A stretch of DNA of 64,000 nucleotides from Rebecca billardiae RCC1528 (Eukaryota > Protista > Haptophyta). Each line of letters begins with the position of its first letter. Position 1 is the first letter of the stretch. Below, one piece after another: positions 1-64,000 of the stretch. The position numbers and the translations under genes are program-made. The DNA lies in the NCBI GenBank assembly GCA_965240325.2, contig OZ251231.1:2356001-2420000 (forward strand). Direction: 5' to 3'. The notes beneath the pieces were generated by a model that saw nothing but the letters and a program-made list of their open reading frames with translations, searched no databases and was not told the DNA's origin.

Positions 1-1000
1 CGCCGCTGCCGAGAGGCTTGTCGAGCGCGTAGTGGTCGGTCACGACGCTCGGCATCGAGTTGCGCTCCGAGTCGATCTTGAGGCTCTGGCGGGTGGCGGG
101 CGAGCGCGCGGGCCCGCCCTCCTCGCCCTCGCCCTCGCCGTCCGCGCCCGGCGCGCCCTCGGTCACCGTCGCGTACGGTTGCTCGCTCTTGCGCTGCGGC
201 CGGCCCTGCGGGACGCCGAGCCCCGCCTTGATGGCGGCAGCGCCCTGCGAGTTGGAGCGCGCCATCCGAGGCGCGGGTGGGCGGCTCGGCGGGGTCGACG
301 TCGCGTTGGCCCGCCCGCCCGCGCTGCCCACAGTCCCGCCGCCCAGGCCCGACGCGAGGGGCGGCCGCGTGGGGGGCGTGGACGATGTGCCGCCGCCGTC
401 GCCCTGGCTCCGCCGCTGGGCGGCGGGCGAGACGCCGTTCGAGCGCGTGCCGCCTCGCGAGCCGCCCGGCGGCACAAGCCGCTGGCTCGGCACCGTCATC
501 CCGCGATCGCGCTGCGGCACGCCCGGGTGCTGCGGCTTGTCGTCGGCGTGGGAGATCACAGGACTCGCGGAGGAATGGGTATGCCAGTGGGGCGGGTCCA
601 TGTGGGTTCTCAGGATGGCTGAGGAAACGAGAGATCCATGCCTCCATGGTGCTCTTCAATTATCCCGCAATCATATCGCCAGATGGGTAATTTCCATATG
701 AGAATAGGCGCAGCGCGGCAGCGGCCGAGCGGGCGCCGGGCGGGTGCTCACATATTAATCAACTGCTGCCAGGAAGCGATGAACAAGGGGCGGGGGTGAT
801 ACAGCCGATGAGGAGTTGCCGGGCACATGTGACATGAGTGAAGAACTGAGCAGCGCGTGGACGCCACCGTGACGCCACCGTGGTCATCGCAATACGGAAA
901 GCGCCGGACCGAAAGGCGTCACGGTCTCAAGGGCGGAGATCTTGGGAGTGTGGGACACGCCCACATGACGCGTGGCTCGCGGTGCGTGCGCACCCGCGCA

Positions 1001-2971
1001 TCACGAGCCGTGCGCCGCGCCCCACGCGACGTTGCGCACGTGCAGCTCGCCCCGCTCGCACAGCCCAGAGCGCTGAATCGTCGGCGGCTCGCCGGGCTTG
1101 GCCCGGCGGCACAGCGCCGCCGTGCGGCCTATCGGCGCGAAGCCGATGCTGCGCAAGTACTGCAGGGCCTCGTCGCACGGCTCCTGCCCGCGGTACAGCG
1201 GTGGGCAGTTGGGCGAGCGCGACTCGAAGACGATGTCGCGCACGCGCGCGCGCAGCACCGCCGGCTGCGCGCTGCGCAGCACGCCAAAGTCGAGCCCCTG
1301 CATGTCCATCCTGAGGAGGGTGACGGGGAGAGTGCCCGCGAGGCTGAGCGCGCGCTCGAGCGTGATCACGGGCACCGCGCGCACCTCCTGCAGCTTGCGG
1401 CACCACCGGCCCCACCGCACCTCGGGGTTGAAGTCGGCGAGCGAGGAGCAGCCGGACACCAGCCCCGTGCGGAACTGGCCGGGGCCGCTCACGTTGGCGC
1501 GCGGCGCGACGGCAAACGGCAGCACGAGCCCGCGCGCGTGCTGCGCGCCAGCCGGCGGCGTGCGGCCGTCGGCGCTGCGCAGCGTGTGGCCCGCTTGCTC
1601 GGGCGCGCCCCGCGCCCGCTTCGCCACCTGCCGGTGCATCAGCGCCGCCCACTTGTCGAGCAGCGGCTCGAAGGAGAGCAGCTTCACGCCCGCGCGGCTG
1701 CCCCGCCCCAGGCTGTCCTGCAGCACGTCCCGGTCCGAGCAGCCGATCTCGACAAACGCACTTGTGTGCGGGCCGGGGTCGGGGGTGCGCGCGCCGCCGT
1801 GGCGGGCGTCGGCGCCCTCGCGACCGTCGGCGTCGAGGGATGCGACATGCAGCGGCACGGTCAGCGGCGAGCCCGTGGAAGGGCGCCAGCGCAACCGCCC
1901 CTTCATCCGATTCCGAGGCGGCTGAGGCGCGGCGGCACCCGGCGCCGTGGGCGGCGCCCACCTCCCTGGCGCCGAGAGCGTGACAAGCAAGGCCGCGCAG
2001 CCGTCGCCGCCACCGCCGAGCCCACTGCCGTCGCTGCCGCCGGATCGCACATCTGCGGTGCGCGCAGCCGACGCACCACTCGCGTCGTCGGGGCACGCGC
2101 GATCCGCGACGTAGCCCGCGGCGGCCAGAATGGCCACCGCGTGCACGCAGCCGCTCCACGGCGCCGCGCGCGCGTCGGCGCTGGCCGCGCCCGCGGCGCA
2201 GCGCCGCGCGGGCACGCGCAGCTGCACGGCCTCCACGCGCGCGAGGAGCTCGGGCCCCGGCACCGAGCGCAGCAGCGCGAGGTCGTTCGGCGCGACGCCG
2301 ATCCGCAGCAGCCGAACCGGCAGCCGGCGGCTGCCGCTGCCCCCGACCAGCCGCAGCGCGTCACGCAGCGAGTAGGAGGCAACTGGCACGACCTCTGACA
2401 CGCGCCCACACGCGGCCGCCCACTGCGGCGGCGGCAGCACGGCCGCGCCGCGCGCGCTCGTGCGATTGAAGGGGCCGAGCACGCCGGTGCACTCCCCGTG
2501 CGTCGAGACCGCGAGGCCGACCGTGCCCCCCGCCGCGCTCAGCGCCACCGGCAGGACCATCCCGCGCGCGTGCTGCATGCTGAGAGGGATGAACGTGTCT
2601 GTGGCGTCGCCGATGATGGCGCGCATGCCGTGCGCGAGCAGCCGCGCGTACGCGCGCGCGTACGGCTCGAACGTGACGAGAAACCCCTTCGGCAGCTGCG
2701 CGTCCAGCAGCTCGGCCGACGGGCGCGCGCCAGACGCGCCCACCTCGATCGCGACGTACTCGACCCCGAGCGCTGGAATGTGCAGCGAGCCGACGGCGGT
2801 GCCGCTGTCGGCGTCGTTGGCAATATTATTGGGTGGCTCGAGGAAGGCTACGTGGACGCGCGCGAACGCTGCGTCCCGGGTGAACGCCGCGCCCCCGGGC
2901 TCAAACTCGGCCACATCAAGTGTCGCGAGCCCAATCAGGGCCGCGACGAAGGCGGGCGCCACCGCCGCCAT
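1001..2971 (-). CDS. Secreted/membrane-anchored protein with two tandem FkbM-like (Methyltransf_21) SAM methyltransferase domains
   Basis: Start taken at MAAVAPAFVAALIGLA (ATG 2971, hydrophobic N-terminus) inside ORF 1001..4249. Domain 2 has FVEIGCS, SFEPL, LRMDMQGLDFGVL and LYRGQEPCDEALQYLRSIGF. Domain 1 has AIEVGAS, TFEPY and QHARGMVLP. Confidence 0.7.
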   Translation of the reverse strand: MAAVAPAFVAALIGLATLDVAEFEPGGAAFTRDAAFARVHVAFLEPPNNIANDADSGTAVGSLHIPALGVEYVAIEVGASGARPSAELLDAQLPKGFLVTFEPYARAYARLLAHGMRAIIGDATDTFIPLSMQHARGMVLPVALSAAGGTVGLAVSTHGECTGVLGPFNRTSARGAAVLPPPQWAAACGRVSEVVPVASYSLRDALRLVGGSGSRRLPVRLLRIGVAPNDLALLRSVPGPELLARVEAVQLRVPARRCAAGAASADARAAPWSGCVHAVAILAAAGYVADRACPDDASGASAARTADVRSGGSDGSGLGGGGDGCAALLVTLSAPGRWAPPTAPGAAAPQPPRNRMKGRLRWRPSTGSPLTVPLHVASLDADGREGADARHGGARTPDPGPHTSAFVEIGCSDRDVLQDSLGRGSRAGVKLLSFEPLLDKWAALMHRQVAKRARGAPEQAGHTLRSADGRTPPAGAQHARGLVLPFAVAPRANVSGPGQFRTGLVSGCSSLADFNPEVRWGRWCRKLQEVRAVPVITLERALSLAGTLPVTLLRMDMQGLDFGVLRSAQPAVLRARVRDIVFESRSPNCPPLYRGQEPCDEALQYLRSIGFAPIGRTAALCRRAKPGEPPTIQRSGLCERGELHVRNVAWGAAHGS

Positions 2972-3181
2972 ATTTACCAGGTACAGTTTACTAAGAATAA
3001 GAGACGCACACAGCTCAGGCAGGACAGTATCGCCGGCCAATCCGGGGGAAAGCCAGCTGCCGCCTGCCCAGCTGGTCAGGACTTTCGTGTACCGGTTGCT
3101 GACCACGCCGCTCCGCTGGAGCCGCTCTCGAAGCCGCGACCGGCGCAGGTGGTCCAGATCGCGGCGACGCGCGCGCCGAGG

Positions 3182-4312
3182 ATGGCCGGCCAGGTCGACG
3201 CCGACGTGATCGTGGTGGGTGCAGGCCTGGCGGGCGCGACGGCCGCGTGGTGCATGTCGCTCAAGTCGCCGCACCTGCACGTCCGAGTGCTCGACGCGCG
3301 CGACCGCGCCGGCGGACGCCTGGTGAGCCCGCCAGGCGGTCTCACATTCGACCTGGGCGCGGGGTGGACGTGGCCGTCGCACGACAAGGAGCTCAACCGC
3401 GTGGCTGAGGCTATAGGCGTGGACACGGTGGCGCAATGGAGCACGGGCGAGATGCTCGTGCAGGCGAGCGACGATCGTGTGCACAGGGTGGCGCGCTGCA
3501 GCTTCTCGGAGGAGCACCGCTTCTGCGGCGGGACGGCGTCGATCGTGCGCAAGCTGTTCGAGCAATCGCGCGCGACGTTGAGGACGGGGCACGCGGTGTC
3601 TCGGGTGTGCACCGGCGCGGATGGGGTGCTCGAGGTGCACGCCGTGCGCTCCACGGATGGCGAGAAGGTGGTGCTCCGCGCACACGGCGTGATTGTCGCC
3701 GTGCCGCCGCCGGTCGTGACCGCCACGATCGCCTTTGAGCCGCCCCTCCCGCCCAAGCTGGCGCACGCGCTCGCGCACACGCCCGTGTGGATGGCCGACG
3801 TGGCGAAGGTGATCGTCACGTTCAGCGAGCCCTTCTGGCGCGACGTCGGGCTCTCGGGCTCGGCGAGCTGCATGCGCGGCCCCATCCGGCAGTGGTGGGA
3901 CAACACGGATCTCGAGATGCGGGACAGGGACGTGGCTGCCGGCACGGCCAGCCTCGCTGGGTTCGCCGTCGGCGACGAGGCGCGGCTGCTTGCCAAGGGC
4001 GGGGAGCAGACCGTAGAGGCGATCGAGCGCGTGCTCGCCCAGCTGCGCGCGCTCTTCGGCGAGAGGGCCGCGGACCCAGTCGCCGTGCGCTACTGCGCGT
4101 GGCCGGGCGAGGAGTGGACAGCCGACCCGACCGCTCGCACGCTCGACCTCCCGCCCATCTACGGCGCGGAGGTCCTCCGCATCCCGCCCAGCGAGTACAG
4201 CGGGCGGCTCATCTTCGCCGGCACGGAGACCGAGGACGAACACGGGCACATGGAGGGCGCGGTGAAATCAGGCAAGCGTGCTGCTCGGGCCGTGCGCGAT
4301 GTGCTTGGATGA
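3182..4312 (+). CDS. Flavin-containing amine oxidase (MAO/Amino_oxidase family)
   Basis: ATG 3182 MAGQVDADVIVVGAGLAG (GxGxxG), DARDRAGGR, DLGAGW, C-terminal FAGTET...GHMEGAVKSG; 376 aa, intronless. Confidence 0.9.
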   Translation: MAGQVDADVIVVGAGLAGATAAWCMSLKSPHLHVRVLDARDRAGGRLVSPPGGLTFDLGAGWTWPSHDKELNRVAEAIGVDTVAQWSTGEMLVQASDDRVHRVARCSFSEEHRFCGGTASIVRKLFEQSRATLRTGHAVSRVCTGADGVLEVHAVRSTDGEKVVLRAHGVIVAVPPPVVTATIAFEPPLPPKLAHALAHTPVWMADVAKVIVTFSEPFWRDVGLSGSASCMRGPIRQWWDNTDLEMRDRDVAAGTASLAGFAVGDEARLLAKGGEQTVEAIERVLAQLRALFGERAADPVAVRYCAWPGEEWTADPTARTLDLPPIYGAEVLRIPPSEYSGRLIFAGTETEDEHGHMEGAVKSGKRAARAVRDVLG

Positions 4313-4753
4313 GGACGCCGTGCCATCCGCAGTTTACCGTGAGGCACGCAGGCACCCTCCAATCTTGCTCAGGACGGATCGGATCAGCATCACCATCCCA
4401 TGCAGCCGCGGCACACTGAGTTGAACTACCTACTCGAGGTCGAGTAGTCGCCTGGAAACTCTCAACGAACTCTCAACTCTCAATATAAGTGTCTCCATCG
4501 TCTCTGGTCCGACTGGTTCCGCCGCCGCCAGGCGCCATCATCATTTTTGCGATGTGAACGAACCGCCGTCCGCCCCATCAAATACCTTGATGGTCCTTTG
4601 GTCCGCCGAACGGTCCCTGAAACCATCATCAGTTTATTCGTCCTTTGCTCCCGCCGTGACGGGCTGACGGCGGCCGTGCGCGCGCAGCACCACGGCGCGC
4701 CCCCTCCAAGTGCAACGAACCGCAGGGTGGCCAGTGCGCCGTTCGTCAAGCTC

Positions 4754-6250
4754 ATGCAGGCGCCGCGGCTCAACCCGTGCGCCTCCTCGGAGAAGCCAGA
4801 GGCGATTGCATCGTACTGCGCCGACGCGGGCACGTCTATTCTCTTCCTCGGCGCTGGCGTCTTTGTCAGCGTGGCCGTGCTCAGGCTCGCGAACGAGGAG
4901 GCTGGCTGTCCACCCGATGCGGATGGTGTGTTTGTGGCCTGCGAGGGGCGAGTCTATGGCCTGCGCCCATCGTCCGTGATCGCTGTTCTCTCGACGATAT
5001 CCGGACTGGTGTCGGCGGCGTTCATGCCGTACGCTGGCGCCATCGTCGACCACACGCCCCATCGCCGCCTGTTTGGCGCGTCGATGGCCGCCATGGCCAT
5101 GCTGTCGATGCTCGGCCTCGCGTTCATCTCCCATCTCAGCTGGTTCTACCTCACGGTGATCTGCATGCCCTTAGGGGCGCTAGCGTACAACGGGCACACG
5201 CTCGCGCGCTGGTCGTACGTGCGCGAGTTTGTCGAGACGGACGCGGAGCTCTCGGCGGTCGTGTCCTCCGTCAAGATCTGGCAGATGCTGACGCAGCTCT
5301 TGTACCTGGCGCTTGTGGTGGGCATCTCGCTGCCGCTCGGGCTGAGCGCTCTGGACACGTCGCGCCTGGGGCAGGGGACGTCGCTGAGCGTGGCCGCTCC
5401 GCTGCTTCTGATCGCGTGGCGACGCTTCAAGGCGCGCCCGGCCTCACACAAGCTCGAGCGCGGTCAGTCGCTGATGGTCGCGGGCGCGCGCGAGCTGCTG
5501 CGCATGCTGCGCACACTGCAGACCACCGCGCCGGGGATGCGCGTGCTTTTGCTCGGCAACGCGTTCGTGACGGCGCCGCAGCTCTCGTACACGGCCATCG
5601 CCGTCACCTTCCTCACGCAGCAGCTCGGCGTCGCCGCGTCCGAGGTCGGCCTCTTCGCGGCAGCGCTGCTCGTGAGCGGACCGCCGGGCGCGCTCGTGCA
5701 CCGGCAGGTGTCCCTGCGCGTCGGCCACCGCCGGTGCATGCTCCTCGCGATCTGCTGGTGGGTGGTGACGCTCGGCTGCTTCTCGGGCGTGCTGCGCACG
5801 CCCGCCGACCGCCCCCTTGCGATCGGCTTCGCCGTCGCCTCGGGCATAGGCTTTGGCTGGCTCGGGCCCTCGCAGACGTCGTACCTCGCAGCGCTCATGC
5901 CTCCTGGCTCGGATGCAGAGCTATGGGGCCTCGTCACATTCACGCAGGTGAGCCTCGCGTGGCTGCCGTCGATTGTCTTCGCGTCGCTCAACGAGGCGCT
6001 CAACGACATGCGGCTGGGGATGGCGTCTCTGATCCTCTTCTTCGTCGTCGGCGCGGCGCTCACCGCGACCATCAAGGAGGACTCCCGGCTGCACGCCTCC
6101 GACACGGCCCTCACGTCGTCCAGCGCAAGCCATGCTGCTCCGGCTGCAGCTTCGTCAGCGCGCAGCGGCACCGCACGGCCAGCGGCAGCGTTCGATGCAG
6201 TCGCCGTCGCGTCTGGCCCCGACAAAGCGGTGAGTGGTCCTATACAGTGA
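4754..6250 (+). CDS. MFS transporter, ATG22/UMF1-like
   Basis: About 12 hydrophobic segments, PYAGAIVDHTPHRR motif, LMPPGSDAELWG; first ATG at 4754. Confidence 0.8.
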   Translation: MQAPRLNPCASSEKPEAIASYCADAGTSILFLGAGVFVSVAVLRLANEEAGCPPDADGVFVACEGRVYGLRPSSVIAVLSTISGLVSAAFMPYAGAIVDHTPHRRLFGASMAAMAMLSMLGLAFISHLSWFYLTVICMPLGALAYNGHTLARWSYVREFVETDAELSAVVSSVKIWQMLTQLLYLALVVGISLPLGLSALDTSRLGQGTSLSVAAPLLLIAWRRFKARPASHKLERGQSLMVAGARELLRMLRTLQTTAPGMRVLLLGNAFVTAPQLSYTAIAVTFLTQQLGVAASEVGLFAAALLVSGPPGALVHRQVSLRVGHRRCMLLAICWWVVTLGCFSGVLRTPADRPLAIGFAVASGIGFGWLGPSQTSYLAALMPPGSDAELWGLVTFTQVSLAWLPSIVFASLNEALNDMRLGMASLILFFVVGAALTATIKEDSRLHASDTALTSSSASHAAPAAASSARSGTARPAAAFDAVAVASGPDKAVSGPIQ

Positions 6251-6747
6251 GCGTGATGACGGATGCCGCTCCGCGGCCGCGCCCATGACCAAATTGACCA
6301 CGCAATGAATGGAATGATGACCCACGGGTCGGACTCTGGATCGTAGCAGTGACACATCCGCGCCAGTCCGACGTCGGATACTCCGGGATCGGCTGTCGTG
6401 GGCACTCTCTGCATTATTAATAGACTGCATAGACATATAGTGCTGATGCTGCCTTTTCTGAGTTTCTGACTAGTGGTAACTGATGACAGCACGACGACTG
6501 TCCCTCATGCTGATGGCATATGTAGTATATGTGTGCGGGCCGATGCTGACGATCATGATGGCGCTTCGAGAATCGAGTCGTCGTCACGCGGCGGCGGCCC
6601 GCGCCGCGCGCGGGTTGCCGGGTACGGCACTGACGCCTCCGTGCACGCTGCACTGGGTCCGACAGCGACTCAGCTCTGCTTCGGACTCAGGAATGCGCGC
6701 ATGTCTTCACGAGCCTGACGCAGCCGCCGCCATGCCGCGCAGCCTTC

Positions 6748-8169
6748 TCAGTGGCCACCCTTGTGTCCCGGCGCGCTCGGCAGTGGGATCTCCGCCTTGG
6801 CGGCCTCCCTGAGCAGCTTGCCCGCAATCACGAGGTGCTGCACCTCGGAGGTGCCCTCATAGATCTCCGTGATGCGCGCGTCGCGGTAGTACCGCTCTGC
6901 GGGCATGTCGCTCACGAAGCCCATGCCGCCCAGCACCTGGATCGCCTGGTGCGAGCACATCGTCGCCGCCTCGGACGCGCACAGCTTGGCCATGGCCGCC
7001 TCCTTGGTGAAGTCTTGCCCGGCGTCCTTGAGCATGGCCGCCCGCCAGGTCAGCAGCCGAGCCGAGTCGATGGCGCACGCCATCTTCGACAGCTTGAGCT
7101 GGATGGCGTACATGCTCGAGATGGGCGTGCCGAACGCTTCACGCTCCGTCGAGTAGCGCGTGGCGACGTCGAGGGACGCCTGCGCGATGCCGAGCGCCTG
7201 CGCGGCGATGCCGATCCTGCCGCCGTCGAGGGTCGTCATCGCGATCTTGAAGCCCTCGCCCTGCTTGCCGAGCAGGTGCGACTTGGGCACGCGCACGTTG
7301 TCGAGGATGAGGTTGGCCGTGGACGAGCCGCGAATCCCCAGCTTGTCCTCCTTCGCGCCGAGGCTGAACCCCGGCAGGTCCATCGGCACGATGAAGGCGC
7401 TCACGCCCTTGTGCTTCAGGCTGCGGTCGGTGGTCGCCATCACGACCGCGCAGCTCGCCTCGTACGCGTTCGTGATCCACGCCTTGGTCCTGCGGGCGCG
7501 CGCGGGGGGTGGGGGGGAGGGGGCACGGCAGGGCGCCCGATGCCGTGCGAGGGTGAGCACCGAGCCGGTCCGGATCCCCACAGCATCAGGCCGCAGCGGG
7601 TCGGGCCGGCGAGCCGTCTCAGCACTCGCGTACCCGTTCAGCACCCAGTCGCCACCATCCTCCTTGGCGGTGGTCGTGGCGGCGCCCGCGTCCGAGCCGT
7701 TCCCTGGCTCGGAGAGCCCGAAGCAGCCGATCTCCGCGCCGCGCGCGTACTCCACGAGGAACTCCTTCTTCTGCTCGTCAGTGCCGTACTTCTCGACGGG
7801 TGCGCAGTAGAGCGAGTTGTTCGCAGACATCACGACACCGGTCGACGCGCAGCCACGCGAGATCTCCTCCATCGCGACGGCGTAGGCCAGTGCGGACATT
7901 TCCGCGCCGCCGTACTCCTCGGGCACCATCATGCCCATTAGCCCCAGCTCCGCCAGCTTGTCCACCTGTGCTCGCGGAAACGTGTGCCCCGCATCGACGT
8001 CGCCAGCAATCGGGAAGAGCTCCTGCTCCGCAAACTGGCGCGCCATGTCGCGGACCATGACGACCTCCTCCGGTAGCGTGTCCAAAGTCAGCATGCCGCG
8101 CCTCGACAGCGGCGCGCCGCATGCCTTCGCCGCGCCGCATGGAGCGAGCCTCCTTCCCAGAGCGAACAT
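6748..8169 (-). CDS. ACADS: Mitochondrial short-chain acyl-CoA dehydrogenase (1 intron, 7490..7633)
   Basis: [18 protein letters not shown]|TKAWITN after removing a 144-nt GT-AG intron, [32 protein letters not shown]; Arg-rich presequence MFALGRRLA. Confidence 0.93.
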
Positions 8170-8364
8170 GGTGCAGCCGGCCGCCTTGTGCTCCGTGCGC
8201 GGTTGCTCACACCGGCCGCGGCCGGTGAGCCGAGCGGGAGGGCCGATGCAAGGGCGCCGATGACGCTCGCTCGCTCGGTCCTGGGCAAAAAGACGAAACG
8301 CGGACGTGCGCGTCGCCCACGGTTCGTCACCTTTGCGACGAAAAGCTGCTGGCTTAACTTCAGC

Positions 8365-9672
8365 ATGGCGATCGGCCGCGGCGCCACGTGGACGCGGGCG
8401 CGGCAGCTGCCGCCGCGCTCGAGGGTGCGCCGCGCGTGCGCCACCGCCGTCGAGCCCCCGTCGAGCTCGGACCTTAGTGGTGACGGCGGCGTCATCAAGC
8501 GAACGCTCCTGCCGGGCAACGCAACCGCCGCACGGCCCCCTAACAACGCGGTCGTGGTCGTTCACTTCATCGCGTGGCTCGCGAACGGCACGCAGCTCGC
8601 GACGACGCGCGGCGGAACGCCGCTCGAATTACGGCTGGGGTGCGAGCCATCTGAGGCCGTCGCTGGCTGGGAGCTGGCCCTGCCCACGATGCGTCCGGGC
8701 GAGCGTACGCTCGTCACGTGCGAGAGTGCGTACGCGTACGGAGACGAGGGCGTGCCACCGCTCATACCCCCAAAGGCGGCGGTGAGCTTCGAGCTGGAGC
8801 TGCTCTCGTGGCGGCCGAGCGTGAGCAGCGGTGGCGTCGCCACCGGCATCTCGCGCCGCTGGATCGACAAGATGGTCTCGCTGCAGGACGAGGGCATCAG
8901 CATGCCGACCACCTCTGCCAACGAGATGCTGCGCCAGATGGTGAGGGAGGAGGACTCGGACGCGACGCCCGCCGACCTGCGCGAGAAGGGCTGCGCCGCG
9001 GCGCCGAGCTCGCCCGCCGAAGCGCCGACGCCCGACGAGCCGGATATCGACTCGGCGGAGGTTCTCGCGCGCGCGGCGCAGCTGCGTGACCTGCGCGAGC
9101 GCGCCGAGCGGCTGAAGCGCAAGAGCGGCGACGCGCGGGGCGAGGAGGAGCGCGAGCTCGAGGTGGTCGGCGGTGGGCTGGTGGGCGAGCCGATCGTGCA
9201 GGAGCTGTACCGGAAGGAGCCGGGGGCCGCCGAGCTGCACTCCTGGGTGGAGGGGCGGGGCGACATCGAGGTCCTCATCCCGATCGACGAGGGCGTCGCT
9301 GCGCGCGCCGTGGACGTGTCGATCAGGCGACAGCACCTGCGCGTCACTGCGCCCGGCCTGGAGCTCGAGGGAGCGCTCGCCGCTGAGGTGGATGTGGAGG
9401 CCAGCTCGTGGGTGGTGCAGCCGGCGACCGCGGCGAGCCCGCGAGCCGTGTACGTCCTCCTCGTCAAGCGCGACCCCGCTGCAGGCCGTTGGCTCGCCGT
9501 CTTCTCCCGCGATCGGCCGACAGCATCGGAAGGGCTGGGGGACATCGCCTCCACACTGCCGCCCGCCGTCGAGCCAATCGGTCGTGGCGGAAATCATACT
9601 GCGGACGACGGCCCAACGGCGCATTCTTCGGACGAGCCCATCGTGTACGACGTGCCGCGCTCGGACACGTAG
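8365..9672 (+). CDS. FKBP-type peptidyl-prolyl isomerase with C-terminal CS (p23/NudC-like) domain
   Basis: [46 protein letters not shown]; [15 protein letters not shown]...[10 protein letters not shown] (CS). Start uncertain (8260 or 8365). Confidence 0.8.
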
Positions 9673-9997
9673 CGGCTGCGTCCTCGAGGCCCGCGTCGCC
9701 TGAGGCTGCGTGGCCTCCGTGATTACTTGTTTCGACTACACCGAGGCGGGGGCCTGCTGCCAGGCCCCCGATTTACCCGACGAAGTAACCCGAACGGCCG
9801 AACTCCCCACGTTGCCAGTTGGCAGCAGAGTGAATCGGCCTCGGGGCGGAGTCTGACGACAATAATGATACGATGACTGCTACTGCTAGCTACATCTCGC
9901 GGACTCGGACGAGTCATCTCGACTCTCGTGGCGCGGTCGCATCATGAGACTAGTTACATGCTGACAATATTATCAATCGGTCGCGTATCTGCTGTGA

Positions 9998-11641
9998 CTA
10001 CGACTCGATGATGGGTGCATTCGTCGAGCTCAGCCTGCCGTCGACTGCCGCGGCTGCGAGCTCGTTGGTCACGTCTATCAGCCAGCGGCAGTGCTCGCCC
10101 GTCGTCATGCGCGGGGACTTGAGCACCGCGCCGTCGACGCCGGCTTTCGAGCCTGGATCCGGCGAGAGCGGCGTCGGCGGAGGCGACGACATGATGGCCG
10201 AGTCCCCGACAGCGGCCTCGCGGACGGCGGCGCTGACGGCGGCGGCGCGCTCGCGCGCAGCATCCTCGTCTGCCTGGCGCGAGATGGCGCCGGGCCGCTG
10301 GTCGACCCAGCCGAGGTGCCCGCCCCCGTGCGTGCTTAGGATGACCACGTTCGGCATGCGGTCGTAGACAGCCGCGCGGCCACTTTCGATCCGGCCGCTC
10401 GGGCACAGCCAGTCGTCGTCCGCGTTGAAGAGCACCACCGGCAGCGACGGCGGCAGCTGCGCAAACCACTCGAGCGGCTCGGACGCGTCGATCATCGCCG
10501 CGACCGACTCGAAGCCGTACACGCGGGAGCACGCCTCGTCCCACTCGCCGATGGAGCGCGCGGAGCGCAGCGCCTCGATCGACACCTCCGGCCGCCGCTG
10601 CGCCAGCTTCTCGAGGAACGCGAGGTTGTGCGCGCCCGTCGGGTGATTCGGGTCGAGCATGAAGCGCTGCCACTTGCGCGTGATGAATCGGCCGGTCGCG
10701 CCGCCGAGCGCGAAGTCGGCGGTGCACGCGGTTGCGGCGGACGAGTGGCCGTACGCGTACAGCAGCAGCAGCTCGAGGCGCAGCGCCCGCGACGCGACCC
10801 GGTGGCGCGCCGCCCAGTTCACCACGAGCGCCGAGCCGAACGAGCACGCCACCACGATGATGGGCGCGTGCGGGTAGCGCTCGCGAACGGCCGAGAGCAC
10901 GACGCCTGGGTCGCTCGTCGTGAGGTACGCCGAGCCCGGGAGCTTGTGCGAGTCGAGCGGCAGCCCGTTGAAGCCCGGGTACACCACCAGCGCCGCGCGC
11001 CCGTGGCGGCCGCGCGCCGCAAAATCCTCGAGAAGCGCACCGGCGATCATCGGCATGAAGCCGGTGCGAGCGTCGCAGTTGCCCACGCCGGGAAACCCGA
11101 CCACGATGGGCGCATCGTCGCTTGCCGGTGGGAGCTCGACGCCGCGCACGACGATGGTGAGCCAGTCCACACCGACAGTGCCGCCATCGGGCGCCCTGAA
11201 CAGCTCGCGCTCGACGTGCAGGGTCGGCACGGCTGTCTGCGCGGCGAGCCGCGACGCGCGCTTGCGTCGCCGCATGCTCTCAGTGTCGCCATCAGCGGTG
11301 GCGGTGGTCGAGTTGATGCGGTGGAGCGCGGCGTACAGCACGGTCGTCTGGATGATGGCCGACGACGCCCAACGCGTCGGCGCGTACCGCGAGCTCAGCG
11401 AGGGGCACTCTCGCGCGATCAGCTCGTGCAGCTCGATGGATGCGTCTACAACCGACGACCGGCGGCGAAGGCCGAGGCCGATGGACGAGCGGGGCGGGGC
11501 GCGCCTCGCGAAAAGTCGCGCGATGAAGGCAAGGAGAAAGAGCGTCGCCACGCCCCCGACGCTGACCTCCACCCGCCACTGTGGCGTCACCTCTGGCGGC
11601 GGCGGTGCCCTCGAGGCAGGCCTCAGCCTCGGCAGGCGCAT
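9998..11641 (-). CDS. Alpha/beta hydrolase, ABHD1-3/YheT-like esterase
   Basis: N-terminal TM, RELFRAPDGGTVGVDW, nucleophile elbow ACSFG, NADDDWLC, GGHLGW. Confidence 0.85.
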   Translation of the reverse strand: MRLPRLRPASRAPPPPEVTPQWRVEVSVGGVATLFLLAFIARLFARRAPPRSSIGLGLRRRSSVVDASIELHELIARECPSLSSRYAPTRWASSAIIQTTVLYAALHRINSTTATADGDTESMRRRKRASRLAAQTAVPTLHVERELFRAPDGGTVGVDWLTIVVRGVELPPASDDAPIVVGFPGVGNCDARTGFMPMIAGALLEDFAARGRHGRAALVVYPGFNGLPLDSHKLPGSAYLTTSDPGVVLSAVRERYPHAPIIVVACSFGSALVVNWAARHRVASRALRLELLLLYAYGHSSAATACTADFALGGATGRFITRKWQRFMLDPNHPTGAHNLAFLEKLAQRRPEVSIEALRSARSIGEWDEACSRVYGFESVAAMIDASEPLEWFAQLPPSLPVVLFNADDDWLCPSGRIESGRAAVYDRMPNVVILSTHGGGHLGWVDQRPGAISRQADEDAARERAAAVSAAVREAAVGDSAIMSSPPPTPLSPDPGSKAGVDGAVLKSPRMTTGEHCRWLIDVTNELAAAAVDGRLSSTNAPIIES

Positions 11642-11778
11642 CTTGTACCTCGCTCGGCTGCGGACGCTTGCCGACCGTCCGTGATGCTTCGTGGGCGCAA
11701 AATGACGACAGCGGATTGACCGGCCCGGCCGGATCCTGGGCGACTTGGCCGCCGGGGGCGCGAATCGGCTGCTCGCTA

Positions 11779-12630
11779 ATGACGACGCTCGTCGTGACTG
11801 CCGTCGCCGCCGCGATCGGCTTCGCTGGCGCGCCGCGCCATGCTCGGACCACGGTGTCGAGCCGTGTGGCGATGCTAGGCGCTGATGACATCGCCACCGC
11901 CCAGGCAGACAGCCTGTCCAAAATCGAGTCGGGCTTCACCCTCTCCGAGCGGGACTTTGCCGATTCGCTCGACTGCGCCTCCTGGTCGCAGGGTGATTGG
12001 AAGGGCGACATCAAGGGCTGGGCGGGCGAGCCCAAGCTGGGCTGGGTGACGAGCGGCGTCACGCATGGCCCAGGAGGCGCGTGCTCTGCCGAGCTCAGCG
12101 CATGGGTCGCCCCGTCGTACGACTTGCCGCACCTGCTGCAGCGCATCGAGCTCACTGCGGCCGGCGAGCTCGAGCTCACGCTCGACTACATCGCGCGGTA
12201 CGACCTCCCGTCGGACCCGCAGTACCTGCAGGAGTACTACTTCTCGATCGCCGCCTGGCGTGACGAGGTGATCGGCTCGGTCGCCGGGGCCGCGCTCTCG
12301 ACTGCGCAGCCGGACGTGTTCACGCGCTGCATCAGCTCGCCGATGAAGCTCTCGCTCGTCATGCCAGGCACGGACGAGGCCCTTGCGGCAGCGAAGGCGG
12401 CGTGCGTGGCCAACACGGAGCGGTGGGTCGGGTGGTGGGAGGGCGTCGCCGAAGTCAACCGCATGAAGCGCGGAGGCCTCTTCTCGCGCGACACGAAGAT
12501 GCACCGCATGCGCTTCCAGTCGCACTCCGACGGGCTCTCGGCGGCCGGCCTCGACGCGGGGCTTGCTGAGCGCGTCGCGCAGGCGCTTGTCGGCCCGGGC
12601 GACGAGCAATACGTCGGCCAGGCAAGCTGA
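11779..12630 (+). CDS. Red chlorophyll catabolite reductase (RCCR)-like / ferredoxin-dependent bilin reductase fold protein, plastid-targeted
   Basis: WVAPSYDLPHL...LTLDYIARYDLPSDPQYLQEYY resembles the RCCR core; SP motif, WVGWW, C-terminal RD; signal peptide plus F-starting transit peptide (AIG-FAGAP). Confidence 0.65.
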   Translation: MTTLVVTAVAAAIGFAGAPRHARTTVSSRVAMLGADDIATAQADSLSKIESGFTLSERDFADSLDCASWSQGDWKGDIKGWAGEPKLGWVTSGVTHGPGGACSAELSAWVAPSYDLPHLLQRIELTAAGELELTLDYIARYDLPSDPQYLQEYYFSIAAWRDEVIGSVAGAALSTAQPDVFTRCISSPMKLSLVMPGTDEALAAAKAACVANTERWVGWWEGVAEVNRMKRGGLFSRDTKMHRMRFQSHSDGLSAAGLDAGLAERVAQALVGPGDEQYVGQAS

Positions 12631-14171
12631 GGAGGCACCGATGCGAGTGGGGCCAGCTGGCGTCACGCGCACCTGCTTCGGTTGTGCTGATATCGACTGG
12701 CGTCGACTCTGGAGTGAGCCGGGGTCTCACGCCATCGGCATCGCGTCTTCGCCCGTTACATGGCTCATCAGGCAGGCTGCACTGTCCGTCTGTCGTAGAA
12801 TTTGACTGCTAGCTGCCCGAATCATTCCGGAAGCAGATTATATATTTATAATTACAACAATATTATTCGCGGTTAGTATTAATAGTATTATAATAATACA
12901 TTATCATTATATATATAATGAATAAATAAAGTAATACTGCATGATGAGACTACTGAGCGCTATTATAAATATAATTGAAATTCTGCTGCCGTGTGAGCCG
13001 TGCCGCAGTCAAACTAGTTACGGTACGTACGGTCCGTGATGACGTGACGACGATATGTGCTGCCTCGTCACGACGTCTGATCCGATCATCAGATTGCACC
13101 CTCAGATGTCGCATGCTGGCGCTGCAGTTACCATCGCATCAGACAGCTCGGGCCGTCGCACCTAGACTCGCCAACTGACAGTAGTATACTCGTGATGTGA
13201 CGCGGCCGGCTCCGGTCACTGTCCGGGACGTCCAGCAGGGGTGCATTCAGACTCTCTGGGGGGGTCTGGGGGGGGCTCTCCCCAGCCGATCGAAGGACCA
13301 AATACGCCTCAATAAGGCCCCAACTCGCCAGAATTCGCATAGCAGACCGTGTTCGCTGGTGTTGGCTGAGGGCTGCGTCGTGCGGCGTCGGCTCTGCGCC
13401 GGGCGGCCATGACGCATTACACACAGCCCCGATATCGGCGCCTCCCTCGCGAGTCAAGACGTAGCGCAGTGCAGGATCGAGCAACGCATTGACCGCTGCG
13501 GCGCACCGCGCAGGCCACGCCGCACCTCAGCACTCGCGAACAAGCTCTGAGCCAGCCAGCTGTGGCAGTCCTCTGAGGAGCTGCAGCCAAGCACGAGCTC
13601 GTGCGCATACCCGTGGCACCACGAGCTGACGGCGCGGCCCGGGGCGCGAGCAGCTAGAAGCCGACAAGCTCATGCGCACGCCCGCACCGCCGCGAGGTGT
13701 GGCCGCCGGCGCGAGCAGCTCGACGCGGATAGCGCGCAGCTTGCTCGAGTCGACGAGCAGCTTCTCGCCCATCGGTGACTCTCAGTGCACGAAGGTGCAC
13801 CCGGGGCGCGAGCGCGACAGGGTGCCGCGGCCAACCAGCGGATGCGCCCGGATCAAGGCCTCCAAGGCGTCTCGTCTCCTCGCCCGCTCGGCGGAGCTCC
13901 ATCGTGCGAGAGACCGGTCCGGGAGCCCCAAAAAAAGTTCAGCACGATGGAGTCCTCCGTGTTCGACTGTGACGACGCGTTCAAGGACAAAGAAACATAC
14001 GAAATCGTCTGCGGCTTCGGTTTTGAACCTGCGGCTTCGTCCGCCGCCCCGGAGATCTTTCGATTGGTACCCTCATCGCTCCCTGGCTCCCAGGGGTTCG
14101 TCTAAATGCACCCCCCCCATAGGGTCAGTGGACGTCCCTGACTGTGGCTGGAGCCGGCCCGGCGCAGCCAG

Positions 14172-15293
14172 TCACTCGCGAGGCACAACCTCCTCATCCC
14201 AGCGCGGATCCCCGGTCTCGAGCACGACGACGCGCTCACCCGTGGAGATCGAGCCCGTGCACGCGAACGGAACGAGGTTCTGCCCAAAGTAGTAGTTGTC
14301 GCCAAACTTGCGGAAGGTGGCCAGGGTAGCGAGCGGCTCTGGCAAGCCTGCCCCGGCGCCGGTCGTGCCCGGGCGTGCGCTGGCGCGTTCGCCGCTGAGC
14401 TGATCGACAGTCGGGATCTTGCATCGGCCGCACCCCTTCACGCCGGCGAACTCGACCTCGCCAATGCGCACGCGCTTCCACGTGTCCTCCTCGAACGGCT
14501 CGCGCGTGCGCACGACCACGTTGGCCCGGAAGCGGTCGGCGGGCACTGCGTGCTCGCCGGCCGAGCGCAGCCGGCGGTTGAGCTCGGCCAGGGAGGCCGT
14601 GCCAACGAGGAGCAGCGGGTACCCGTCGCCGAAGGCGACCTGTGCTGGCTTGCCACCCGGCCGCTGCACTGCGTGGGGCACGTAGCGGGTGTTTACGTCG
14701 CGCTCGAAGCGCGGCCCTGTCCAGCACAGCCGGGCACCCCGAGTGCGCAGCCACCACGAGAGCCAGCCCTCGATGTCCTTGCCTCCGACGGCGTATGCGC
14801 ACGGCGTGTCGGACCAGATGCCGACGCGTACGGAGGCGAGGTCGCGCGCATCCTTGGGGACGAGGAAGACGATGGAGCGTGGCGGTGCAAGGGGCCACGC
14901 GCCCCACGCCTCGCGCCAGCCCGGGGCGCCCCGCCAACTCAGCGTGAGCTGCAGGCAGTCGGCGGCATCGGCTACGTCGACATCGAGGAGTGCCATGCGC
15001 GGCTGCTGACGCTGCGTCAGGAAGCGTGCCTCACCGGCGGCATCGCGATACACCATGAAGCGCCGGTCGCCGACCAATCCCCACTCGTCAACGGCCGCTG
15101 AGCTCACCTGCTGGCCGGCGCACGACTTTATGGGATACACGTGCATTGACTCGACGACACGCGCGCCGTCGTCAGCCGCAAGAGGCAGGTCCACGGCGGC
15201 TCGCGGAGGGGCCACTGCGCGGCGACGCCAGCGGATCACCCACAGGGCGACGGCAGCGCCCGCACCCGCCACGAGGGCTATGCGGTGAGCCAT
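14172..15293 (-). CDS. MOSC-domain molybdenum-cofactor protein (mARC-like)
   Basis: N-terminal TM anchor, YPIKSCAG, DRRFMV, FGDGYPLLL, RFRANVVV, EEDTW, CGRCKIPTVD, FGQNL. Confidence 0.92.
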   Translation of the reverse strand: MAHRIALVAGAGAAVALWVIRWRRRAVAPPRAAVDLPLAADDGARVVESMHVYPIKSCAGQQVSSAAVDEWGLVGDRRFMVYRDAAGEARFLTQRQQPRMALLDVDVADAADCLQLTLSWRGAPGWREAWGAWPLAPPRSIVFLVPKDARDLASVRVGIWSDTPCAYAVGGKDIEGWLSWWLRTRGARLCWTGPRFERDVNTRYVPHAVQRPGGKPAQVAFGDGYPLLLVGTASLAELNRRLRSAGEHAVPADRFRANVVVRTREPFEEDTWKRVRIGEVEFAGVKGCGRCKIPTVDQLSGERASARPGTTGAGAGLPEPLATLATFRKFGDNYYFGQNLVPFACTGSISTGERVVVLETGDPRWDEEVVPRE

Positions 15294-15724
15294 GTGGTCG
15301 TCGCGCGCGGACAGAAACTAGAAAGACGATGGCCGCGCGCCTTGCTCGCACCGCCAACCAACGGCGCGATGGCGAATCGGTGACTGCCTCTAATAATACA
15401 GCTAATTTATTGTACGTACAATACAGTGTAGTTAGTAAGTGCCTGACGAACGTGTTCTTGCGACTTGCGTGGCCCCAGACTACTATTGTACGGAACACGG
15501 GGATCACGCGGCGCGGGTATTCGGGGTCATGGGACTGGGGACTCGACTCCAAACTGGCATAGTAGACTGTGCGCGCATGCGATTGCGGCGTCGGGCGGCT
15601 CGGGCCTCCGCGACCGTGAGCGGTGAGAGAGTCACGGAGAGTGACGCAGAAATGCCAGAATCACCCGCCGATTCGGACAACTCCCGGCTGCGCCAGGCTG
15701 AGGCGGCGATGCCGCCAGTCGATG

Positions 15725-16606
15725 TCAGCGGTGGTGGATAGCCTCAGCCTGCTGCTCGCCGACACCGGTGTCGACGGAATGCGCGTGCTGCAGCGAGAGC
15801 AGGGCGGCGAAGATGACATCGACGCCGTCCATAAATAGGACGCGGTGCCCGTTGGGCACAAACAGGTAGTTGAAGATCGCGACCGCGGGCAGGATGCGCC
15901 ATCCCGTGAGCTGCATCGACCAGAGCTCGTCCACCATGGAGCTCGCCATCTCCCCGGCCGTGTCGAGGATCGTCTCGGCCGAGATGGCGCCCGCCGTGGC
16001 CAGCCCGTGCGCGCCGCCGCCGAGCAGCGTGAGCGACAGAACGTAAGCGCTGTTGTCCAAGAAGAGGAAAATGGTGTTGTCAAGCAGCACCTTTGCGGGC
16101 ACGTCGAGCGAGTCGTGCGCGGCGACCCACTCGTAATAAAAGTACGTCAGCGGGCCGAGGAAGAGGCAGCCCGCCGCGAATGCGCGGACGAGGCGCATGC
16201 CGCTCACGCTGCGCAGCGCAGCGCCGAGCTCGGACATGGAGCTGTCGCGCGCCCCCACTGCGCCGTCTTCCTGGCCACGACGGCGCATGCGCTCGACGGT
16301 CTGCGCGGCGAGATCGCCGAGGAAGAACGTCAGCCCCGTCACCAGCGCATTCGTTTCTAGTGGCGCGACGCTGAGCTCGTGCTCAAAAGCCGTTGCCAGT
16401 GACTGCACGCCAGTTGCGAGCACGTCAACGCCCGCGCGGACCTCCGCGCGCGCCGGCGCGTCGCGGCGCACGGGCAGCGAGCGCGGCGAGGATGTGCGCG
16501 AGATCGGGACCGGCCGATTGAACGCGAGCGCCTGCGGCATTCTCGAGCATGCCAACGCGACGACGAGCAGCGTCCACAAGGGGTGTGTCGCCCAACGCCT
16601 GGACAT
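15725..16606 (-). CDS. Mpv17/PMP22 family membrane protein, probably plastid-targeted
   Basis: PLETNALVTGLTFFLGDLAAQ, KVLLDNTIF, GWRILPAVAIFNYLFVP..RVLF; signal peptide ending ALA-F. Confidence 0.85.
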   Translation of the reverse strand: MSRRWATHPLWTLLVVALACSRMPQALAFNRPVPISRTSSPRSLPVRRDAPARAEVRAGVDVLATGVQSLATAFEHELSVAPLETNALVTGLTFFLGDLAAQTVERMRRRGQEDGAVGARDSSMSELGAALRSVSGMRLVRAFAAGCLFLGPLTYFYYEWVAAHDSLDVPAKVLLDNTIFLFLDNSAYVLSLTLLGGGAHGLATAGAISAETILDTAGEMASSMVDELWSMQLTGWRILPAVAIFNYLFVPNGHRVLFMDGVDVIFAALLSLQHAHSVDTGVGEQQAEAIHHR

Positions 16607-17052
16607 CGGCTTTGAGTCGGCGGCCGCGAGCCGCGCTGCGGCCGACGAGATTGTGAGTTGACAGAGTGCGAATTGAAATGGGGCGCGGCGCTTCACTGAT
16701 TGTTGATTATGTGGGGCCGCGGGAGCGCTCCCCATTGGCCATCAGCAGCCCATAATCATTGATTGGTTGTCGTCTCTTATTCGTCTGGTTCAGGTTATGG
16801 TTACGCCGTTGCGGCGCATGTGTATCACGGCACACACATGAAACGACATCACCATACAGGATAGAAAAACGGTTGTGATACTTCGGCCTTCTACCTATAC
16901 CGCAACGGTTCAGGCTCAGGCAAGTGATGCTGACGAAACACAGGCCTATCTGGATTTTGGTGATTTTCTCGGATTTTGGAACTCGCGCGGTCTTTTTTTT
17001 TCCCGGTTTGCAAACCGCGGCGGCCTCCACCCGCTGCGAGCCTTGTACGGCG

Positions 17053-20000
17053 ATGTCGTCGCCGCGGCGACGCGGCGCGTTCCCGCTCATCGCCGTCGTG
17101 CTGGTGGGCGCCCTCTCGCGAGGCGCCGCGGCCACCGAGGCTGATACGCTCTCTCCCCTTGAGCGCACCTACGGGCAGGCGGCGGCCGCGTTCAACTCGG
17201 GCGACTTTGTGAGCGCCGCCTCTCTGTTCGAGCAGGCCTTGCGCATGCTGCCAGCTGAGAAGGAGCACCTGCGCGCGGGCATCGAGGGCGTCGCCGCCAA
17301 GGCGCGAGCCCATGTCGCGCATCTACCGCCGGCCGAGCCGCATCCTCTCGCCAGCGCGCCCGAGCCGCCCCCCGAGCCGCCGCAGACGCGCACGAGCGCC
17401 TGCGCGGCCGCCGACTCGGCATGCGCAGCGGATGGCGCGCCGCCGCTGCACGACGTGCTCGAGGCGTGCGTCGACGCGGGCGAGCCCTCGGGCGCCGATG
17501 CCACGGTCCATTCGGAAGTCACGCTGGGTATCTGCGCCGTCGCCACCTCGGGCACGAACGCGCAGCTTTACGACTGGGCGCATGCGCTGCTCTGTGCGGG
17601 CGCGGCGCGCATCGAGCTGCTCGACGCGCGCACGGCGTCAGCCGTGGAGCGCGACACGCTCGCGTGGGCGTTTGAGCCACTGCTTGCCGACGGGAAGCTC
17701 GTCCTCACGAATGCGACGGCGGGCGACGAGCTGCCTGACGGCGTCCCGGGCTGCGCGCCCGCACCTGCGTCTGCGCCGCACGCGCGGTGGGCGTTTGCCG
17801 GCGCAGGCGGCGCGGGTGCGCGCGAGGACGCCCGCTGGCTGCTCACGCGCGCGGAGGAGGGCCTGTGCTCCGAGGACGAGGAGCGCGCGCGCGGCTTCTG
17901 GCGCGCGTGCACCGCGCGCAACGCCGACCTGCGCTGGGTCGCGCACGCGCGCGCGCCGCACGAGCTGCTGCTGCCGGCAGCGAGGCTGGCGCCGGCCGGC
18001 GCGGCGGGGCCGCCACGTCCGGGGACGCCGATCGGCGCGGCGATCGAGGCACACGCGCGCGCGCTGTGCGCCAGCGGGCTCGGCGATGTGCGGCATGGGC
18101 CGACCTCGCGCCCGCACGCCACGAGCGTGCGCCTGCCCCTCATCTCGCTGGCTGAGTATGGCGGCGCGCGCGCCGACGCGGCGCGCGACGCCGCGGCCGC
18201 GGCCCCTCACGCGCCGCCGCGCCCACTGCTCGCCACGCACGTGCACCGCGCGCGAGAGTGGGGCCGCTGCGCGGTGGGCGGGGGCGCGACGTGCGCGTCT
18301 GAGCTCGAGACGATGCTCGTCGTGCGCCCGGGCGCGTGGTGCGCCGGCGCGCCGCGCGGGCTCAGCCTGGCCCTCGACCCGCGCGCTGCCGAGCCGCCCG
18401 CTGCGGCGCCCGCATCCGAGGGCGGCCGTGCAGCGGGCGCGGTGCCGGACGCGCCGCCGCCGCTCCGCGCGCTGCGGCTCGTGCCGAGCGCGGCGAGCGG
18501 CGAGGCCCACGACGAGGGCGGCCCCGACGCAGACCCCGCGCGCGACGTGACCGACTGGTGGGGCCGACACCACCTGATGGCGTGCGACGCGCACGACCTC
18601 CACTTGCGCGCCGCAGGCGGCGAGGGCGCGGGCGCGGGCGGCGCCGAGCCAGCCGGCGGCGCGCCGCCGCCGCAGCCCGCGTGGGTGGAGGATGCGCTGG
18701 GGCGCATCGTGCACGGCGACGGCCTCTTCGTGCTGAAGGACGTCGGCTCTCGCGCGCAGCTCTCCGAGCTGCGCACCGCCTTCCTCCGCCACATCCCGCC
18801 CGAGCGGCACCACCGGCGCACGCAGGGCTTTGTGAACCACATGTGCCAGACGGTGCACGGCGTGGCCGTCTCGCCAGGGAACGACCCGCGCTGCGAGCCG
18901 ATGGACGCGCGCTTCTTCGCGCTCGCGCACGAGCCGCGCGTGCTCGCGCTCGCGCGCGCGCTGCTCGGGCCCGACTGCATCCTGCACAACGCCGGCGTCT
19001 CCCTCGTCGGCGACGGCAGTCCGGCCAGCGCGATCGGCGCGCACCAGGACCAGCCGCTGCCGACCGACAAGACGGCCATCTGGGGCGGGCGCGTGCCGCC
19101 GCCCTCGCACCCGCTCGCGCTGCAGGCGATCTGGCCGCTTGACGAGTTCGAGTACGAGAACGGCGCGACGTTCGTGATGCCGCGCACGCACCACCGCCCC
19201 GAGCGCCTCGACGCCTGGCTGCACAACGCCACCGACGTCGTGCGCTCGGGCCTCTTCCCTGTGCGCTTCCTGACGGGCGGCGTGGGCGATGTTGGCTTTC
19301 TGCTCGGCACCGCGTGGCACGGCGCGTCGAGCCACGTGCGGGCGCGGCGCGAGGTGGGCGGGAGGCCGCGGCTCGCGCTGCTGTACGAGTACGCGCCGTC
19401 GTTCGTCGCCGCGCAGCACCGCTACCCGCCCCAGCTCGTCGCGCGCCTCGTGCCGCCCGCGCAGCGCGCGCTCTTCCCGCAACTCGACATGCCAGAGGCG
19501 GTGGCGCGCGACGAGGTGGCCGCGGCGGCCGCGGGCGCGGGCGGCGAGTGCGCGGACGGCGGGCTCGAGTACGTGTCGGTGTGGCAGTGGCCCGCAGCGA
19601 TGCGCGAGCGCCCGCACTGCGCGCGCCTCTCCACCCGCGTCGTGCTGCGCGGCGGCCGCGTCGCCATGCCCGTCTTCGGCCTCGGCACCGGCTCGCCGGA
19701 CGACGAGCCGGCCGTGATCGGCGCGGCCGTGCGCGCGGGCTACCGGCTGATCGACACGGGGCAGCTGTACGGCAACGAGCACATCGTGCGCGAGGGCGTG
19801 CGGCTGAGCGGCGTGCACCGGGAGGCCATCTTCCTCGCCTCGAAGGCGGGCGAGTGGTGCCCCGGCTGGTTCCCCACGCCGCGCGAGACGCTCGCGCGCG
19901 CCGTGTGCATCGGCGGCTACGAGCGCACGCGCGAGGCGGTGCGCGCCTCCCTCGCCAAGCTGGGCACCGAGTACGTCGACCTGTACCTGCTGCACTGGCC

Positions 20001-20732
20001 GATGGGGCTGGACGCGCGGCGCGAGCCGCCCGAGGACGACGAGCGCTCGCCGCTGCGCCTCGACGACCCCGCGCACCGCGACGCGCGGCTCGGAGCGTGG
20101 CGCGCGCTCGTCGAGCTGCAGCGCGAGGGCGCGCTGCGCGCCATCGGCGTCTCCAACTGGTCCGAGCGTCAGATGGAGGAGGCGCGCGCGCACACGGGCG
20201 TGCTGCCGGCCGTGCTGCAGATGGAGATGCACCCGCTGCTGCAGCGGCCGCAGCTGCGCGCCTTCTGCGAGCGCAACGGGATCCTCGTGCAGGTGCCGTG
20301 CGCCGCGCGCCCGCCCGAACGCCCGCGCGCGCCACACCACCGCGCGCGGCGCGCCCGGCACTCGCGCGCCCACTCGGCCTGGCTCGACACGCGCACCACC
20401 CGCGCGCCGCGGCACCGCAGGCGTACGGCAACCACCACGAGCGCGTGCGCGAGCTGCCGCTGCTCAAGCAGCTCGCCGCGTCGAGCGCGCACCTCGCCTC
20501 GCTCTCGCCTGAGCCGGTCGGCCTCCTCTCAATGCGCTGGGCGCTGCACTCGGCCGCCGCCATCCTGCCGCGCTCGCGCAAGCCGGCGTACATCGAGGCG
20601 AACAAGCACGTGTTCTGGCCCGGCTTCCGCCAGCTGCTCAGCGCCGAGGCGATGGAGCAGATCGTGGCGCTCGATGCCAACACGAGCCTGTACGGCGCTC
20701 ACCACCTCTTCGTCACCGACGCCATCCTGTGA
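17053..20732 (+). CDS. Secreted fusion: TPR-like / PhyH-family Fe(II)-2OG dioxygenase / aldo-keto reductase (1 intron, 20293..20420)
   Basis: Signal peptide; PhyH HQD, NGAT, WHG; AKR GLGT, IDTGQLYGNE, ASK, YVDLYLLHWP, IGVSNW, QMEMHP; splicing restores ILVQ|AYG and the AKR C-terminus. Confidence 0.85.
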
Positions 20733-21326
20733 TTGGTCGCACCGTTGAGCTTTATGCCACGAGTCCACGACCGACGCGGCGCGGCGATATCCATCTGGTC
20801 TGCGCTGGACTTCGATGGCCCGGCGGACGATATATTTCATAGTTATAGGGGTCGCGTCGTTCATCCAACTCCAAGCCTTGACCAGTCGATCGACAACAGT
20901 GTGAGTGTCCACTGTCCAGTCCGCCAGCACTGCTGCTCGTCATCGTATACGTCATATCATATCGGATCACTCCGTCCGTCGTAGTCCGTTCATACCGTTG
21001 ACGGTTGAGTTGAGTCTGAACTGCTCATTTGAGTCATTATCATCAAGACGGACTTATGGCGCTGATGCGCTGACTGTCGAGTACACGTACGGTCGTCAGC
21101 AGTGAGCAGACTGTACTAGACGTATATATGGTGCGTCCGCTGGCGGTCGTCTTAACAACAATAAGTATTATAGTAGCAACACAGCCGCTTATATAGAGCT
21201 CTACTATACAGACTACAGTTCTGACAGCGCAGTGTGACAGCGCGCCGCAGCGCCTAAGCCGAAGCGGAGATGAACTGCGCGCGCAGGCGCGCATGCGACT
21301 CCAGAGCGTTCCCGGCGGTGTTGTGC

Positions 21327-23165
21327 TCAGCTGCTCGGGGGCGCCAGCGTGTACGAGCCCAGCCCCAGCTCCGAGCCGCTGCTGCTCGGCGTCGGCCCCT
21401 CTGTGCGAATGGGCGGCAGGCCACCCGGCCGCGCCGGGTGCGCGCCCGGCCCCGCCGAGCCCTGGGCGGACGCGGCGCAGGCGGAGTCGATATTGGAGAC
21501 GAGCAGCGGCTCCGTGGCAGGCGCGCGCGTGAGCGCCTCGGCGGACAGGTGCGGCATCAGCGCGGGCGCGGAGGGATGCGCCAGGTTCGGCACGGCCAAC
21601 GTCCGCCCCGTCCCACGGTGGACGGCGCGCCACTCTGCGCGCCAACGGATGCAGCCGTCGATGCACGCGAGGACGGCCAGGAGCGCGGCGACGGCGGCGG
21701 CGGTGTACGCGAGCAGCCGGAAGTGGCGCAGCGCGTCGACGGTCACCCCGCGCACGGTGAGCTGCACCACCGCCTGCGTGAGCGAGATCGCCAGCTGGCA
21801 CGCCACGAGCGCCGAGAGGAAGTGGCGGCAGCCGGCGGCATCAAGCAGCACGGCTATCTGCGCGACGCTCGCCGTGCGCGTGAACTCGAAGAGCGCCTGG
21901 CAGAGGGTGAAGAGGACGTACGCGCTGGGCAGCCGCGGGAGCACGTCGGGCACGTGCGCCGCCTCGCCGAGCGCGCCGAGCAGCACCGCGCCGAGCGCGC
22001 TCGCCGCCGTGCTCACCAGCGGCGCGTGGTGCAGCACCCGCCCCTCCACAGCCGGGTGCGCCGCGAGCGCGCACGCGAGCGAGCCGAGCACGTACGAGCC
22101 GCCGAGGACGAGGCCGTTCCAGCGAGAGGAGGGGTCGTCGGCGGCGCGCGGCGCGTGCGGCCGCGCCGGCTCGTCCAGCTCGGACACCACCGCGAACAGC
22201 GCCTGGTAGTACGTGAGCATCAGCTGCTGCGTCGCCGCCAGCACCACATACCACAGCAGGAGGCACGCGAGCCGCAGGTCGCGCTGCGAGCGCGCCGTGT
22301 GCCACAGGTCGGCGATCGCGCGGCGGACGCCGAGGGTGCCGTGCGCGGGCCACGAGCGCGGCGTGTTGTCCAGCACCGCGCGAGGCATGTCCAGGCGCGG
22401 CATCCCCGCCGCGCCGCTCGGCGCGCTCGACTGCGGGTCGGCGCCCGCCGCGCCGCCGTGCGAGGCGTCGCCGCCCGCAGAGAGGCGGCGCCGGCCCCAG
22501 GCGAGGTACTCTCCGCAGCGGCCGGTGTCGAGCCGCCTGGCTGGGAGGAGGAGCGACACGCAGAAGCCGGCGCTGTGGCACCCGAGCGTGATGTACGCGA
22601 GCACGCGCAGCCGCACGTCGCACGCCACGAGCAGCTGGCCGCCCACGGCTGATGCGGCCGAGCCGACGAGCACGCACATGCGCACGACAGAGATGGCGCG
22701 CTGGTACTCGGACGGGGGGAGCACCTCGAAGAGGAGCGCGGGGAGCACCGTGGTCTTCGCCACGAAGAAGAAGGCGAAGCACACCTGGTCCACCTGCATC
22801 ATCAGCACGTCGCCACGCGGCACGAGCACAATGATGGCCGCCGCGGCGAGCCGCGCGAGCGCGCCGAGCACCACCGTCCGCTTATGGCCGAGCAGGTCCG
22901 AGCACGCGAGCGCGGCCGGGAGGCAGGCGAAGGTGCCGTACGTCCACACGGGCAGCACCGAGCCGACGAGCTCCGCCGGCGTGAACCCCTTCGAGCGCTC
23001 CAAGAACTCGAACAGGTACGCCTCCGAGGGCGAGAAGAAGGAAAGGAGCGGGTACGCTGCGAGGGCGAACCAGTGGCGGCGGCGGAGGAGGATGCTGGGC
23101 TGGCGCAGAGGCAGCAGCAGCGGCGTCGCGTACGGTGTCGTCGCCGGCGAGCATGAGGCCAGCAT
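21327..23165 (-). CDS. SLC19 (reduced folate/thiamine carrier) family transporter
   Basis: SPSEAYLFEFL..KGFT..VLPVWTY, WNG motif, about 12 TM segments. Confidence 0.82.
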   Translation of the reverse strand: MLASCSPATTPYATPLLLPLRQPSILLRRRHWFALAAYPLLSFFSPSEAYLFEFLERSKGFTPAELVGSVLPVWTYGTFACLPAALACSDLLGHKRTVVLGALARLAAAAIIVLVPRGDVLMMQVDQVCFAFFFVAKTTVLPALLFEVLPPSEYQRAISVVRMCVLVGSAASAVGGQLLVACDVRLRVLAYITLGCHSAGFCVSLLLPARRLDTGRCGEYLAWGRRRLSAGGDASHGGAAGADPQSSAPSGAAGMPRLDMPRAVLDNTPRSWPAHGTLGVRRAIADLWHTARSQRDLRLACLLLWYVVLAATQQLMLTYYQALFAVVSELDEPARPHAPRAADDPSSRWNGLVLGGSYVLGSLACALAAHPAVEGRVLHHAPLVSTAASALGAVLLGALGEAAHVPDVLPRLPSAYVLFTLCQALFEFTRTASVAQIAVLLDAAGCRHFLSALVACQLAISLTQAVVQLTVRGVTVDALRHFRLLAYTAAAVAALLAVLACIDGCIRWRAEWRAVHRGTGRTLAVPNLAHPSAPALMPHLSAEALTRAPATEPLLVSNIDSACAASAQGSAGPGAHPARPGGLPPIRTEGPTPSSSGSELGLGSYTLAPPSS

Positions 23166-23345
23166 GGTCCGCGACCGCCGCCGCGACGGGCGCCCGGTCG
23201 GAGAAGCGTACGATCGGTCTCGTCACGTTGCTCAGGCCCGTCCTTGGTGCAGCGCCCGCCGCCGGCCGGGGCGGGGGGGAGAGAGCGGCAAAGCGTCGTC
23301 GGCAGGGTGGCTGCTCGAGCATGCCCGCTCGCGGGTCGAGTGTCA

Positions 23346-24572
23346 ATGGAGAACATCCATGTGCACTCGCACCACGTGCCGCCGACGCCGCCCCGGGGCA
23401 AGTCATCGCCTGGCACGCCGCTCCGCACGCCCCGCTCGCTGCGCAGCTGTCTGCTGCGCGCGAAGGCCGTGATGCTCCCGCAGCAGCGGCGCGCGCGGCG
23501 GTGGCGCGCGGCCTTGGGCGCCGCTGTGCTCCTGCTCGTGCTCCCCGCGCTGCGCTGGACCTCGTCCGACCGCGCGGTGCGCGTGGAGATCGTACACATC
23601 GACGATATGCTGTCTGAGCTCGCGAAGGACCCGCCGCGCCGCCGCGCGCTCGACCTTCCAGTCTACTATCTCAACCGCGAGGTTGATCGCGAGCGGCGCG
23701 CACTCATCGACGCGAGGCTCGCCCCGCTCGGCGCGCCCTCGGTGCAGCGCATCCCGGGTATCGACGGGAGCCTGCACATCGCCGAGAGCTGGGCGCACTC
23801 CGGCTTCAGGTGGGAGTCCCCCGCCGAGCTCGGCTGCACGCTCTCGCACCTCGCGGCCGCGCGCCAACTGCTGCTGGACGGCCACGAGGCGGCCATTGTG
23901 CTCGAGGATGACGCGCACCTGGGCGCGGCCTCGCGCTGGCCGTTCACGCCGGCTGAGCTTGTCGCGCAGCTGCCCCCCGAGTGGACGACGCTCCAGCTGT
24001 ACCACGACGCGGACGCGCGCCACGCGCCGACGACGGGCGCCGCCGCGACGCTGGTGCCGTACGCGCACCGCGGCGCTCGCATGCGCGGCGCCGTCGGCTA
24101 CGTCCTCTCGCGCCGAGGTGCGGACATGCTCATGCGGCTCACGAGGGGCGGGCGCGCGCTGCACCGCGCGTCGATCGGCACGCGCGACGGGCGAGCGGAC
24201 ACGCTGCTCTTCGAGTTCCCCGGCGCGATACCCTTCGCCGTGTGGCCGCGCTACGTGATCCCCTACAACGACCTTTCGCCCGCGCGCCGCTCGACTGTGT
24301 ACCGCCCGGCGTCTCGCACGCTCGCTCACGTGCGATCGGCGCGGGCGGTGCTCGAGCAGGCGCTGGCCGCATGGCCTTCGTGGCTCGTGGCTGAGCAACG
24401 TGCTCGGCGAGACGCCGCGGAGAGGAAGACGCGCGAAGAAGCCGCAGGCACCGGCCGTGCTGCTGACAGCATGGGTGGCCTTGTCGACGACGACGATGCC
24501 AGTGACGATGACACTGACGACAGCGCAGACAGCGATCCAGCCCTCGTCGTGCTAACCGATTTCATCGAGTGA
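23346..24572 (+). CDS. Glycosyltransferase family 25, type II membrane protein
   Basis: Single TM, VYYLNREVDRERR, GIDG, ELGCTLSH, IVLEDDA, GAVGYVLSRRGA. Confidence 0.88.
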   Translation: MENIHVHSHHVPPTPPRGKSSPGTPLRTPRSLRSCLLRAKAVMLPQQRRARRWRAALGAAVLLLVLPALRWTSSDRAVRVEIVHIDDMLSELAKDPPRRRALDLPVYYLNREVDRERRALIDARLAPLGAPSVQRIPGIDGSLHIAESWAHSGFRWESPAELGCTLSHLAAARQLLLDGHEAAIVLEDDAHLGAASRWPFTPAELVAQLPPEWTTLQLYHDADARHAPTTGAAATLVPYAHRGARMRGAVGYVLSRRGADMLMRLTRGGRALHRASIGTRDGRADTLLFEFPGAIPFAVWPRYVIPYNDLSPARRSTVYRPASRTLAHVRSARAVLEQALAAWPSWLVAEQRARRDAAERKTREEAAGTGRAADSMGGLVDDDDASDDDTDDSADSDPALVVLTDFIE

Positions 24573-25669
24573 TGAGCGTTGTACCGACGATGATGATCTA
24601 GCGATGATGTATAGCTGTTCACGCGCGCGTCGTCGGCGTCCCAGACGAGTATGATCGCGCCGTCCGCGCGAGCCGTGCGGCCGCGGTGACGGTCGCGGCC
24701 CGGGCCCGCCGGGCCCGGCCCCGGGCGGCCGCCCTGGCCCGCGGGCCGCCCGCCGGCCCGCCGCCCGCCGGCCCCGGGGCCGCGGGCGCGGCAGCCGCGC
24801 GGCAGCGGGCAGCCGCTCCGCCCGCAGCCGGCAGGCCGCGACGTGCGGCGACGTGACTTATAGCACGATAGCACTTATTAGCTAAGCATCAGTCGTCGTC
24901 ACACCGGTCCGCCTGAGGCTGTAGTCATCAATAATAATTCATCAGATCAGCAAGTACTAATTTAGCATAGCTATGCGCATGATGATTATGGATTTGTCAG
25001 CATCGTCAATTCTGCTGACGTGACGAGTACGACGCGCGATTATTATTCTAGCCTGACGCTTGCCCGTTGCATACCACGTCGTTAAATATATACTTTACAC
25101 TGCGTGTTTAATTAATAAGTATATATAATAACGGTCATCCATGATGCTGCACGGGCACCTGCTTTTTTATAGGCGTTATTATTAAATTAGGAATTGCTTC
25201 GACGACGCTGATGCGCAGGCCGACGGCGACCCGGCCCTGAGCCGCTCGGAGCGACTAGCTAGTCGTAGCTGATCTGAGTGATCACTGGGCTCATCAGCAT
25301 CATCATATCACGAATTGCATGTATGACGCGATATGCATTGTTTTTTTAATATTTGTGAAACTTTGACCGCAGTCCGCGCGGCGGATGACGCGGCTGAGCC
25401 ACTCCGGGGCACTTCAGTCGGCACTCGCCAGAAGATGGCGATAGGCGATGGCAAAGGCTGCGAGCAGTCTTCTCCTGTCTTCTCCTGTTGCGAAAGGTTG
25501 GTCTCGCGTCATCGTCGTCATCGCGTGTTGTTGGGAGCGGGGCGGCGATGATCGACGCAAAATCAAGACTCCGTCGACGCGCGCGACGACTTGCAGATGG
25601 CGAGTACTCGGTAGTCAATGGGACCGCACGATGGTGCAGAGGCAACTGTATGAAAGGGCGCCGACGGCG

Positions 25670-28600
25670 TCACGAGTTGATAGCCCCGCCCACGTGGTCG
25701 GCGGCCTTGGCCCACACGTGCCAGTTGGCGTGCGAGCGGAAGGCCGGCATGCCGCTCGCGGTGTGCACGCCCACTTCCACCAGGCTGCTGAAGCGGAGTG
25801 CAAGCTGCACCTGCTCGACCGTCGCGCCGAGCGCGCGCATGCGGTTGAAGCCGACGACAATGTGCGCGGGCACCCAGCCGTGCGCGTCCATCAGCCCGCG
25901 CAGGAAGCAGTCCCTGCCCAGGTTGGCGTCGCTGAAGTAGTACTCGACCTGCTGGATGATGAGCCCAGTGCGCAGCTGCTCGGCGTGCGCGCCGAGACCA
26001 GGCGGGTAGGGCGTGAGCTCGGCCTCAGGGACGCAGCACGGCGCAGCGCCGAACGCGCGCGCATCCGGCACCGGCTCTGGCATCGCCGCTGTGTCGCAGG
26101 GCGAGAGGCTGGGCGGCGGGCTGGAGCCCTCGGCCCAGTGCTCGGCTTGCGGCAGCATCGCCGTCGGCACAGGCAGCGCGAACGGAGTCGACTGGACGAG
26201 GGGCGACGCGGGTGGCGAATGCCAGCAGGCCGCGGGCACAACGCCATTCGGCTCGGTCGGCACGTCGTGCGCAGCAGCCGATGGACCGCGCGGCTGCGAG
26301 CTCGCTGGCGGCGGCGAGAGGCAGGTGGCGTCGAAGGCGGGTGTCGGCGTGGCCGCGCGCGGGGCCATGGCACCAAACTGCAGCCGGCGCGGCACGTTCC
26401 GCCCCAGCGGCGCCATGTCAGGTGTCCACCGACGAGTCGGCAGCTTGGGCTGCAGCTTGGGCGCGGCCTGCTCCGGCGTGCCCTCCGCCTGCGGCAGCTC
26501 CTGCCACTGCTGCTGCGGCTGCGGCTGCGACGGCTGTAGCTGCTGCTGCTGCGGCTGCGCGCGCCGCGGCGCCATCTGGCGCGCGTGGGGCGGAGAGGGA
26601 AACGAGCGACCGTCCTCAGCCGCGGCCTCCCACGCCTGCTCGGCTTCTGGGCTTGGGTGACTCGGCGACCGAGGCCCGGCGTGACGCGACGACGCCTCGA
26701 GCGACTCGGCAGAGGCCGCGCCTGATGCGCCCGCCGCGCTGCTGGCGATTCCAGGCCCGGCCTCGGGCTCGGCGGCTGGGCGAGCGAGCGTGCGACGAGA
26801 GCCCAGCGCAGCGGCGTACAGGGCAGCGTCGGCGGCGGCCACGCGCTCGGCCGCCTCCTGCCGCTCGCGCTCCTCGCGCTCGGCGCGCCAGGCCTCGTGC
26901 TGCGCGCGCGCGCGCTCCGCCTCCGCAGCCGCGCGCTCTGCTTGGGCGGCCTCCTCCGCGTGCGCGCGCGCGACTCGCTGCTTCCACCGCCTGCGCGAGG
27001 CTGCGGTCGGCTTGCGCCGCGCGCCGCTCGGTGGGTGGGGCGGCGGCGTCGGCGCCGCCTCGCGCTCGAGCGCATCCTCGTCAATCTGCGCGTCACGCAC
27101 GCGCATGGCATGCAGCACTCGCTGCATCGTCTCCAGCAGCTGAAGGGTCTCGGCCGCGCACACTCGTGCCGCGCGCATCGCGTACGCGGTCGCCATGGTG
27201 TGCAGCGGCTCGAGGGCCTCGGCGGGCGGCGCAAGCTCGCGCATCAGCGAGCCCGGCTCGCGGTGCATCGTATCGAGCAACCTCAGCGCTGTCATGCCCT
27301 GGCGCATGCACGATCGGTGCACGTAGGTGAACGCGCTGCGCGACGAGTCCGGGCGCGGGTGCGAGTGAGCGTGCTCGTGCCTCGCCGCCTTCTCCATCGA
27401 GCGCGCCCAGCGCACGAGCTGGTCCACGCCGCCGCGCACGCGGTCAAAGGCCTGGTCGGAGGCGAGGGCCATCAGCTTGACGACGCGGGCGCCCTCGCTC
27501 GGGCCCTCGGGCGTGCTCGCTGCCTCCTCCTCGAAGAAGAAGCGCGGCGAGTCGGTGAAGAGGTGTGCGAGCACGTTCATGTACTGCACCGCCGCCTCCT
27601 CGTCGAGACACCCCTCAGCTGACACCGGCACCTCCACCGTCCACTCGCGCTCGGAGGCGCCGCCGCCCCGGACGGGACGCGCGGACGCCGGGCCCGGGCT
27701 CGAGCTCGCGCCCGCGGGAGGCGCGACAGCGTCGGCGTCTGATGTGGCGTGCTGCTCGGCGCACTCGCTCGCGCCGCCGTCGAGGCGGAGCGCGCCGGCG
27801 GGCGCGAACGGGGCGAGCATGTCGACCAGCGTGTGCAGGTACTTGTCCGCCCCTAGCAGGAGGTTGTTCAGCAGTTGGCGGAGCCTCTGGCCCTCCTTCC
27901 ACGCGCCCAGGCCTCCCACGAGAGGCGTGCACAGATTGTTGGCGACCTGCGACGCGAGGCCCGTGACGAGCTTCGACTCGAGATCCAAGTCGGGCGTGGC
28001 GCCAAAGGACTCGCGCGCCGACCACGCGCACGAGTGCACCAGCAGCTGGCGCAGCAGCGGCAGCAAGCGCGCCGCGCTCAGCCCGCCGCCCGCGCGCACG
28101 CCCGCACCATGCGCGTCGCCGCTCGCGCGCTCCGCCTCGGCGGCGGGCGGCTGCAGCGGCTGCCTCTGGCTCGCCGGCAGCTCCTCGCACAGGGAGGCCG
28201 GCAGCATGATCTTGAGCAGCGCGAGCAGCCCCACCAGGGCAGTGCCGCGCTCGACGAGGCCCTCGTACGACTCGACGGCTGTCGCGCTCAGCAGCAGCGC
28301 GTGCTCGTAGTCGCGCGCCTCGAGGCACGCGCGCACCAGCTGCGTGACGTGGGGCGGCGAGAGCTCCACGTCGCGCACGAGCGCGTAGAGGCTGCGCATC
28401 ATAGGGCGCGCAACCGCCGCGCACGTCGTCCGCATCGACTCGGTCGCCTGGCGGGCGAGGGCGATCTGGGCTGAGGCGGCGTCCGTGCTCCACCGCTCGG
28501 TGCCGGCATACTCGCGCCCGACACCGCCCGCCATCCAGTCGAACTCCACGCTGCGACGCACGTAGCGCACCGCCTGCGCGATCGCGCGGAGCAGCAGCTG

Positions 28601-30280
28601 CATGCAGCTGCACCTGGCCCCCGGGGTCGTGCTGATCAGCAGCTCCGCCTTGCCCTGGGTCTCCTCCCGCCACCCGACCAGCGCCGCGATCCGCCGCTCG
28701 ACAATGTCGCGGACGATGTCGAGGAGGGGGCGCGTCTTGGCGCACATGCGCCGCGCAGCGTCCGCGTCCGCCCTCAGGATCTGAAAGAGAGGCGGCAAGA
28801 CTTCCGAGACCAGCAGCGGGACGAGCACGTGCGCCGGCTGCCGGTTCAGCGCCATCGCCCAGAGGGGCACGAGCTGACCGAAGAGCGCAGGAACGACGTC
28901 CGGCTTGTTGCCGAGGCACAGCCCGTCCTTGCCGTCAATGCATTCACCGAGCAGCACCTGGAGGTGCAGCCGGGCCGAGGTCGACGCGCGCAGCGGCTCC
29001 TCGAGCGAGCGCTGCTTCGCCAGCGCCTGCGCGAGATCAAGGAGCAAGCTCGACGCCGGGCTGGACGCGTACCCGCTCGCCCATGCGGCGTCTAGCATGG
29101 TGCTCGGCGTGCACAGCATGCCGACCAGGGCGCGCACGTCGTGCACGCGCTGCGCGAGGCTGGCTTGGCCGCCGAGCTCGGCGAGCTCACACGGAAGGAG
29201 GCCAAATCGCTCATCCGCCATCGGAAAGGTGAGCTCGGCGCTCGCGAGGCCCAGGTCGCGCACCAGGTCAGACGCCGGCGCGATCATCGCGCAGATTGGG
29301 CTCCACTCCCAAAGACGGCTCAGCGCGTTCACCAGGAGCTCCTCGGCCTCCGCCTCGTCGTCGACCGCGGCGCACGAGAGCAAGCCGCGCTTGACGCCAA
29401 TGTTGTGTCGCAGCCCGCTAGCGAGCCGCTCCTTCTCCTCGCGTAGCGTCGCGCGCGTATGACCCGTCCTGCTCGGCGCGCCACGCGCGCGGTGCGCCCA
29501 CGTGCGAGCGGCGGCGGTGAGGTGGCAGCAGGCAGCGTGCGCATGCGCGGGCGCGGAACGCGCGCTCAAGATCAAGATGGCGGGGAGGGCGCAGGGCGCG
29601 CTGAAGCGCTCACCACTGCGCGGCCTCCACCTCTTGCTCGTCCAGCTCGGCGATCTTGAGGTTGAACGTCTCGCGGACCCGCCCCACGCGCCCCTGCCGG
29701 AATGCCTGGTTGCCGTTGCGCCGCTGAAGCGCGCAGAGGTGTGCGGGCGCGGCGCGGGCGCCTCGATCAGCTGGCGGCACGAGTGCCAGCGGGCGCACGG
29801 CGGGCTCGTAGGGCTGCGTACCTCCTGCCGCTCCTCCCTATTGATCAGCTTGGTGCGCTCCGCCTGGTACTTCTTCTTGCGCGACTGCTCGCGCTGGTCG
29901 TATTCGCCGAGCTCGTCATCGATCTTCTTGATCCGCTCGATCTGGGAGGCCGTGGCCACGCCGATGGCGTGATTCGCGCGCTGCACCTCTGCGTCCAGGT
30001 CTTCTGACACGTCGCCGGGCAGCGACAGCACGTCGACGCAGCACGGCGACCCTCGATGTGCTCGCCAGCCGGCGTCGCGGCAGGCGGCGCACTTGCGGAT
30101 GGTTTTCTTGGAGCAGTGCCCCTGCTCGAAGAGGCCAGCGAAGACGTTGCCCGCGGCCAGTGGCATCAGGAAGGCACCGCTACACACGGCACAGAACGCG
30201 ATGCGCTCGCGATACCCGCTTTTCGCCGTGCAGGTCGCGCAGTCGCAGCACTCGTCAACATCGTCGTCCTCGCTCGACAT
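25670..30280 (-). CDS. Large protein with N-terminal Cys-rich region, helical core and C-terminal La motif (introns 29724..29821, 29469..29613)
   Basis: IIQQVEYYFSDANLGRDCFLRGLMDAHGWVPAHIVVGFNRMRAL is a La HTH motif; two GT-AG introns restore a continuous coiled coil. Confidence 0.78.
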   Translation of the reverse strand: MSSEDDDVDECCDCATCTAKSGYRERIAFCAVCSGAFLMPLAAGNVFAGLFEQGHCSKKTIRKCAACRDAGWRAHRGSPCCVDVLSLPGDVSEDLDAEVQRANHAIGVATASQIERIKKIDDELGEYDQREQSRKKKYQAERTKLINREERQEVRSPTSPPCARWHSCRQLIEAPAPRPHTSARFSGATATRHSGRGAWGGSARRSTSRSPSWTSKRWRPRSGERFSAPCALPAILILSARSAPAHAHAACCHLTAAARTWAHRARGAPSRTGHTRATLREEKERLASGLRHNIGVKRGLLSCAAVDDEAEAEELLVNALSRLWEWSPICAMIAPASDLVRDLGLASAELTFPMADERFGLLPCELAELGGQASLAQRVHDVRALVGMLCTPSTMLDAAWASGYASSPASSLLLDLAQALAKQRSLEEPLRASTSARLHLQVLLGECIDGKDGLCLGNKPDVVPALFGQLVPLWAMALNRQPAHVLVPLLVSEVLPPLFQILRADADAARRMCAKTRPLLDIVRDIVERRIAALVGWREETQGKAELLISTTPGARCSCMQLLLRAIAQAVRYVRRSVEFDWMAGGVGREYAGTERWSTDAASAQIALARQATESMRTTCAAVARPMMRSLYALVRDVELSPPHVTQLVRACLEARDYEHALLLSATAVESYEGLVERGTALVGLLALLKIMLPASLCEELPASQRQPLQPPAAEAERASGDAHGAGVRAGGGLSAARLLPLLRQLLVHSCAWSARESFGATPDLDLESKLVTGLASQVANNLCTPLVGGLGAWKEGQRLRQLLNNLLLGADKYLHTLVDMLAPFAPAGALRLDGGASECAEQHATSDADAVAPPAGASSSPGPASARPVRGGGASEREWTVEVPVSAEGCLDEEAAVQYMNVLAHLFTDSPRFFFEEEAASTPEGPSEGARVVKLMALASDQAFDRVRGGVDQLVRWARSMEKAARHEHAHSHPRPDSSRSAFTYVHRSCMRQGMTALRLLDTMHREPGSLMRELAPPAEALEPLHTMATAYAMRAARVCAAETLQLLETMQRVLHAMRVRDAQIDEDALEREAAPTPPPHPPSGARRKPTAASRRRWKQRVARAHAEEAAQAERAAAEAERARAQHEAWRAEREERERQEAAERVAAADAALYAAALGSRRTLARPAAEPEAGPGIASSAAGASGAASAESLEASSRHAGPRSPSHPSPEAEQAWEAAAEDGRSFPSPPHARQMAPRRAQPQQQQLQPSQPQPQQQWQELPQAEGTPEQAAPKLQPKLPTRRWTPDMAPLGRNVPRRLQFGAMAPRAATPTPAFDATCLSPPPASSQPRGPSAAAHDVPTEPNGVVPAACWHSPPASPLVQSTPFALPVPTAMLPQAEHWAEGSSPPPSLSPCDTAAMPEPVPDARAFGAAPCCVPEAELTPYPPGLGAHAEQLRTGLIIQQVEYYFSDANLGRDCFLRGLMDAHGWVPAHIVVGFNRMRALGATVEQVQLALRFSSLVEVGVHTASGMPAFRSHANWHVWAKAADHVGGAINS

Positions 30281-30463
30281 GATTGACAGCCAACGGTCGT
30301 CGGCTCGTCGCGGAGGCGAAGACCTTTAAGACTCTGCGCACTGGTCTGCACATTCAAGTTTAGGACGAACAAGCCGGACTCCATCATACAGCTCCGGAGC
30401 CAGCACTGGTGAGCAGGCTTGGTCAGGACTTCAAGGACTGTCTTACGGCTTACTGTACCGCGA

Positions 30464-30497
30464 GCAAAGGACCATCAAATACTTGATGGTCCTTTGC
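30464..30497. promoter_or_regulatory. Perfect 15-bp inverted repeat in a divergent promoter (partial copy at 4575..4600)
   Basis: GCAAAGGACCATCAA-ATAC-TTGATGGTCCTTTGC; function inferred only from position. Confidence 0.45.
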
Positions 30498-30516
30498 CGC
30501 GAGTCACATTCGGCCT

Positions 30517-32532
30517 ATGGCGGCCGCCGCGCCCAGCGCCGAGCTCGACGAGCACCGGCCGCCGGCAGTGCGGCTCGGCAAGTCGGGTGAGGACGGCACG
30601 ACGCAGCAGTCCGTCGACCCCTTCTTCGTTGGGTATGCCGACGCGTCTTCTGGCGAGCCAGAAGGCCGTTCTGCGGCGCACGCCCGCGAGTCCGACGTGG
30701 CCAGCATGGGTCGCGACCTGCCGTCGACGCCCGAGCCGCCCCCTTGGCATAGCCCGCCCGGCCCGGGCGATCGACGGCCGTCAATGACCGGCGCCGAGAT
30801 GCGCGAGTGGCACCTACACCAGCAGTACTACGAGGACCGGATCCGCACGCTCTCGCAGTTCCCGGTCGCGCTGGTCGCGACCGGCCTGATCCTCATCTAC
30901 TTTGCAGACATCCTGCGCTCACTGGCGATCGCGGCGCTGCTCTGGCTCATCTTCTCGCCGATGATCGAGCTCCTCTCGGAGCCGTGCTACTACCCCGTGC
31001 AGGCGCTGCTCTGCCTCGCGGGCGCGCGCACCTTGCGCAGCGGCGCGCCTTCGGCGCGCGACGTCGACGGCGCGCGCTGCCGCTACCTGCTGAGCACCGC
31101 GGACATCATCGCGCGCATCAAGGTGCCGCGCGTGCTGTGCGTGCTCCTCGTCCTCGTCTTCGTGGGCTTCTGCTTCTGGCTCCTCATCGCCAAGACCTTC
31201 ACCTCGATCTCGGGCCTGCTGCGCGACTCTGACAACCTGCTGACGATGCTGTCCGCCAAGGTGGACGAGCTGCGCGGCATGATCGACCAGTCGATGCTCG
31301 CAGACACGGTCGACTGGGACGCGGTGATCCGGCAGATGGTCTCGCACGCGCGCGAGCTGACCACGCAGGACTCGATCGAGCAGGGCATCTGGTGGCTGCT
31401 CAACCTGATCCGCGTCTCGCTCGGCAACTTCTTCCTCGTCTTCCTCATGTTCATGTTCCTCACGCTCGTCGGCGAGTTCCGCTACCCGTCGACGCAGGGG
31501 AACCACCCAAAGTCCGAGCAGGTGCTGGTGGTGGAGAAGTACCTGTACGCGCAGACGTTCCTCTCGCTGCTCACGGCGGGGGTCAACGGCACGATCTACG
31601 GCTACCTGCACGTGCCGGCGTCCTTCATCTTCGCGCTGATGACGTTCTGGCTCAACTTCATCCCGGTGATTGGCTCGATCATCGCCGTGCTGCTGCCGAT
31701 GCCGCTGGTGCTCGTCGTGCTCGACTTCCACGACTGCCTGATGGCGCTCATCCTGCCCACGATCACGCAGCTGCTCATCGGCAACACGCTCTACCCCGTG
31801 CTGATGGGGCGCACGATGTTGCTGCACCCCGTCACCATCCTCGTCGGCATGTCCATGTGCGCGCGCGCTCGCGCCTGCGCGGCGCCGGCGGATGCGCCAT
31901 CATCCACGCGCGAGAGAGAGAGCCGACGGCCCAAGCGCGCGCGCGGCGCTCGCGCTCCGCACGCGCAGGTTTGGCACGGTGTGGTCCATCCCGGGCATGA
32001 TCCTCTCCGTGCCCATCCTCGGCGTGCTCAAGTCCTTCTTCGGCGCGACGGACCACCCGTACGCGCAGGTGTGCGCGTACGTGCTCGAGGGCAGCGTGAC
32101 CAAGGCCATCGAGGCGTGGGAGCTCGCGCGCAGGCGGCACATGAACGCCACCACCATGTCGCCCCGCGGGAACCAAGGCGAGCAGCACGGCTTCAGGGCG
32201 CGACCCAGCATGTTCTGTGCGCGCTCGCGCGTGCGCACGCGCGCACATCTACACAGCGTGGCGGCATGCGTGGCGGCTCGCAGGCCCGCGTGCTGGCCGT
32301 GGCGCGCGCGCGTGGGTGGCGCTGGCAGGGCGTTGATGCGCGCGCTCACAAGCCTGCCCACCTTGGCTCCCCCATCGCCGCCCGCCGCGCTCCCGCCTGC
32401 ATGCCACACGCAGCCCTGCCACGCAGCTTTCACGTCTCTGCGCCAGATCTCGACGCACACATACACAACTCGGGCGGCGGCGCAGGCGGCGGAGCGGGCA
32501 GCGGCTACTCACGCCTTCGAGACCATCGGTAG
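30517..32532 (+). CDS. AI-2E (UPF0118) family transporter (introns 31857..31968, 32217..32446)
   Basis: LNFIPVIGSIIA, QLLIGNTLYPVLMG, LHPVTIL, spliced M|FGTVWSIPGMILSVP. Confidence 0.88.
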   Translation: MAAAAPSAELDEHRPPAVRLGKSGEDGTTQQSVDPFFVGYADASSGEPEGRSAAHARESDVASMGRDLPSTPEPPPWHSPPGPGDRRPSMTGAEMREWHLHQQYYEDRIRTLSQFPVALVATGLILIYFADILRSLAIAALLWLIFSPMIELLSEPCYYPVQALLCLAGARTLRSGAPSARDVDGARCRYLLSTADIIARIKVPRVLCVLLVLVFVGFCFWLLIAKTFTSISGLLRDSDNLLTMLSAKVDELRGMIDQSMLADTVDWDAVIRQMVSHARELTTQDSIEQGIWWLLNLIRVSLGNFFLVFLMFMFLTLVGEFRYPSTQGNHPKSEQVLVVEKYLYAQTFLSLLTAGVNGTIYGYLHVPASFIFALMTFWLNFIPVIGSIIAVLLPMPLVLVVLDFHDCLMALILPTITQLLIGNTLYPVLMGRTMLLHPVTILVGMSMCARARACAAPADAPSSTRERESRRPKRARGARAPHAQVWHGVVHPGHDPLRAHPRRAQVLLRRDGPPVRAGVRVRARGQRDQGHRGVGARAQAAHERHHHVAPREPRRAARLQGATQHVLCALARAHARTSTQRGGMRGGSQARVLAVARARGWRWQGVDARAHKPAHLGSPIAARRAPACMPHAALPRSFHVSAPDLDAHIHNSGGGAGGGAGSGYSRLRDHR

Positions 32533-33017
32533 TGCCCACTGGAGCCTAAGCCGCGGATGGCGTTGCGCAATCACGAGATCGCTGCGTTTGAGGAGGCCGC
32601 GCTTAAGCAACGTTGGCATCGTACCCGTCGTTATTAGCAGCATCCGGCGACCTGCCGGCGGGAAATGGGTCCTCCTCGATGCGGCTCGGCATCATCATCA
32701 TCGCGGCGGCATCATTGATGCCAACATTTACATTGCCGTCGTGCGCGGTCCAACGGCCAGCCTACATTCGCGTAGTATAATGTTCGCGCGGCTACTGACA
32801 ATAATGCGTTTATCACTCGCGACAATATATATAATACGAAGCCTGCTCGTCGCGCGCGCTTTTACGAGTTACGACGCGACTGCAGACTATGTATTCGCGC
32901 GATGATGACCCGCCATATAATGATTATGATAGAAATGATCAGCAGAGACTGAGACTCAGACAGAGAGATCATCGAGCATCGTCAGAGCAATTAATAATAA
33001 CTAAAATTCTGATCTGA

Positions 33018-33382
33018 TGGCGCACGCCCCCCCCCCCCCCCCGAAAGGTCTGACTGAGCGTGAGCGAAAGCCGGGGGGGCGGCGCACGTGCTCCGCAAAA
33101 TCAAAAAAGATAATGGCGCGCGTGATGGTATGGGGATTTTGTAATTTTAGCAGGGGGAAAGCTGCTTATGAATATTCTGAATGAGATTCAACCCCAGGCT
33201 TGATGACGGTTTGATTGCGTTTCTACTATACGATTCCCCTGTCCGTATTGACCCTTAACTTTAAGTTAGTAATAACACTATTAGCTAGGAAACAGCATGG
33301 TCCAATAGCAAACACCAACCCTGCGTCCGAACATTCTATGGTAAGATGTCTGAATTACAAGTAAGAGCCTGAAACAGCTCGC
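33018..33382. repeat. Dispersed repeat R1, copy 1 (second copy 50259..50562)
   Basis: Shared blocks ATGGCGCACG-Cn-GAAAGGTCTGA..GCGTGAGCGAAAGCC-Gn-CGGCGCACGTGCTCCGCAAAATCAAAA, TGATTGCGTTT and GTAAGATG.CTGAATT..GTAAGAGCCTGAAACAGCTCGCC. Confidence 0.85.
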
Positions 33383-33982
33383 CAAGTATAGGAAAGAGAC
33401 TAGAGAGGTTGTGGATCGGCTCCTCTGCCGCTTGAAGTGGGTGATGTGATCGTGGTTGGTATTTGGTTAAGCCCGTTGATCAATACACAATAACACATGA
33501 AAGATCTCATCGAAATCCCATAGGGCGACCGGTATCTTTGAATGAAGCGCCAAACGCCGTCTTTCAGCGCGCCTACAGTATCTTCGAAGCGAAACGCTGT
33601 TTTTCAGCTCGCCTCTTATGGGACGAGGGCCGAAAATATATGTAAAGGTGATTACGTGCTACGGCGTGCTAATCAGTGCCCGTGTGTCCGGGACCGAGTT
33701 TGATGATAATATGAAAAAACGTGAGCACGCACACACATCTTCATATGATCTCCCGTTGATTAATACTGCTCACACGGCTTCGCGCGACAAAAGGCGCTGC
33801 CTTCGCCACGACGCGGGCTCGCGAGCAGAGCAGGCGGGCACTGCGTGACGCACACACACGATCGTTCATTCAATCCGACAAGACTCAGCGCAGGTGCGCG
33901 CAGCTGCGGCGGGTCCCAACAGAGAGAGAGAGTGAGAGCAGGTGACGAGAGACTGAGAGATGAGAGCGAGACGAGAGTTACT

Positions 33983-34209
33983 GATATATATACATATACA
34001 TATATATATATATATATATTTGCGTCGTGCGCGAATAATTTCCTGGGAGACAGCAGCATCAGGGCCGGGCCGGTACCTAAACACGTCGCTATGCGCGGCG
34101 GTTATCCGTTACGGGCGCGCGTAAATGGCGTAGTAACTAGTTAGTATATTGCTCGGCGGATATATATATATATGGTAGAGAGAGAGAGAGAGAGAGTGGT
34201 AGAGAGAGC

Positions 34210-34253
<44 letters not shown>

Positions 34254-34548
34254 GAGAGAGAGAGAGTCGTGGGTGATGCTGACGCGATGTAGTAGTAGTA
34301 CGTCGTAGTAGTACGCGCGCGTATATAATTGCTACGCGCGGCAAACCCGTCGTCGTCTCTTATACGCATATATATAGCGTAGCGCTTACTTACAGTAGCA
34401 GTACCGCCACCCGGTAGCGGGCGTAGCGGCTGCGCGTGCGCGTCATTAAATAAGTACTCGTCACTATAAGTATAGCATATATATATATATATAAGTTTAT
34501 CTATCGACGGCGGCTGATGAGGATGATGATGCATATATATATATATAT
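33983..34548. repeat. Microsatellite cluster: (TA)n and (GA)n
   Basis: (TA)n ~33983-34019, ~90-bp (GA)n 34177-34266, more (TA)n to 34548. Confidence 0.95.
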
Positions 34549-34567
34549 GCGCGCAATTATACAGCTA

Positions 34568-36670
34568 CTACTGTGACGGCACACCTCTCTTACCAGCCGG
34601 TAGGCGCACGCCCAAGGAAACCTTTGACGGCGGGCTCGCTCTCGCAGCCTTATGATGAGCCTTGGCCCTTGCAAGAGCGTCCCTCGCTTTCGCTCGCCGC
34701 GCTGCGCGCCGCTCGGCGAGCGTTTCCCGATTGTCTTCTACCATGGCATGGATCGACTCAATGCCGCGCTCCGCCTCGTCCTCGTCCTCGCCGTCCTCGC
34801 CGAGGTAGCCGTCCACGGTGCGCAGCTCAACGAGCAGATTGGCGAGCCCGTCCGCGCACGAGAGTTGGTTGAGCAGCGTCGCGCTCACCATGTTAAGGCC
34901 GAGCGCGACGATCGCCGCCCACTGCGTGCGCACGTACTGGCGGATGCGCTCCTGGATCGACGTCTCCACCCGCTCGGCCAGCGCCAGCTTTGTGTCCTCC
35001 GGGAGCGCGGCGAAGCGCTCGAGGACGAGCCCGAGTGCAAAGTTGTACGCCCACACGCCGCAGCACGCGCCCGCGAGGCACAGCCATCCCATCTTGAAGT
35101 AGGAGGCGTTCTTAAACGCCTTGCTCGCGGCGAGCGCGCCGGGCTCGCGGTGCGCGTTGACGGTGTGCGCGATGAGCATGAAGCCGAGTAGCGTGGTCGA
35201 GTAGAACGCGTTGCACCCCCCGAACCAGCCGTCTCCCACCACGTGCAGCGGGAAGACGAGCGCGCCGTACACGACGGCAAACTGTATCAAAGGCGCGACC
35301 CACGCGACCCACCCCCAGAGAGAGGAGTCGGGCACGACTGTCTTCCACAGCTGCGCCGCGCGGATGGCTGCGGGGATGACGGCGAGGAGGATGGGCAGCA
35401 CCTCCACCATCGACTCGGACGCGATCGCCATGCGGTACCGCTGGCTGAGCAGCCCCTTGGTCAGCGAGTCCTGCAGCTCAGCATCCATCGCCGGAGCGAA
35501 GCCCAGCGTGTCGAACCACGGCACCGCGGTCGCGACGACTGGCCCGAGCGCGTTGGCGGTGAAGGCGGCGAGGATGAAGCGCTGCGAGGCGAGCCAGATG
35601 CGGACCGAGCTGAACGCGAGCGCGACGAGCACGAGCGCCGAGGTCTTGAACGCCGACGTTGTGAGCCCCGTGATCTGCCGCCAGCGCGACAGGAGGCAGT
35701 CGCCCGCGCGCGAGGCACTGTGCACGCGCAGCTCGCCACACACCGTGCGCAGCACGGGCCGCGTGGCGTACAGCGCGAGCAGCTGCTCGAGGCTCGCGTC
35801 CTTCGGCGCGTTGTCGGCGATGTCGTTCGCGCACATCGCCCCCGTGAGCGCGCCGAGCGTCCTCGCGCACGCCGCCTCGCACTGCGCGCTGAACGAGCCG
35901 TCGTCATCGGAGCTGCCATCCAGCAGCCGTGTGCGCACAGCGCTCAGCTCGTCGTCGCCGAGCGCGAGGAGCGCGGCGGCCTCCTGCTGCGCGCTGGATT
36001 GCGCGTCGGCGCAACCCTGCGCCACCGCATCACGCGTGCTGTTCGCCGCGAGCTCCGCCGCCTGCTCCGAGCCCGTCGAGTTGAGCACGTCCGCGTACAC
36101 CTGCGCTGACGACGTCTGAGCAAGCTCGCACTGGTCGCTGGAAGGGGTGGTGGTGGCTGAGGGGAGCTGGACGGAGGGCAGGCTGGAGCGTAGGTCTGAG
36201 AGAGCACGCTCGCACGACGGTCCACACTCTCCGCTGCCCGTGCGTCGCAGGAACGGCATGAATGTCTGCGACACATCGAAGCCGGGTGAGGGCTCGTCGA
36301 GGTTGGCGCAATTGATCGCAGGCGCGTCGTCGGTGCCAAATATGATAGAGATGCGCGGCACGCCCTTGGCGAGGGAATCTGTGAACTCGACGATCACGCT
36401 CGACGCCAGCAGCATGAGTATGGTGACCAGCATCGAGTAGCGCCAGGCCGTGTAGTTGGCGCTCGCTGAGACGGGAGCGTCCTCGCCCTCGCGCTTCCGC
36501 TCGCTCTCGAAGCGGAGGTCACGGCCGCCGTCCGCCGAGATGTCCTTAGTGAGGAAGGCGCGTGCGACGTGACGCACGACCCAGATCGAGCGCCAGCGCC
36601 CGAACAGCATGGGAAGAGGCGTCGGCTCTGCAGGCCCTGTTGCATCCATGCTCAAGGGTGCTTCCGCCAT
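34568..36670 (-). CDS. Uncharacterised multi-pass membrane protein with Cys-rich extracellular loop
   Basis: 700-aa ORF with GC3-rich codons from MAEAPLS; one TM, a Cys-rich loop, then about 7-8 TM segments. Confidence 0.65.
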   Translation of the reverse strand: MAEAPLSMDATGPAEPTPLPMLFGRWRSIWVVRHVARAFLTKDISADGGRDLRFESERKREGEDAPVSASANYTAWRYSMLVTILMLLASSVIVEFTDSLAKGVPRISIIFGTDDAPAINCANLDEPSPGFDVSQTFMPFLRRTGSGECGPSCERALSDLRSSLPSVQLPSATTTPSSDQCELAQTSSAQVYADVLNSTGSEQAAELAANSTRDAVAQGCADAQSSAQQEAAALLALGDDELSAVRTRLLDGSSDDDGSFSAQCEAACARTLGALTGAMCANDIADNAPKDASLEQLLALYATRPVLRTVCGELRVHSASRAGDCLLSRWRQITGLTTSAFKTSALVLVALAFSSVRIWLASQRFILAAFTANALGPVVATAVPWFDTLGFAPAMDAELQDSLTKGLLSQRYRMAIASESMVEVLPILLAVIPAAIRAAQLWKTVVPDSSLWGWVAWVAPLIQFAVVYGALVFPLHVVGDGWFGGCNAFYSTTLLGFMLIAHTVNAHREPGALAASKAFKNASYFKMGWLCLAGACCGVWAYNFALGLVLERFAALPEDTKLALAERVETSIQERIRQYVRTQWAAIVALGLNMVSATLLNQLSCADGLANLLVELRTVDGYLGEDGEDEDEAERGIESIHAMVEDNRETLAERRAARRAKARDALARAKAHHKAARASPPSKVSLGVRLPAGKRGVPSQ

Positions 36671-37196
36671 GGCATCAGCTCGTCTTTCCGAGCTATGGGG
36701 GAGCCGTCCGGGCGTGAGAAAAGCCGGCAGCCCAAAGCCCGGTAAAGTGAGGGCAAACCGCCGACAGCCGGGGCCGGGCCGCGAACCGTCGGCGCAGTCT
36801 GACTGAGGATGCACAGAGGAGGCTCAAGCGCCTCAAGCTTGAAGCTGCTCAACAGCCCGCCAGCGCCCAGACGGCGCAGCCCAGGCGGCTTCGCAGTGAA
36901 TGTCATCGTCGCTGCGATCTCTGCTGAACTACGCCTCTCGGGAGGAGTTGCCGTCGCTTGCCGAGCACCAGCATGTCCTGGGATTACAGGCCGTCGTCCA
37001 GAGCTGCAGGCTCGCGCCGTCGGGTAGGGCGATAGCCGATACTCGATACTGTAGGCGGTAGCGAGCTCGCAACACTCGAAGGCGTCAGCAGACAAACCCT
37101 GCAGGTCGGGGCGCTCGGATCGCCGGCGCAGGTGCCAGCCCACGAGCCGCTTGCTTCACGCGAGATGATGGTTGTCAGCGGCGGCACTGCGGTCGA

Positions 37197-37848
37197 TTAG
37201 CTGCGGTCGGCGTCAAACGGCGCGAGGTCGTGGTAGCAGTGGTGCCAGGCCGCGGCCACAGCCTGCTTGACCTCGCGCGCGCCTGCGGGCAGCAGCACAC
37301 AGCCAGTTTGGAGCGCTGGTCAGGAGGCGCGTTGCCGCGGCGACGCACGCGGGCGAGTGACGCCGCCGCGCAGGGAGCAGCATCAGCGTACCGCTACTGG
37401 CCGGATTCATCGCCACCGAGAGCTCCGCCCTCCGCCGGACGCACTTCTGCTGCTGCGCGCGCAGGTTGAGGTTGCCGCGCGCAAACTCCTGTCCGAACGA
37501 GCAGTCTCCGCTCAAGTTCGCCGCGCGGATCTCCGTGCACGCGTGATGCTTCAAATCCATCCAGTTGACGCGCGCGCGGCAGTCATCGAAGGCGTGAATC
37601 AGCTCATGCACCATCGTGGACTCGGTGAGGGCCGCATTGTCCATGTGCTGCTGGCACAGAATCACGCCGCGGTCTCTGTCGTAGCCGCCTTGGCAGTCCT
37701 GCTCGCAGCGCTCGCACGAGAAGAAGGTGCGATTGACTGGACAGCCAGCGCGCTCGAGGGCAGCGAGAAGAGTGCGCACCGCCGCGCTCTTCTCAAAGGC
37801 GCGATCGACGTGGCGTCGGCACGTATCCTCACCGCTGCCGCCAGCCAT
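37197..37848 (-). CDS. ATP23: Mitochondrial inner membrane protease ATP23 (peptidase M76; intron 37283..37391)
   Basis: HELIHAFDDCR, HHACTEIRAANLSGDC, CVRRRAELSV; splicing gives C-terminus AWHHCYHDLAPFD. Confidence 0.93.
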
Positions 37849-38213
37849 CCTGCGGCGTGCTATGTGAAATACTACCGCCGTCATTTACTCATTTCCGCCA
37901 TTTCTGGACACCAGTAAGTCCCAGTACAGTAGTAGTAACGCAGTGTCGTCGCTGTCTCACATACTCAGCAGTCTGTTACAACATGTTGACCACTCAGTAG
38001 GATGGCATTGTCACTGACAGACCGTCAGACATGTCTGTCAGGTACAGTGTCAGCAGTCTGTCAGTGTCAGATTCTGACGATGAGATCGATGAGCGATTGC
38101 CTTTAATTATTCATGAAAACGGGTGCAGCTCGCCAGGCCATTTGATTCGCGCACAGACGGTAGTGTCACACCGCAGCGAGCCGGCCATGGATCGGCTCGC
38201 ACGTGGGAGGGCG

Positions 38214-39875
38214 CTACGCGGGCATGCCTGGCACGGCGAGCCGCGCCACGACGCGCACCGCAAGACGCACGGCGCACGCGAGCGTGGCCGCTCCGAGCGC
38301 ACCGAGCAGCGCGAGCGCGCGCGTCGTCACGTCCGCGCGCCGAACGATCTCCGAGTAGGCGAGGCCGGGGGACTGCACGAGGTAGAAGATCTGCGGGTGG
38401 AAGCCAAGCCGCGCCCCGAGCGTGCGTGACAGCTGCAGCCGGACGAAGAAGTTGAGCGCCCAGAACGCGCGCCGCACCGCCCCGAACGCCGCCTGCTGCG
38501 AGTATTGGAACGGGTAGCCGAGGGTCATCATGCGGCACAGCGCGGTGGCCTCGCGCGCGCGCGCGGCGCCGTACTGCGCGAGCGCGGGCACGAGGCTGGG
38601 GCCGCTCTGCGCGGGAAAGTGCACGTCCGCGGCATCGAGCCACTCCGCCAGCGCGCCCACATCCTGCAGCCCGGAGTTGACGCCCTGACCCAGATCGGGC
38701 GGGAAGGCATGCAGTGCGTCGCCCGCGAGCGCCGCGCACGCGCCGCCGGCCACGGTCAAGGCGGCGTGCGTGCACCGCGTGGGCGCGGGGAAGCGCCCGC
38801 CGCGGCTCGCCGCGAAGCGCGCGAGCTCCTCCTCGCCCAGGTGCTTCGCGTCGAGCGGCACGTGCGGGAACACGCGGCGGAGGTACGCCCCCATCTCGGC
38901 CGCGCTCAGCTGCTCCCAGAGCGGGTGGCCGTGGCGCGCCGTGATGAAGTTGGCTGTGCGGCCGTTTGCGTCCGAGCGCAGCGGCAGCATGCCCACGCGC
39001 AGCGAGGGCTCGGCGCCCGGCGTGGAGCGCAGCGAGTAGGCCACCTGCGCCTCCGCGCGCGCCTCGGGCACGCGGCGCGAGAGCTGGAACGACGGCGGAA
39101 GCGTGAGCACCTTGTACCGGAGACCGGCCGCGGCGGAGCGGTGCGTTCGCACGCCAAACGCGCGCCCGTTGCTCAGCTCGGCGAGGCGCGCGCGCACGAC
39201 GGAGCGCAGGCCGTCGGCGCCGAGGACGAGCTGCGCGGTGAGGCGCTGCTCCTCTCCAGTCGCCGCCTCGCGCGCGCCCACGCTCCACGTCGTCGCGTTC
39301 TGCAGGTGCAGGCTGGAGAGCTCGTGTCCGTACAGACGCTCGATGGCAGGCAGCTCGCCGCCCGCGCCGCGCGTGGCCGCGACTGCGTCGTCGAGCAGGC
39401 GGACGAAGGTGTTGCGCGGCACCCACTGCGGCGTGATCTGCCCCCGGGCATTCTTGTTCACGATCGGAAGCCCGACCGGCTCCCCCACGCCCCCGTCCGG
39501 CTCATCTGTCACCTGCGCGATGCGGAATGCAGCCTGCGAGACGCTCGCCGCCTCGAGGGCGGGCATCAGCCCGAGCGGCTCGAGCACGGCCTGCCCGCGC
39601 CCGTCTATGAGGTACAGGAACCCGCGCTCCGGATCGTACGCCGCCGGGTCGCTCGCCTTCTCGACGAGCGCGACGCGCGCGCCGCGCGCGCGCAGCGCGA
39701 GCGCGGCGGCGAGCCCCGTCGGGCCCGCGCCGACGATGACGGCGTCGAACGGGCGCGCAGGCGCGGTGGCAACGATGGCCGCGCGCGAAGCTCTAGCGCG
39801 CGCCATCATTGGGCGCGCACCCGGCCGAGCTACGCCGGCCGCCATCGCGACGATGCACGCTGATGTCCACAGCAT
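38214..39875 (-). CDS. FAD-dependent monooxygenase, kynurenine 3-monooxygenase-like, possibly plastid-targeted
   Basis: IVGAGPTG, LGADGLRS, GDALHAFPPDLGQGVNSGLQD; signal/transit-like N-terminus; C-terminal TM. Confidence 0.88.
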   Translation of the reverse strand: MLWTSACIVAMAAGVARPGARPMMARARASRAAIVATAPARPFDAVIVGAGPTGLAAALALRARGARVALVEKASDPAAYDPERGFLYLIDGRGQAVLEPLGLMPALEAASVSQAAFRIAQVTDEPDGGVGEPVGLPIVNKNARGQITPQWVPRNTFVRLLDDAVAATRGAGGELPAIERLYGHELSSLHLQNATTWSVGAREAATGEEQRLTAQLVLGADGLRSVVRARLAELSNGRAFGVRTHRSAAAGLRYKVLTLPPSFQLSRRVPEARAEAQVAYSLRSTPGAEPSLRVGMLPLRSDANGRTANFITARHGHPLWEQLSAAEMGAYLRRVFPHVPLDAKHLGEEELARFAASRGGRFPAPTRCTHAALTVAGGACAALAGDALHAFPPDLGQGVNSGLQDVGALAEWLDAADVHFPAQSGPSLVPALAQYGAARAREATALCRMMTLGYPFQYSQQAAFGAVRRAFWALNFFVRLQLSRTLGARLGFHPQIFYLVQSPGLAYSEIVRRADVTTRALALLGALGAATLACAVRLAVRVVARLAVPGMPA

Positions 39876-40037
39876 GATTGCCGGCGAGACGTGGCCTTGA
39901 CACCCGCGCCGCCGTCACGATGTCGCCGATCGGGCGCCGATTCGGGGCATCGGGGCTCGGCAGCAGCCGAAATCGAAGCAGGCAGCAGCGCCCGCGCGCC
40001 CGCGTGGGTGCTGCGCGGGTCTGAACTTGCCGCAAAC

Positions 40038-41166
40038 CAAGGGCGGTAAGGGCTGTCAACTCCCAGTGGCGCCGAGTGGCGGAGGTTGGGGGCCCCTCAA
40101 CTCGTGCGGCCGCGCGGCGCAGCGGCGAAGTCTCCTGGGGCGCCGCCCTGGAGGGCGCGTGGGGTGCGCACGCCGCGTGCTCCTGCGCCCGCGGCAGCGG
40201 CCGCGGACACGGCGCGCGTGGTTGGTCGCATGCTAGACAGCATGTAGTACCCTCCCACGCCGCGCGCCGCGCTCGCCGGTGCCCTTGCCGTGCCTCAGGC
40301 CAGCCGCGCACGCGCGCCGCACCAATGGCCAGCCGTGGCCACGCGCCAGCCGCCGGCGCGCGCGCGGTGCGCGGTGCGGTCGGCGCGGGTCGGGCGCGCG
40401 CCCGGGGCGAGGCTCACGTGTGGTGGGCGCGCGCCATGCCGCCTCGCGCCGCCGCACACGAGCTTGATCACGTTCCACGCGGCTGCTGAAGGGTGCTCGT
40501 CGAGCATTCCTCGGCCATCAGAAATGAGCTTGGACAAGCGGCTGTGAGCGCATCAGTGCGAGGAACGCGAGCACTTGGGGGCTCGCGTGCCTTATTAGGA
40601 GGCTGGTCGTGCACATATCAGTGGTCTGCGCTTGTCTATCACGCGTCGCTGCCTTCCCATGATCGTCTCAACATGAGCATTTTCAAACATGGCAATGCAC
40701 ACTCGACAGCATGATAACGCGTGCGCGCCGACCCATGCGGGCGCCAGCGCGGCGGCGCGAGGCGGCATGGCGCGCGCCCACCACACGTGAGCCTCGCCCC
40801 GGGCGCGCGCCCGACCCGCGCCGACCGCACCGCGCACCGCGCGCGCGCCGGCGGCCGGCGCGTGGCCACGGCTGGCCATTGGTGCGGCGCGCGTGCGCGG
40901 CTGGCCTGAGGCGCGGCGAGGGCACCGGCGAGCGCGGCGCGCGGCGTGGGAGGGTACTACATGCTGTCTAGCATGCGACCAACCACGCGCGCCGTGTCCG
41001 CGGCCGCTGCCGCGGGCGCAGGAGCACGCGGCGTGCGCACCCCACGCGCCCTCCAGGGCGGCGCCCCAGGAGACTTAGCCGCTGCGCCGCGAGGCCGCAC
41101 GAGTTGAGGGGCCCCCAACCTCCGCCACTCGGCGCCACTGGGAGTTGACAGCCCTTACCGCCCTTG
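40038..41166. mobile_element. Non-autonomous foldback DNA transposon FB-1 (~418-bp TIRs, 7-bp TSD CGCAAAC)
   Basis: 40038..40455 is the near-perfect reverse complement of 40749..41166; termini CAAGGG/CCCTTG; CGCAAAC at 40031-40037 and 41167-41173. Confidence 0.88.
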
Positions 41167-41173
41167 CGCAAAC

Positions 41174-42292
41174 CAAGGGGAGTCAGGGTACAGCACGTCC
41201 AGTTGGGCTGCAGCTGGAGCTTGGGTCCAAAAGCTTCCCGCGGCGCAGCGGCACTCGCCGCCGCCGCCGCCGTCGAGGGGCGGTTGTGGCGCGCACGGCG
41301 TGAGCCGCTGCGGGCGCTGAGGTGCGCGCGACGGCGGCGCGCCCGGCGGCGCTGCTGTAGGAGGCCACTGCCCTCCTCTCTGCCCCGCGCGCTTCGCTCG
41401 TCGTCGCCGTCTCCGCGCCTGCGACTCAGCGCGCACGCGAGCGCGGCACCGCCCGGCAGCCGGGGCAATCTCTGCCGTGACTGCGCATGTGCGTCGCGAC
41501 CTGGTCGGCCCAGCGCGCGAGGCGCGTGCGGGCGAGGTAGGGCCAGTATGGGCGCGCGCCATGCCGCCTCGACCTTGCGCCGGTGGGCATGTCGCGGGCC
41601 TTGCACCTCTGTCGACAACGTTGACAAACAATGCGGCACCCAAGCGCAGGCGTCAGTGTGCACGATCGAGGCAGTAGGCGTACAGACGCGATAGTTGCAG
41701 AGCCTTTTGTGATCATGCGAGTCATACATTGTCAGTGACTCTCACCCAGGTCGTCTGCGCGCTGAACTGACGTTTTGACTGAGTGCCTCGAGATCGCCTC
41801 GACGATGGCCCGTGCATTGCTTGAACACAGTCCACTGAGCGGCCAACCAGACACACGTGCTCAGTTCCCTGTTGTACGCTCTGATGGGCTTACTTGAGGC
41901 GGCATGGCGCGCGCCCATACTGGCCCTACCTCGCCCGCACGCGCCTCGCGCGCTGGGCCGACCAGGTCGCGACGCACATGCGCAGTCACGGCAGAGATTG
42001 CCCCGGCTGCCGGGCGGTGCCGCGCTCGCGTGCGCGCTGAGTCGCAGGCGCGGAGACGGCGACGACGAGCGAAGCGCGCGGGGCAGAGAGGAGGGCAGTG
42101 GCCTCCTACAGCAGCGCCGCCGGGCGCGCCGCCGTCGCGCGCACCTCAGCGCCCGCAGCGGCTCACGCCGTGCGCGCCACAACCGCCCCTCGACGGCGGC
42201 GGCGGCGGCGAGTGCCGCTGCGCCGCGGGAAGCTTTTGGACCCAAGCTCCAGCTGCAGCCCAACTGGACGTGCTGTACCCTGACTCCCCTTG
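41174..42292. mobile_element. Non-autonomous foldback DNA transposon FB-2 (397-bp TIRs)
   Basis: 41174..41570 is the reverse complement of 41896..42292; termini CAAGGG/CCCTTG; no matching TSD on the right. Confidence 0.85.
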
Positions 42293-42494
42293 TCCTACCT
42301 GTGTCGTTAAATCATAGAATGTGTCCAGCGCCCAACCGGCCTCAGCGCGTTCCCGGACACGGCAGGTTGTTTCGGGAGCAGGGCGGCAAGCAGAGCTCTC
42401 GGTGACAACCCGCGGTGGACGACAAGGCCTGTGGCGGTCTGCCCGACCGAGTGCCCCGCCGCGAAGCCCTCCGCGCGGGCGTTCGGGCGGCGAC

Positions 42495-45400
42495 ATGACG
42501 GACTACGCGGCCCCACCATCAACGGGTGCCGGTGTCCACGCGCGCGCTCCGCCGCTGGGGGCCACTGGCCGCGAGCCATCGGCCGCCGCGGTCGTCGCGG
42601 ACGATCACCACACAGGCCGGCCCGAGATGTACGAGACGCAGTGCCCGTTCTGCTTCGAGGCGGTGCATTTCTCGTTGATGCGCGACTCGAACAACCTGAT
42701 GTGCCCGAGCTGTGCAATGCTCTTCGACGCCACCCACGCGTACGCGAAGGCCGAGATCGTTGCCGCGCTTTCGATACAGAAGCACGCGCGCGGGCGCTTT
42801 GCTCGGATGATGATGCGCCACAAGCAGGAGCCCGCCCACGCGGCTGAGCCGGCGAAGGGCAGCTGCCCGGCATGCTCGGAGAGCGTGCACTTTACGCACG
42901 ACCGCGAGACCGACAGCCTCGTGTGCCCGAGCTGCGCGACGATCTTCCACGCGGAGCGGCGCGACAAGCTGATGGCCGACTGCCCGGCGTGCTCGGCGGG
43001 CGTGCACTACTCGCTCGATCGGCGCTCGCACAGCCTCGTGTGCTCGAGCTGCGCGACGGCCTTCCAGCCGCCGGCGCAGCCGGGCGAGCCAAAGCCGCCG
43101 CCGCGCGAGGAGCCGACGCCGATGCGCGCGGGCACCGTGTTTGAGCGAGGCAAGCTGTACCACGCGCCGTGCCCGGTGTGCTCGCTGTCGGTCTCGTTCC
43201 GGCTGCACCAGCGGCTGGACACGATCGCGTGCCCCAACTGCTCGATCGTCTTCCACGGTGCGATCGCGCTCAAGGCGGTGGCGATGGACGTGCTCGCGGT
43301 CTTGACAATCCAGAAGCACGCGCGCGGCCGGCTCACGCGCCGCGCGGTCGCGAGGCAAAAGACGGGCGGCTCGCTCAAGATCTCGGCCGAGCTGGGGCAG
43401 GCGGTGCAGCCGGGCGAGACGAGCGCGCACACGCCTCCGCAGCACGCGCACGGCAAGGGCGCCGCGGTCGAGAAGAAGGACGCGCACCCGCCCACCGCGC
43501 GCAAGCGGCTGTCGCGGCCACCGCGAGGCTCGCTGTACCAGATGAGCTGCCCGACGTGCGAGGCAGATGTGCACTTCTCGCCCTACTACGACACGCACAA
43601 CCTGCTCTGCCCGACGTGCATGACGATCTTCGACGCGCGGAAGGAGCACCGCTGGGCCGAGGTGATCTCCGCCATCCGCATCCAGAAGGAGGTGCGGCGC
43701 AGGCAGGCGATGCGGCTGCGTGACGAGATGCGCCGCCAGCTCTCTGCGCGGCGCGCTGCCGGAGCGCGCCCCGAGATGTACGTGACCGACTGCCCGAGCT
43801 GCTTCAAGGGCGTGCACTTTGCGCTGCTGCGCGACACGAACAACCTGCTGTGCGGCCACTGCTCGACGATGTTCGACGCGACGACCGCGTACCGGCAGGC
43901 CGACGTCATCGCCGCCATCCGGATTCAGCAGCGGCTGCGGAGCAAGATGGCGATGCGCCTCAAGGCACGGCTGCTCGGGCGCCGCCTCGCAGACGCGCCG
44001 CCGCCCGACGCGGAGGCGCCGCCGCCCATCAACGTCGCGGCGGCAACGGCGGCGGTGAGCGGCCCGCGCGCGGCGAGCCCGCTCTCGCCCACGTCGCCCG
44101 GAGCCCGCCCCGAGATGTACGTGACCGACTGCCCGAGCTGCTTCAAGGGCGTGCACTTTGAGCTGCTGCGCGACACGAACAACCTGCTGTGCGGCCACTG
44201 CTCGACGCTGTTCGACGCGACGAGCGCGTACAAGCAGGCCGAGGTGCTCGCCGCGATCCACGTGCAGAAGCACGCGCGCGGCCGGCTCGAGCGGCGCAAG
44301 AGCACGCTGGTGCGCGGCTTCCTCCACCGCGGCAAGCTGTACCACGCGCCGTGCCCGGTGTGCTCGACCTCGGTCTCGTTCCGGCTGCACCAGAGAGGGG
44401 ACGCCATCGTGTGCCCCAACTGCGCGATGGTGTACCACGCGGGGCGCGCGCTCAAGACGGTGGCGATCGACGCGCTCGCCGTGGTGACGATCCAGAAGTA
44501 CACGCGCGGCCGGCTCGAGCGCAAGCGCACGCTGCAGCGCCGCGCGAGCAAGCCGTCGGCCTTGCTGCCGGCCGCGCCGCCGGCCGCCGCGCCGCCGCTG
44601 CCCGGCCCGGCAGCGCCCGAGCCGGCGCACGCGTCGAGCCCGCCCTCGCCCTCGCCGCCGGTCTCGCGTCCCGACATGTACGTGACCGACTGCCCGACCT
44701 GCTTCAAGGGCGTGCACTTCTCGCTGCTGCGCGACACGAACAACCTGCTCTGCCCGGAGTGCTCGACGATGTTCGACGCGACGAGCGCGTACAAGCAGGC
44801 CGAGGTGCTCGCCGCGATCCACGTGCAGAAGCACGCGCGCGGCCGGCTCGAGCGGCGCAAGCACAAGCTGGCCAAGGAGTTCCTGCAGCGGGGCAAGCGG
44901 TACCACGTGCCGTGCCCGGTGTGCGGCAGCGCGCTCTCCTTCAAGACGCACCGCGAGAGCCACGACGTGGTGCTCTGCCCGCACTGCTGCAGCGTCTTCA
45001 GCGGCAGCCACGCGCTCAAGTCGGTCTCCGTCGTCGTGCTCGCGGCCATGCACATCCAGCGGCACGCGCGCGGCCGGCTCGAGCGCGCGCGGCACGGCGA
45101 TCGCAGGAGAGCGAGCATCCGCGCGCGCGCCGCCAGCCTGGCCGGCCCACGCCCGGCGAGCCCGCTCTCGCCCACGTCGGCGGGCTCGCGCCCCGAGATG
45201 TACGTGACCGACTGCCCGAGCTGCTTCAAGGGCGTGCACTTTGAGCTGCTGCGCGACACGAACAACCTGCTGTGCGGCCACTGCTCGACACTGTTCGACG
45301 CGACGAGCGCGTACAAGCAGGCCGAGGTGCTCGCCGCGATCCACGTGCAGAAGCACGCGCGCGGCCGGCTCGAGCGGCGCAAGAGCACGCTGGTGCGCGG

Positions 45401-47473
45401 CTTCCTCCACCGCGGCAAGCTATACCACGCGCCGTGCCCGGTGTGCTCGACCTCGGTCTCGTTCCGGCTGCACCAGAGAGGGGACGCCATCGTGTGCCCC
45501 AACTGCGCGATGGTGTTCCACGCGGGGCGCGCGCTCAAGACGGTGGCGATGGACGCGCTCGCCGTGGTGACGATCCAGAAGCACACGCGCGGCCGGCTCG
45601 AGCGCAAGCGAGCCGAGGCGCGGCGCGCGCGCAAGGCGTCGCAGGTGCTGCAGCCGATGGCGGAGGTGCCCGAGGAGCGGGAGGCGGAGCCGCTGCCGCC
45701 GCCGCCGCCGCCGCCGCTCCCGGAGCTGATCGACACGCGCTGCCCGCACTGCTCGTGGGCGGGCACGTTCGAGCGGCCCAAGGGCGTGTCGCAGCTCTGG
45801 TGCAAGAACTGCAACAGCCCGTTCATGGAGCGGGAGGTGCAGCTGCAGCACGACGCGGCGCTGCTGATCCAACGGCACGCGCGCGGCAAGCTCACGCGCG
45901 ACCGCGGCCTCCTCTCGCCCGTCGCCAAGCTGATCAAGCGGCTGACCACGCCGGAGGTCGGGGGGCTCAACCGCACGCGCTGCCCGGCGTGCGAGACCGT
46001 CGTCACCTTCCGCCCCGAGTCGGGCGACGTGACGGTGTGCCCGAGCTGCTCGCACATGTTCTCGGGGCACGAGGCGATGCGCAAGGCGGCGGAGAAGGCG
46101 GTGCTCGACATCCAGCGCATCATCCGCGGCCGGATCATCCGCACGATGCTCAAGCGGCTCAAGCGCTCGATGCGGCCGAGCCAGCTCGTGCGCGCGAGCT
46201 CCAAGCTCAACGGCGCGCCGCCCAAGCCCGCGCCGCCCGCCGCGCCCGCGCCCGCCGCCGAGCCGCCGCCCGGCCCGCGCCGACAGCAGCGGCCGGCATC
46301 CGCCGCGCCCCGGCCGGGCCTCGCGCCGCAGCAGCGGCCGGTCTACGAGCGCGTGCCGCCGCCGCAGCCGCCTGGCGCGGGGCTCGCCCACCGCGGCCCG
46401 TCGCTGCACAGCGGCATCCTGTCGCCCGCGCCCGCGCCCGCCGCTCGCCCGGCGCCGTCCAGCCCCGAGGGCCACTCCCCGGTGCCCGGGCCTCCGGCGG
46501 GCGGCTCGGCGCACTCGCAGGTGGAGGACGACTACGGCGTGACGCGCGTCAACATGGCGCGCCCCTCGTCGGCGCGCGCCGCCGGCCGCGCGCAGCCGGC
46601 GCGCGCGGCGGGGCCGAGCGTGCGCCCAGGCCGCATCGTGCCCGCGCGAGAGCCGCAGCGCCCGCCGCCCCAGTACGACGAGGGCGGGGAGGATCTGGCC
46701 AACAGCTTCCCACCGCGCAGGCGCACGCGCGCCGCGTCCGGCGGCCGGCGGCGCCGCGCCAGTCCCAACGGGGGTGCGCGCGCACGCGCACGCGCACGCG
46801 CAGCGCCCGCGCGCTCGCGCAGCGCCCGTCGCTCCGCGCTCGCAGCGCGTGCGGCTGAGCACCTCACACGCCCGCGCGCCGCGAACGCTCCCCCCTGCGC
46901 GCCGCGCGCCGCGCAGCCACGTTCCCCAACGGCCACACGGCTGTACTCGGCCGGACGACCGTCTCGGTCGAGGAGCTGCGCGGCACGGGCGGCACGCGCG
47001 TGACCCCGCGCCCGGGGCCGCGCACGAACCGGCCGCCCTCGCCGCGCGGCAACGAGCGCCTCGAGCTGATCGCGCAGATCTACGGCATCGCCTACTCGCG
47101 TGGCAAGCAGAACAAGATCCAGCTCGAGAGGACGCCGCTGCCCAAGCAGTACCCGTGCGCGCGCCCGCCGCCGCGCGAGCTGAGCACACGGCGCTGCGCG
47201 ACCGCGCGGCCACCCACCGCACACCGCACCCGCGCGGCACTCGCGTGTTCGGATGCTCACGTCCCGCTGCCCCCGCCGCCGCGCACGCGACGTTTGCCAA
47301 CTCGCTCGCATCGCAGGGTGCGCCTGCCGCCACCGGGGCCGCCCACGACGCTGGGCCAGTCGCTGCCGCCACATTACACGGCGAATAATGGCGGTGGGGT
47401 CGGTTCCAGCAGCTCGCCGCCTGGATCAGGATCGCCGACGGATGCGCCGACGCGACGGTACGCGTGGAATTGA
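42495..47473 (+). CDS. Tandem C4 zinc-ribbon / IQ-motif repeat protein (introns 46774..46916, 47155..47316)
   Basis: 14 CxxC-x16/17-CxxC units, 12 followed by [IV]QxxxR[GRS]xxxR; Pro-rich linkers; GTGCGCG donors lead to a C-terminal exon ERLELIAQIYGIAY. Confidence 0.85.
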
Positions 47474-47662
47474 TTGACGATGGTGATCGATGCATGATCA
47501 TCTTCGACGATCATCAGACGATCGCACGCCCGATCGTCGCAATAACGCGTGATGATGATCATGGTGCGTTTAATCGTCAGCAGAGTGTCGCACCGCTAGG
47601 CACTGATCACTTGATCAGTCATCAGACGAGACTGACGATCATACGCACAGGAGGAGTTCAGC

Positions 47663-48952
47663 ATGGCGGCGGCCACGACAAAAGATTCTTATTCCACGGC
47701 GGCAACGCCGCGTGTGCTCCGGCGATCGTCGAGTTTCTTCCGACGCGAGCTCTCCGGGTCGTACTCGTTCGCCATCGTTGTGACCCTCGCTCTGTGTGTC
47801 GCTGTGCTCGACCCCGTCAAGTGCCTGTGGGGCGGCATACAAGTCGTCCGTTCGCTGTGCCCGGCTCGATTTGCGCACAACTTGCCAAGCATGCTCGCGA
47901 CAACAGAGCAGTGGTGCTGGCAGATGTGGAGGGCGCGCTCGGCATCCGCCGCGAGCATCGCGCCACGGCCGATCCTCGAGCTCACGCCGGACGAGTTCGA
48001 CGCCATGCGCACAGTGCCGACAGACCGACCTTTTGTGGTGTGCTGCGCGCATGAGACACGCACACAAGCAGTGGCAGCCCGTGCCACGCGTCCCATGAGC
48101 GTACCGTGCGCGTGCTTGCGAGCGGCGCGCGTCGCGCCGCGCCCGGCTCGCGTGACGCGCCCGCCCCCTGCGCGTCCACTCGCCCCGACGCCACCGCCCG
48201 GCGCCTGACAGGTGCGCGGGTACCTCAATCGGACGCGGCTGCGCGCCACGTGGACGGCGGAGTGGCTCTCTGAGTCGCCCGGCCGCGGGGACATGCCCGT
48301 CGACTTCTTCACTGACGCGCGTGAGGCGATCATCACGCCAGACGCGCGCGCGCCGCTGCGCGAGGTCGTCGCGAATATCACGGCCGGAGGCGCGCAGAAG
48401 CTGGCGACAGAGATGGTCTTCCGGGCGGAGCCGGCCGCGGTGGGCGCGCTCGCCGAGCTCAGCCTGGGGGCCAAGCTGGGCCGGCAGTACTTCACGCCCG
48501 CCATGCTCGGCACGATTCTGACCATGCCGCTGTTCATGGCCCGGGGCGACGAGCGACGAGCGCCGCGCACGGACATGCACTGCGAGCCGATCGCCAACGC
48601 CGTGCTCATGCTCGAGGGCTCCAAGCGCTGGACGCTGCTGGCGCCCGAGCACTCACACCTCGTCTCTCCGCAGGTGAGCCCCGATGGGCGCGCCTACTTC
48701 TACGCGCGCATACCGGCCGGAGACCCGGCGTTCGGCCGGCTGCCGCGGCACGAGGTGCGCACGTATGGCGGGGACGTGCTGTTCGTGCCCACGTGGACGT
48801 GGCACCGCGTGGACTATGACGATGGCGTGCTCGCGATCGCCGTCTCACTCTTCCACTTCCGCCCATTCGACTTTGGCTTCAACCACCCCACATATGCGGC
48901 GCTCCTCGTGCCAAATCTGGTCAAGGAGCTGTTCGGCCTGAAGAAGCAGTAG
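47663..48952 (+). CDS. JmjC/cupin-8 Fe(II)-2OG oxygenase (intron 48038..48211)
   Basis: N-terminal TM; PFV|VRG after splicing; TDMHCEP, GSKRWTL, GDVLFVPTWTWHRV. Confidence 0.85.
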
Positions 48953-49071
48953 GAGCGACGGTGCCAGCAGCATCGCACCGCCGAGTCGCCAATCGGACGC
49001 GCGATGTCATCAGTTAGTATAGTTACAGTAGTAGGCGACGACGACCGGTATTAATAGTATGACACACACAT

Positions 49072-49074
<3 letters not shown>

Positions 49075-49123
<49 letters not shown>

Positions 49124-49160
49124 TCGTCGCGTCATCAAAAAACCCATATATATATATATA
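49075..49160. repeat. (TA)n microsatellite
   Basis: Direct reading; further (TA)n at 52825-52850 and 62880-62920. Confidence 0.95.
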
Positions 49161-50258
49161 TCGATCTACGCGGTATACTATTAACCAAATAAAGTATTAT
49201 TACCCGCCTGGCATTGACGACGATCAAATACTGTCAATGCACTTATGCGTCGTAGTGATGCATATATAGTACTAGTGGGGCTCCACGTTCCTTACTACTA
49301 CATCCTCATCCTGTCGGCGCGCTGTTGCATCGGCGCCTAGTCGGCGAGTTCGGACGACGACGTTTTGTGGACGACGGTGGGGCGAGGACGACGGGCGCTG
49401 GCGCGCCGCGAGGCGGCCGCAGCCCTCATCCAGGCCTCGCAGGCGGAGGGCTGAACGAATTTTCCGGCGGCGCTACCATCGGCGACGGCTTCATGGGCGG
49501 TGACAGTTGGCGGGCGTCAATCTCGCCTGCCTGAGCTGTGTGCGTCTCTTATTCTTATAGTAAACAGTACTGAGCTAGTCGAGCCTCGAGGGGCCGTTCG
49601 GACTAGCTGCAGGGTCCACATCGGTACATCGTCCCCAAAGTGAGCGCTAGATGCCCCACGCCATAGGCGCTTCAGAAAGCCCCGTAACGCCACCGCGCCA
49701 ACTCCGCCGCCATCTGGCCGTGAGCCCGCCATTCTTGCGAGCAGATCTACAGTAGCTAGCTGAGTTTCAAAGCCAAAAATCGGAAGTTTATGGCCGCGCC
49801 TCAGTAGCCGCCGAACAAAACCTCGCCGTGGCCGAAGCTTCCATCGGACAACCCGCCAAGACGTGGGGAATCGGCGACCAAGCCGACAGCTCGCCCGGAG
49901 GCCAATGCCTCGCCGAGCGACGCATGGACGGCATGGCTGCCAAACGTCACTGCACATTCCGACAAACCAGCACTTTGGGTGCTTGCAGCTTGGGCCCAGG
50001 AGAGGCGGCCGCGAGCCGGGCGACTGAACCTGATGGCGTTGGGAGCGACGGCGGCTGGAGCGGATCCGGATGGGCACCCAGGCCTAAGAACAGATGATGA
50101 TGCATGACGCTCACGCAGGCGAGTCGGATTGTCTGCAGCTGCTCCCCTGAGTGCTCATCCACACAGTCGTGACGCCGGGGGCTTTGGCCGCGCTTTCACT
50201 ATACTTTCAGTCAGTTATTCATTCACGACGAGTTCATTCATCATCATCAAGTAGTTTT

Positions 50259-50562
50259 ATGGCGCACGGCCCCCCCCCGAAAGGTCTGAGCGTGAGCGAA
50301 AGCCGGGGGGGGGGGGGGGCGGCGCACGTGCTCCGCAAAATCAAAAAGAGGATGCGCGCAGGATTTTGGGGATTTTTCGGTAGGTGGCCACCGCGTATGA
50401 GTGGATATCGCTGCCGCAATGATTGCGTTTGTAGTAGATGCTAATTTTAACGATAGTAACACTTAGGGGAATGCAGGGTGGAATAGCACATAACACCAGC
50501 CGTGTGTTAGAACATTCCGTCATAGTAAGATGCCTGAATTGTAAGAGCCTGAAACAGCTCGC
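50259..50562. repeat. Dispersed repeat R1, copy 2
   Basis: Colinear diverged homology with 33018..33382. Confidence 0.85.
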
Positions 50563-53369
50563 CGACCATAGAAACGATAGGTTGGGTCGTCAGCTTTGAT
50601 TCACGCGCTTCTGAAAAACAGCGTTTTAGATTAGACGCATCCCTCTTCTCTTAAGAGAACTGCGCTTCAAAAACACCGTTTCAACGAAAGACGATCGCCC
50701 GCCATTCAACTGAAACGAGATTCTGCATAAAGCGAACCAAACATTTGGTTCGGTGGCAATCAGAGGTGGGTACGCAATACGACACGAAATGACTACATCA
50801 GATATCACGCCTTAACCAAGTGTGCACGTTAAATCATAGTAAACTGTAGTACGGGGTTCAGAGTGCGCAGCAGTGCAAGGTCGGGTTGCGAGGCGGCGCG
50901 GGGCTTGAGCCGTCGCAGAGCCTCCCGGATGGCGGGATGGCCGTGTGTGTGCGCGAGCGCCCGCCTCGCGTCGCGCGCCCCGCGCGCAGAGCGCGCGCTC
51001 GGCCGCGCGCGACGCGGCGGAGTCGAGGCTGACGTATGCCCCTGGCCCACTTCGCGCCGCGCAACGCCGCCCACGCCCATCGCCGCTCGCACGCGCAGGC
51101 CTGCCGCGCACGGCTTCGGGGCTTTTCAGCGCATTCAGGCTGGCGGCGGCGCGCCGGGCCGAGGGCTCGGCCGGTGTTGCACCCCTCGGCCAGGCCGAGA
51201 CTTGGCGGAGGCGCGGGTAGTGCCATCGCATGCCCAGATCCCGGGCCTCGCCGTCAGAGTGTGCACGCGAGGCGCGCTGTCATGGTCGACAGGTGAGGCG
51301 CCGCGTGCTCGCCCTCGAGCGGGCAGCGGACGGACCGGCAGGGCGCGCGCACACAGCGGGGCTGTCGAGCTGCTTGCGACTGGGCAGCTCGACGGCGCGT
51401 GCCCTGGCCCTGGGCTGGTAGGCGTGCGCGGGTTCGGAGGCCGGTGAACGCTCGGCGCGGACCCACGTGTCTTGCCGGGCACGGTTGCGCGACACGTCTC
51501 GAGAGTCGAGTGGCATCAGAGCGCTTGCCGACGTGCTGACGGGCCCAACCGCCGGGCCGATGCCCACGCATTGGCCGGGATGCGACCGGCCTCCGCGTCC
51601 TCCGCAGCTGCCTGGAGCCGTCGACCCGCCGCCCAAGGCCCGCGGCCGGCGGGCCGCGCTGTCCGATAGCTCGCGGCACGCAGCAGGCCGCAAGGTCTAC
51701 GCGCTGCGTCAGCGCGAGAGGGCTGAGTTCGCAGTGAGGGATATCCTCACCACGTCTGGAAGAGTTCTAGGAGCTGACGCAGGTTCACGGACCATAGGCT
51801 GCTCGTCATTCGTCCCGCGAACCGGCAGCGGGCAGCATCAGGCTCAACTTCCCAGTCGTCGCGGCTGACGACTTCACTCACGGACTTGGCAATCAATCCT
51901 TGATCGCGGTCCTTCAGCTGCGAGCGCCCGGCACCACCGTGCCCGGCACCGGCTGGCTGCCGACGACAGCGACCTGAGACGGCCGGACGGTGGTGCATGC
52001 TGCTCATTGCCGCGTCCGAATGTACGTGGTGCAGAGCGCGTCACGGCCGGTCGTTCTATACGCGATGATAGAATTAGATCCGCCGCACTAGCCTAGGGCC
52101 GCACCGCCGGCCACCGGGTGTTCATCGTTGCCATTGGGCCCGGCGGTGCGGCGCGCGGCACCGGCCGGCGGTCCACTGCTGACACTCGTTCCGTCACGGC
52201 AGCTTCTAGGAAGCCAGTCGCGTGGGCATAGCGCGCCTCTCTGCCCGCGCGGCATGTGGGATGATGTCAGGCTGCCGGATGTGACTGGCTTGGACCACTG
52301 ACCAGGCTGCGGGAGCATGTCGCTGATGCATTCCAGAAGACTTCTCAGGGGAACCAGACGATGACGGCACTCGTCGTGATCAGTCGAGTCGTCAAGTGAT
52401 AATGACGCCAGAATCGTCGCGCCACGTGCCGGCACCGTTAGAAGGCAGATGAACAACTCGCGCGTAGTCCCGCTGAGAGCGTATGTATGTACGGTATGGC
52501 TGCGGCTGCAACGCGCAGTCGTCTGACGCAGTCATCACTCGACGGATGCCTGACTGCCTGACCGACGAGACGAGCCACAGGCTTAGATCTGCGAGCGGCG
52601 AGTCTGCGACGATGGCGAGGTGGCATAATAACATATGCTACGGGCGACGCCGTGCTCCCCTCTCAGTCTAACCCGTGCTCGCAGTCGCCCTCGTGTACGG
52701 CGACGCGCCGGGCGCGCGCGCAACGTGATTCAGCAGTCGTGAAGAACGCGCGCGACAACTAGATACCAGGGCCGTGCGCCCTCAACTTCGTTGTTTACTA
52801 CCCGAAGATCGGCGTAGCCGATCATATATATATATATATATATATATATACGCCAGACGGTGCGTCGAGCTTCCGCTCGGCGATGGAGTGATGGGCGACT
52901 ATGAGGGGGGGGACGACGGCGAGGAGCGCTGATCCTGGTGTTTGTCTCTGCTGCTCGATCTGCTGCTACAGCTTGCTGACTCTGACGCCTGCCCGTTGCA
53001 TACCACGTCGTTAATATATATATATACTTCTTATAATAGTGACAAGTCCGGACGGACCGCGGACTCGGTCGGGACTACGCCAGGCAGTTGAAAAAACCGG
53101 CGGGCGCGAAATTCTATGCGACGATTAATTTGTGTGGCGGGTAGTTTTTGACATATCAAACGCGGGCCGCAGTATTCCGTTACAACTCGTACAGTAAGGC
53201 CGTACCATAAGCTCGCTGAGCTGTGTGATGACTCGACTTGCGGCAAAGGCTCCGCCGCTCCGAGTCCGCGGGCTCGTCACTAGGCGCAGCAGTCGTGAGT
53301 CGTCGGCATCTTCGCTGCGCGCCCAGTTCGTGGACTGATTCGCGATGCGCTCCTCGGTCAGCCGGCGGA

Positions 53370-54620
53370 TCACTGCTCCACGGCGCCCATGGGCGCGTAG
53401 TGGGGCTGGGGCACCGCGCTCTCTGTTACCACGACAGTGACCTCGCTGACGAGAGAGCCGTCTCGCGGCAGCGAACCCGCTGGCGGAGGTGGGTGATGCA
53501 TGATTATGCTGCCGTCTTGCAGGTGGTGCTGGGTCATCCCGACATGCATCGCCATGGGAGCCACCATCGTCGCCACCGGCATCGCTGTCGGCGGCCGCGT
53601 CGCGTCCGAGAGCATGTGCAGCCCGCTGCTCGCGTGCACGTCGGTGCTGTGCATGCCGTGTGGATTTGGAGCCATCGGCGGCGCGACCGAATACATGCCG
53701 TTCGGGACAACGACCGATGTGGGCTCCCGGGAGTACTGCTTGACCATGCCGGGCTGCATCGTGCCGTTCGGCGCGGGCATCGTCTGCCCGATGGTCATGT
53801 GCTGCTGGGGCGCCTGCGGCGGAGCTGTGGCCGAGCCCTGCGGCTGCTGCTGCAGCGGCTGCTTCGCGGCAGACGACTGGCGCAGCGCGCGCGCGAGTGC
53901 GCGGGGGCAGGGCGAAGGTGGGGCGGAGCGGCAGCGAATCAGCGCGCCGGCAGGGGGGCGCGAGGGCACACGCGTGCGCAGGCACCGCCGGGATCGGCCC
54001 GCTCGGCGCGAAGCTCACACCTGCTTCGCAGCGCGCAGCCCGCACGCGTTGCAGAGCGTGTTGTTGTTGCGCCACTTGGGCGTGTTGGTCGTCCCGCACG
54101 AGGTGCAGCAGCGCGACTCGTCGGGCGCGGGGTCCGCGTCGGCATGAGCCGGCCCGCCACCGTTCTCGCTGGGGGCCGCCCTCTCCGAGCCCGCCAGCTG
54201 CGCAGGCGTGGCCGTCACGCGCGCGGTGTTCGCCGGTGGCTGTTGCACCGGCTGTGGCGGCGGCGGCGGCGGCCGCGCCTGCCCGCTGTCCTGCGCTTTC
54301 CGCTTCGTGCCGCTGGCCGTGCCCTTGTTGGGCAGCTGCGCCGCAAGCGCCTGCAACGGCGGGTGCGCCGCGGCGAGATTGATCAGCGTGGCGAGCGCGT
54401 CGTCAGTCGCCTGGGCGTTCTCCGCGAGCGAGCGCTGTTGCTCAGCTGCCACCTCGGGCGACGCGCGCGCGGGCGCGCCGGAGAGCTTTGCTCGCAGCTG
54501 CTCGTTTTGGTGGCGCAGCTCGGCGATCTGCGTCTGCTGGTTTTGGATCACGTTGAGCATGTGGCGCACGAGATCGAGCGTCCCTTCCTGCCGCGCGGGA
54601 GCGTCCGCATCGCTAGCCAT
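53370..54620 (-). CDS. GATA-type zinc-finger transcription factor (intron 53877..54020)
   Basis: CTSCGTTNTPKWR....LCNACGLR; N-terminal coiled coil; Q/P/M-rich C-terminal exon. Confidence 0.85.
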
Positions 54621-54826
54621 CTCCACCAGCCGCCTCTCCGATCCCAATCCCGGTGGGCAGGCGCTGCGCAGGGCTGTCGTCCCGAGAAGGATCTTCGCCA
54701 GTGGCAAGATCCGGGATGCGTTCAGTTGACGAACCTGGCTCTCAACGAAGTATTAACGATGATGATCATCTAGGATCATTGAGTAACGGCTTGCCTCCCG
54801 AGCCCGGGCCCGGGCCGGCTGTTACG

Positions 54827-57078
54827 ATGGCGTCGAGCAACCCGCCCGGCGGCGGCGCACGCGGCAAGGCGCCGAGACGGCCGCCGCGGAACGTGCCGAT
54901 CTCGCAGCTGCGCGAGATCAACGAACCAATCGCCTCGCTCACCCCCCGCTCGTACGAGGCGTGCATGCGCTGCGGCATCGACCCGCAGACGCTGCAGCCC
55001 GCCGTGCTCGAGGACTTCCTCGACGGCAAGACGGACAAGCTGGTCGCGGAGAAGATGCTGCAGCACGTGACGCGCCGCCGCGAGCAGAACATCGGGCTGG
55101 TCGAGCAGGAGAAGGAGCGCTACGTCCGCGAGCAGGAGCGGAGCGCGCTCAAGAACGCCAGCCACATGTCCTCGACCGCGGGCAAGTCAGCGACCGGCGG
55201 CGAGCTGAGCGCGATCGGGATCGCCGGCCCGGACTCGAGCACGTACCTCGAGCTCGAGAGGAGGCGGCTCGAGAAGATCGAGTACCTGCGGCAGAAGGAG
55301 ATGGAGCGCATGATCGAGGCCGAGCGTAAGACCGCGCTCATCCACGCGCGCAACGCCGCGCGCGAGGAGAAGGAGCTCGCGGCCAAGGAGGAGCGCGAGG
55401 CGGAGCGGCGGCGCCGCATGGACGAGCGCGCCAAGAAGGCGGCGCAGATCGAGCTGGAGAAGAAGCAGAAGGCGGAGGACGACATGCGGTTCCAGAAGGA
55501 GATGGCCGCGCGGCTGCGCAACGCCGAGCAGCGCCGCGAGCAGATCCAGCGCGAGGAGGAGGAGCTGAGGCGGCGGGAGGCGGCGAAGCTGCGCGCCGAG
55601 CAGCAGGCCGCTGAGATGGCGCGCCGCGCCGAGCTCGAGCGGCGCGAGCACGAGCGCGAGGAGATGAAGTACCGGAAGCTGCAGCAGCTGCGCGCGGCGG
55701 AGCAGGCGGTCGCGGAGAACATCGAGCGCGCCAAGGAGGAGCGCCGCGAGGCGCTCCTCGCCAAGCGCCGCGCGGCGGAGGAGCGCATCCAGAAGGCCCT
55801 CTCCGACAGCGCCGCGCGGCAGGAGAAGATCTACTCCGACTTTGAGCGCAAGAAGCGGGAGGTGCGCGCACACTCGCCAGGAGCGCAGCGGGGAGCGAGG
55901 GGCGCGCGCGGGGGGAAGAAGGCAGGGGTGGGGGCATGCGCGCGGCGCGGTGCGGCGCGGTGCGGTGCGGCGCGTGCCGCGTGCCTGCGTGCGCGCTCGC
56001 CGAGCCGCTCACCCGCCCTGCCCCGCCCCGCCCCGCCCCGCCCCGGCAGGCGGAGGAGCGTCAGCGCGAGCAGGAGGAGCAGGAGCGCGCGCGCAAGGAG
56101 GAGCAGGCGCGCGAGAGGGAGGCGCACGCCGCGCAGAAGCGCGCGCGCAAGGAGGCAGTGGCGCGGGCGGAGCAGGAGCGCGTCGAGGCACTCGTCGCGG
56201 CGGGGCACGACGGGCAGCGCGTGATGGACGAGAACCGCAGGCGGCGCGAGCACGAGATCGCGCTGCGCAAGCTGGAGCGGGACCTGCGGATGGCGGACAA
56301 GCACGAGGTGTGCGAGCGGATCACCAAGGCGAGCGAGTACCGACGCAAGCTGGTGCGCGCGCGGGGCGGGCAGCGGCCGGCCGGCGCGCGCACAGGGTGG
56401 GGCGGGGCGAGGGCGCGGCGCGGGCGAGCGCGCACGCGCGTGTGCGCCAAGCCGCGCGCTGTTCGACCGCCGCGTGCGTGCGCAGGTGGCGCACAAGATC
56501 GAGGAGGACGACGAGCGCGCGGCGCGCATCAAGGCGCAGCGCGAGGAGCTGATCCGGCAGCGCAAGGCGAACCAGAAGGAGCAGATCACTCGCAAGCACC
56601 AGGTGATGGCCAAGCTCGAGGAGATCAAGGTGAAGAACAAGTGGGACGAGGCAAACCAGCTAGGGGTCACGGACGGTGCGCGCGGGCGCAGCGCGGCGCG
56701 CGCGCCCGGACGGCGGCGCCGTACACGCACACACGAGGCACTCTGCACGCCGTGCGCCCGCGCGCGCGAGCAGGTGGGAAGCACGGCCGGAAGGGCCGGC
56801 AGGACAGCAGCCTCAGCGCCACCCATCCTGGTGACCGAAGAGAACAGCCAGAATAGGACAGCCCGATCAGCTCCACGCTCGCGATGCAGTTTGCCCATGC
56901 ACGTGCGCCCTCCATCACCAGGCTCACGCGCACCCGCCGCTGCGCCTGCCGCTCGCGTGCTCGCCGCACCTTGGCTGTGTTTTGCACGCTCTGGTCGTCG
57001 CATTCCGCAGCAACGTTGAGCGGAGAGCGCGGCGGCGGCGGCGATGGACTACAGCCAGCCTTCTCTGCGACGGCGTAG
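54827..57078 (+). CDS. Long charged coiled-coil protein, possibly cytoskeletal/flagellar (introns 55862..56049, 56353..56485, 56676..57010)
   Basis: E/R/K/A-rich helical sequence continuous across three GTGCGCG..CAG introns; N-terminal SLTPRSYEACMRCGIDP; last exon less certain. Confidence 0.75.
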
Positions 57079-59958
57079 GACGCCGGCACGGTCTACGCAG
57101 ATCAGTCGGCTTGACATGCAGTGCTCACATGCAGTGACGCAAGCTGTCTGCCTGTCTCAGAATTAGGATGTCGCCGATGCCCGCCGCGTTATACGTACTG
57201 ATGCCGGAACGACGCCGCGGACCCGATGATTTCTGATGACCGCGCCGCCGTTCCACGCGCGGTCCTAGACTGTCAAGTTTCTGACAGTACCGTCTCCGAC
57301 CCATGAGAGTGAGAATGGCGGGCCGTACCCCTCGTCGGTAGGTCCGCCCCTTGTAGTGCCCGGGAAAAAGATAAGAAAAAGAAAAAGAAAAGAAAATCGC
57401 CTCGCAAAGAAAAGAAAATCGCCTCGCTCGCACTACCGGGCGCCCTCGCAGCGCTCTCCCACGGTGGGGACGCTCGGCCGAAAATCTCAATCTGTTCAGG
57501 CTGGCGCGGAGCGCATGGGCGCCGCGCGCCAAATCCAACGCCGCCGCGGACATCACGCGGGGACTCCCGAGGGTAGTTTTCGCCCGATTCGCGGTTGCTG
57601 CCCTCGTCGTCTCGCGTGCAGGTCGAACGGGCGGGGCCAAAGTCGACTCGTTTGGAGGTACGCTCGGCGTGTCGACATGATCGTGCGACCTGGGGCGGTC
57701 CTTGCCCGACTTGCACGTCGAGCGCTCGCACGGGCCATAGTAGCAAGCGCTGCGCACGACAACCACCTCGCGCGATCCACCGCCGCGCGTCGGGCTCGGT
57801 GCGGAAAGGCCCTCATCACGAGGTGTCTCGCGGGCGGGAAGCGCCATCGCACGCGACGCAAGATTTGGCGCGGCCTTCTGAACTCGATCGCCGGAATCCG
57901 CGCACCGCAGCGGACTGTCGCTCGCGGTCCCTGCCCTCAGCCCGCTCTCCCGAGTCAGCCGAAGCCCACGTCCGGCGTGCATGGCGTCGACGGTGACCAA
58001 TGCGACGGAAGCGCAGCGCCAACGGCGTACGACGCGCAGCGGACGCACCTCCCGGGTCTGTCGCCGTGGCAGCAACCGCGTCTTCGCGAGTTGGCGACCC
58101 TCGCCGCAGCGCGACACAGACAAGCCCGTGATGCCATCCGAAGATGAATCGTTGAGCATGCAACGTCGCCGCGCCATCCTCGTCCATGGCGCAGGCGCTG
58201 CGGGACGAAGCGGACGTCGTCAGGCCGGTGACGGATGCGCTGCGATTCGTGTGCCTGCGTGAGCAGCTCGTGCCCACTCTCGATCGCGAGTGGCACACGC
58301 TGTCGCTGTGCGCGCGCGCGCGCACAACCAACAGCTCCTCGTGCCGCCGAGCACGCGGGCGCCAGACCTGTCGAAGAGGCGAAGAGCGACGACCGCGTGA
58401 ACGTCAACGCGCTAGTGCTCAGCGTGGCGGCCGTGTACGATGTCAACGCGACCTGCGCCGAGCCCATCATGCCCGGAGCGGACATCGACAAGCGTCCTCG
58501 CGACGACCGCTCTCGGCTGGCGGCAGGAGGAAATGCAACGATCTACTCTGGCGGCTTCGTCGGCGGCGAGGCGCTCGATTACGCCATCGCGGTCGAGATG
58601 CGACACATACAGCGCGTACCCGCGCTCGCGCGGAGCAACGGGCTACCCGCCCCGCCCCGCGTGCTGCACATTCCCTCGTGGGTGTGGGCCTTGCTGATGC
58701 GCACAGACGTGACGTGTACACGTGGGGCGAACTTTGACAGGTGTCACTGGTCCTCGCCCTCCAAGACTGTCCGTCACCCACGGCCACGAGCGAATGTGGA
58801 AAGACGCGAACCCGCAGAGGAAACATTGCGACAGCACTGGCACGGCCCGCCGACCCCCCCCCCCCGCCCGCCAGGGCACAGTTTAAATTACGAAAATTCT
58901 TAGCTCGATCTAATCAGGCCTTATTCACTCTGACATATCGGAGTCCGACGCCAATTATTCTTGTGAACTAGGCCGCCTACCGGTCGCGGCGTCGCCTGCC
59001 GGATGTATTTATCCGCATACGCTCCGGACGCACCGAGCCGGGCGGGCGACAGAGCCCGACGCCGCAGGTTGCGCAGCTGACTGAGTGAGCGAGCAGGCAG
59101 CGCGGGCGGGAGGAATGCGCGCATCGGCATCACGATTCACGTGTCGGACGTGACGCAGTGCCGAGCAGCGCGCTCGGGTAAGCCAGCGTTCGCAGCTTAT
59201 TACTCCCTCTGAGTCAGACCGCCTGCGCGGAGTTCGCCACTGCTCACGTGAGGCCGACGCGCAAGGACATTCGCAGCCGCCGCGCGGCTCACGGCCTCGC
59301 GACCGAGCCCGCGCCACCGCAGCAGGCTTTCGAGTCTCGCCGCGGCTCTCGGCCAGCGCGGTGGGGCCCGCGTGGCCGTGTGACCGCAGCTGACAGAGTG
59401 AGCAAGCGGGAGGCACGTCCGGAGGTACTTGCAGGCGCGCTCGCGGAGAGCGGAGCGCGAGGGCGAGACCAGCGGCCGGCCGCCCCCCGCCACCGCCGCG
59501 CGCACCGCGTACTACGCTCGTGGTCGATGAGTTGTTGAGTATTATTGTATTAGCCCGCCATTATAATATCATAAAAGTAGGAGTCGTGATCTCGGTCATC
59601 ATCTCGCCCGCCATCATCTCATCGCGAATTTCCCTATGATAATACTACTCTAATCATTCTATCGTAATATCCCACTCATCGTTCAAAGTTGTCCGGAGAT
59701 CATAAACAGATCATGCATACTGTCGCAATCTCGCCTGCCTGAGCTGTGTGCGTCTCTTATTCTTATAAATTAGATGTTCAAGAGTAATCAAGACAGTCCG
59801 AAGTTGATGATGGTTACCCCTGAACTTGAGACTCTGCGCGGCCTCATCAAACGTGCCTCGGCGCGGGCTTGTGAACAGGCAACCTCCACATCACCACATC
59901 CTGTCCAACGCCTCGCGACTCCGCGCTTCGCGAGACGATCGACCTCGCGTCAGGCGTG

Positions 59959-62794
59959 ATGTCGACCAGCGGCGCGACGGCCCGGAGCTTCAAGAGCCAC
60001 ATCGCAGGCGTGAAGGCGTACGCCCGCTCCATCGGCGAGGACGACCCTCTGCCTCCGCAGGAGCAACCTGCCGACTCTGCGGCGGCGGGACCGCGCGTGC
60101 TCGACACAGTGTGGTCGCGAGAGCAGATACTCCGCGTCGCCCAGCCGCCGCCGATGCAGCTCTCGTGGGACTACACCTACGCAGACCCAGGCGAGGAGGC
60201 CGAGCAGGTTGCGACGGAGCTGAGGCCCATGATGGCGCGGCGCCTGTTCCTCGTCGGCGTGAGCCTTGCGTGCGTGAGCGCGTCCGTCGTCGTACGCGAG
60301 GCCGTGGCCTCGCGCGGCGAGCCGTCCGCGTTTCTCAAGCTCGCGAGCGTCGTTCCGTTGGCGTACCTGGCAATGGCCCTGGCCGGCACGCACTTCGACG
60401 ACTGGAGCGTCCGTTACCGCTCGCTCGAGGCGGTCGCCATCGCTGTGGGCTTTGTGCACTCGCTCACGCAGAGCGTCCTCTTCGTGCCCTCTCGCCTCGC
60501 GCTGCTCGGCGTCGCGCCGCCCCTGAACGAGGCGTTCCACATGTGTCTCGCCGATGTGCGCATTCGAATTGCCCTGATGCTCGTGCTGTACTCCGTCTTC
60601 CTCCCGCTGCAGCCGCCGGGCTTCGCCATCCTGTGCGCTCTGATCTCTGCGCAGGTGCTTTCGTGCGGCCTGCTGCTGCCGTTGGACGACAGCCAGTCTG
60701 CCTCATCGATCGTGTGCACGATGGCGATCATCGCCACGACGCTCTTCAGCCGCATATACGTCGTCCAATCGCGCCGCGGCCAGTGGCACTATAAGCGCAC
60801 CGTCCACCGCGCGCTCATCGACCTGATCGAGATCGAGCGCGCGCGGCGCGTGCTGGAGGAGGCGGAGGCGCAGCAGAAGACGGAGCTGCTCACGACGCAG
60901 GCGGCGCAGAGCGCGCGCTCGCGGCTGATCCGGATGGTGATGCACGACCTGCGCAGCCCGCTGCTCTCCGTCCTCAACATCGGCTCGACCGTCGACGCGA
61001 TGCTCGCGGATGGGGACGTCGACAAGCAGGAGCTGCGCTGCGCATGCGATGGTCTCAACATCAACGCCACGCTGATGGAGCAGATCGTGAGCGACATGCT
61101 CGACTTTGAGCGGATCGACTCGGGCCGACTCATCCTGGCGCCTGCGCCTTTCCACGTCTCCGTCCTCCTCCGCGACGCGCACGCCACCTTCGCCGGGTTC
61201 GCGCAGACGAAGGGCGTCAAGCTCGAGCGCGAGCCGCTCGCCGAGGACCTCGCCTCACTCGCGCTCGTCGCTGACGTTCGCCGGCTGCAGCAATGTGCGC
61301 CGCGCGCGGCGCGCGCGCGCGCGCGAGCGCGAGGCAGGCGCGCCGTGCGGCGGCGCGCCGCGCGCCTCGCCGTGCATCCGCTTGCGCTCATGGGGATCGT
61401 GCCCGCTCGCCCGACAGGCCTGAACAACGGCATCTCGAACGCGATCAAGTTCACCGACCCCGGCGGGCGCGTGACGGTGCGCGCGTGGCTGAGCGAGGAG
61501 GAAGCCTCGGGCGCCGCTGTGGCTGACGACACCGAGACAGCTGCCGCCGGCGGTGAGGCCACGGCGGGCGAGGCGCCGGCGGAGCCCGCGCTCTCGCGCG
61601 TCTCCTCGTCGGAACCCGCTCTCTCGCGTGCCTCCTCGGCGAGCAGCACGCACCGCCGCTCGTCAGCAGGCGCCGCCTCCGTCTCATCGGAGGCCTCTGA
61701 GGCTCGTCTCTCCTTCCGAGGCGCGAGCGCGCGGCTGCGGCGCGTGCATGTCGCAGTCGCCGATACGGGCATGGGGCTCGAGCCGAACGAGCTGCGCGCG
61801 CTGCAGGACGGCAGCGTGTTCAACCAGGTGGGCAAGGGGCAGCTCCAGGGCAACGGCGGCACCGGCCTCGGCCTCTCGATCACGCGGCAGCTCCTCGAGC
61901 TGCACGACGGCTCCCAGCTCTGCGTCCACTCTGAGGGCGCGCAGCAGGGTACCACCTTCGAGATGCAGCTCAACCTGCGCGAGCCGAGCGAGCCGCTCGC
62001 GCCGAGCTCGGGCGCGACGGCGCGCGCCGACGGGGCCGTGTTCAGCATGCTGGGCAAGCTCAGCGGGTCCCGAACCGCGTTAGACGCGTCCGCAGCCGAG
62101 GGGGTGCCCCTGCAGGCGGGCGACACGCCGCACGCCGCCCGAGCCTCGGAGTCGAGCCAGCTCACGCTTCCGCCCGGCTTCCGCGTGTTGCACGTGGAGG
62201 ACGACAAGATACTCAGGGTGCGCGCGCTGCCGACGCGGCGCGAGGGCCCTCCACGACGCGCGCCGCTCACATCGGCCGCGCTCTCCCCACCCACGCGTGT
62301 GCGCGCGCGCGCGCTCGCTGCAGGCGACGCTGAACGCGCGCGTGTTCAAGAAGCACCGCGTGCCGGTTGACTGGCTCGACGACGGCCAGCAGGCTCTCGA
62401 GGTGCTCACGGCGGAGCCGTACAAGTACGCCATCGTGCTGTTGGACAACCAGATGCCGCGGATGGACGGCGCGACGGCGACGCGCAAGCTGCGCACGGCC
62501 GGGTACGAGGGCATCATCATCGGCATGACGGGCGACCCCGCCGGCTGCCCGGAGCGCGCCGAGTTCGAGGCGTCCGGCCTGGACTGCTGCCTGGACAAGG
62601 GCAGCTCCGGCGTGCGCGAGATCATCAGGCTGCTCTTCGAGTCGCAGCAGCTGGATGTTGCCGACGAGGCTGCGGACGGGACGTCTTCCTGTCCGACGAA
62701 GAGCAGCACCTGCACGTCGCCGTACTCATCATCACTGAGAGTGAGACTGCTGTCTGTCAGTTCAGTCGACGAGCAGCCCAGTCTCAGCAAATGA
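59959..62794 (+). CDS. Membrane-bound hybrid histidine kinase (HisKA-HATPase-REC; introns 61295..61417, 62218..62323)
   Basis: About 6 TM; H-box MHDLRSPL, N-box LNNGISNAIKFT, G1 DTGMG, G2 GGTGLGL; receiver HVEDD, LLDNQMPRMDG, MTG, LDK. Confidence 0.92.
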
Positions 62795-62875
62795 CATTAT
62801 AGACGACATTGTCTAGCTGCATCGACGACACATGTCACATCAATCGTCTGAATCGTCATCATCATGCATCATTAT

Positions 62876-62926
<51 letters not shown>

Positions 62927-63570
62927 CATTGCAAATATATAATAAATACTGCTACTACGCATCCGGCCGCCGGTCATCGGCGGCGTCGCTGATGAGTGGG
63001 CTTGGCAGCTCCGGCGTCCGGTGACCGGTCCGCACCGCCCCGCACCGGCAGGCATGCTGTACTGGAGACAGAGTCAGGTCCGACTGACTCGGTCTCGGAT
63101 AGTAGTCGTCGGTGAGGGCACTGGCGGGCGGGTGAGACTCATCTTAAATACTGTAGTTGGACATTGCCCTGCGCCATATGTGGCGCCCGTCCCCCGAGAC
63201 TGCTGTCTGTCAGTTCAGTCCGGACGAGCAACCCAGCAGACAGCAGTCTCAGCAAATGACATAATTGACATCGTCTTCGTATGCATCGACAACACAGCAT
63301 ATCAAATAAGACATCGCAAAAATCTGTCTGAATCATCATCATACATACACAAAGACGCATCCGCCGGTCATCGGCGGCATCGCTGAGTGGGCTCGGCAGC
63401 TCCGGTCCGCACCGCCCCGCCCCGGCAGGCGCTGTACTAGAGACAGACTGACTGACAGTCCGGTCCGAATCGCGGATAGTCTGGTGAGTCCGTGAGTCAC
63501 GGGCGGCGGCGGCTGTGCTAGACTTACTTGAAATGAAATAGTTGGACATTGCCCTGCGCCATATGTGGCG
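62742..63570. repeat. Degenerate tandem duplication (62742..~63186 / 63196..~63570)
   Basis: GAGACTGCTGTCTGTCAGTTCAGTC, GTCTCAGCAAATGACAT, CCGGTCATCGGCGGC, CCGCACCGCCCCGC and AGTTGGACATTGCCCTGCGCCATATGTGGCG each occur twice, in the same order. Confidence 0.85.
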
Positions 63571-64000
63571 TGACGCCATGTCATCACTCCATGACTCGGC
63601 CCGATCATTTATCGCCGGGGACGGGGTTGCCGTTGTGCTCCAGGCCATGAGGTCCTCCTGCGATCGGGCGCTCGGAGCGGAGCGACGAAGAGTGCGGCGG
63701 CATGGGGATCGGGGTTACGGGGTAAGACATCGGAATTATACCGAAACCGGCTGGACGCAGCCTCAGGCTTGTAGTGCGTGCCCCGCTGCCGTAGATCACT
63801 TTGCACTCGATCCCCGTGTCCGTCGCACTCTCCCTACAGTATCGTCGCTGGGATCAGCCCCGACCTGATAGACTGCTTGCCGCCCTTCATTTCAACCGTT
63901 CCTGGCGGCAATCGTCTAGGCTGGCAGCATCGCAAATTGTCCCGTCTTAGTGCTGTCGCACGGGGGGCTGCCGTCAGCCACAGGCGAGATGAGGGTCCAC

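What the first reader, a model, noticed from the sequence alone, without database searches (positions are those of the whole stretch)
42495..47473. Giant protein built of alternating C4 zinc ribbons and calmodulin-binding IQ motifs
Seen: 14 CxxC...CxxC units. Twelve are followed at near-fixed spacing by an IQ motif such as IQKHARGRLERR. Two module types recur: A (YVTDCPSCFKGVHFxLLRDTNNLLC) and B (YHAPCPVCSxSVSFRLHQRxDxIxCPNC), in the order A,x,x,B,A,A,A,B,A,B,A,B,y,y, with Pro-rich linkers. Known: IQ motifs bind calmodulin/centrin-like EF-hand proteins, and short C4 ribbons (LSD1-like) mediate protein binding and are redox-sensitive. I do not recognise a family whose repeat unit is a zinc ribbon plus an IQ motif. 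Inference: a Ca2+/Zn(redox)-responsive scaffold or filament, possibly in a Ca2+-driven organelle (haptonema or flagellum) if this is a haptophyte.
Basis: partly seen in the sequence, partly recalled or inferred. Interest (0 to 1): 0.85.

Follow-up and report, generated by a model that had tools for sequence, protein, structure and literature searches.

The report
Zinc-ribbon plus IQ-motif repeat protein
A high-GC alga, probably a pavlovophyte haptophyte, has a real gene for a long protein made of 14 small zinc-binding knots, 12 of them each followed by a calmodulin-docking helix; only four other sequences in the databases searched carry this repeat unit, and its cellular role is untested.

Summary
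Window 42495-47003 (+) is one open frame with third-position GC of 0.956. It holds 14 CxxC-x15-17-CxxC zinc ribbons. Twelve are followed 18-22 residues later by an IQ motif, ten of them the complete form IQxxxRGxxxR.

AlphaFold2 folds one module confidently (pLDDT 92.9) as a four-stranded zinc ribbon running into a 27-residue helix that carries the IQ.

An exhaustive profile search of 1.84 billion representative proteins found the fused ribbon+IQ unit in three other sequences. A word-index search added a fourth, the only named one (Pavlovales sp. CCMP2436). All other hits match one half only. No Pfam family, solved structure or paper found describes this architecture.

The gene has a 143-nt intron (46774-46916) at a position shared with the CCMP2436 orthologue. 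A short conserved C-terminal exon follows.

The most likely function is a multivalent, bead-and-rod scaffold that docks up to 12 calmodulin-family EF-hand proteins. This is inferred, not shown. The haptonema/flagellum idea has no support. No RNA-seq run was listed, so transcription is unverified. The scan has not noted this unit on other DNA.

The parts
42495..46773 (+). Exon 1 of the gene (first in-frame ATG to the proposed splice donor), about 1426 codons
   Evidence: ORF 42321-47003. The first ATG is at 42495. GC3 is 0.956 inside the frame against 0.64 just upstream. GC3 in this frame falls after about 46740.
42642..42806 (+). Module 1 (type A): zinc ribbon 42642-42713 plus IQ 42774-42806
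42864..42935 (+). Module 2 (x): zinc ribbon without an IQ
42981..43052 (+). Module 3 (x): zinc ribbon without an IQ, followed by a Pro-rich linker
43170..43340 (+). Module 4 (type B): ribbon 43170-43241 plus IQ 43308-43340
43548..43712 (+). Module 5 (A-like): ribbon plus degenerate IQ (IQKEVRRRQAMR, no Gly)
43791..43955 (+). Module 6 (A): ribbon plus degenerate IQ (IQQRLRSKMAMR)
44130..44522 (+). Dyad 1: module 7 (A, IQ 44262-44294) joined by one continuous helix to module 8 (B, ribbon 44352-44423, IQ 44490-44522)
   Evidence: AF2 gives ribbon, helix 37-72, ribbon, helix 110-142.
44691..45086 (+). Dyad 2: module 9 (A, IQ 44823-44855) plus module 10 (B, ribbon 44913-44987, IQ 45054-45086)
45213..45605 (+). 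Dyad 3: module 11 (A, IQ 45345-45377) plus module 12 (B, IQ 45573-45605). A near-identical recent copy of dyad 1, offset 1083 nt.
   Evidence: 6 nucleotide differences between aa 538-678 and aa 899-1039; 97% identity for repeat family D1.
45741..45899 (+). Module 13 (y): ribbon plus IQ. Counterpart of the CCMP2436 module at P0002 residues 611-663.
45981..46142 (+). Module 14 (y): ribbon plus IQ. Counterpart of the P0001 module at residues 733-787.
   Evidence: 61% identity over P0001 residues 713-809
46158..46724 (+). Basic, Pro/Ala-rich, probably disordered tail with three short motifs conserved in the orthologues: LKRSMRPSQLVRA (46158-46196), GVTRVNMARPSSAR (46536-46577) and FPPRRR (46707-46724)
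   Evidence: The Atlas model of the P0002 tail has pLDDT 0.49.
46774..46916 (+). Proposed 143-nt intron (GTGCGC...GCGCAG, phase 1). It contains a (CGCGCA)n microsatellite and the frame-2 stop.
   Evidence: The frame shifts from 3 to 2 between conserved blocks. GC3 switches frame. The CCMP2436 orthologue has an intron at the same place, L001 about 12840-12963, GTGCGG...CAGCAG. A donor at 46762 is also in phase, so the exact donor is not fixed.
46917..47155 (+). Conserved part of exon 2, ending in the motif ERLELIAQIYGIAY...LPKQY
   Evidence: 54% identity to the C-terminus of P0002. The same exon lies in L002 at 3281-3400. GC3 is 0.95-1.0.
47156..47473 (+). Uncertain C-terminal extension of about 105 codons up to the stop at 47471-47473
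   Evidence: The orthologues stop 2-6 codons after LP[KR][YF]. Where L002 has TGA the window has TGC. GC3 falls to 0.65-0.85. This is either stop loss into a former 3' UTR or a sequence error. Unresolved.

Best explanation
This is a real, lineage-restricted protein-coding gene of two exons: 42495-46773 and 46917 to about 47155 or 47473. Its product is a string of composite modules. Each module is a four-cysteine zinc ribbon of about 30 residues that leads straight into an alpha-helix of 27-36 residues carrying a canonical IQ motif.

The layout has three parts:
- Twelve ribbon+IQ modules and two bare ribbons, separated by Pro/Ala/Ser-rich flexible linkers.
- Three A-B dyads, in which the helix of A runs directly into the ribbon of B.
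- A basic, disordered tail with four short conserved motifs.

The most likely mechanism is as follows. The ribbons are structural zinc sites that nucleate and cap each helix. Each IQ helix docks one calmodulin-family EF-hand protein (calmodulin or a calmodulin-like light chain). The protein would then be a multivalent bead-and-rod scaffold, or reservoir, holding up to 12 such proteins.

Ten of the IQ motifs are of the complete type IQxxxRGxxxR. By established knowledge of IQ motifs in myosin V, neuromodulin and PEP-19, that type binds Ca2+-free calmodulin. Occupancy or rigidity would therefore be expected to change when Ca2+ rises. The conserved tail motifs would anchor the scaffold to an unknown partner.

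Shown here: gene reality, module anatomy, predicted fold, and rarity. Inferred: zinc binding, calmodulin binding, stoichiometry, and Ca2+ dependence.
For: Coding:
- GC3 is 0.956 in frame.
- Orthologues P0001 (36% identity) and P0002 (34%) share the module order at the C-terminal end, the tail motifs and the intron position.

Module:
- In 22 modules from three proteins the invariant positions are C7, P8, C10, F16, C27, C30, Q52 and R56.
- G57, R61, F34 and A47 are at least 90% conserved.
- These are exactly the four zinc ligands and the defining IQxxxRGxxxR positions.

Fold:
- AF2 of one module has pLDDT 92.9, with four short strands and then helix 37-63.
- The dyad folds as ribbon, helix, ribbon, helix with pTM 0.38, so there is no fixed inter-module packing.
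- The ribbon superposes on known zinc ribbons (LysW, HOIP and HOIL-1 RING2, Rpa12, Trx2 zinc finger) at 1.3-2.3 A over 31-39 residues.

IQ:
- Pfam IQ scores 61.7 bits against a cut-off of 20.3.
- The profile's IQ half aligns with IQs of flagellar radial spoke protein 23, myosin Va (2ix7), SPATA17, FAP305 and Sp17.

Chance is excluded by shuffles.
Against: - No binding, metal or expression data exist. No RNA or DNA sequencing run was listed for this stretch.
- The IQ motifs lack the hydrophobic residue often found at position 14. Two are degenerate.
- dN/dS between paralogous and orthologous modules is 0.44-0.9 by the Nei-Gojobori method, which is not clearly purifying. The extreme GC3 bias depresses dS, so the test is uninformative.
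- Genomic neighbours give no functional hint: a folate carrier, a La-domain protein, an FAD monooxygenase and a cupin/JmjC protein.
- The protein is very basic (pI 10.3), which would also suit nucleic-acid binding.
Confidence: 0.6

Rival explanations
1. It is a basic zinc-ribbon array that binds nucleic acid or another protein. The IQ-like helices are simply basic amphipathic spacers and bind no EF-hand protein.
For: The pI is 10.3 with an Arg-rich tail. Many zinc ribbons that resemble this one in fold or sequence sit in nucleic-acid machines: Rpa12, TFIIB, eL43, eS31 and TniQ. One source auto-annotated P0003 as ribosomal protein L37AE/L43A.
Against: The near-invariant helix positions are precisely Q, R, G and R of the IQ consensus, plus Ala at -5. 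Pfam IQ is well above its cut-off. A mere spacer would not conserve these positions across three proteins. The ribbon matches no nucleic-acid-binding ribbon family above cut-off.
Confidence: 0.2
2. One reading: a Ca2+/Zn(redox)-responsive filament of a Ca2+-driven organelle such as the haptonema or flagellum.
For: Several of the IQ motifs in solved structures that align best are axonemal: radial spoke protein 23, FAP305, SPATA17 and Sp17. The organism is probably a flagellate haptophyte, since the closest named homologue is from Pavlovales.
Against: IQ similarity does not indicate location; myosin Va IQs score equally well. No homologue from any other named organism was found among 15 billion proteins. 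By general knowledge, the only named source order, Pavlovales, has a reduced haptonema. No axonemal domain is present. Nothing speaks for redox chemistry.
Confidence: 0.08
3. It is not a functional gene: a long open frame thrown up by high GC content, or a decaying repeat-expanded pseudogene.
For: High-GC DNA gives long spurious ORFs; a 963-aa antisense ORF lies in the same place. The stop codon of the orthologues is missing. Transposon-like foldback repeats lie 200 nt upstream. No transcript evidence was obtainable.
Against: GC3 is 0.956 in one frame only. There is no internal stop or frameshift over 4.3 kb. All four Cys are intact in all 14 ribbons. Orthologues exist with a conserved intron position and conserved tail motifs.
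Confidence: 0.04

Closest known systems
Multi-IQ calmodulin or light-chain docking proteins (myosin V lever arm, ASPM, plant IQD scaffolds, flagellar radial spoke protein 23, neuromodulin/PEP-19)
   Same: Repeated canonical IQ motifs (IQxxxRGxxxR) on alpha-helices. Pfam PF00612 is above its cut-off. The IQs align with those of myosin Va and radial spoke protein 23.
   Different: In those proteins the IQs follow each other every 23-25 residues on one helix, or stand alone. Here each IQ helix is individually preceded by a zinc ribbon at a fixed 18-22-residue offset, and the modules are separated by flexible linkers. There is no motor, CH, GAP or IQ67 domain.
Generic bacterial and archaeal C4 zinc ribbons (Pfam Zn_ribbon_4/5 'MJ0042-type', DUF3426 proteins, YnfU PF23499, DUF7573, Lar)
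   Same: A CPxC-x16-CxxC-xxxF pattern and a four-strand ribbon fold. Forty-two ribbon-only proteins match the ribbon half of the module profile; they are mostly bacterial-looking arrays of two or three ribbons.
   Different: None of them carries an IQ helix. Single modules stay below every ribbon family's cut-off; the best is Prok-RING_1 at 24.4 bits against 29.1, and YnfU at 20.8 against 27. The whole-protein YnfU score of 87 bits is a sum over repeats.
LSD1-type zinc finger
   Same: A short C4 unit with two CxxC knuckles. One LSD1-domain protein appears at rank 28 of the structural search.
   Different: There is no Pfam zf-LSD1 hit at E up to 1. The LSD1 consensus between the knuckles is absent.
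Sfi1-centrin filaments
   Same: The concept of a long protein lined with many EF-hand proteins. An Sfi1 cluster appears among the weak language-model neighbours at 0.64.
   Different: There is no Sfi1 Pfam hit. The repeats here are IQ motifs, not Sfi1-type repeats. By general knowledge Sfi1 repeats are Trp-containing; this protein has almost no Trp. Sfi1 has no zinc ribbons.

Membership tests
IQ calmodulin-binding motif (Pfam PF00612) | Score above Pfam's gathering cut-off | tested here: met
   61.7 bits against 20.3, with 5 stretches passing on their own. P0001 scores 49.9 and P0002 42.7.
IQ calmodulin-binding motif (Pfam PF00612) | Consensus [FILV]QxxxRGxxxR conserved | tested here: met
   Q52 and R56 are invariant, and G57 and R61 at least 90% conserved, in 22 modules. 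Ten of the window's 12 motifs are complete.
IQ calmodulin-binding motif (Pfam PF00612) | The motif lies on an exposed alpha-helix | tested here: met
   AF2 gives helix 37-63 at pLDDT of about 95 and helices 37-72 and 110-142 in the dyad. These are predictions only.
IQ calmodulin-binding motif (Pfam PF00612) | Binds calmodulin or a related EF-hand light chain | not testable with these tools
   The structure tool takes single chains of session sequences only. This needs co-folding or a pull-down.
C4 zinc ribbon (fold class) | Two CxxC knuckles, all four Cys conserved | tested here: met
   C7, C10, C27 and C30 are invariant. There are 14 of 14 intact units with 15-17-residue loops.
C4 zinc ribbon (fold class) | Beta-hairpin ribbon fold that superposes on solved zinc ribbons | tested here: met
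   Four strands are predicted. Foldseek matches LysW, HOIP RING2, Rpa12 and Trx2 at rmsd 1.3-2.3 A with probability 0.75-0.96, but E-values are 0.5-1 because the domain is so small.
C4 zinc ribbon (fold class) | Binds one Zn2+ | not testable with these tools
   Needs metal analysis of recombinant protein.
YnfU (Pfam PF23499) | A single domain scoring above the cut-off of 27 bits | tested here: not met
   The whole protein scores 87.3 bits, summed over 7 stretches. A single B module scores 20.8, and the A and y modules give no hit.
LSD1 zinc finger (Pfam zf-LSD1) | Any Pfam match | tested here: not met
   Not among the 17 families listed at E up to 1, nor in the single-module scans.
Sfi1 centrin-binding repeat (PF08457) | Any Pfam match or Sfi1-type (Trp-containing) repeat | tested here: not met
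   No hit. The protein has almost no Trp.
Myosin | A motor domain upstream of the IQs | tested here: not met
   No Myosin_head hit. The N-terminus is 49 residues long before the first ribbon.

The most novel reading that the evidence does not exclude
The zinc ribbon+IQ unit is an undescribed composite Ca2+-signalling repeat. The ribbon would contact the bound calmodulin-like protein and select a dedicated light chain. The A-B dyads would then become rigid rods only when loaded. The result would be a Ca2+-switchable, zinc-stapled cytoskeletal scaffold specific to pavlovophyte algae.
Probability: 0.2. Interest if true: 0.65.

Novelty: new variant of a known kind. Interest (0 to 1): 0.45.

Why it matters
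IQ motifs and zinc ribbons are both commonplace. A fixed fusion of the two as a repeating unit has not been described. In searches of about 15 billion predicted proteins it appears in only four other sequences.

If each module docks a calmodulin-like protein next to a zinc knot, it would be a new way to build a multivalent Ca2+-sensor scaffold. It would also be a compact 64-residue module that could be studied in isolation. It would add a lineage-specific piece to Ca2+ signalling in haptophytes, a group that is ecologically important and biochemically little explored.

If it binds nothing of the sort, it remains a minor orphan repeat protein.

Tried and rejected
- Transcript evidence: two look-ups of public sequencing runs (RNA, then any kind) listed none, so read laying could not be used.
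- dN/dS (Nei-Gojobori) between paralogous and orthologous modules gave 0.44-0.9. I rejected it as uninformative because GC3 of about 96% suppresses synonymous change.
- A metagenome-contig scan with the dyad alignment gave 520 pattern matches, none a relative.
- Two further word-index protein searches (P0003, P0002) returned only the already known members.
- Fold searches in PDB, AlphaFold DB clusters and the ESM Atlas returned only generic zinc ribbons.
- Language-model neighbours of the whole protein and of the P0002 tail gave only weak IQ-type leads.
- Literature searches for zinc ribbon plus IQ plus calmodulin, and for haptophyte variants, found no relevant paper.
- Genomic context was uninformative.
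- Assigning the organism to Diacronema lutheri was considered. The window has 68% GC against a published 73.25% (PMC8379373), and the protein is absent from the protein collection. The species is left open.
- LSD1, YnfU, Sfi1 and myosin membership were each tested and not met.
Full report
**1. The observation**

Window 42321-47003 (+) is one open frame. Its first ATG is at 42495. Translation from there gives 14 units of the form CxxC, 15-17 residues, CxxC.

Twelve units are followed by an IQ-type motif at a fixed distance from the last cysteine. The distance is 20 residues for type A, 22 for type B, and 18 and 20 for the last two modules. Ten of the twelve are the complete form [IV]QxxxRGxxxR. 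Modules 5 and 6 have degenerate versions. Modules 2 and 3 are ribbons only.

Separate half-profiles for the ribbon and for the IQ recover 14 ribbons, 12 IQs and 12 adjacent pairs. Shuffling the protein 2000 times gives on average 0.009 complete IQ motifs and 0.018 ribbons. All 57 cysteines of the coding part lie in a ribbon or next to one.

**2. Is it a gene?**

- Third-position GC is 0.956 in this frame, against 0.68 and 0.56 at positions 1 and 2. It is 0.64 just upstream of the ATG. This is a strong coding signature in a 68%-GC genome.
- The long antisense ORFs are by-products of the GC content.
- The modules occur nowhere else in the window in any of the six frames.
- There are two full-length relatives. 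P0001 is from a JGI metagenome contig (973 aa as called, 7 modules). P0002 is a hypothetical protein of Pavlovales sp. CCMP2436 (929 aa, 6 ribbons and 7 IQs).
- These relatives share the last modules and a set of tail motifs: LKRSMRPSQLVRA, GVTRVNMARPSSAR, FP(P)RRR, and a C-terminal ERxELIAQIYG...LP[KR][YF].

**3. Gene model**

The C-terminal motif lies in another frame at 47050-47150, beyond the stop of the main frame at 47003. A GC3 scan shows coding potential moving from the first frame to that frame between about 46740 and 46920.

A GT...AG intron at 46774-46916 restores the frame. It is 143 nt, reads GTGCGC...GCGCAG, and is phase 1. A donor at 46762 is also in phase.

The CCMP2436 gene model has an intron at the corresponding place. 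It lies at L001 about 12840-12963 and has a very similar donor, GTGCGG...CAGCAG. In the P0001 contig the same last exon lies beyond the called stop.

The orthologues end 2-6 codons after LP[KR][YF]. In the window, TGC stands where L002 has TGA, and the frame runs on to 47473 with falling GC3. This may be a real stop loss or a sequence error; it could not be decided. No sequencing run was listed, so transcription and splicing remain unverified.

**4. Repeat history**

The orthologues have 6-7 modules and the window has 14. Residues 538-678 and 899-1039 are two A-B dyads that differ at 6 nucleotides. Direct-repeat families with 1083-nt spacing confirm a recent duplication.

**5. The module**

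I aligned 22 modules from the three proteins (alignment A1). Eight positions are invariant: C7, P8, C10, F16, C27, C30, Q52 and R56. F34, A47, G57 and R61 are at least 90% conserved. The constraint therefore falls on the four metal ligands and on the defining residues of the IQ consensus.

AlphaFold2 with this alignment gives pLDDT 92.9. The model has four short strands followed by one helix, residues 37-63, that contains the IQ.

An A-B dyad (alignment A2) folds as ribbon, helix 37-72, ribbon, helix 110-142. Its pLDDT is 75 and pTM 0.38, so there is no confident packing between modules. The picture is beads and rods. Dyads are separated by 50-70-residue Pro/Ala/Ser-rich linkers that carry SP and TP sites.

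**6. What the two halves resemble**

The ribbon:
- It superposes on generic zinc ribbons: LysW, HOIP and HOIL-1 RING2, Rpa12 and the Trx2 zinc finger, at rmsd 1.3-2.3 A.
- It also matches bacterial Zn_ribbon_4/5 and DUF3426-type proteins.
- Single modules fall below the cut-off of every Pfam ribbon family. The whole-protein YnfU score of 87 bits is a sum over repeats.
- There is no zf-LSD1 hit.

The IQ half:
- It is a canonical IQ. Pfam gives 61.7 bits against a cut-off of 20.3.
- In the PDB profile search it aligns with the IQs of flagellar radial spoke protein 23, myosin Va (including 2ix7), SPATA17, FAP305 and Sp17.

**7. Rarity**

A profile of the whole module was run against 1.84 billion representative proteins. 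It gave 469 hits at E up to 0.001.

Among the best 150, only P0001, P0003 and P0016 match the module end to end. P0003 is a 185-aa metagenome fragment with one dyad. P0016 is a 342-aa protein from a Logan contig with a single C-terminal module.

With split profiles, 42 of the remaining hits are ribbon-only and 66 are IQ-only. Three word-index searches of 5.8 billion clusters added nothing beyond P0001 and P0002. A metagenome contig scan found nothing. No paper in the library combines these features.

The only named source is a member of the Pavlovales. The window's own species is not identified. Its GC of 68% is lower than the 73.25% published for Diacronema lutheri (PMC8379373).

**8. Mechanism**

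Shown here:
- A conserved composite module, with a zinc-ribbon fold prediction and a canonical IQ on a helix.
- Multivalency: 12 such sites.
- Flexible linkers and a disordered basic tail with conserved short motifs. The Atlas model of the P0002 tail has pLDDT 0.49.

Inferred from established knowledge of IQ motifs:
- Each IQ helix docks one calmodulin-family EF-hand protein.
- Complete IQ motifs prefer the Ca2+-free form, so loading would respond to Ca2+.

Inferred from anatomy:
- The ribbon caps and nucleates the helix.
- In dyads a bound light chain would sit between two ribbons. That could confer partner specificity and stiffness.

I put 0.6 on this reading as a whole. That breaks down as about 0.9 for a real gene encoding zinc ribbon+IQ modules and about 0.6 for calmodulin-family binding.

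Rivals:
- A nucleic-acid-binding or other-partner ribbon array whose helices are only spacers (0.2).
- A non-functional ORF (0.04).

**9. Verdict**

The LSD1, redox and organelle parts are unsupported.

This is a new domain architecture built from two very common elements. It lies in an obscure lineage and has no functional data. It is a new variant of a known kind (multi-IQ docking proteins), of moderate interest.

Noticed in passing
window 40038-41166 and 41174-42292: Two back-to-back foldback elements lie about 200 nt upstream of the gene's ATG. Their inverted arms are 418 nt (99% complementary) and 397 nt (100% complementary), with 293-nt and 325-nt loops. Another first-stage note flags them as foldback transposons.
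   Followed up: partly
window 47156-47158 compared with L002 about 3407-3409: At the position of the orthologue's TGA stop the window reads TGC. This extends the frame by about 105 codons of low GC3. It is either stop loss into the 3' UTR or a base error.
   Followed up: partly
window 46779-46828: A (CGCGCA)n microsatellite lies inside the proposed intron (Tandem Repeats Finder).
   Followed up: no
window 25673-30325 (-): A 1551-aa open frame with high GC3 has a La domain near its C-terminus (residues 1456-1511). This is an unusually long La-domain protein.
   Followed up: no
window 21330-23222 (-), 38217-39914 (-), 48209-48949 (+): The neighbouring coding frames are a reduced-folate-carrier/MFS transporter, an FAD-dependent monooxygenase-like protein and a cupin/JmjC-like protein. 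None has an evident link to the zinc ribbon+IQ gene.
   Followed up: partly
L003 130-1158 (P0016): A 342-aa protein from a Logan contig has a low-complexity N-terminal part and a single zinc ribbon+IQ module at its very C-terminus. The module therefore also occurs singly, outside the long repeat protein.
   Followed up: partly
L001 10640-10964: The first 'intron' of the CCMP2436 gene model spans a run of N (an assembly gap). That orthologue may have more modules than the 6 annotated.
   Followed up: no
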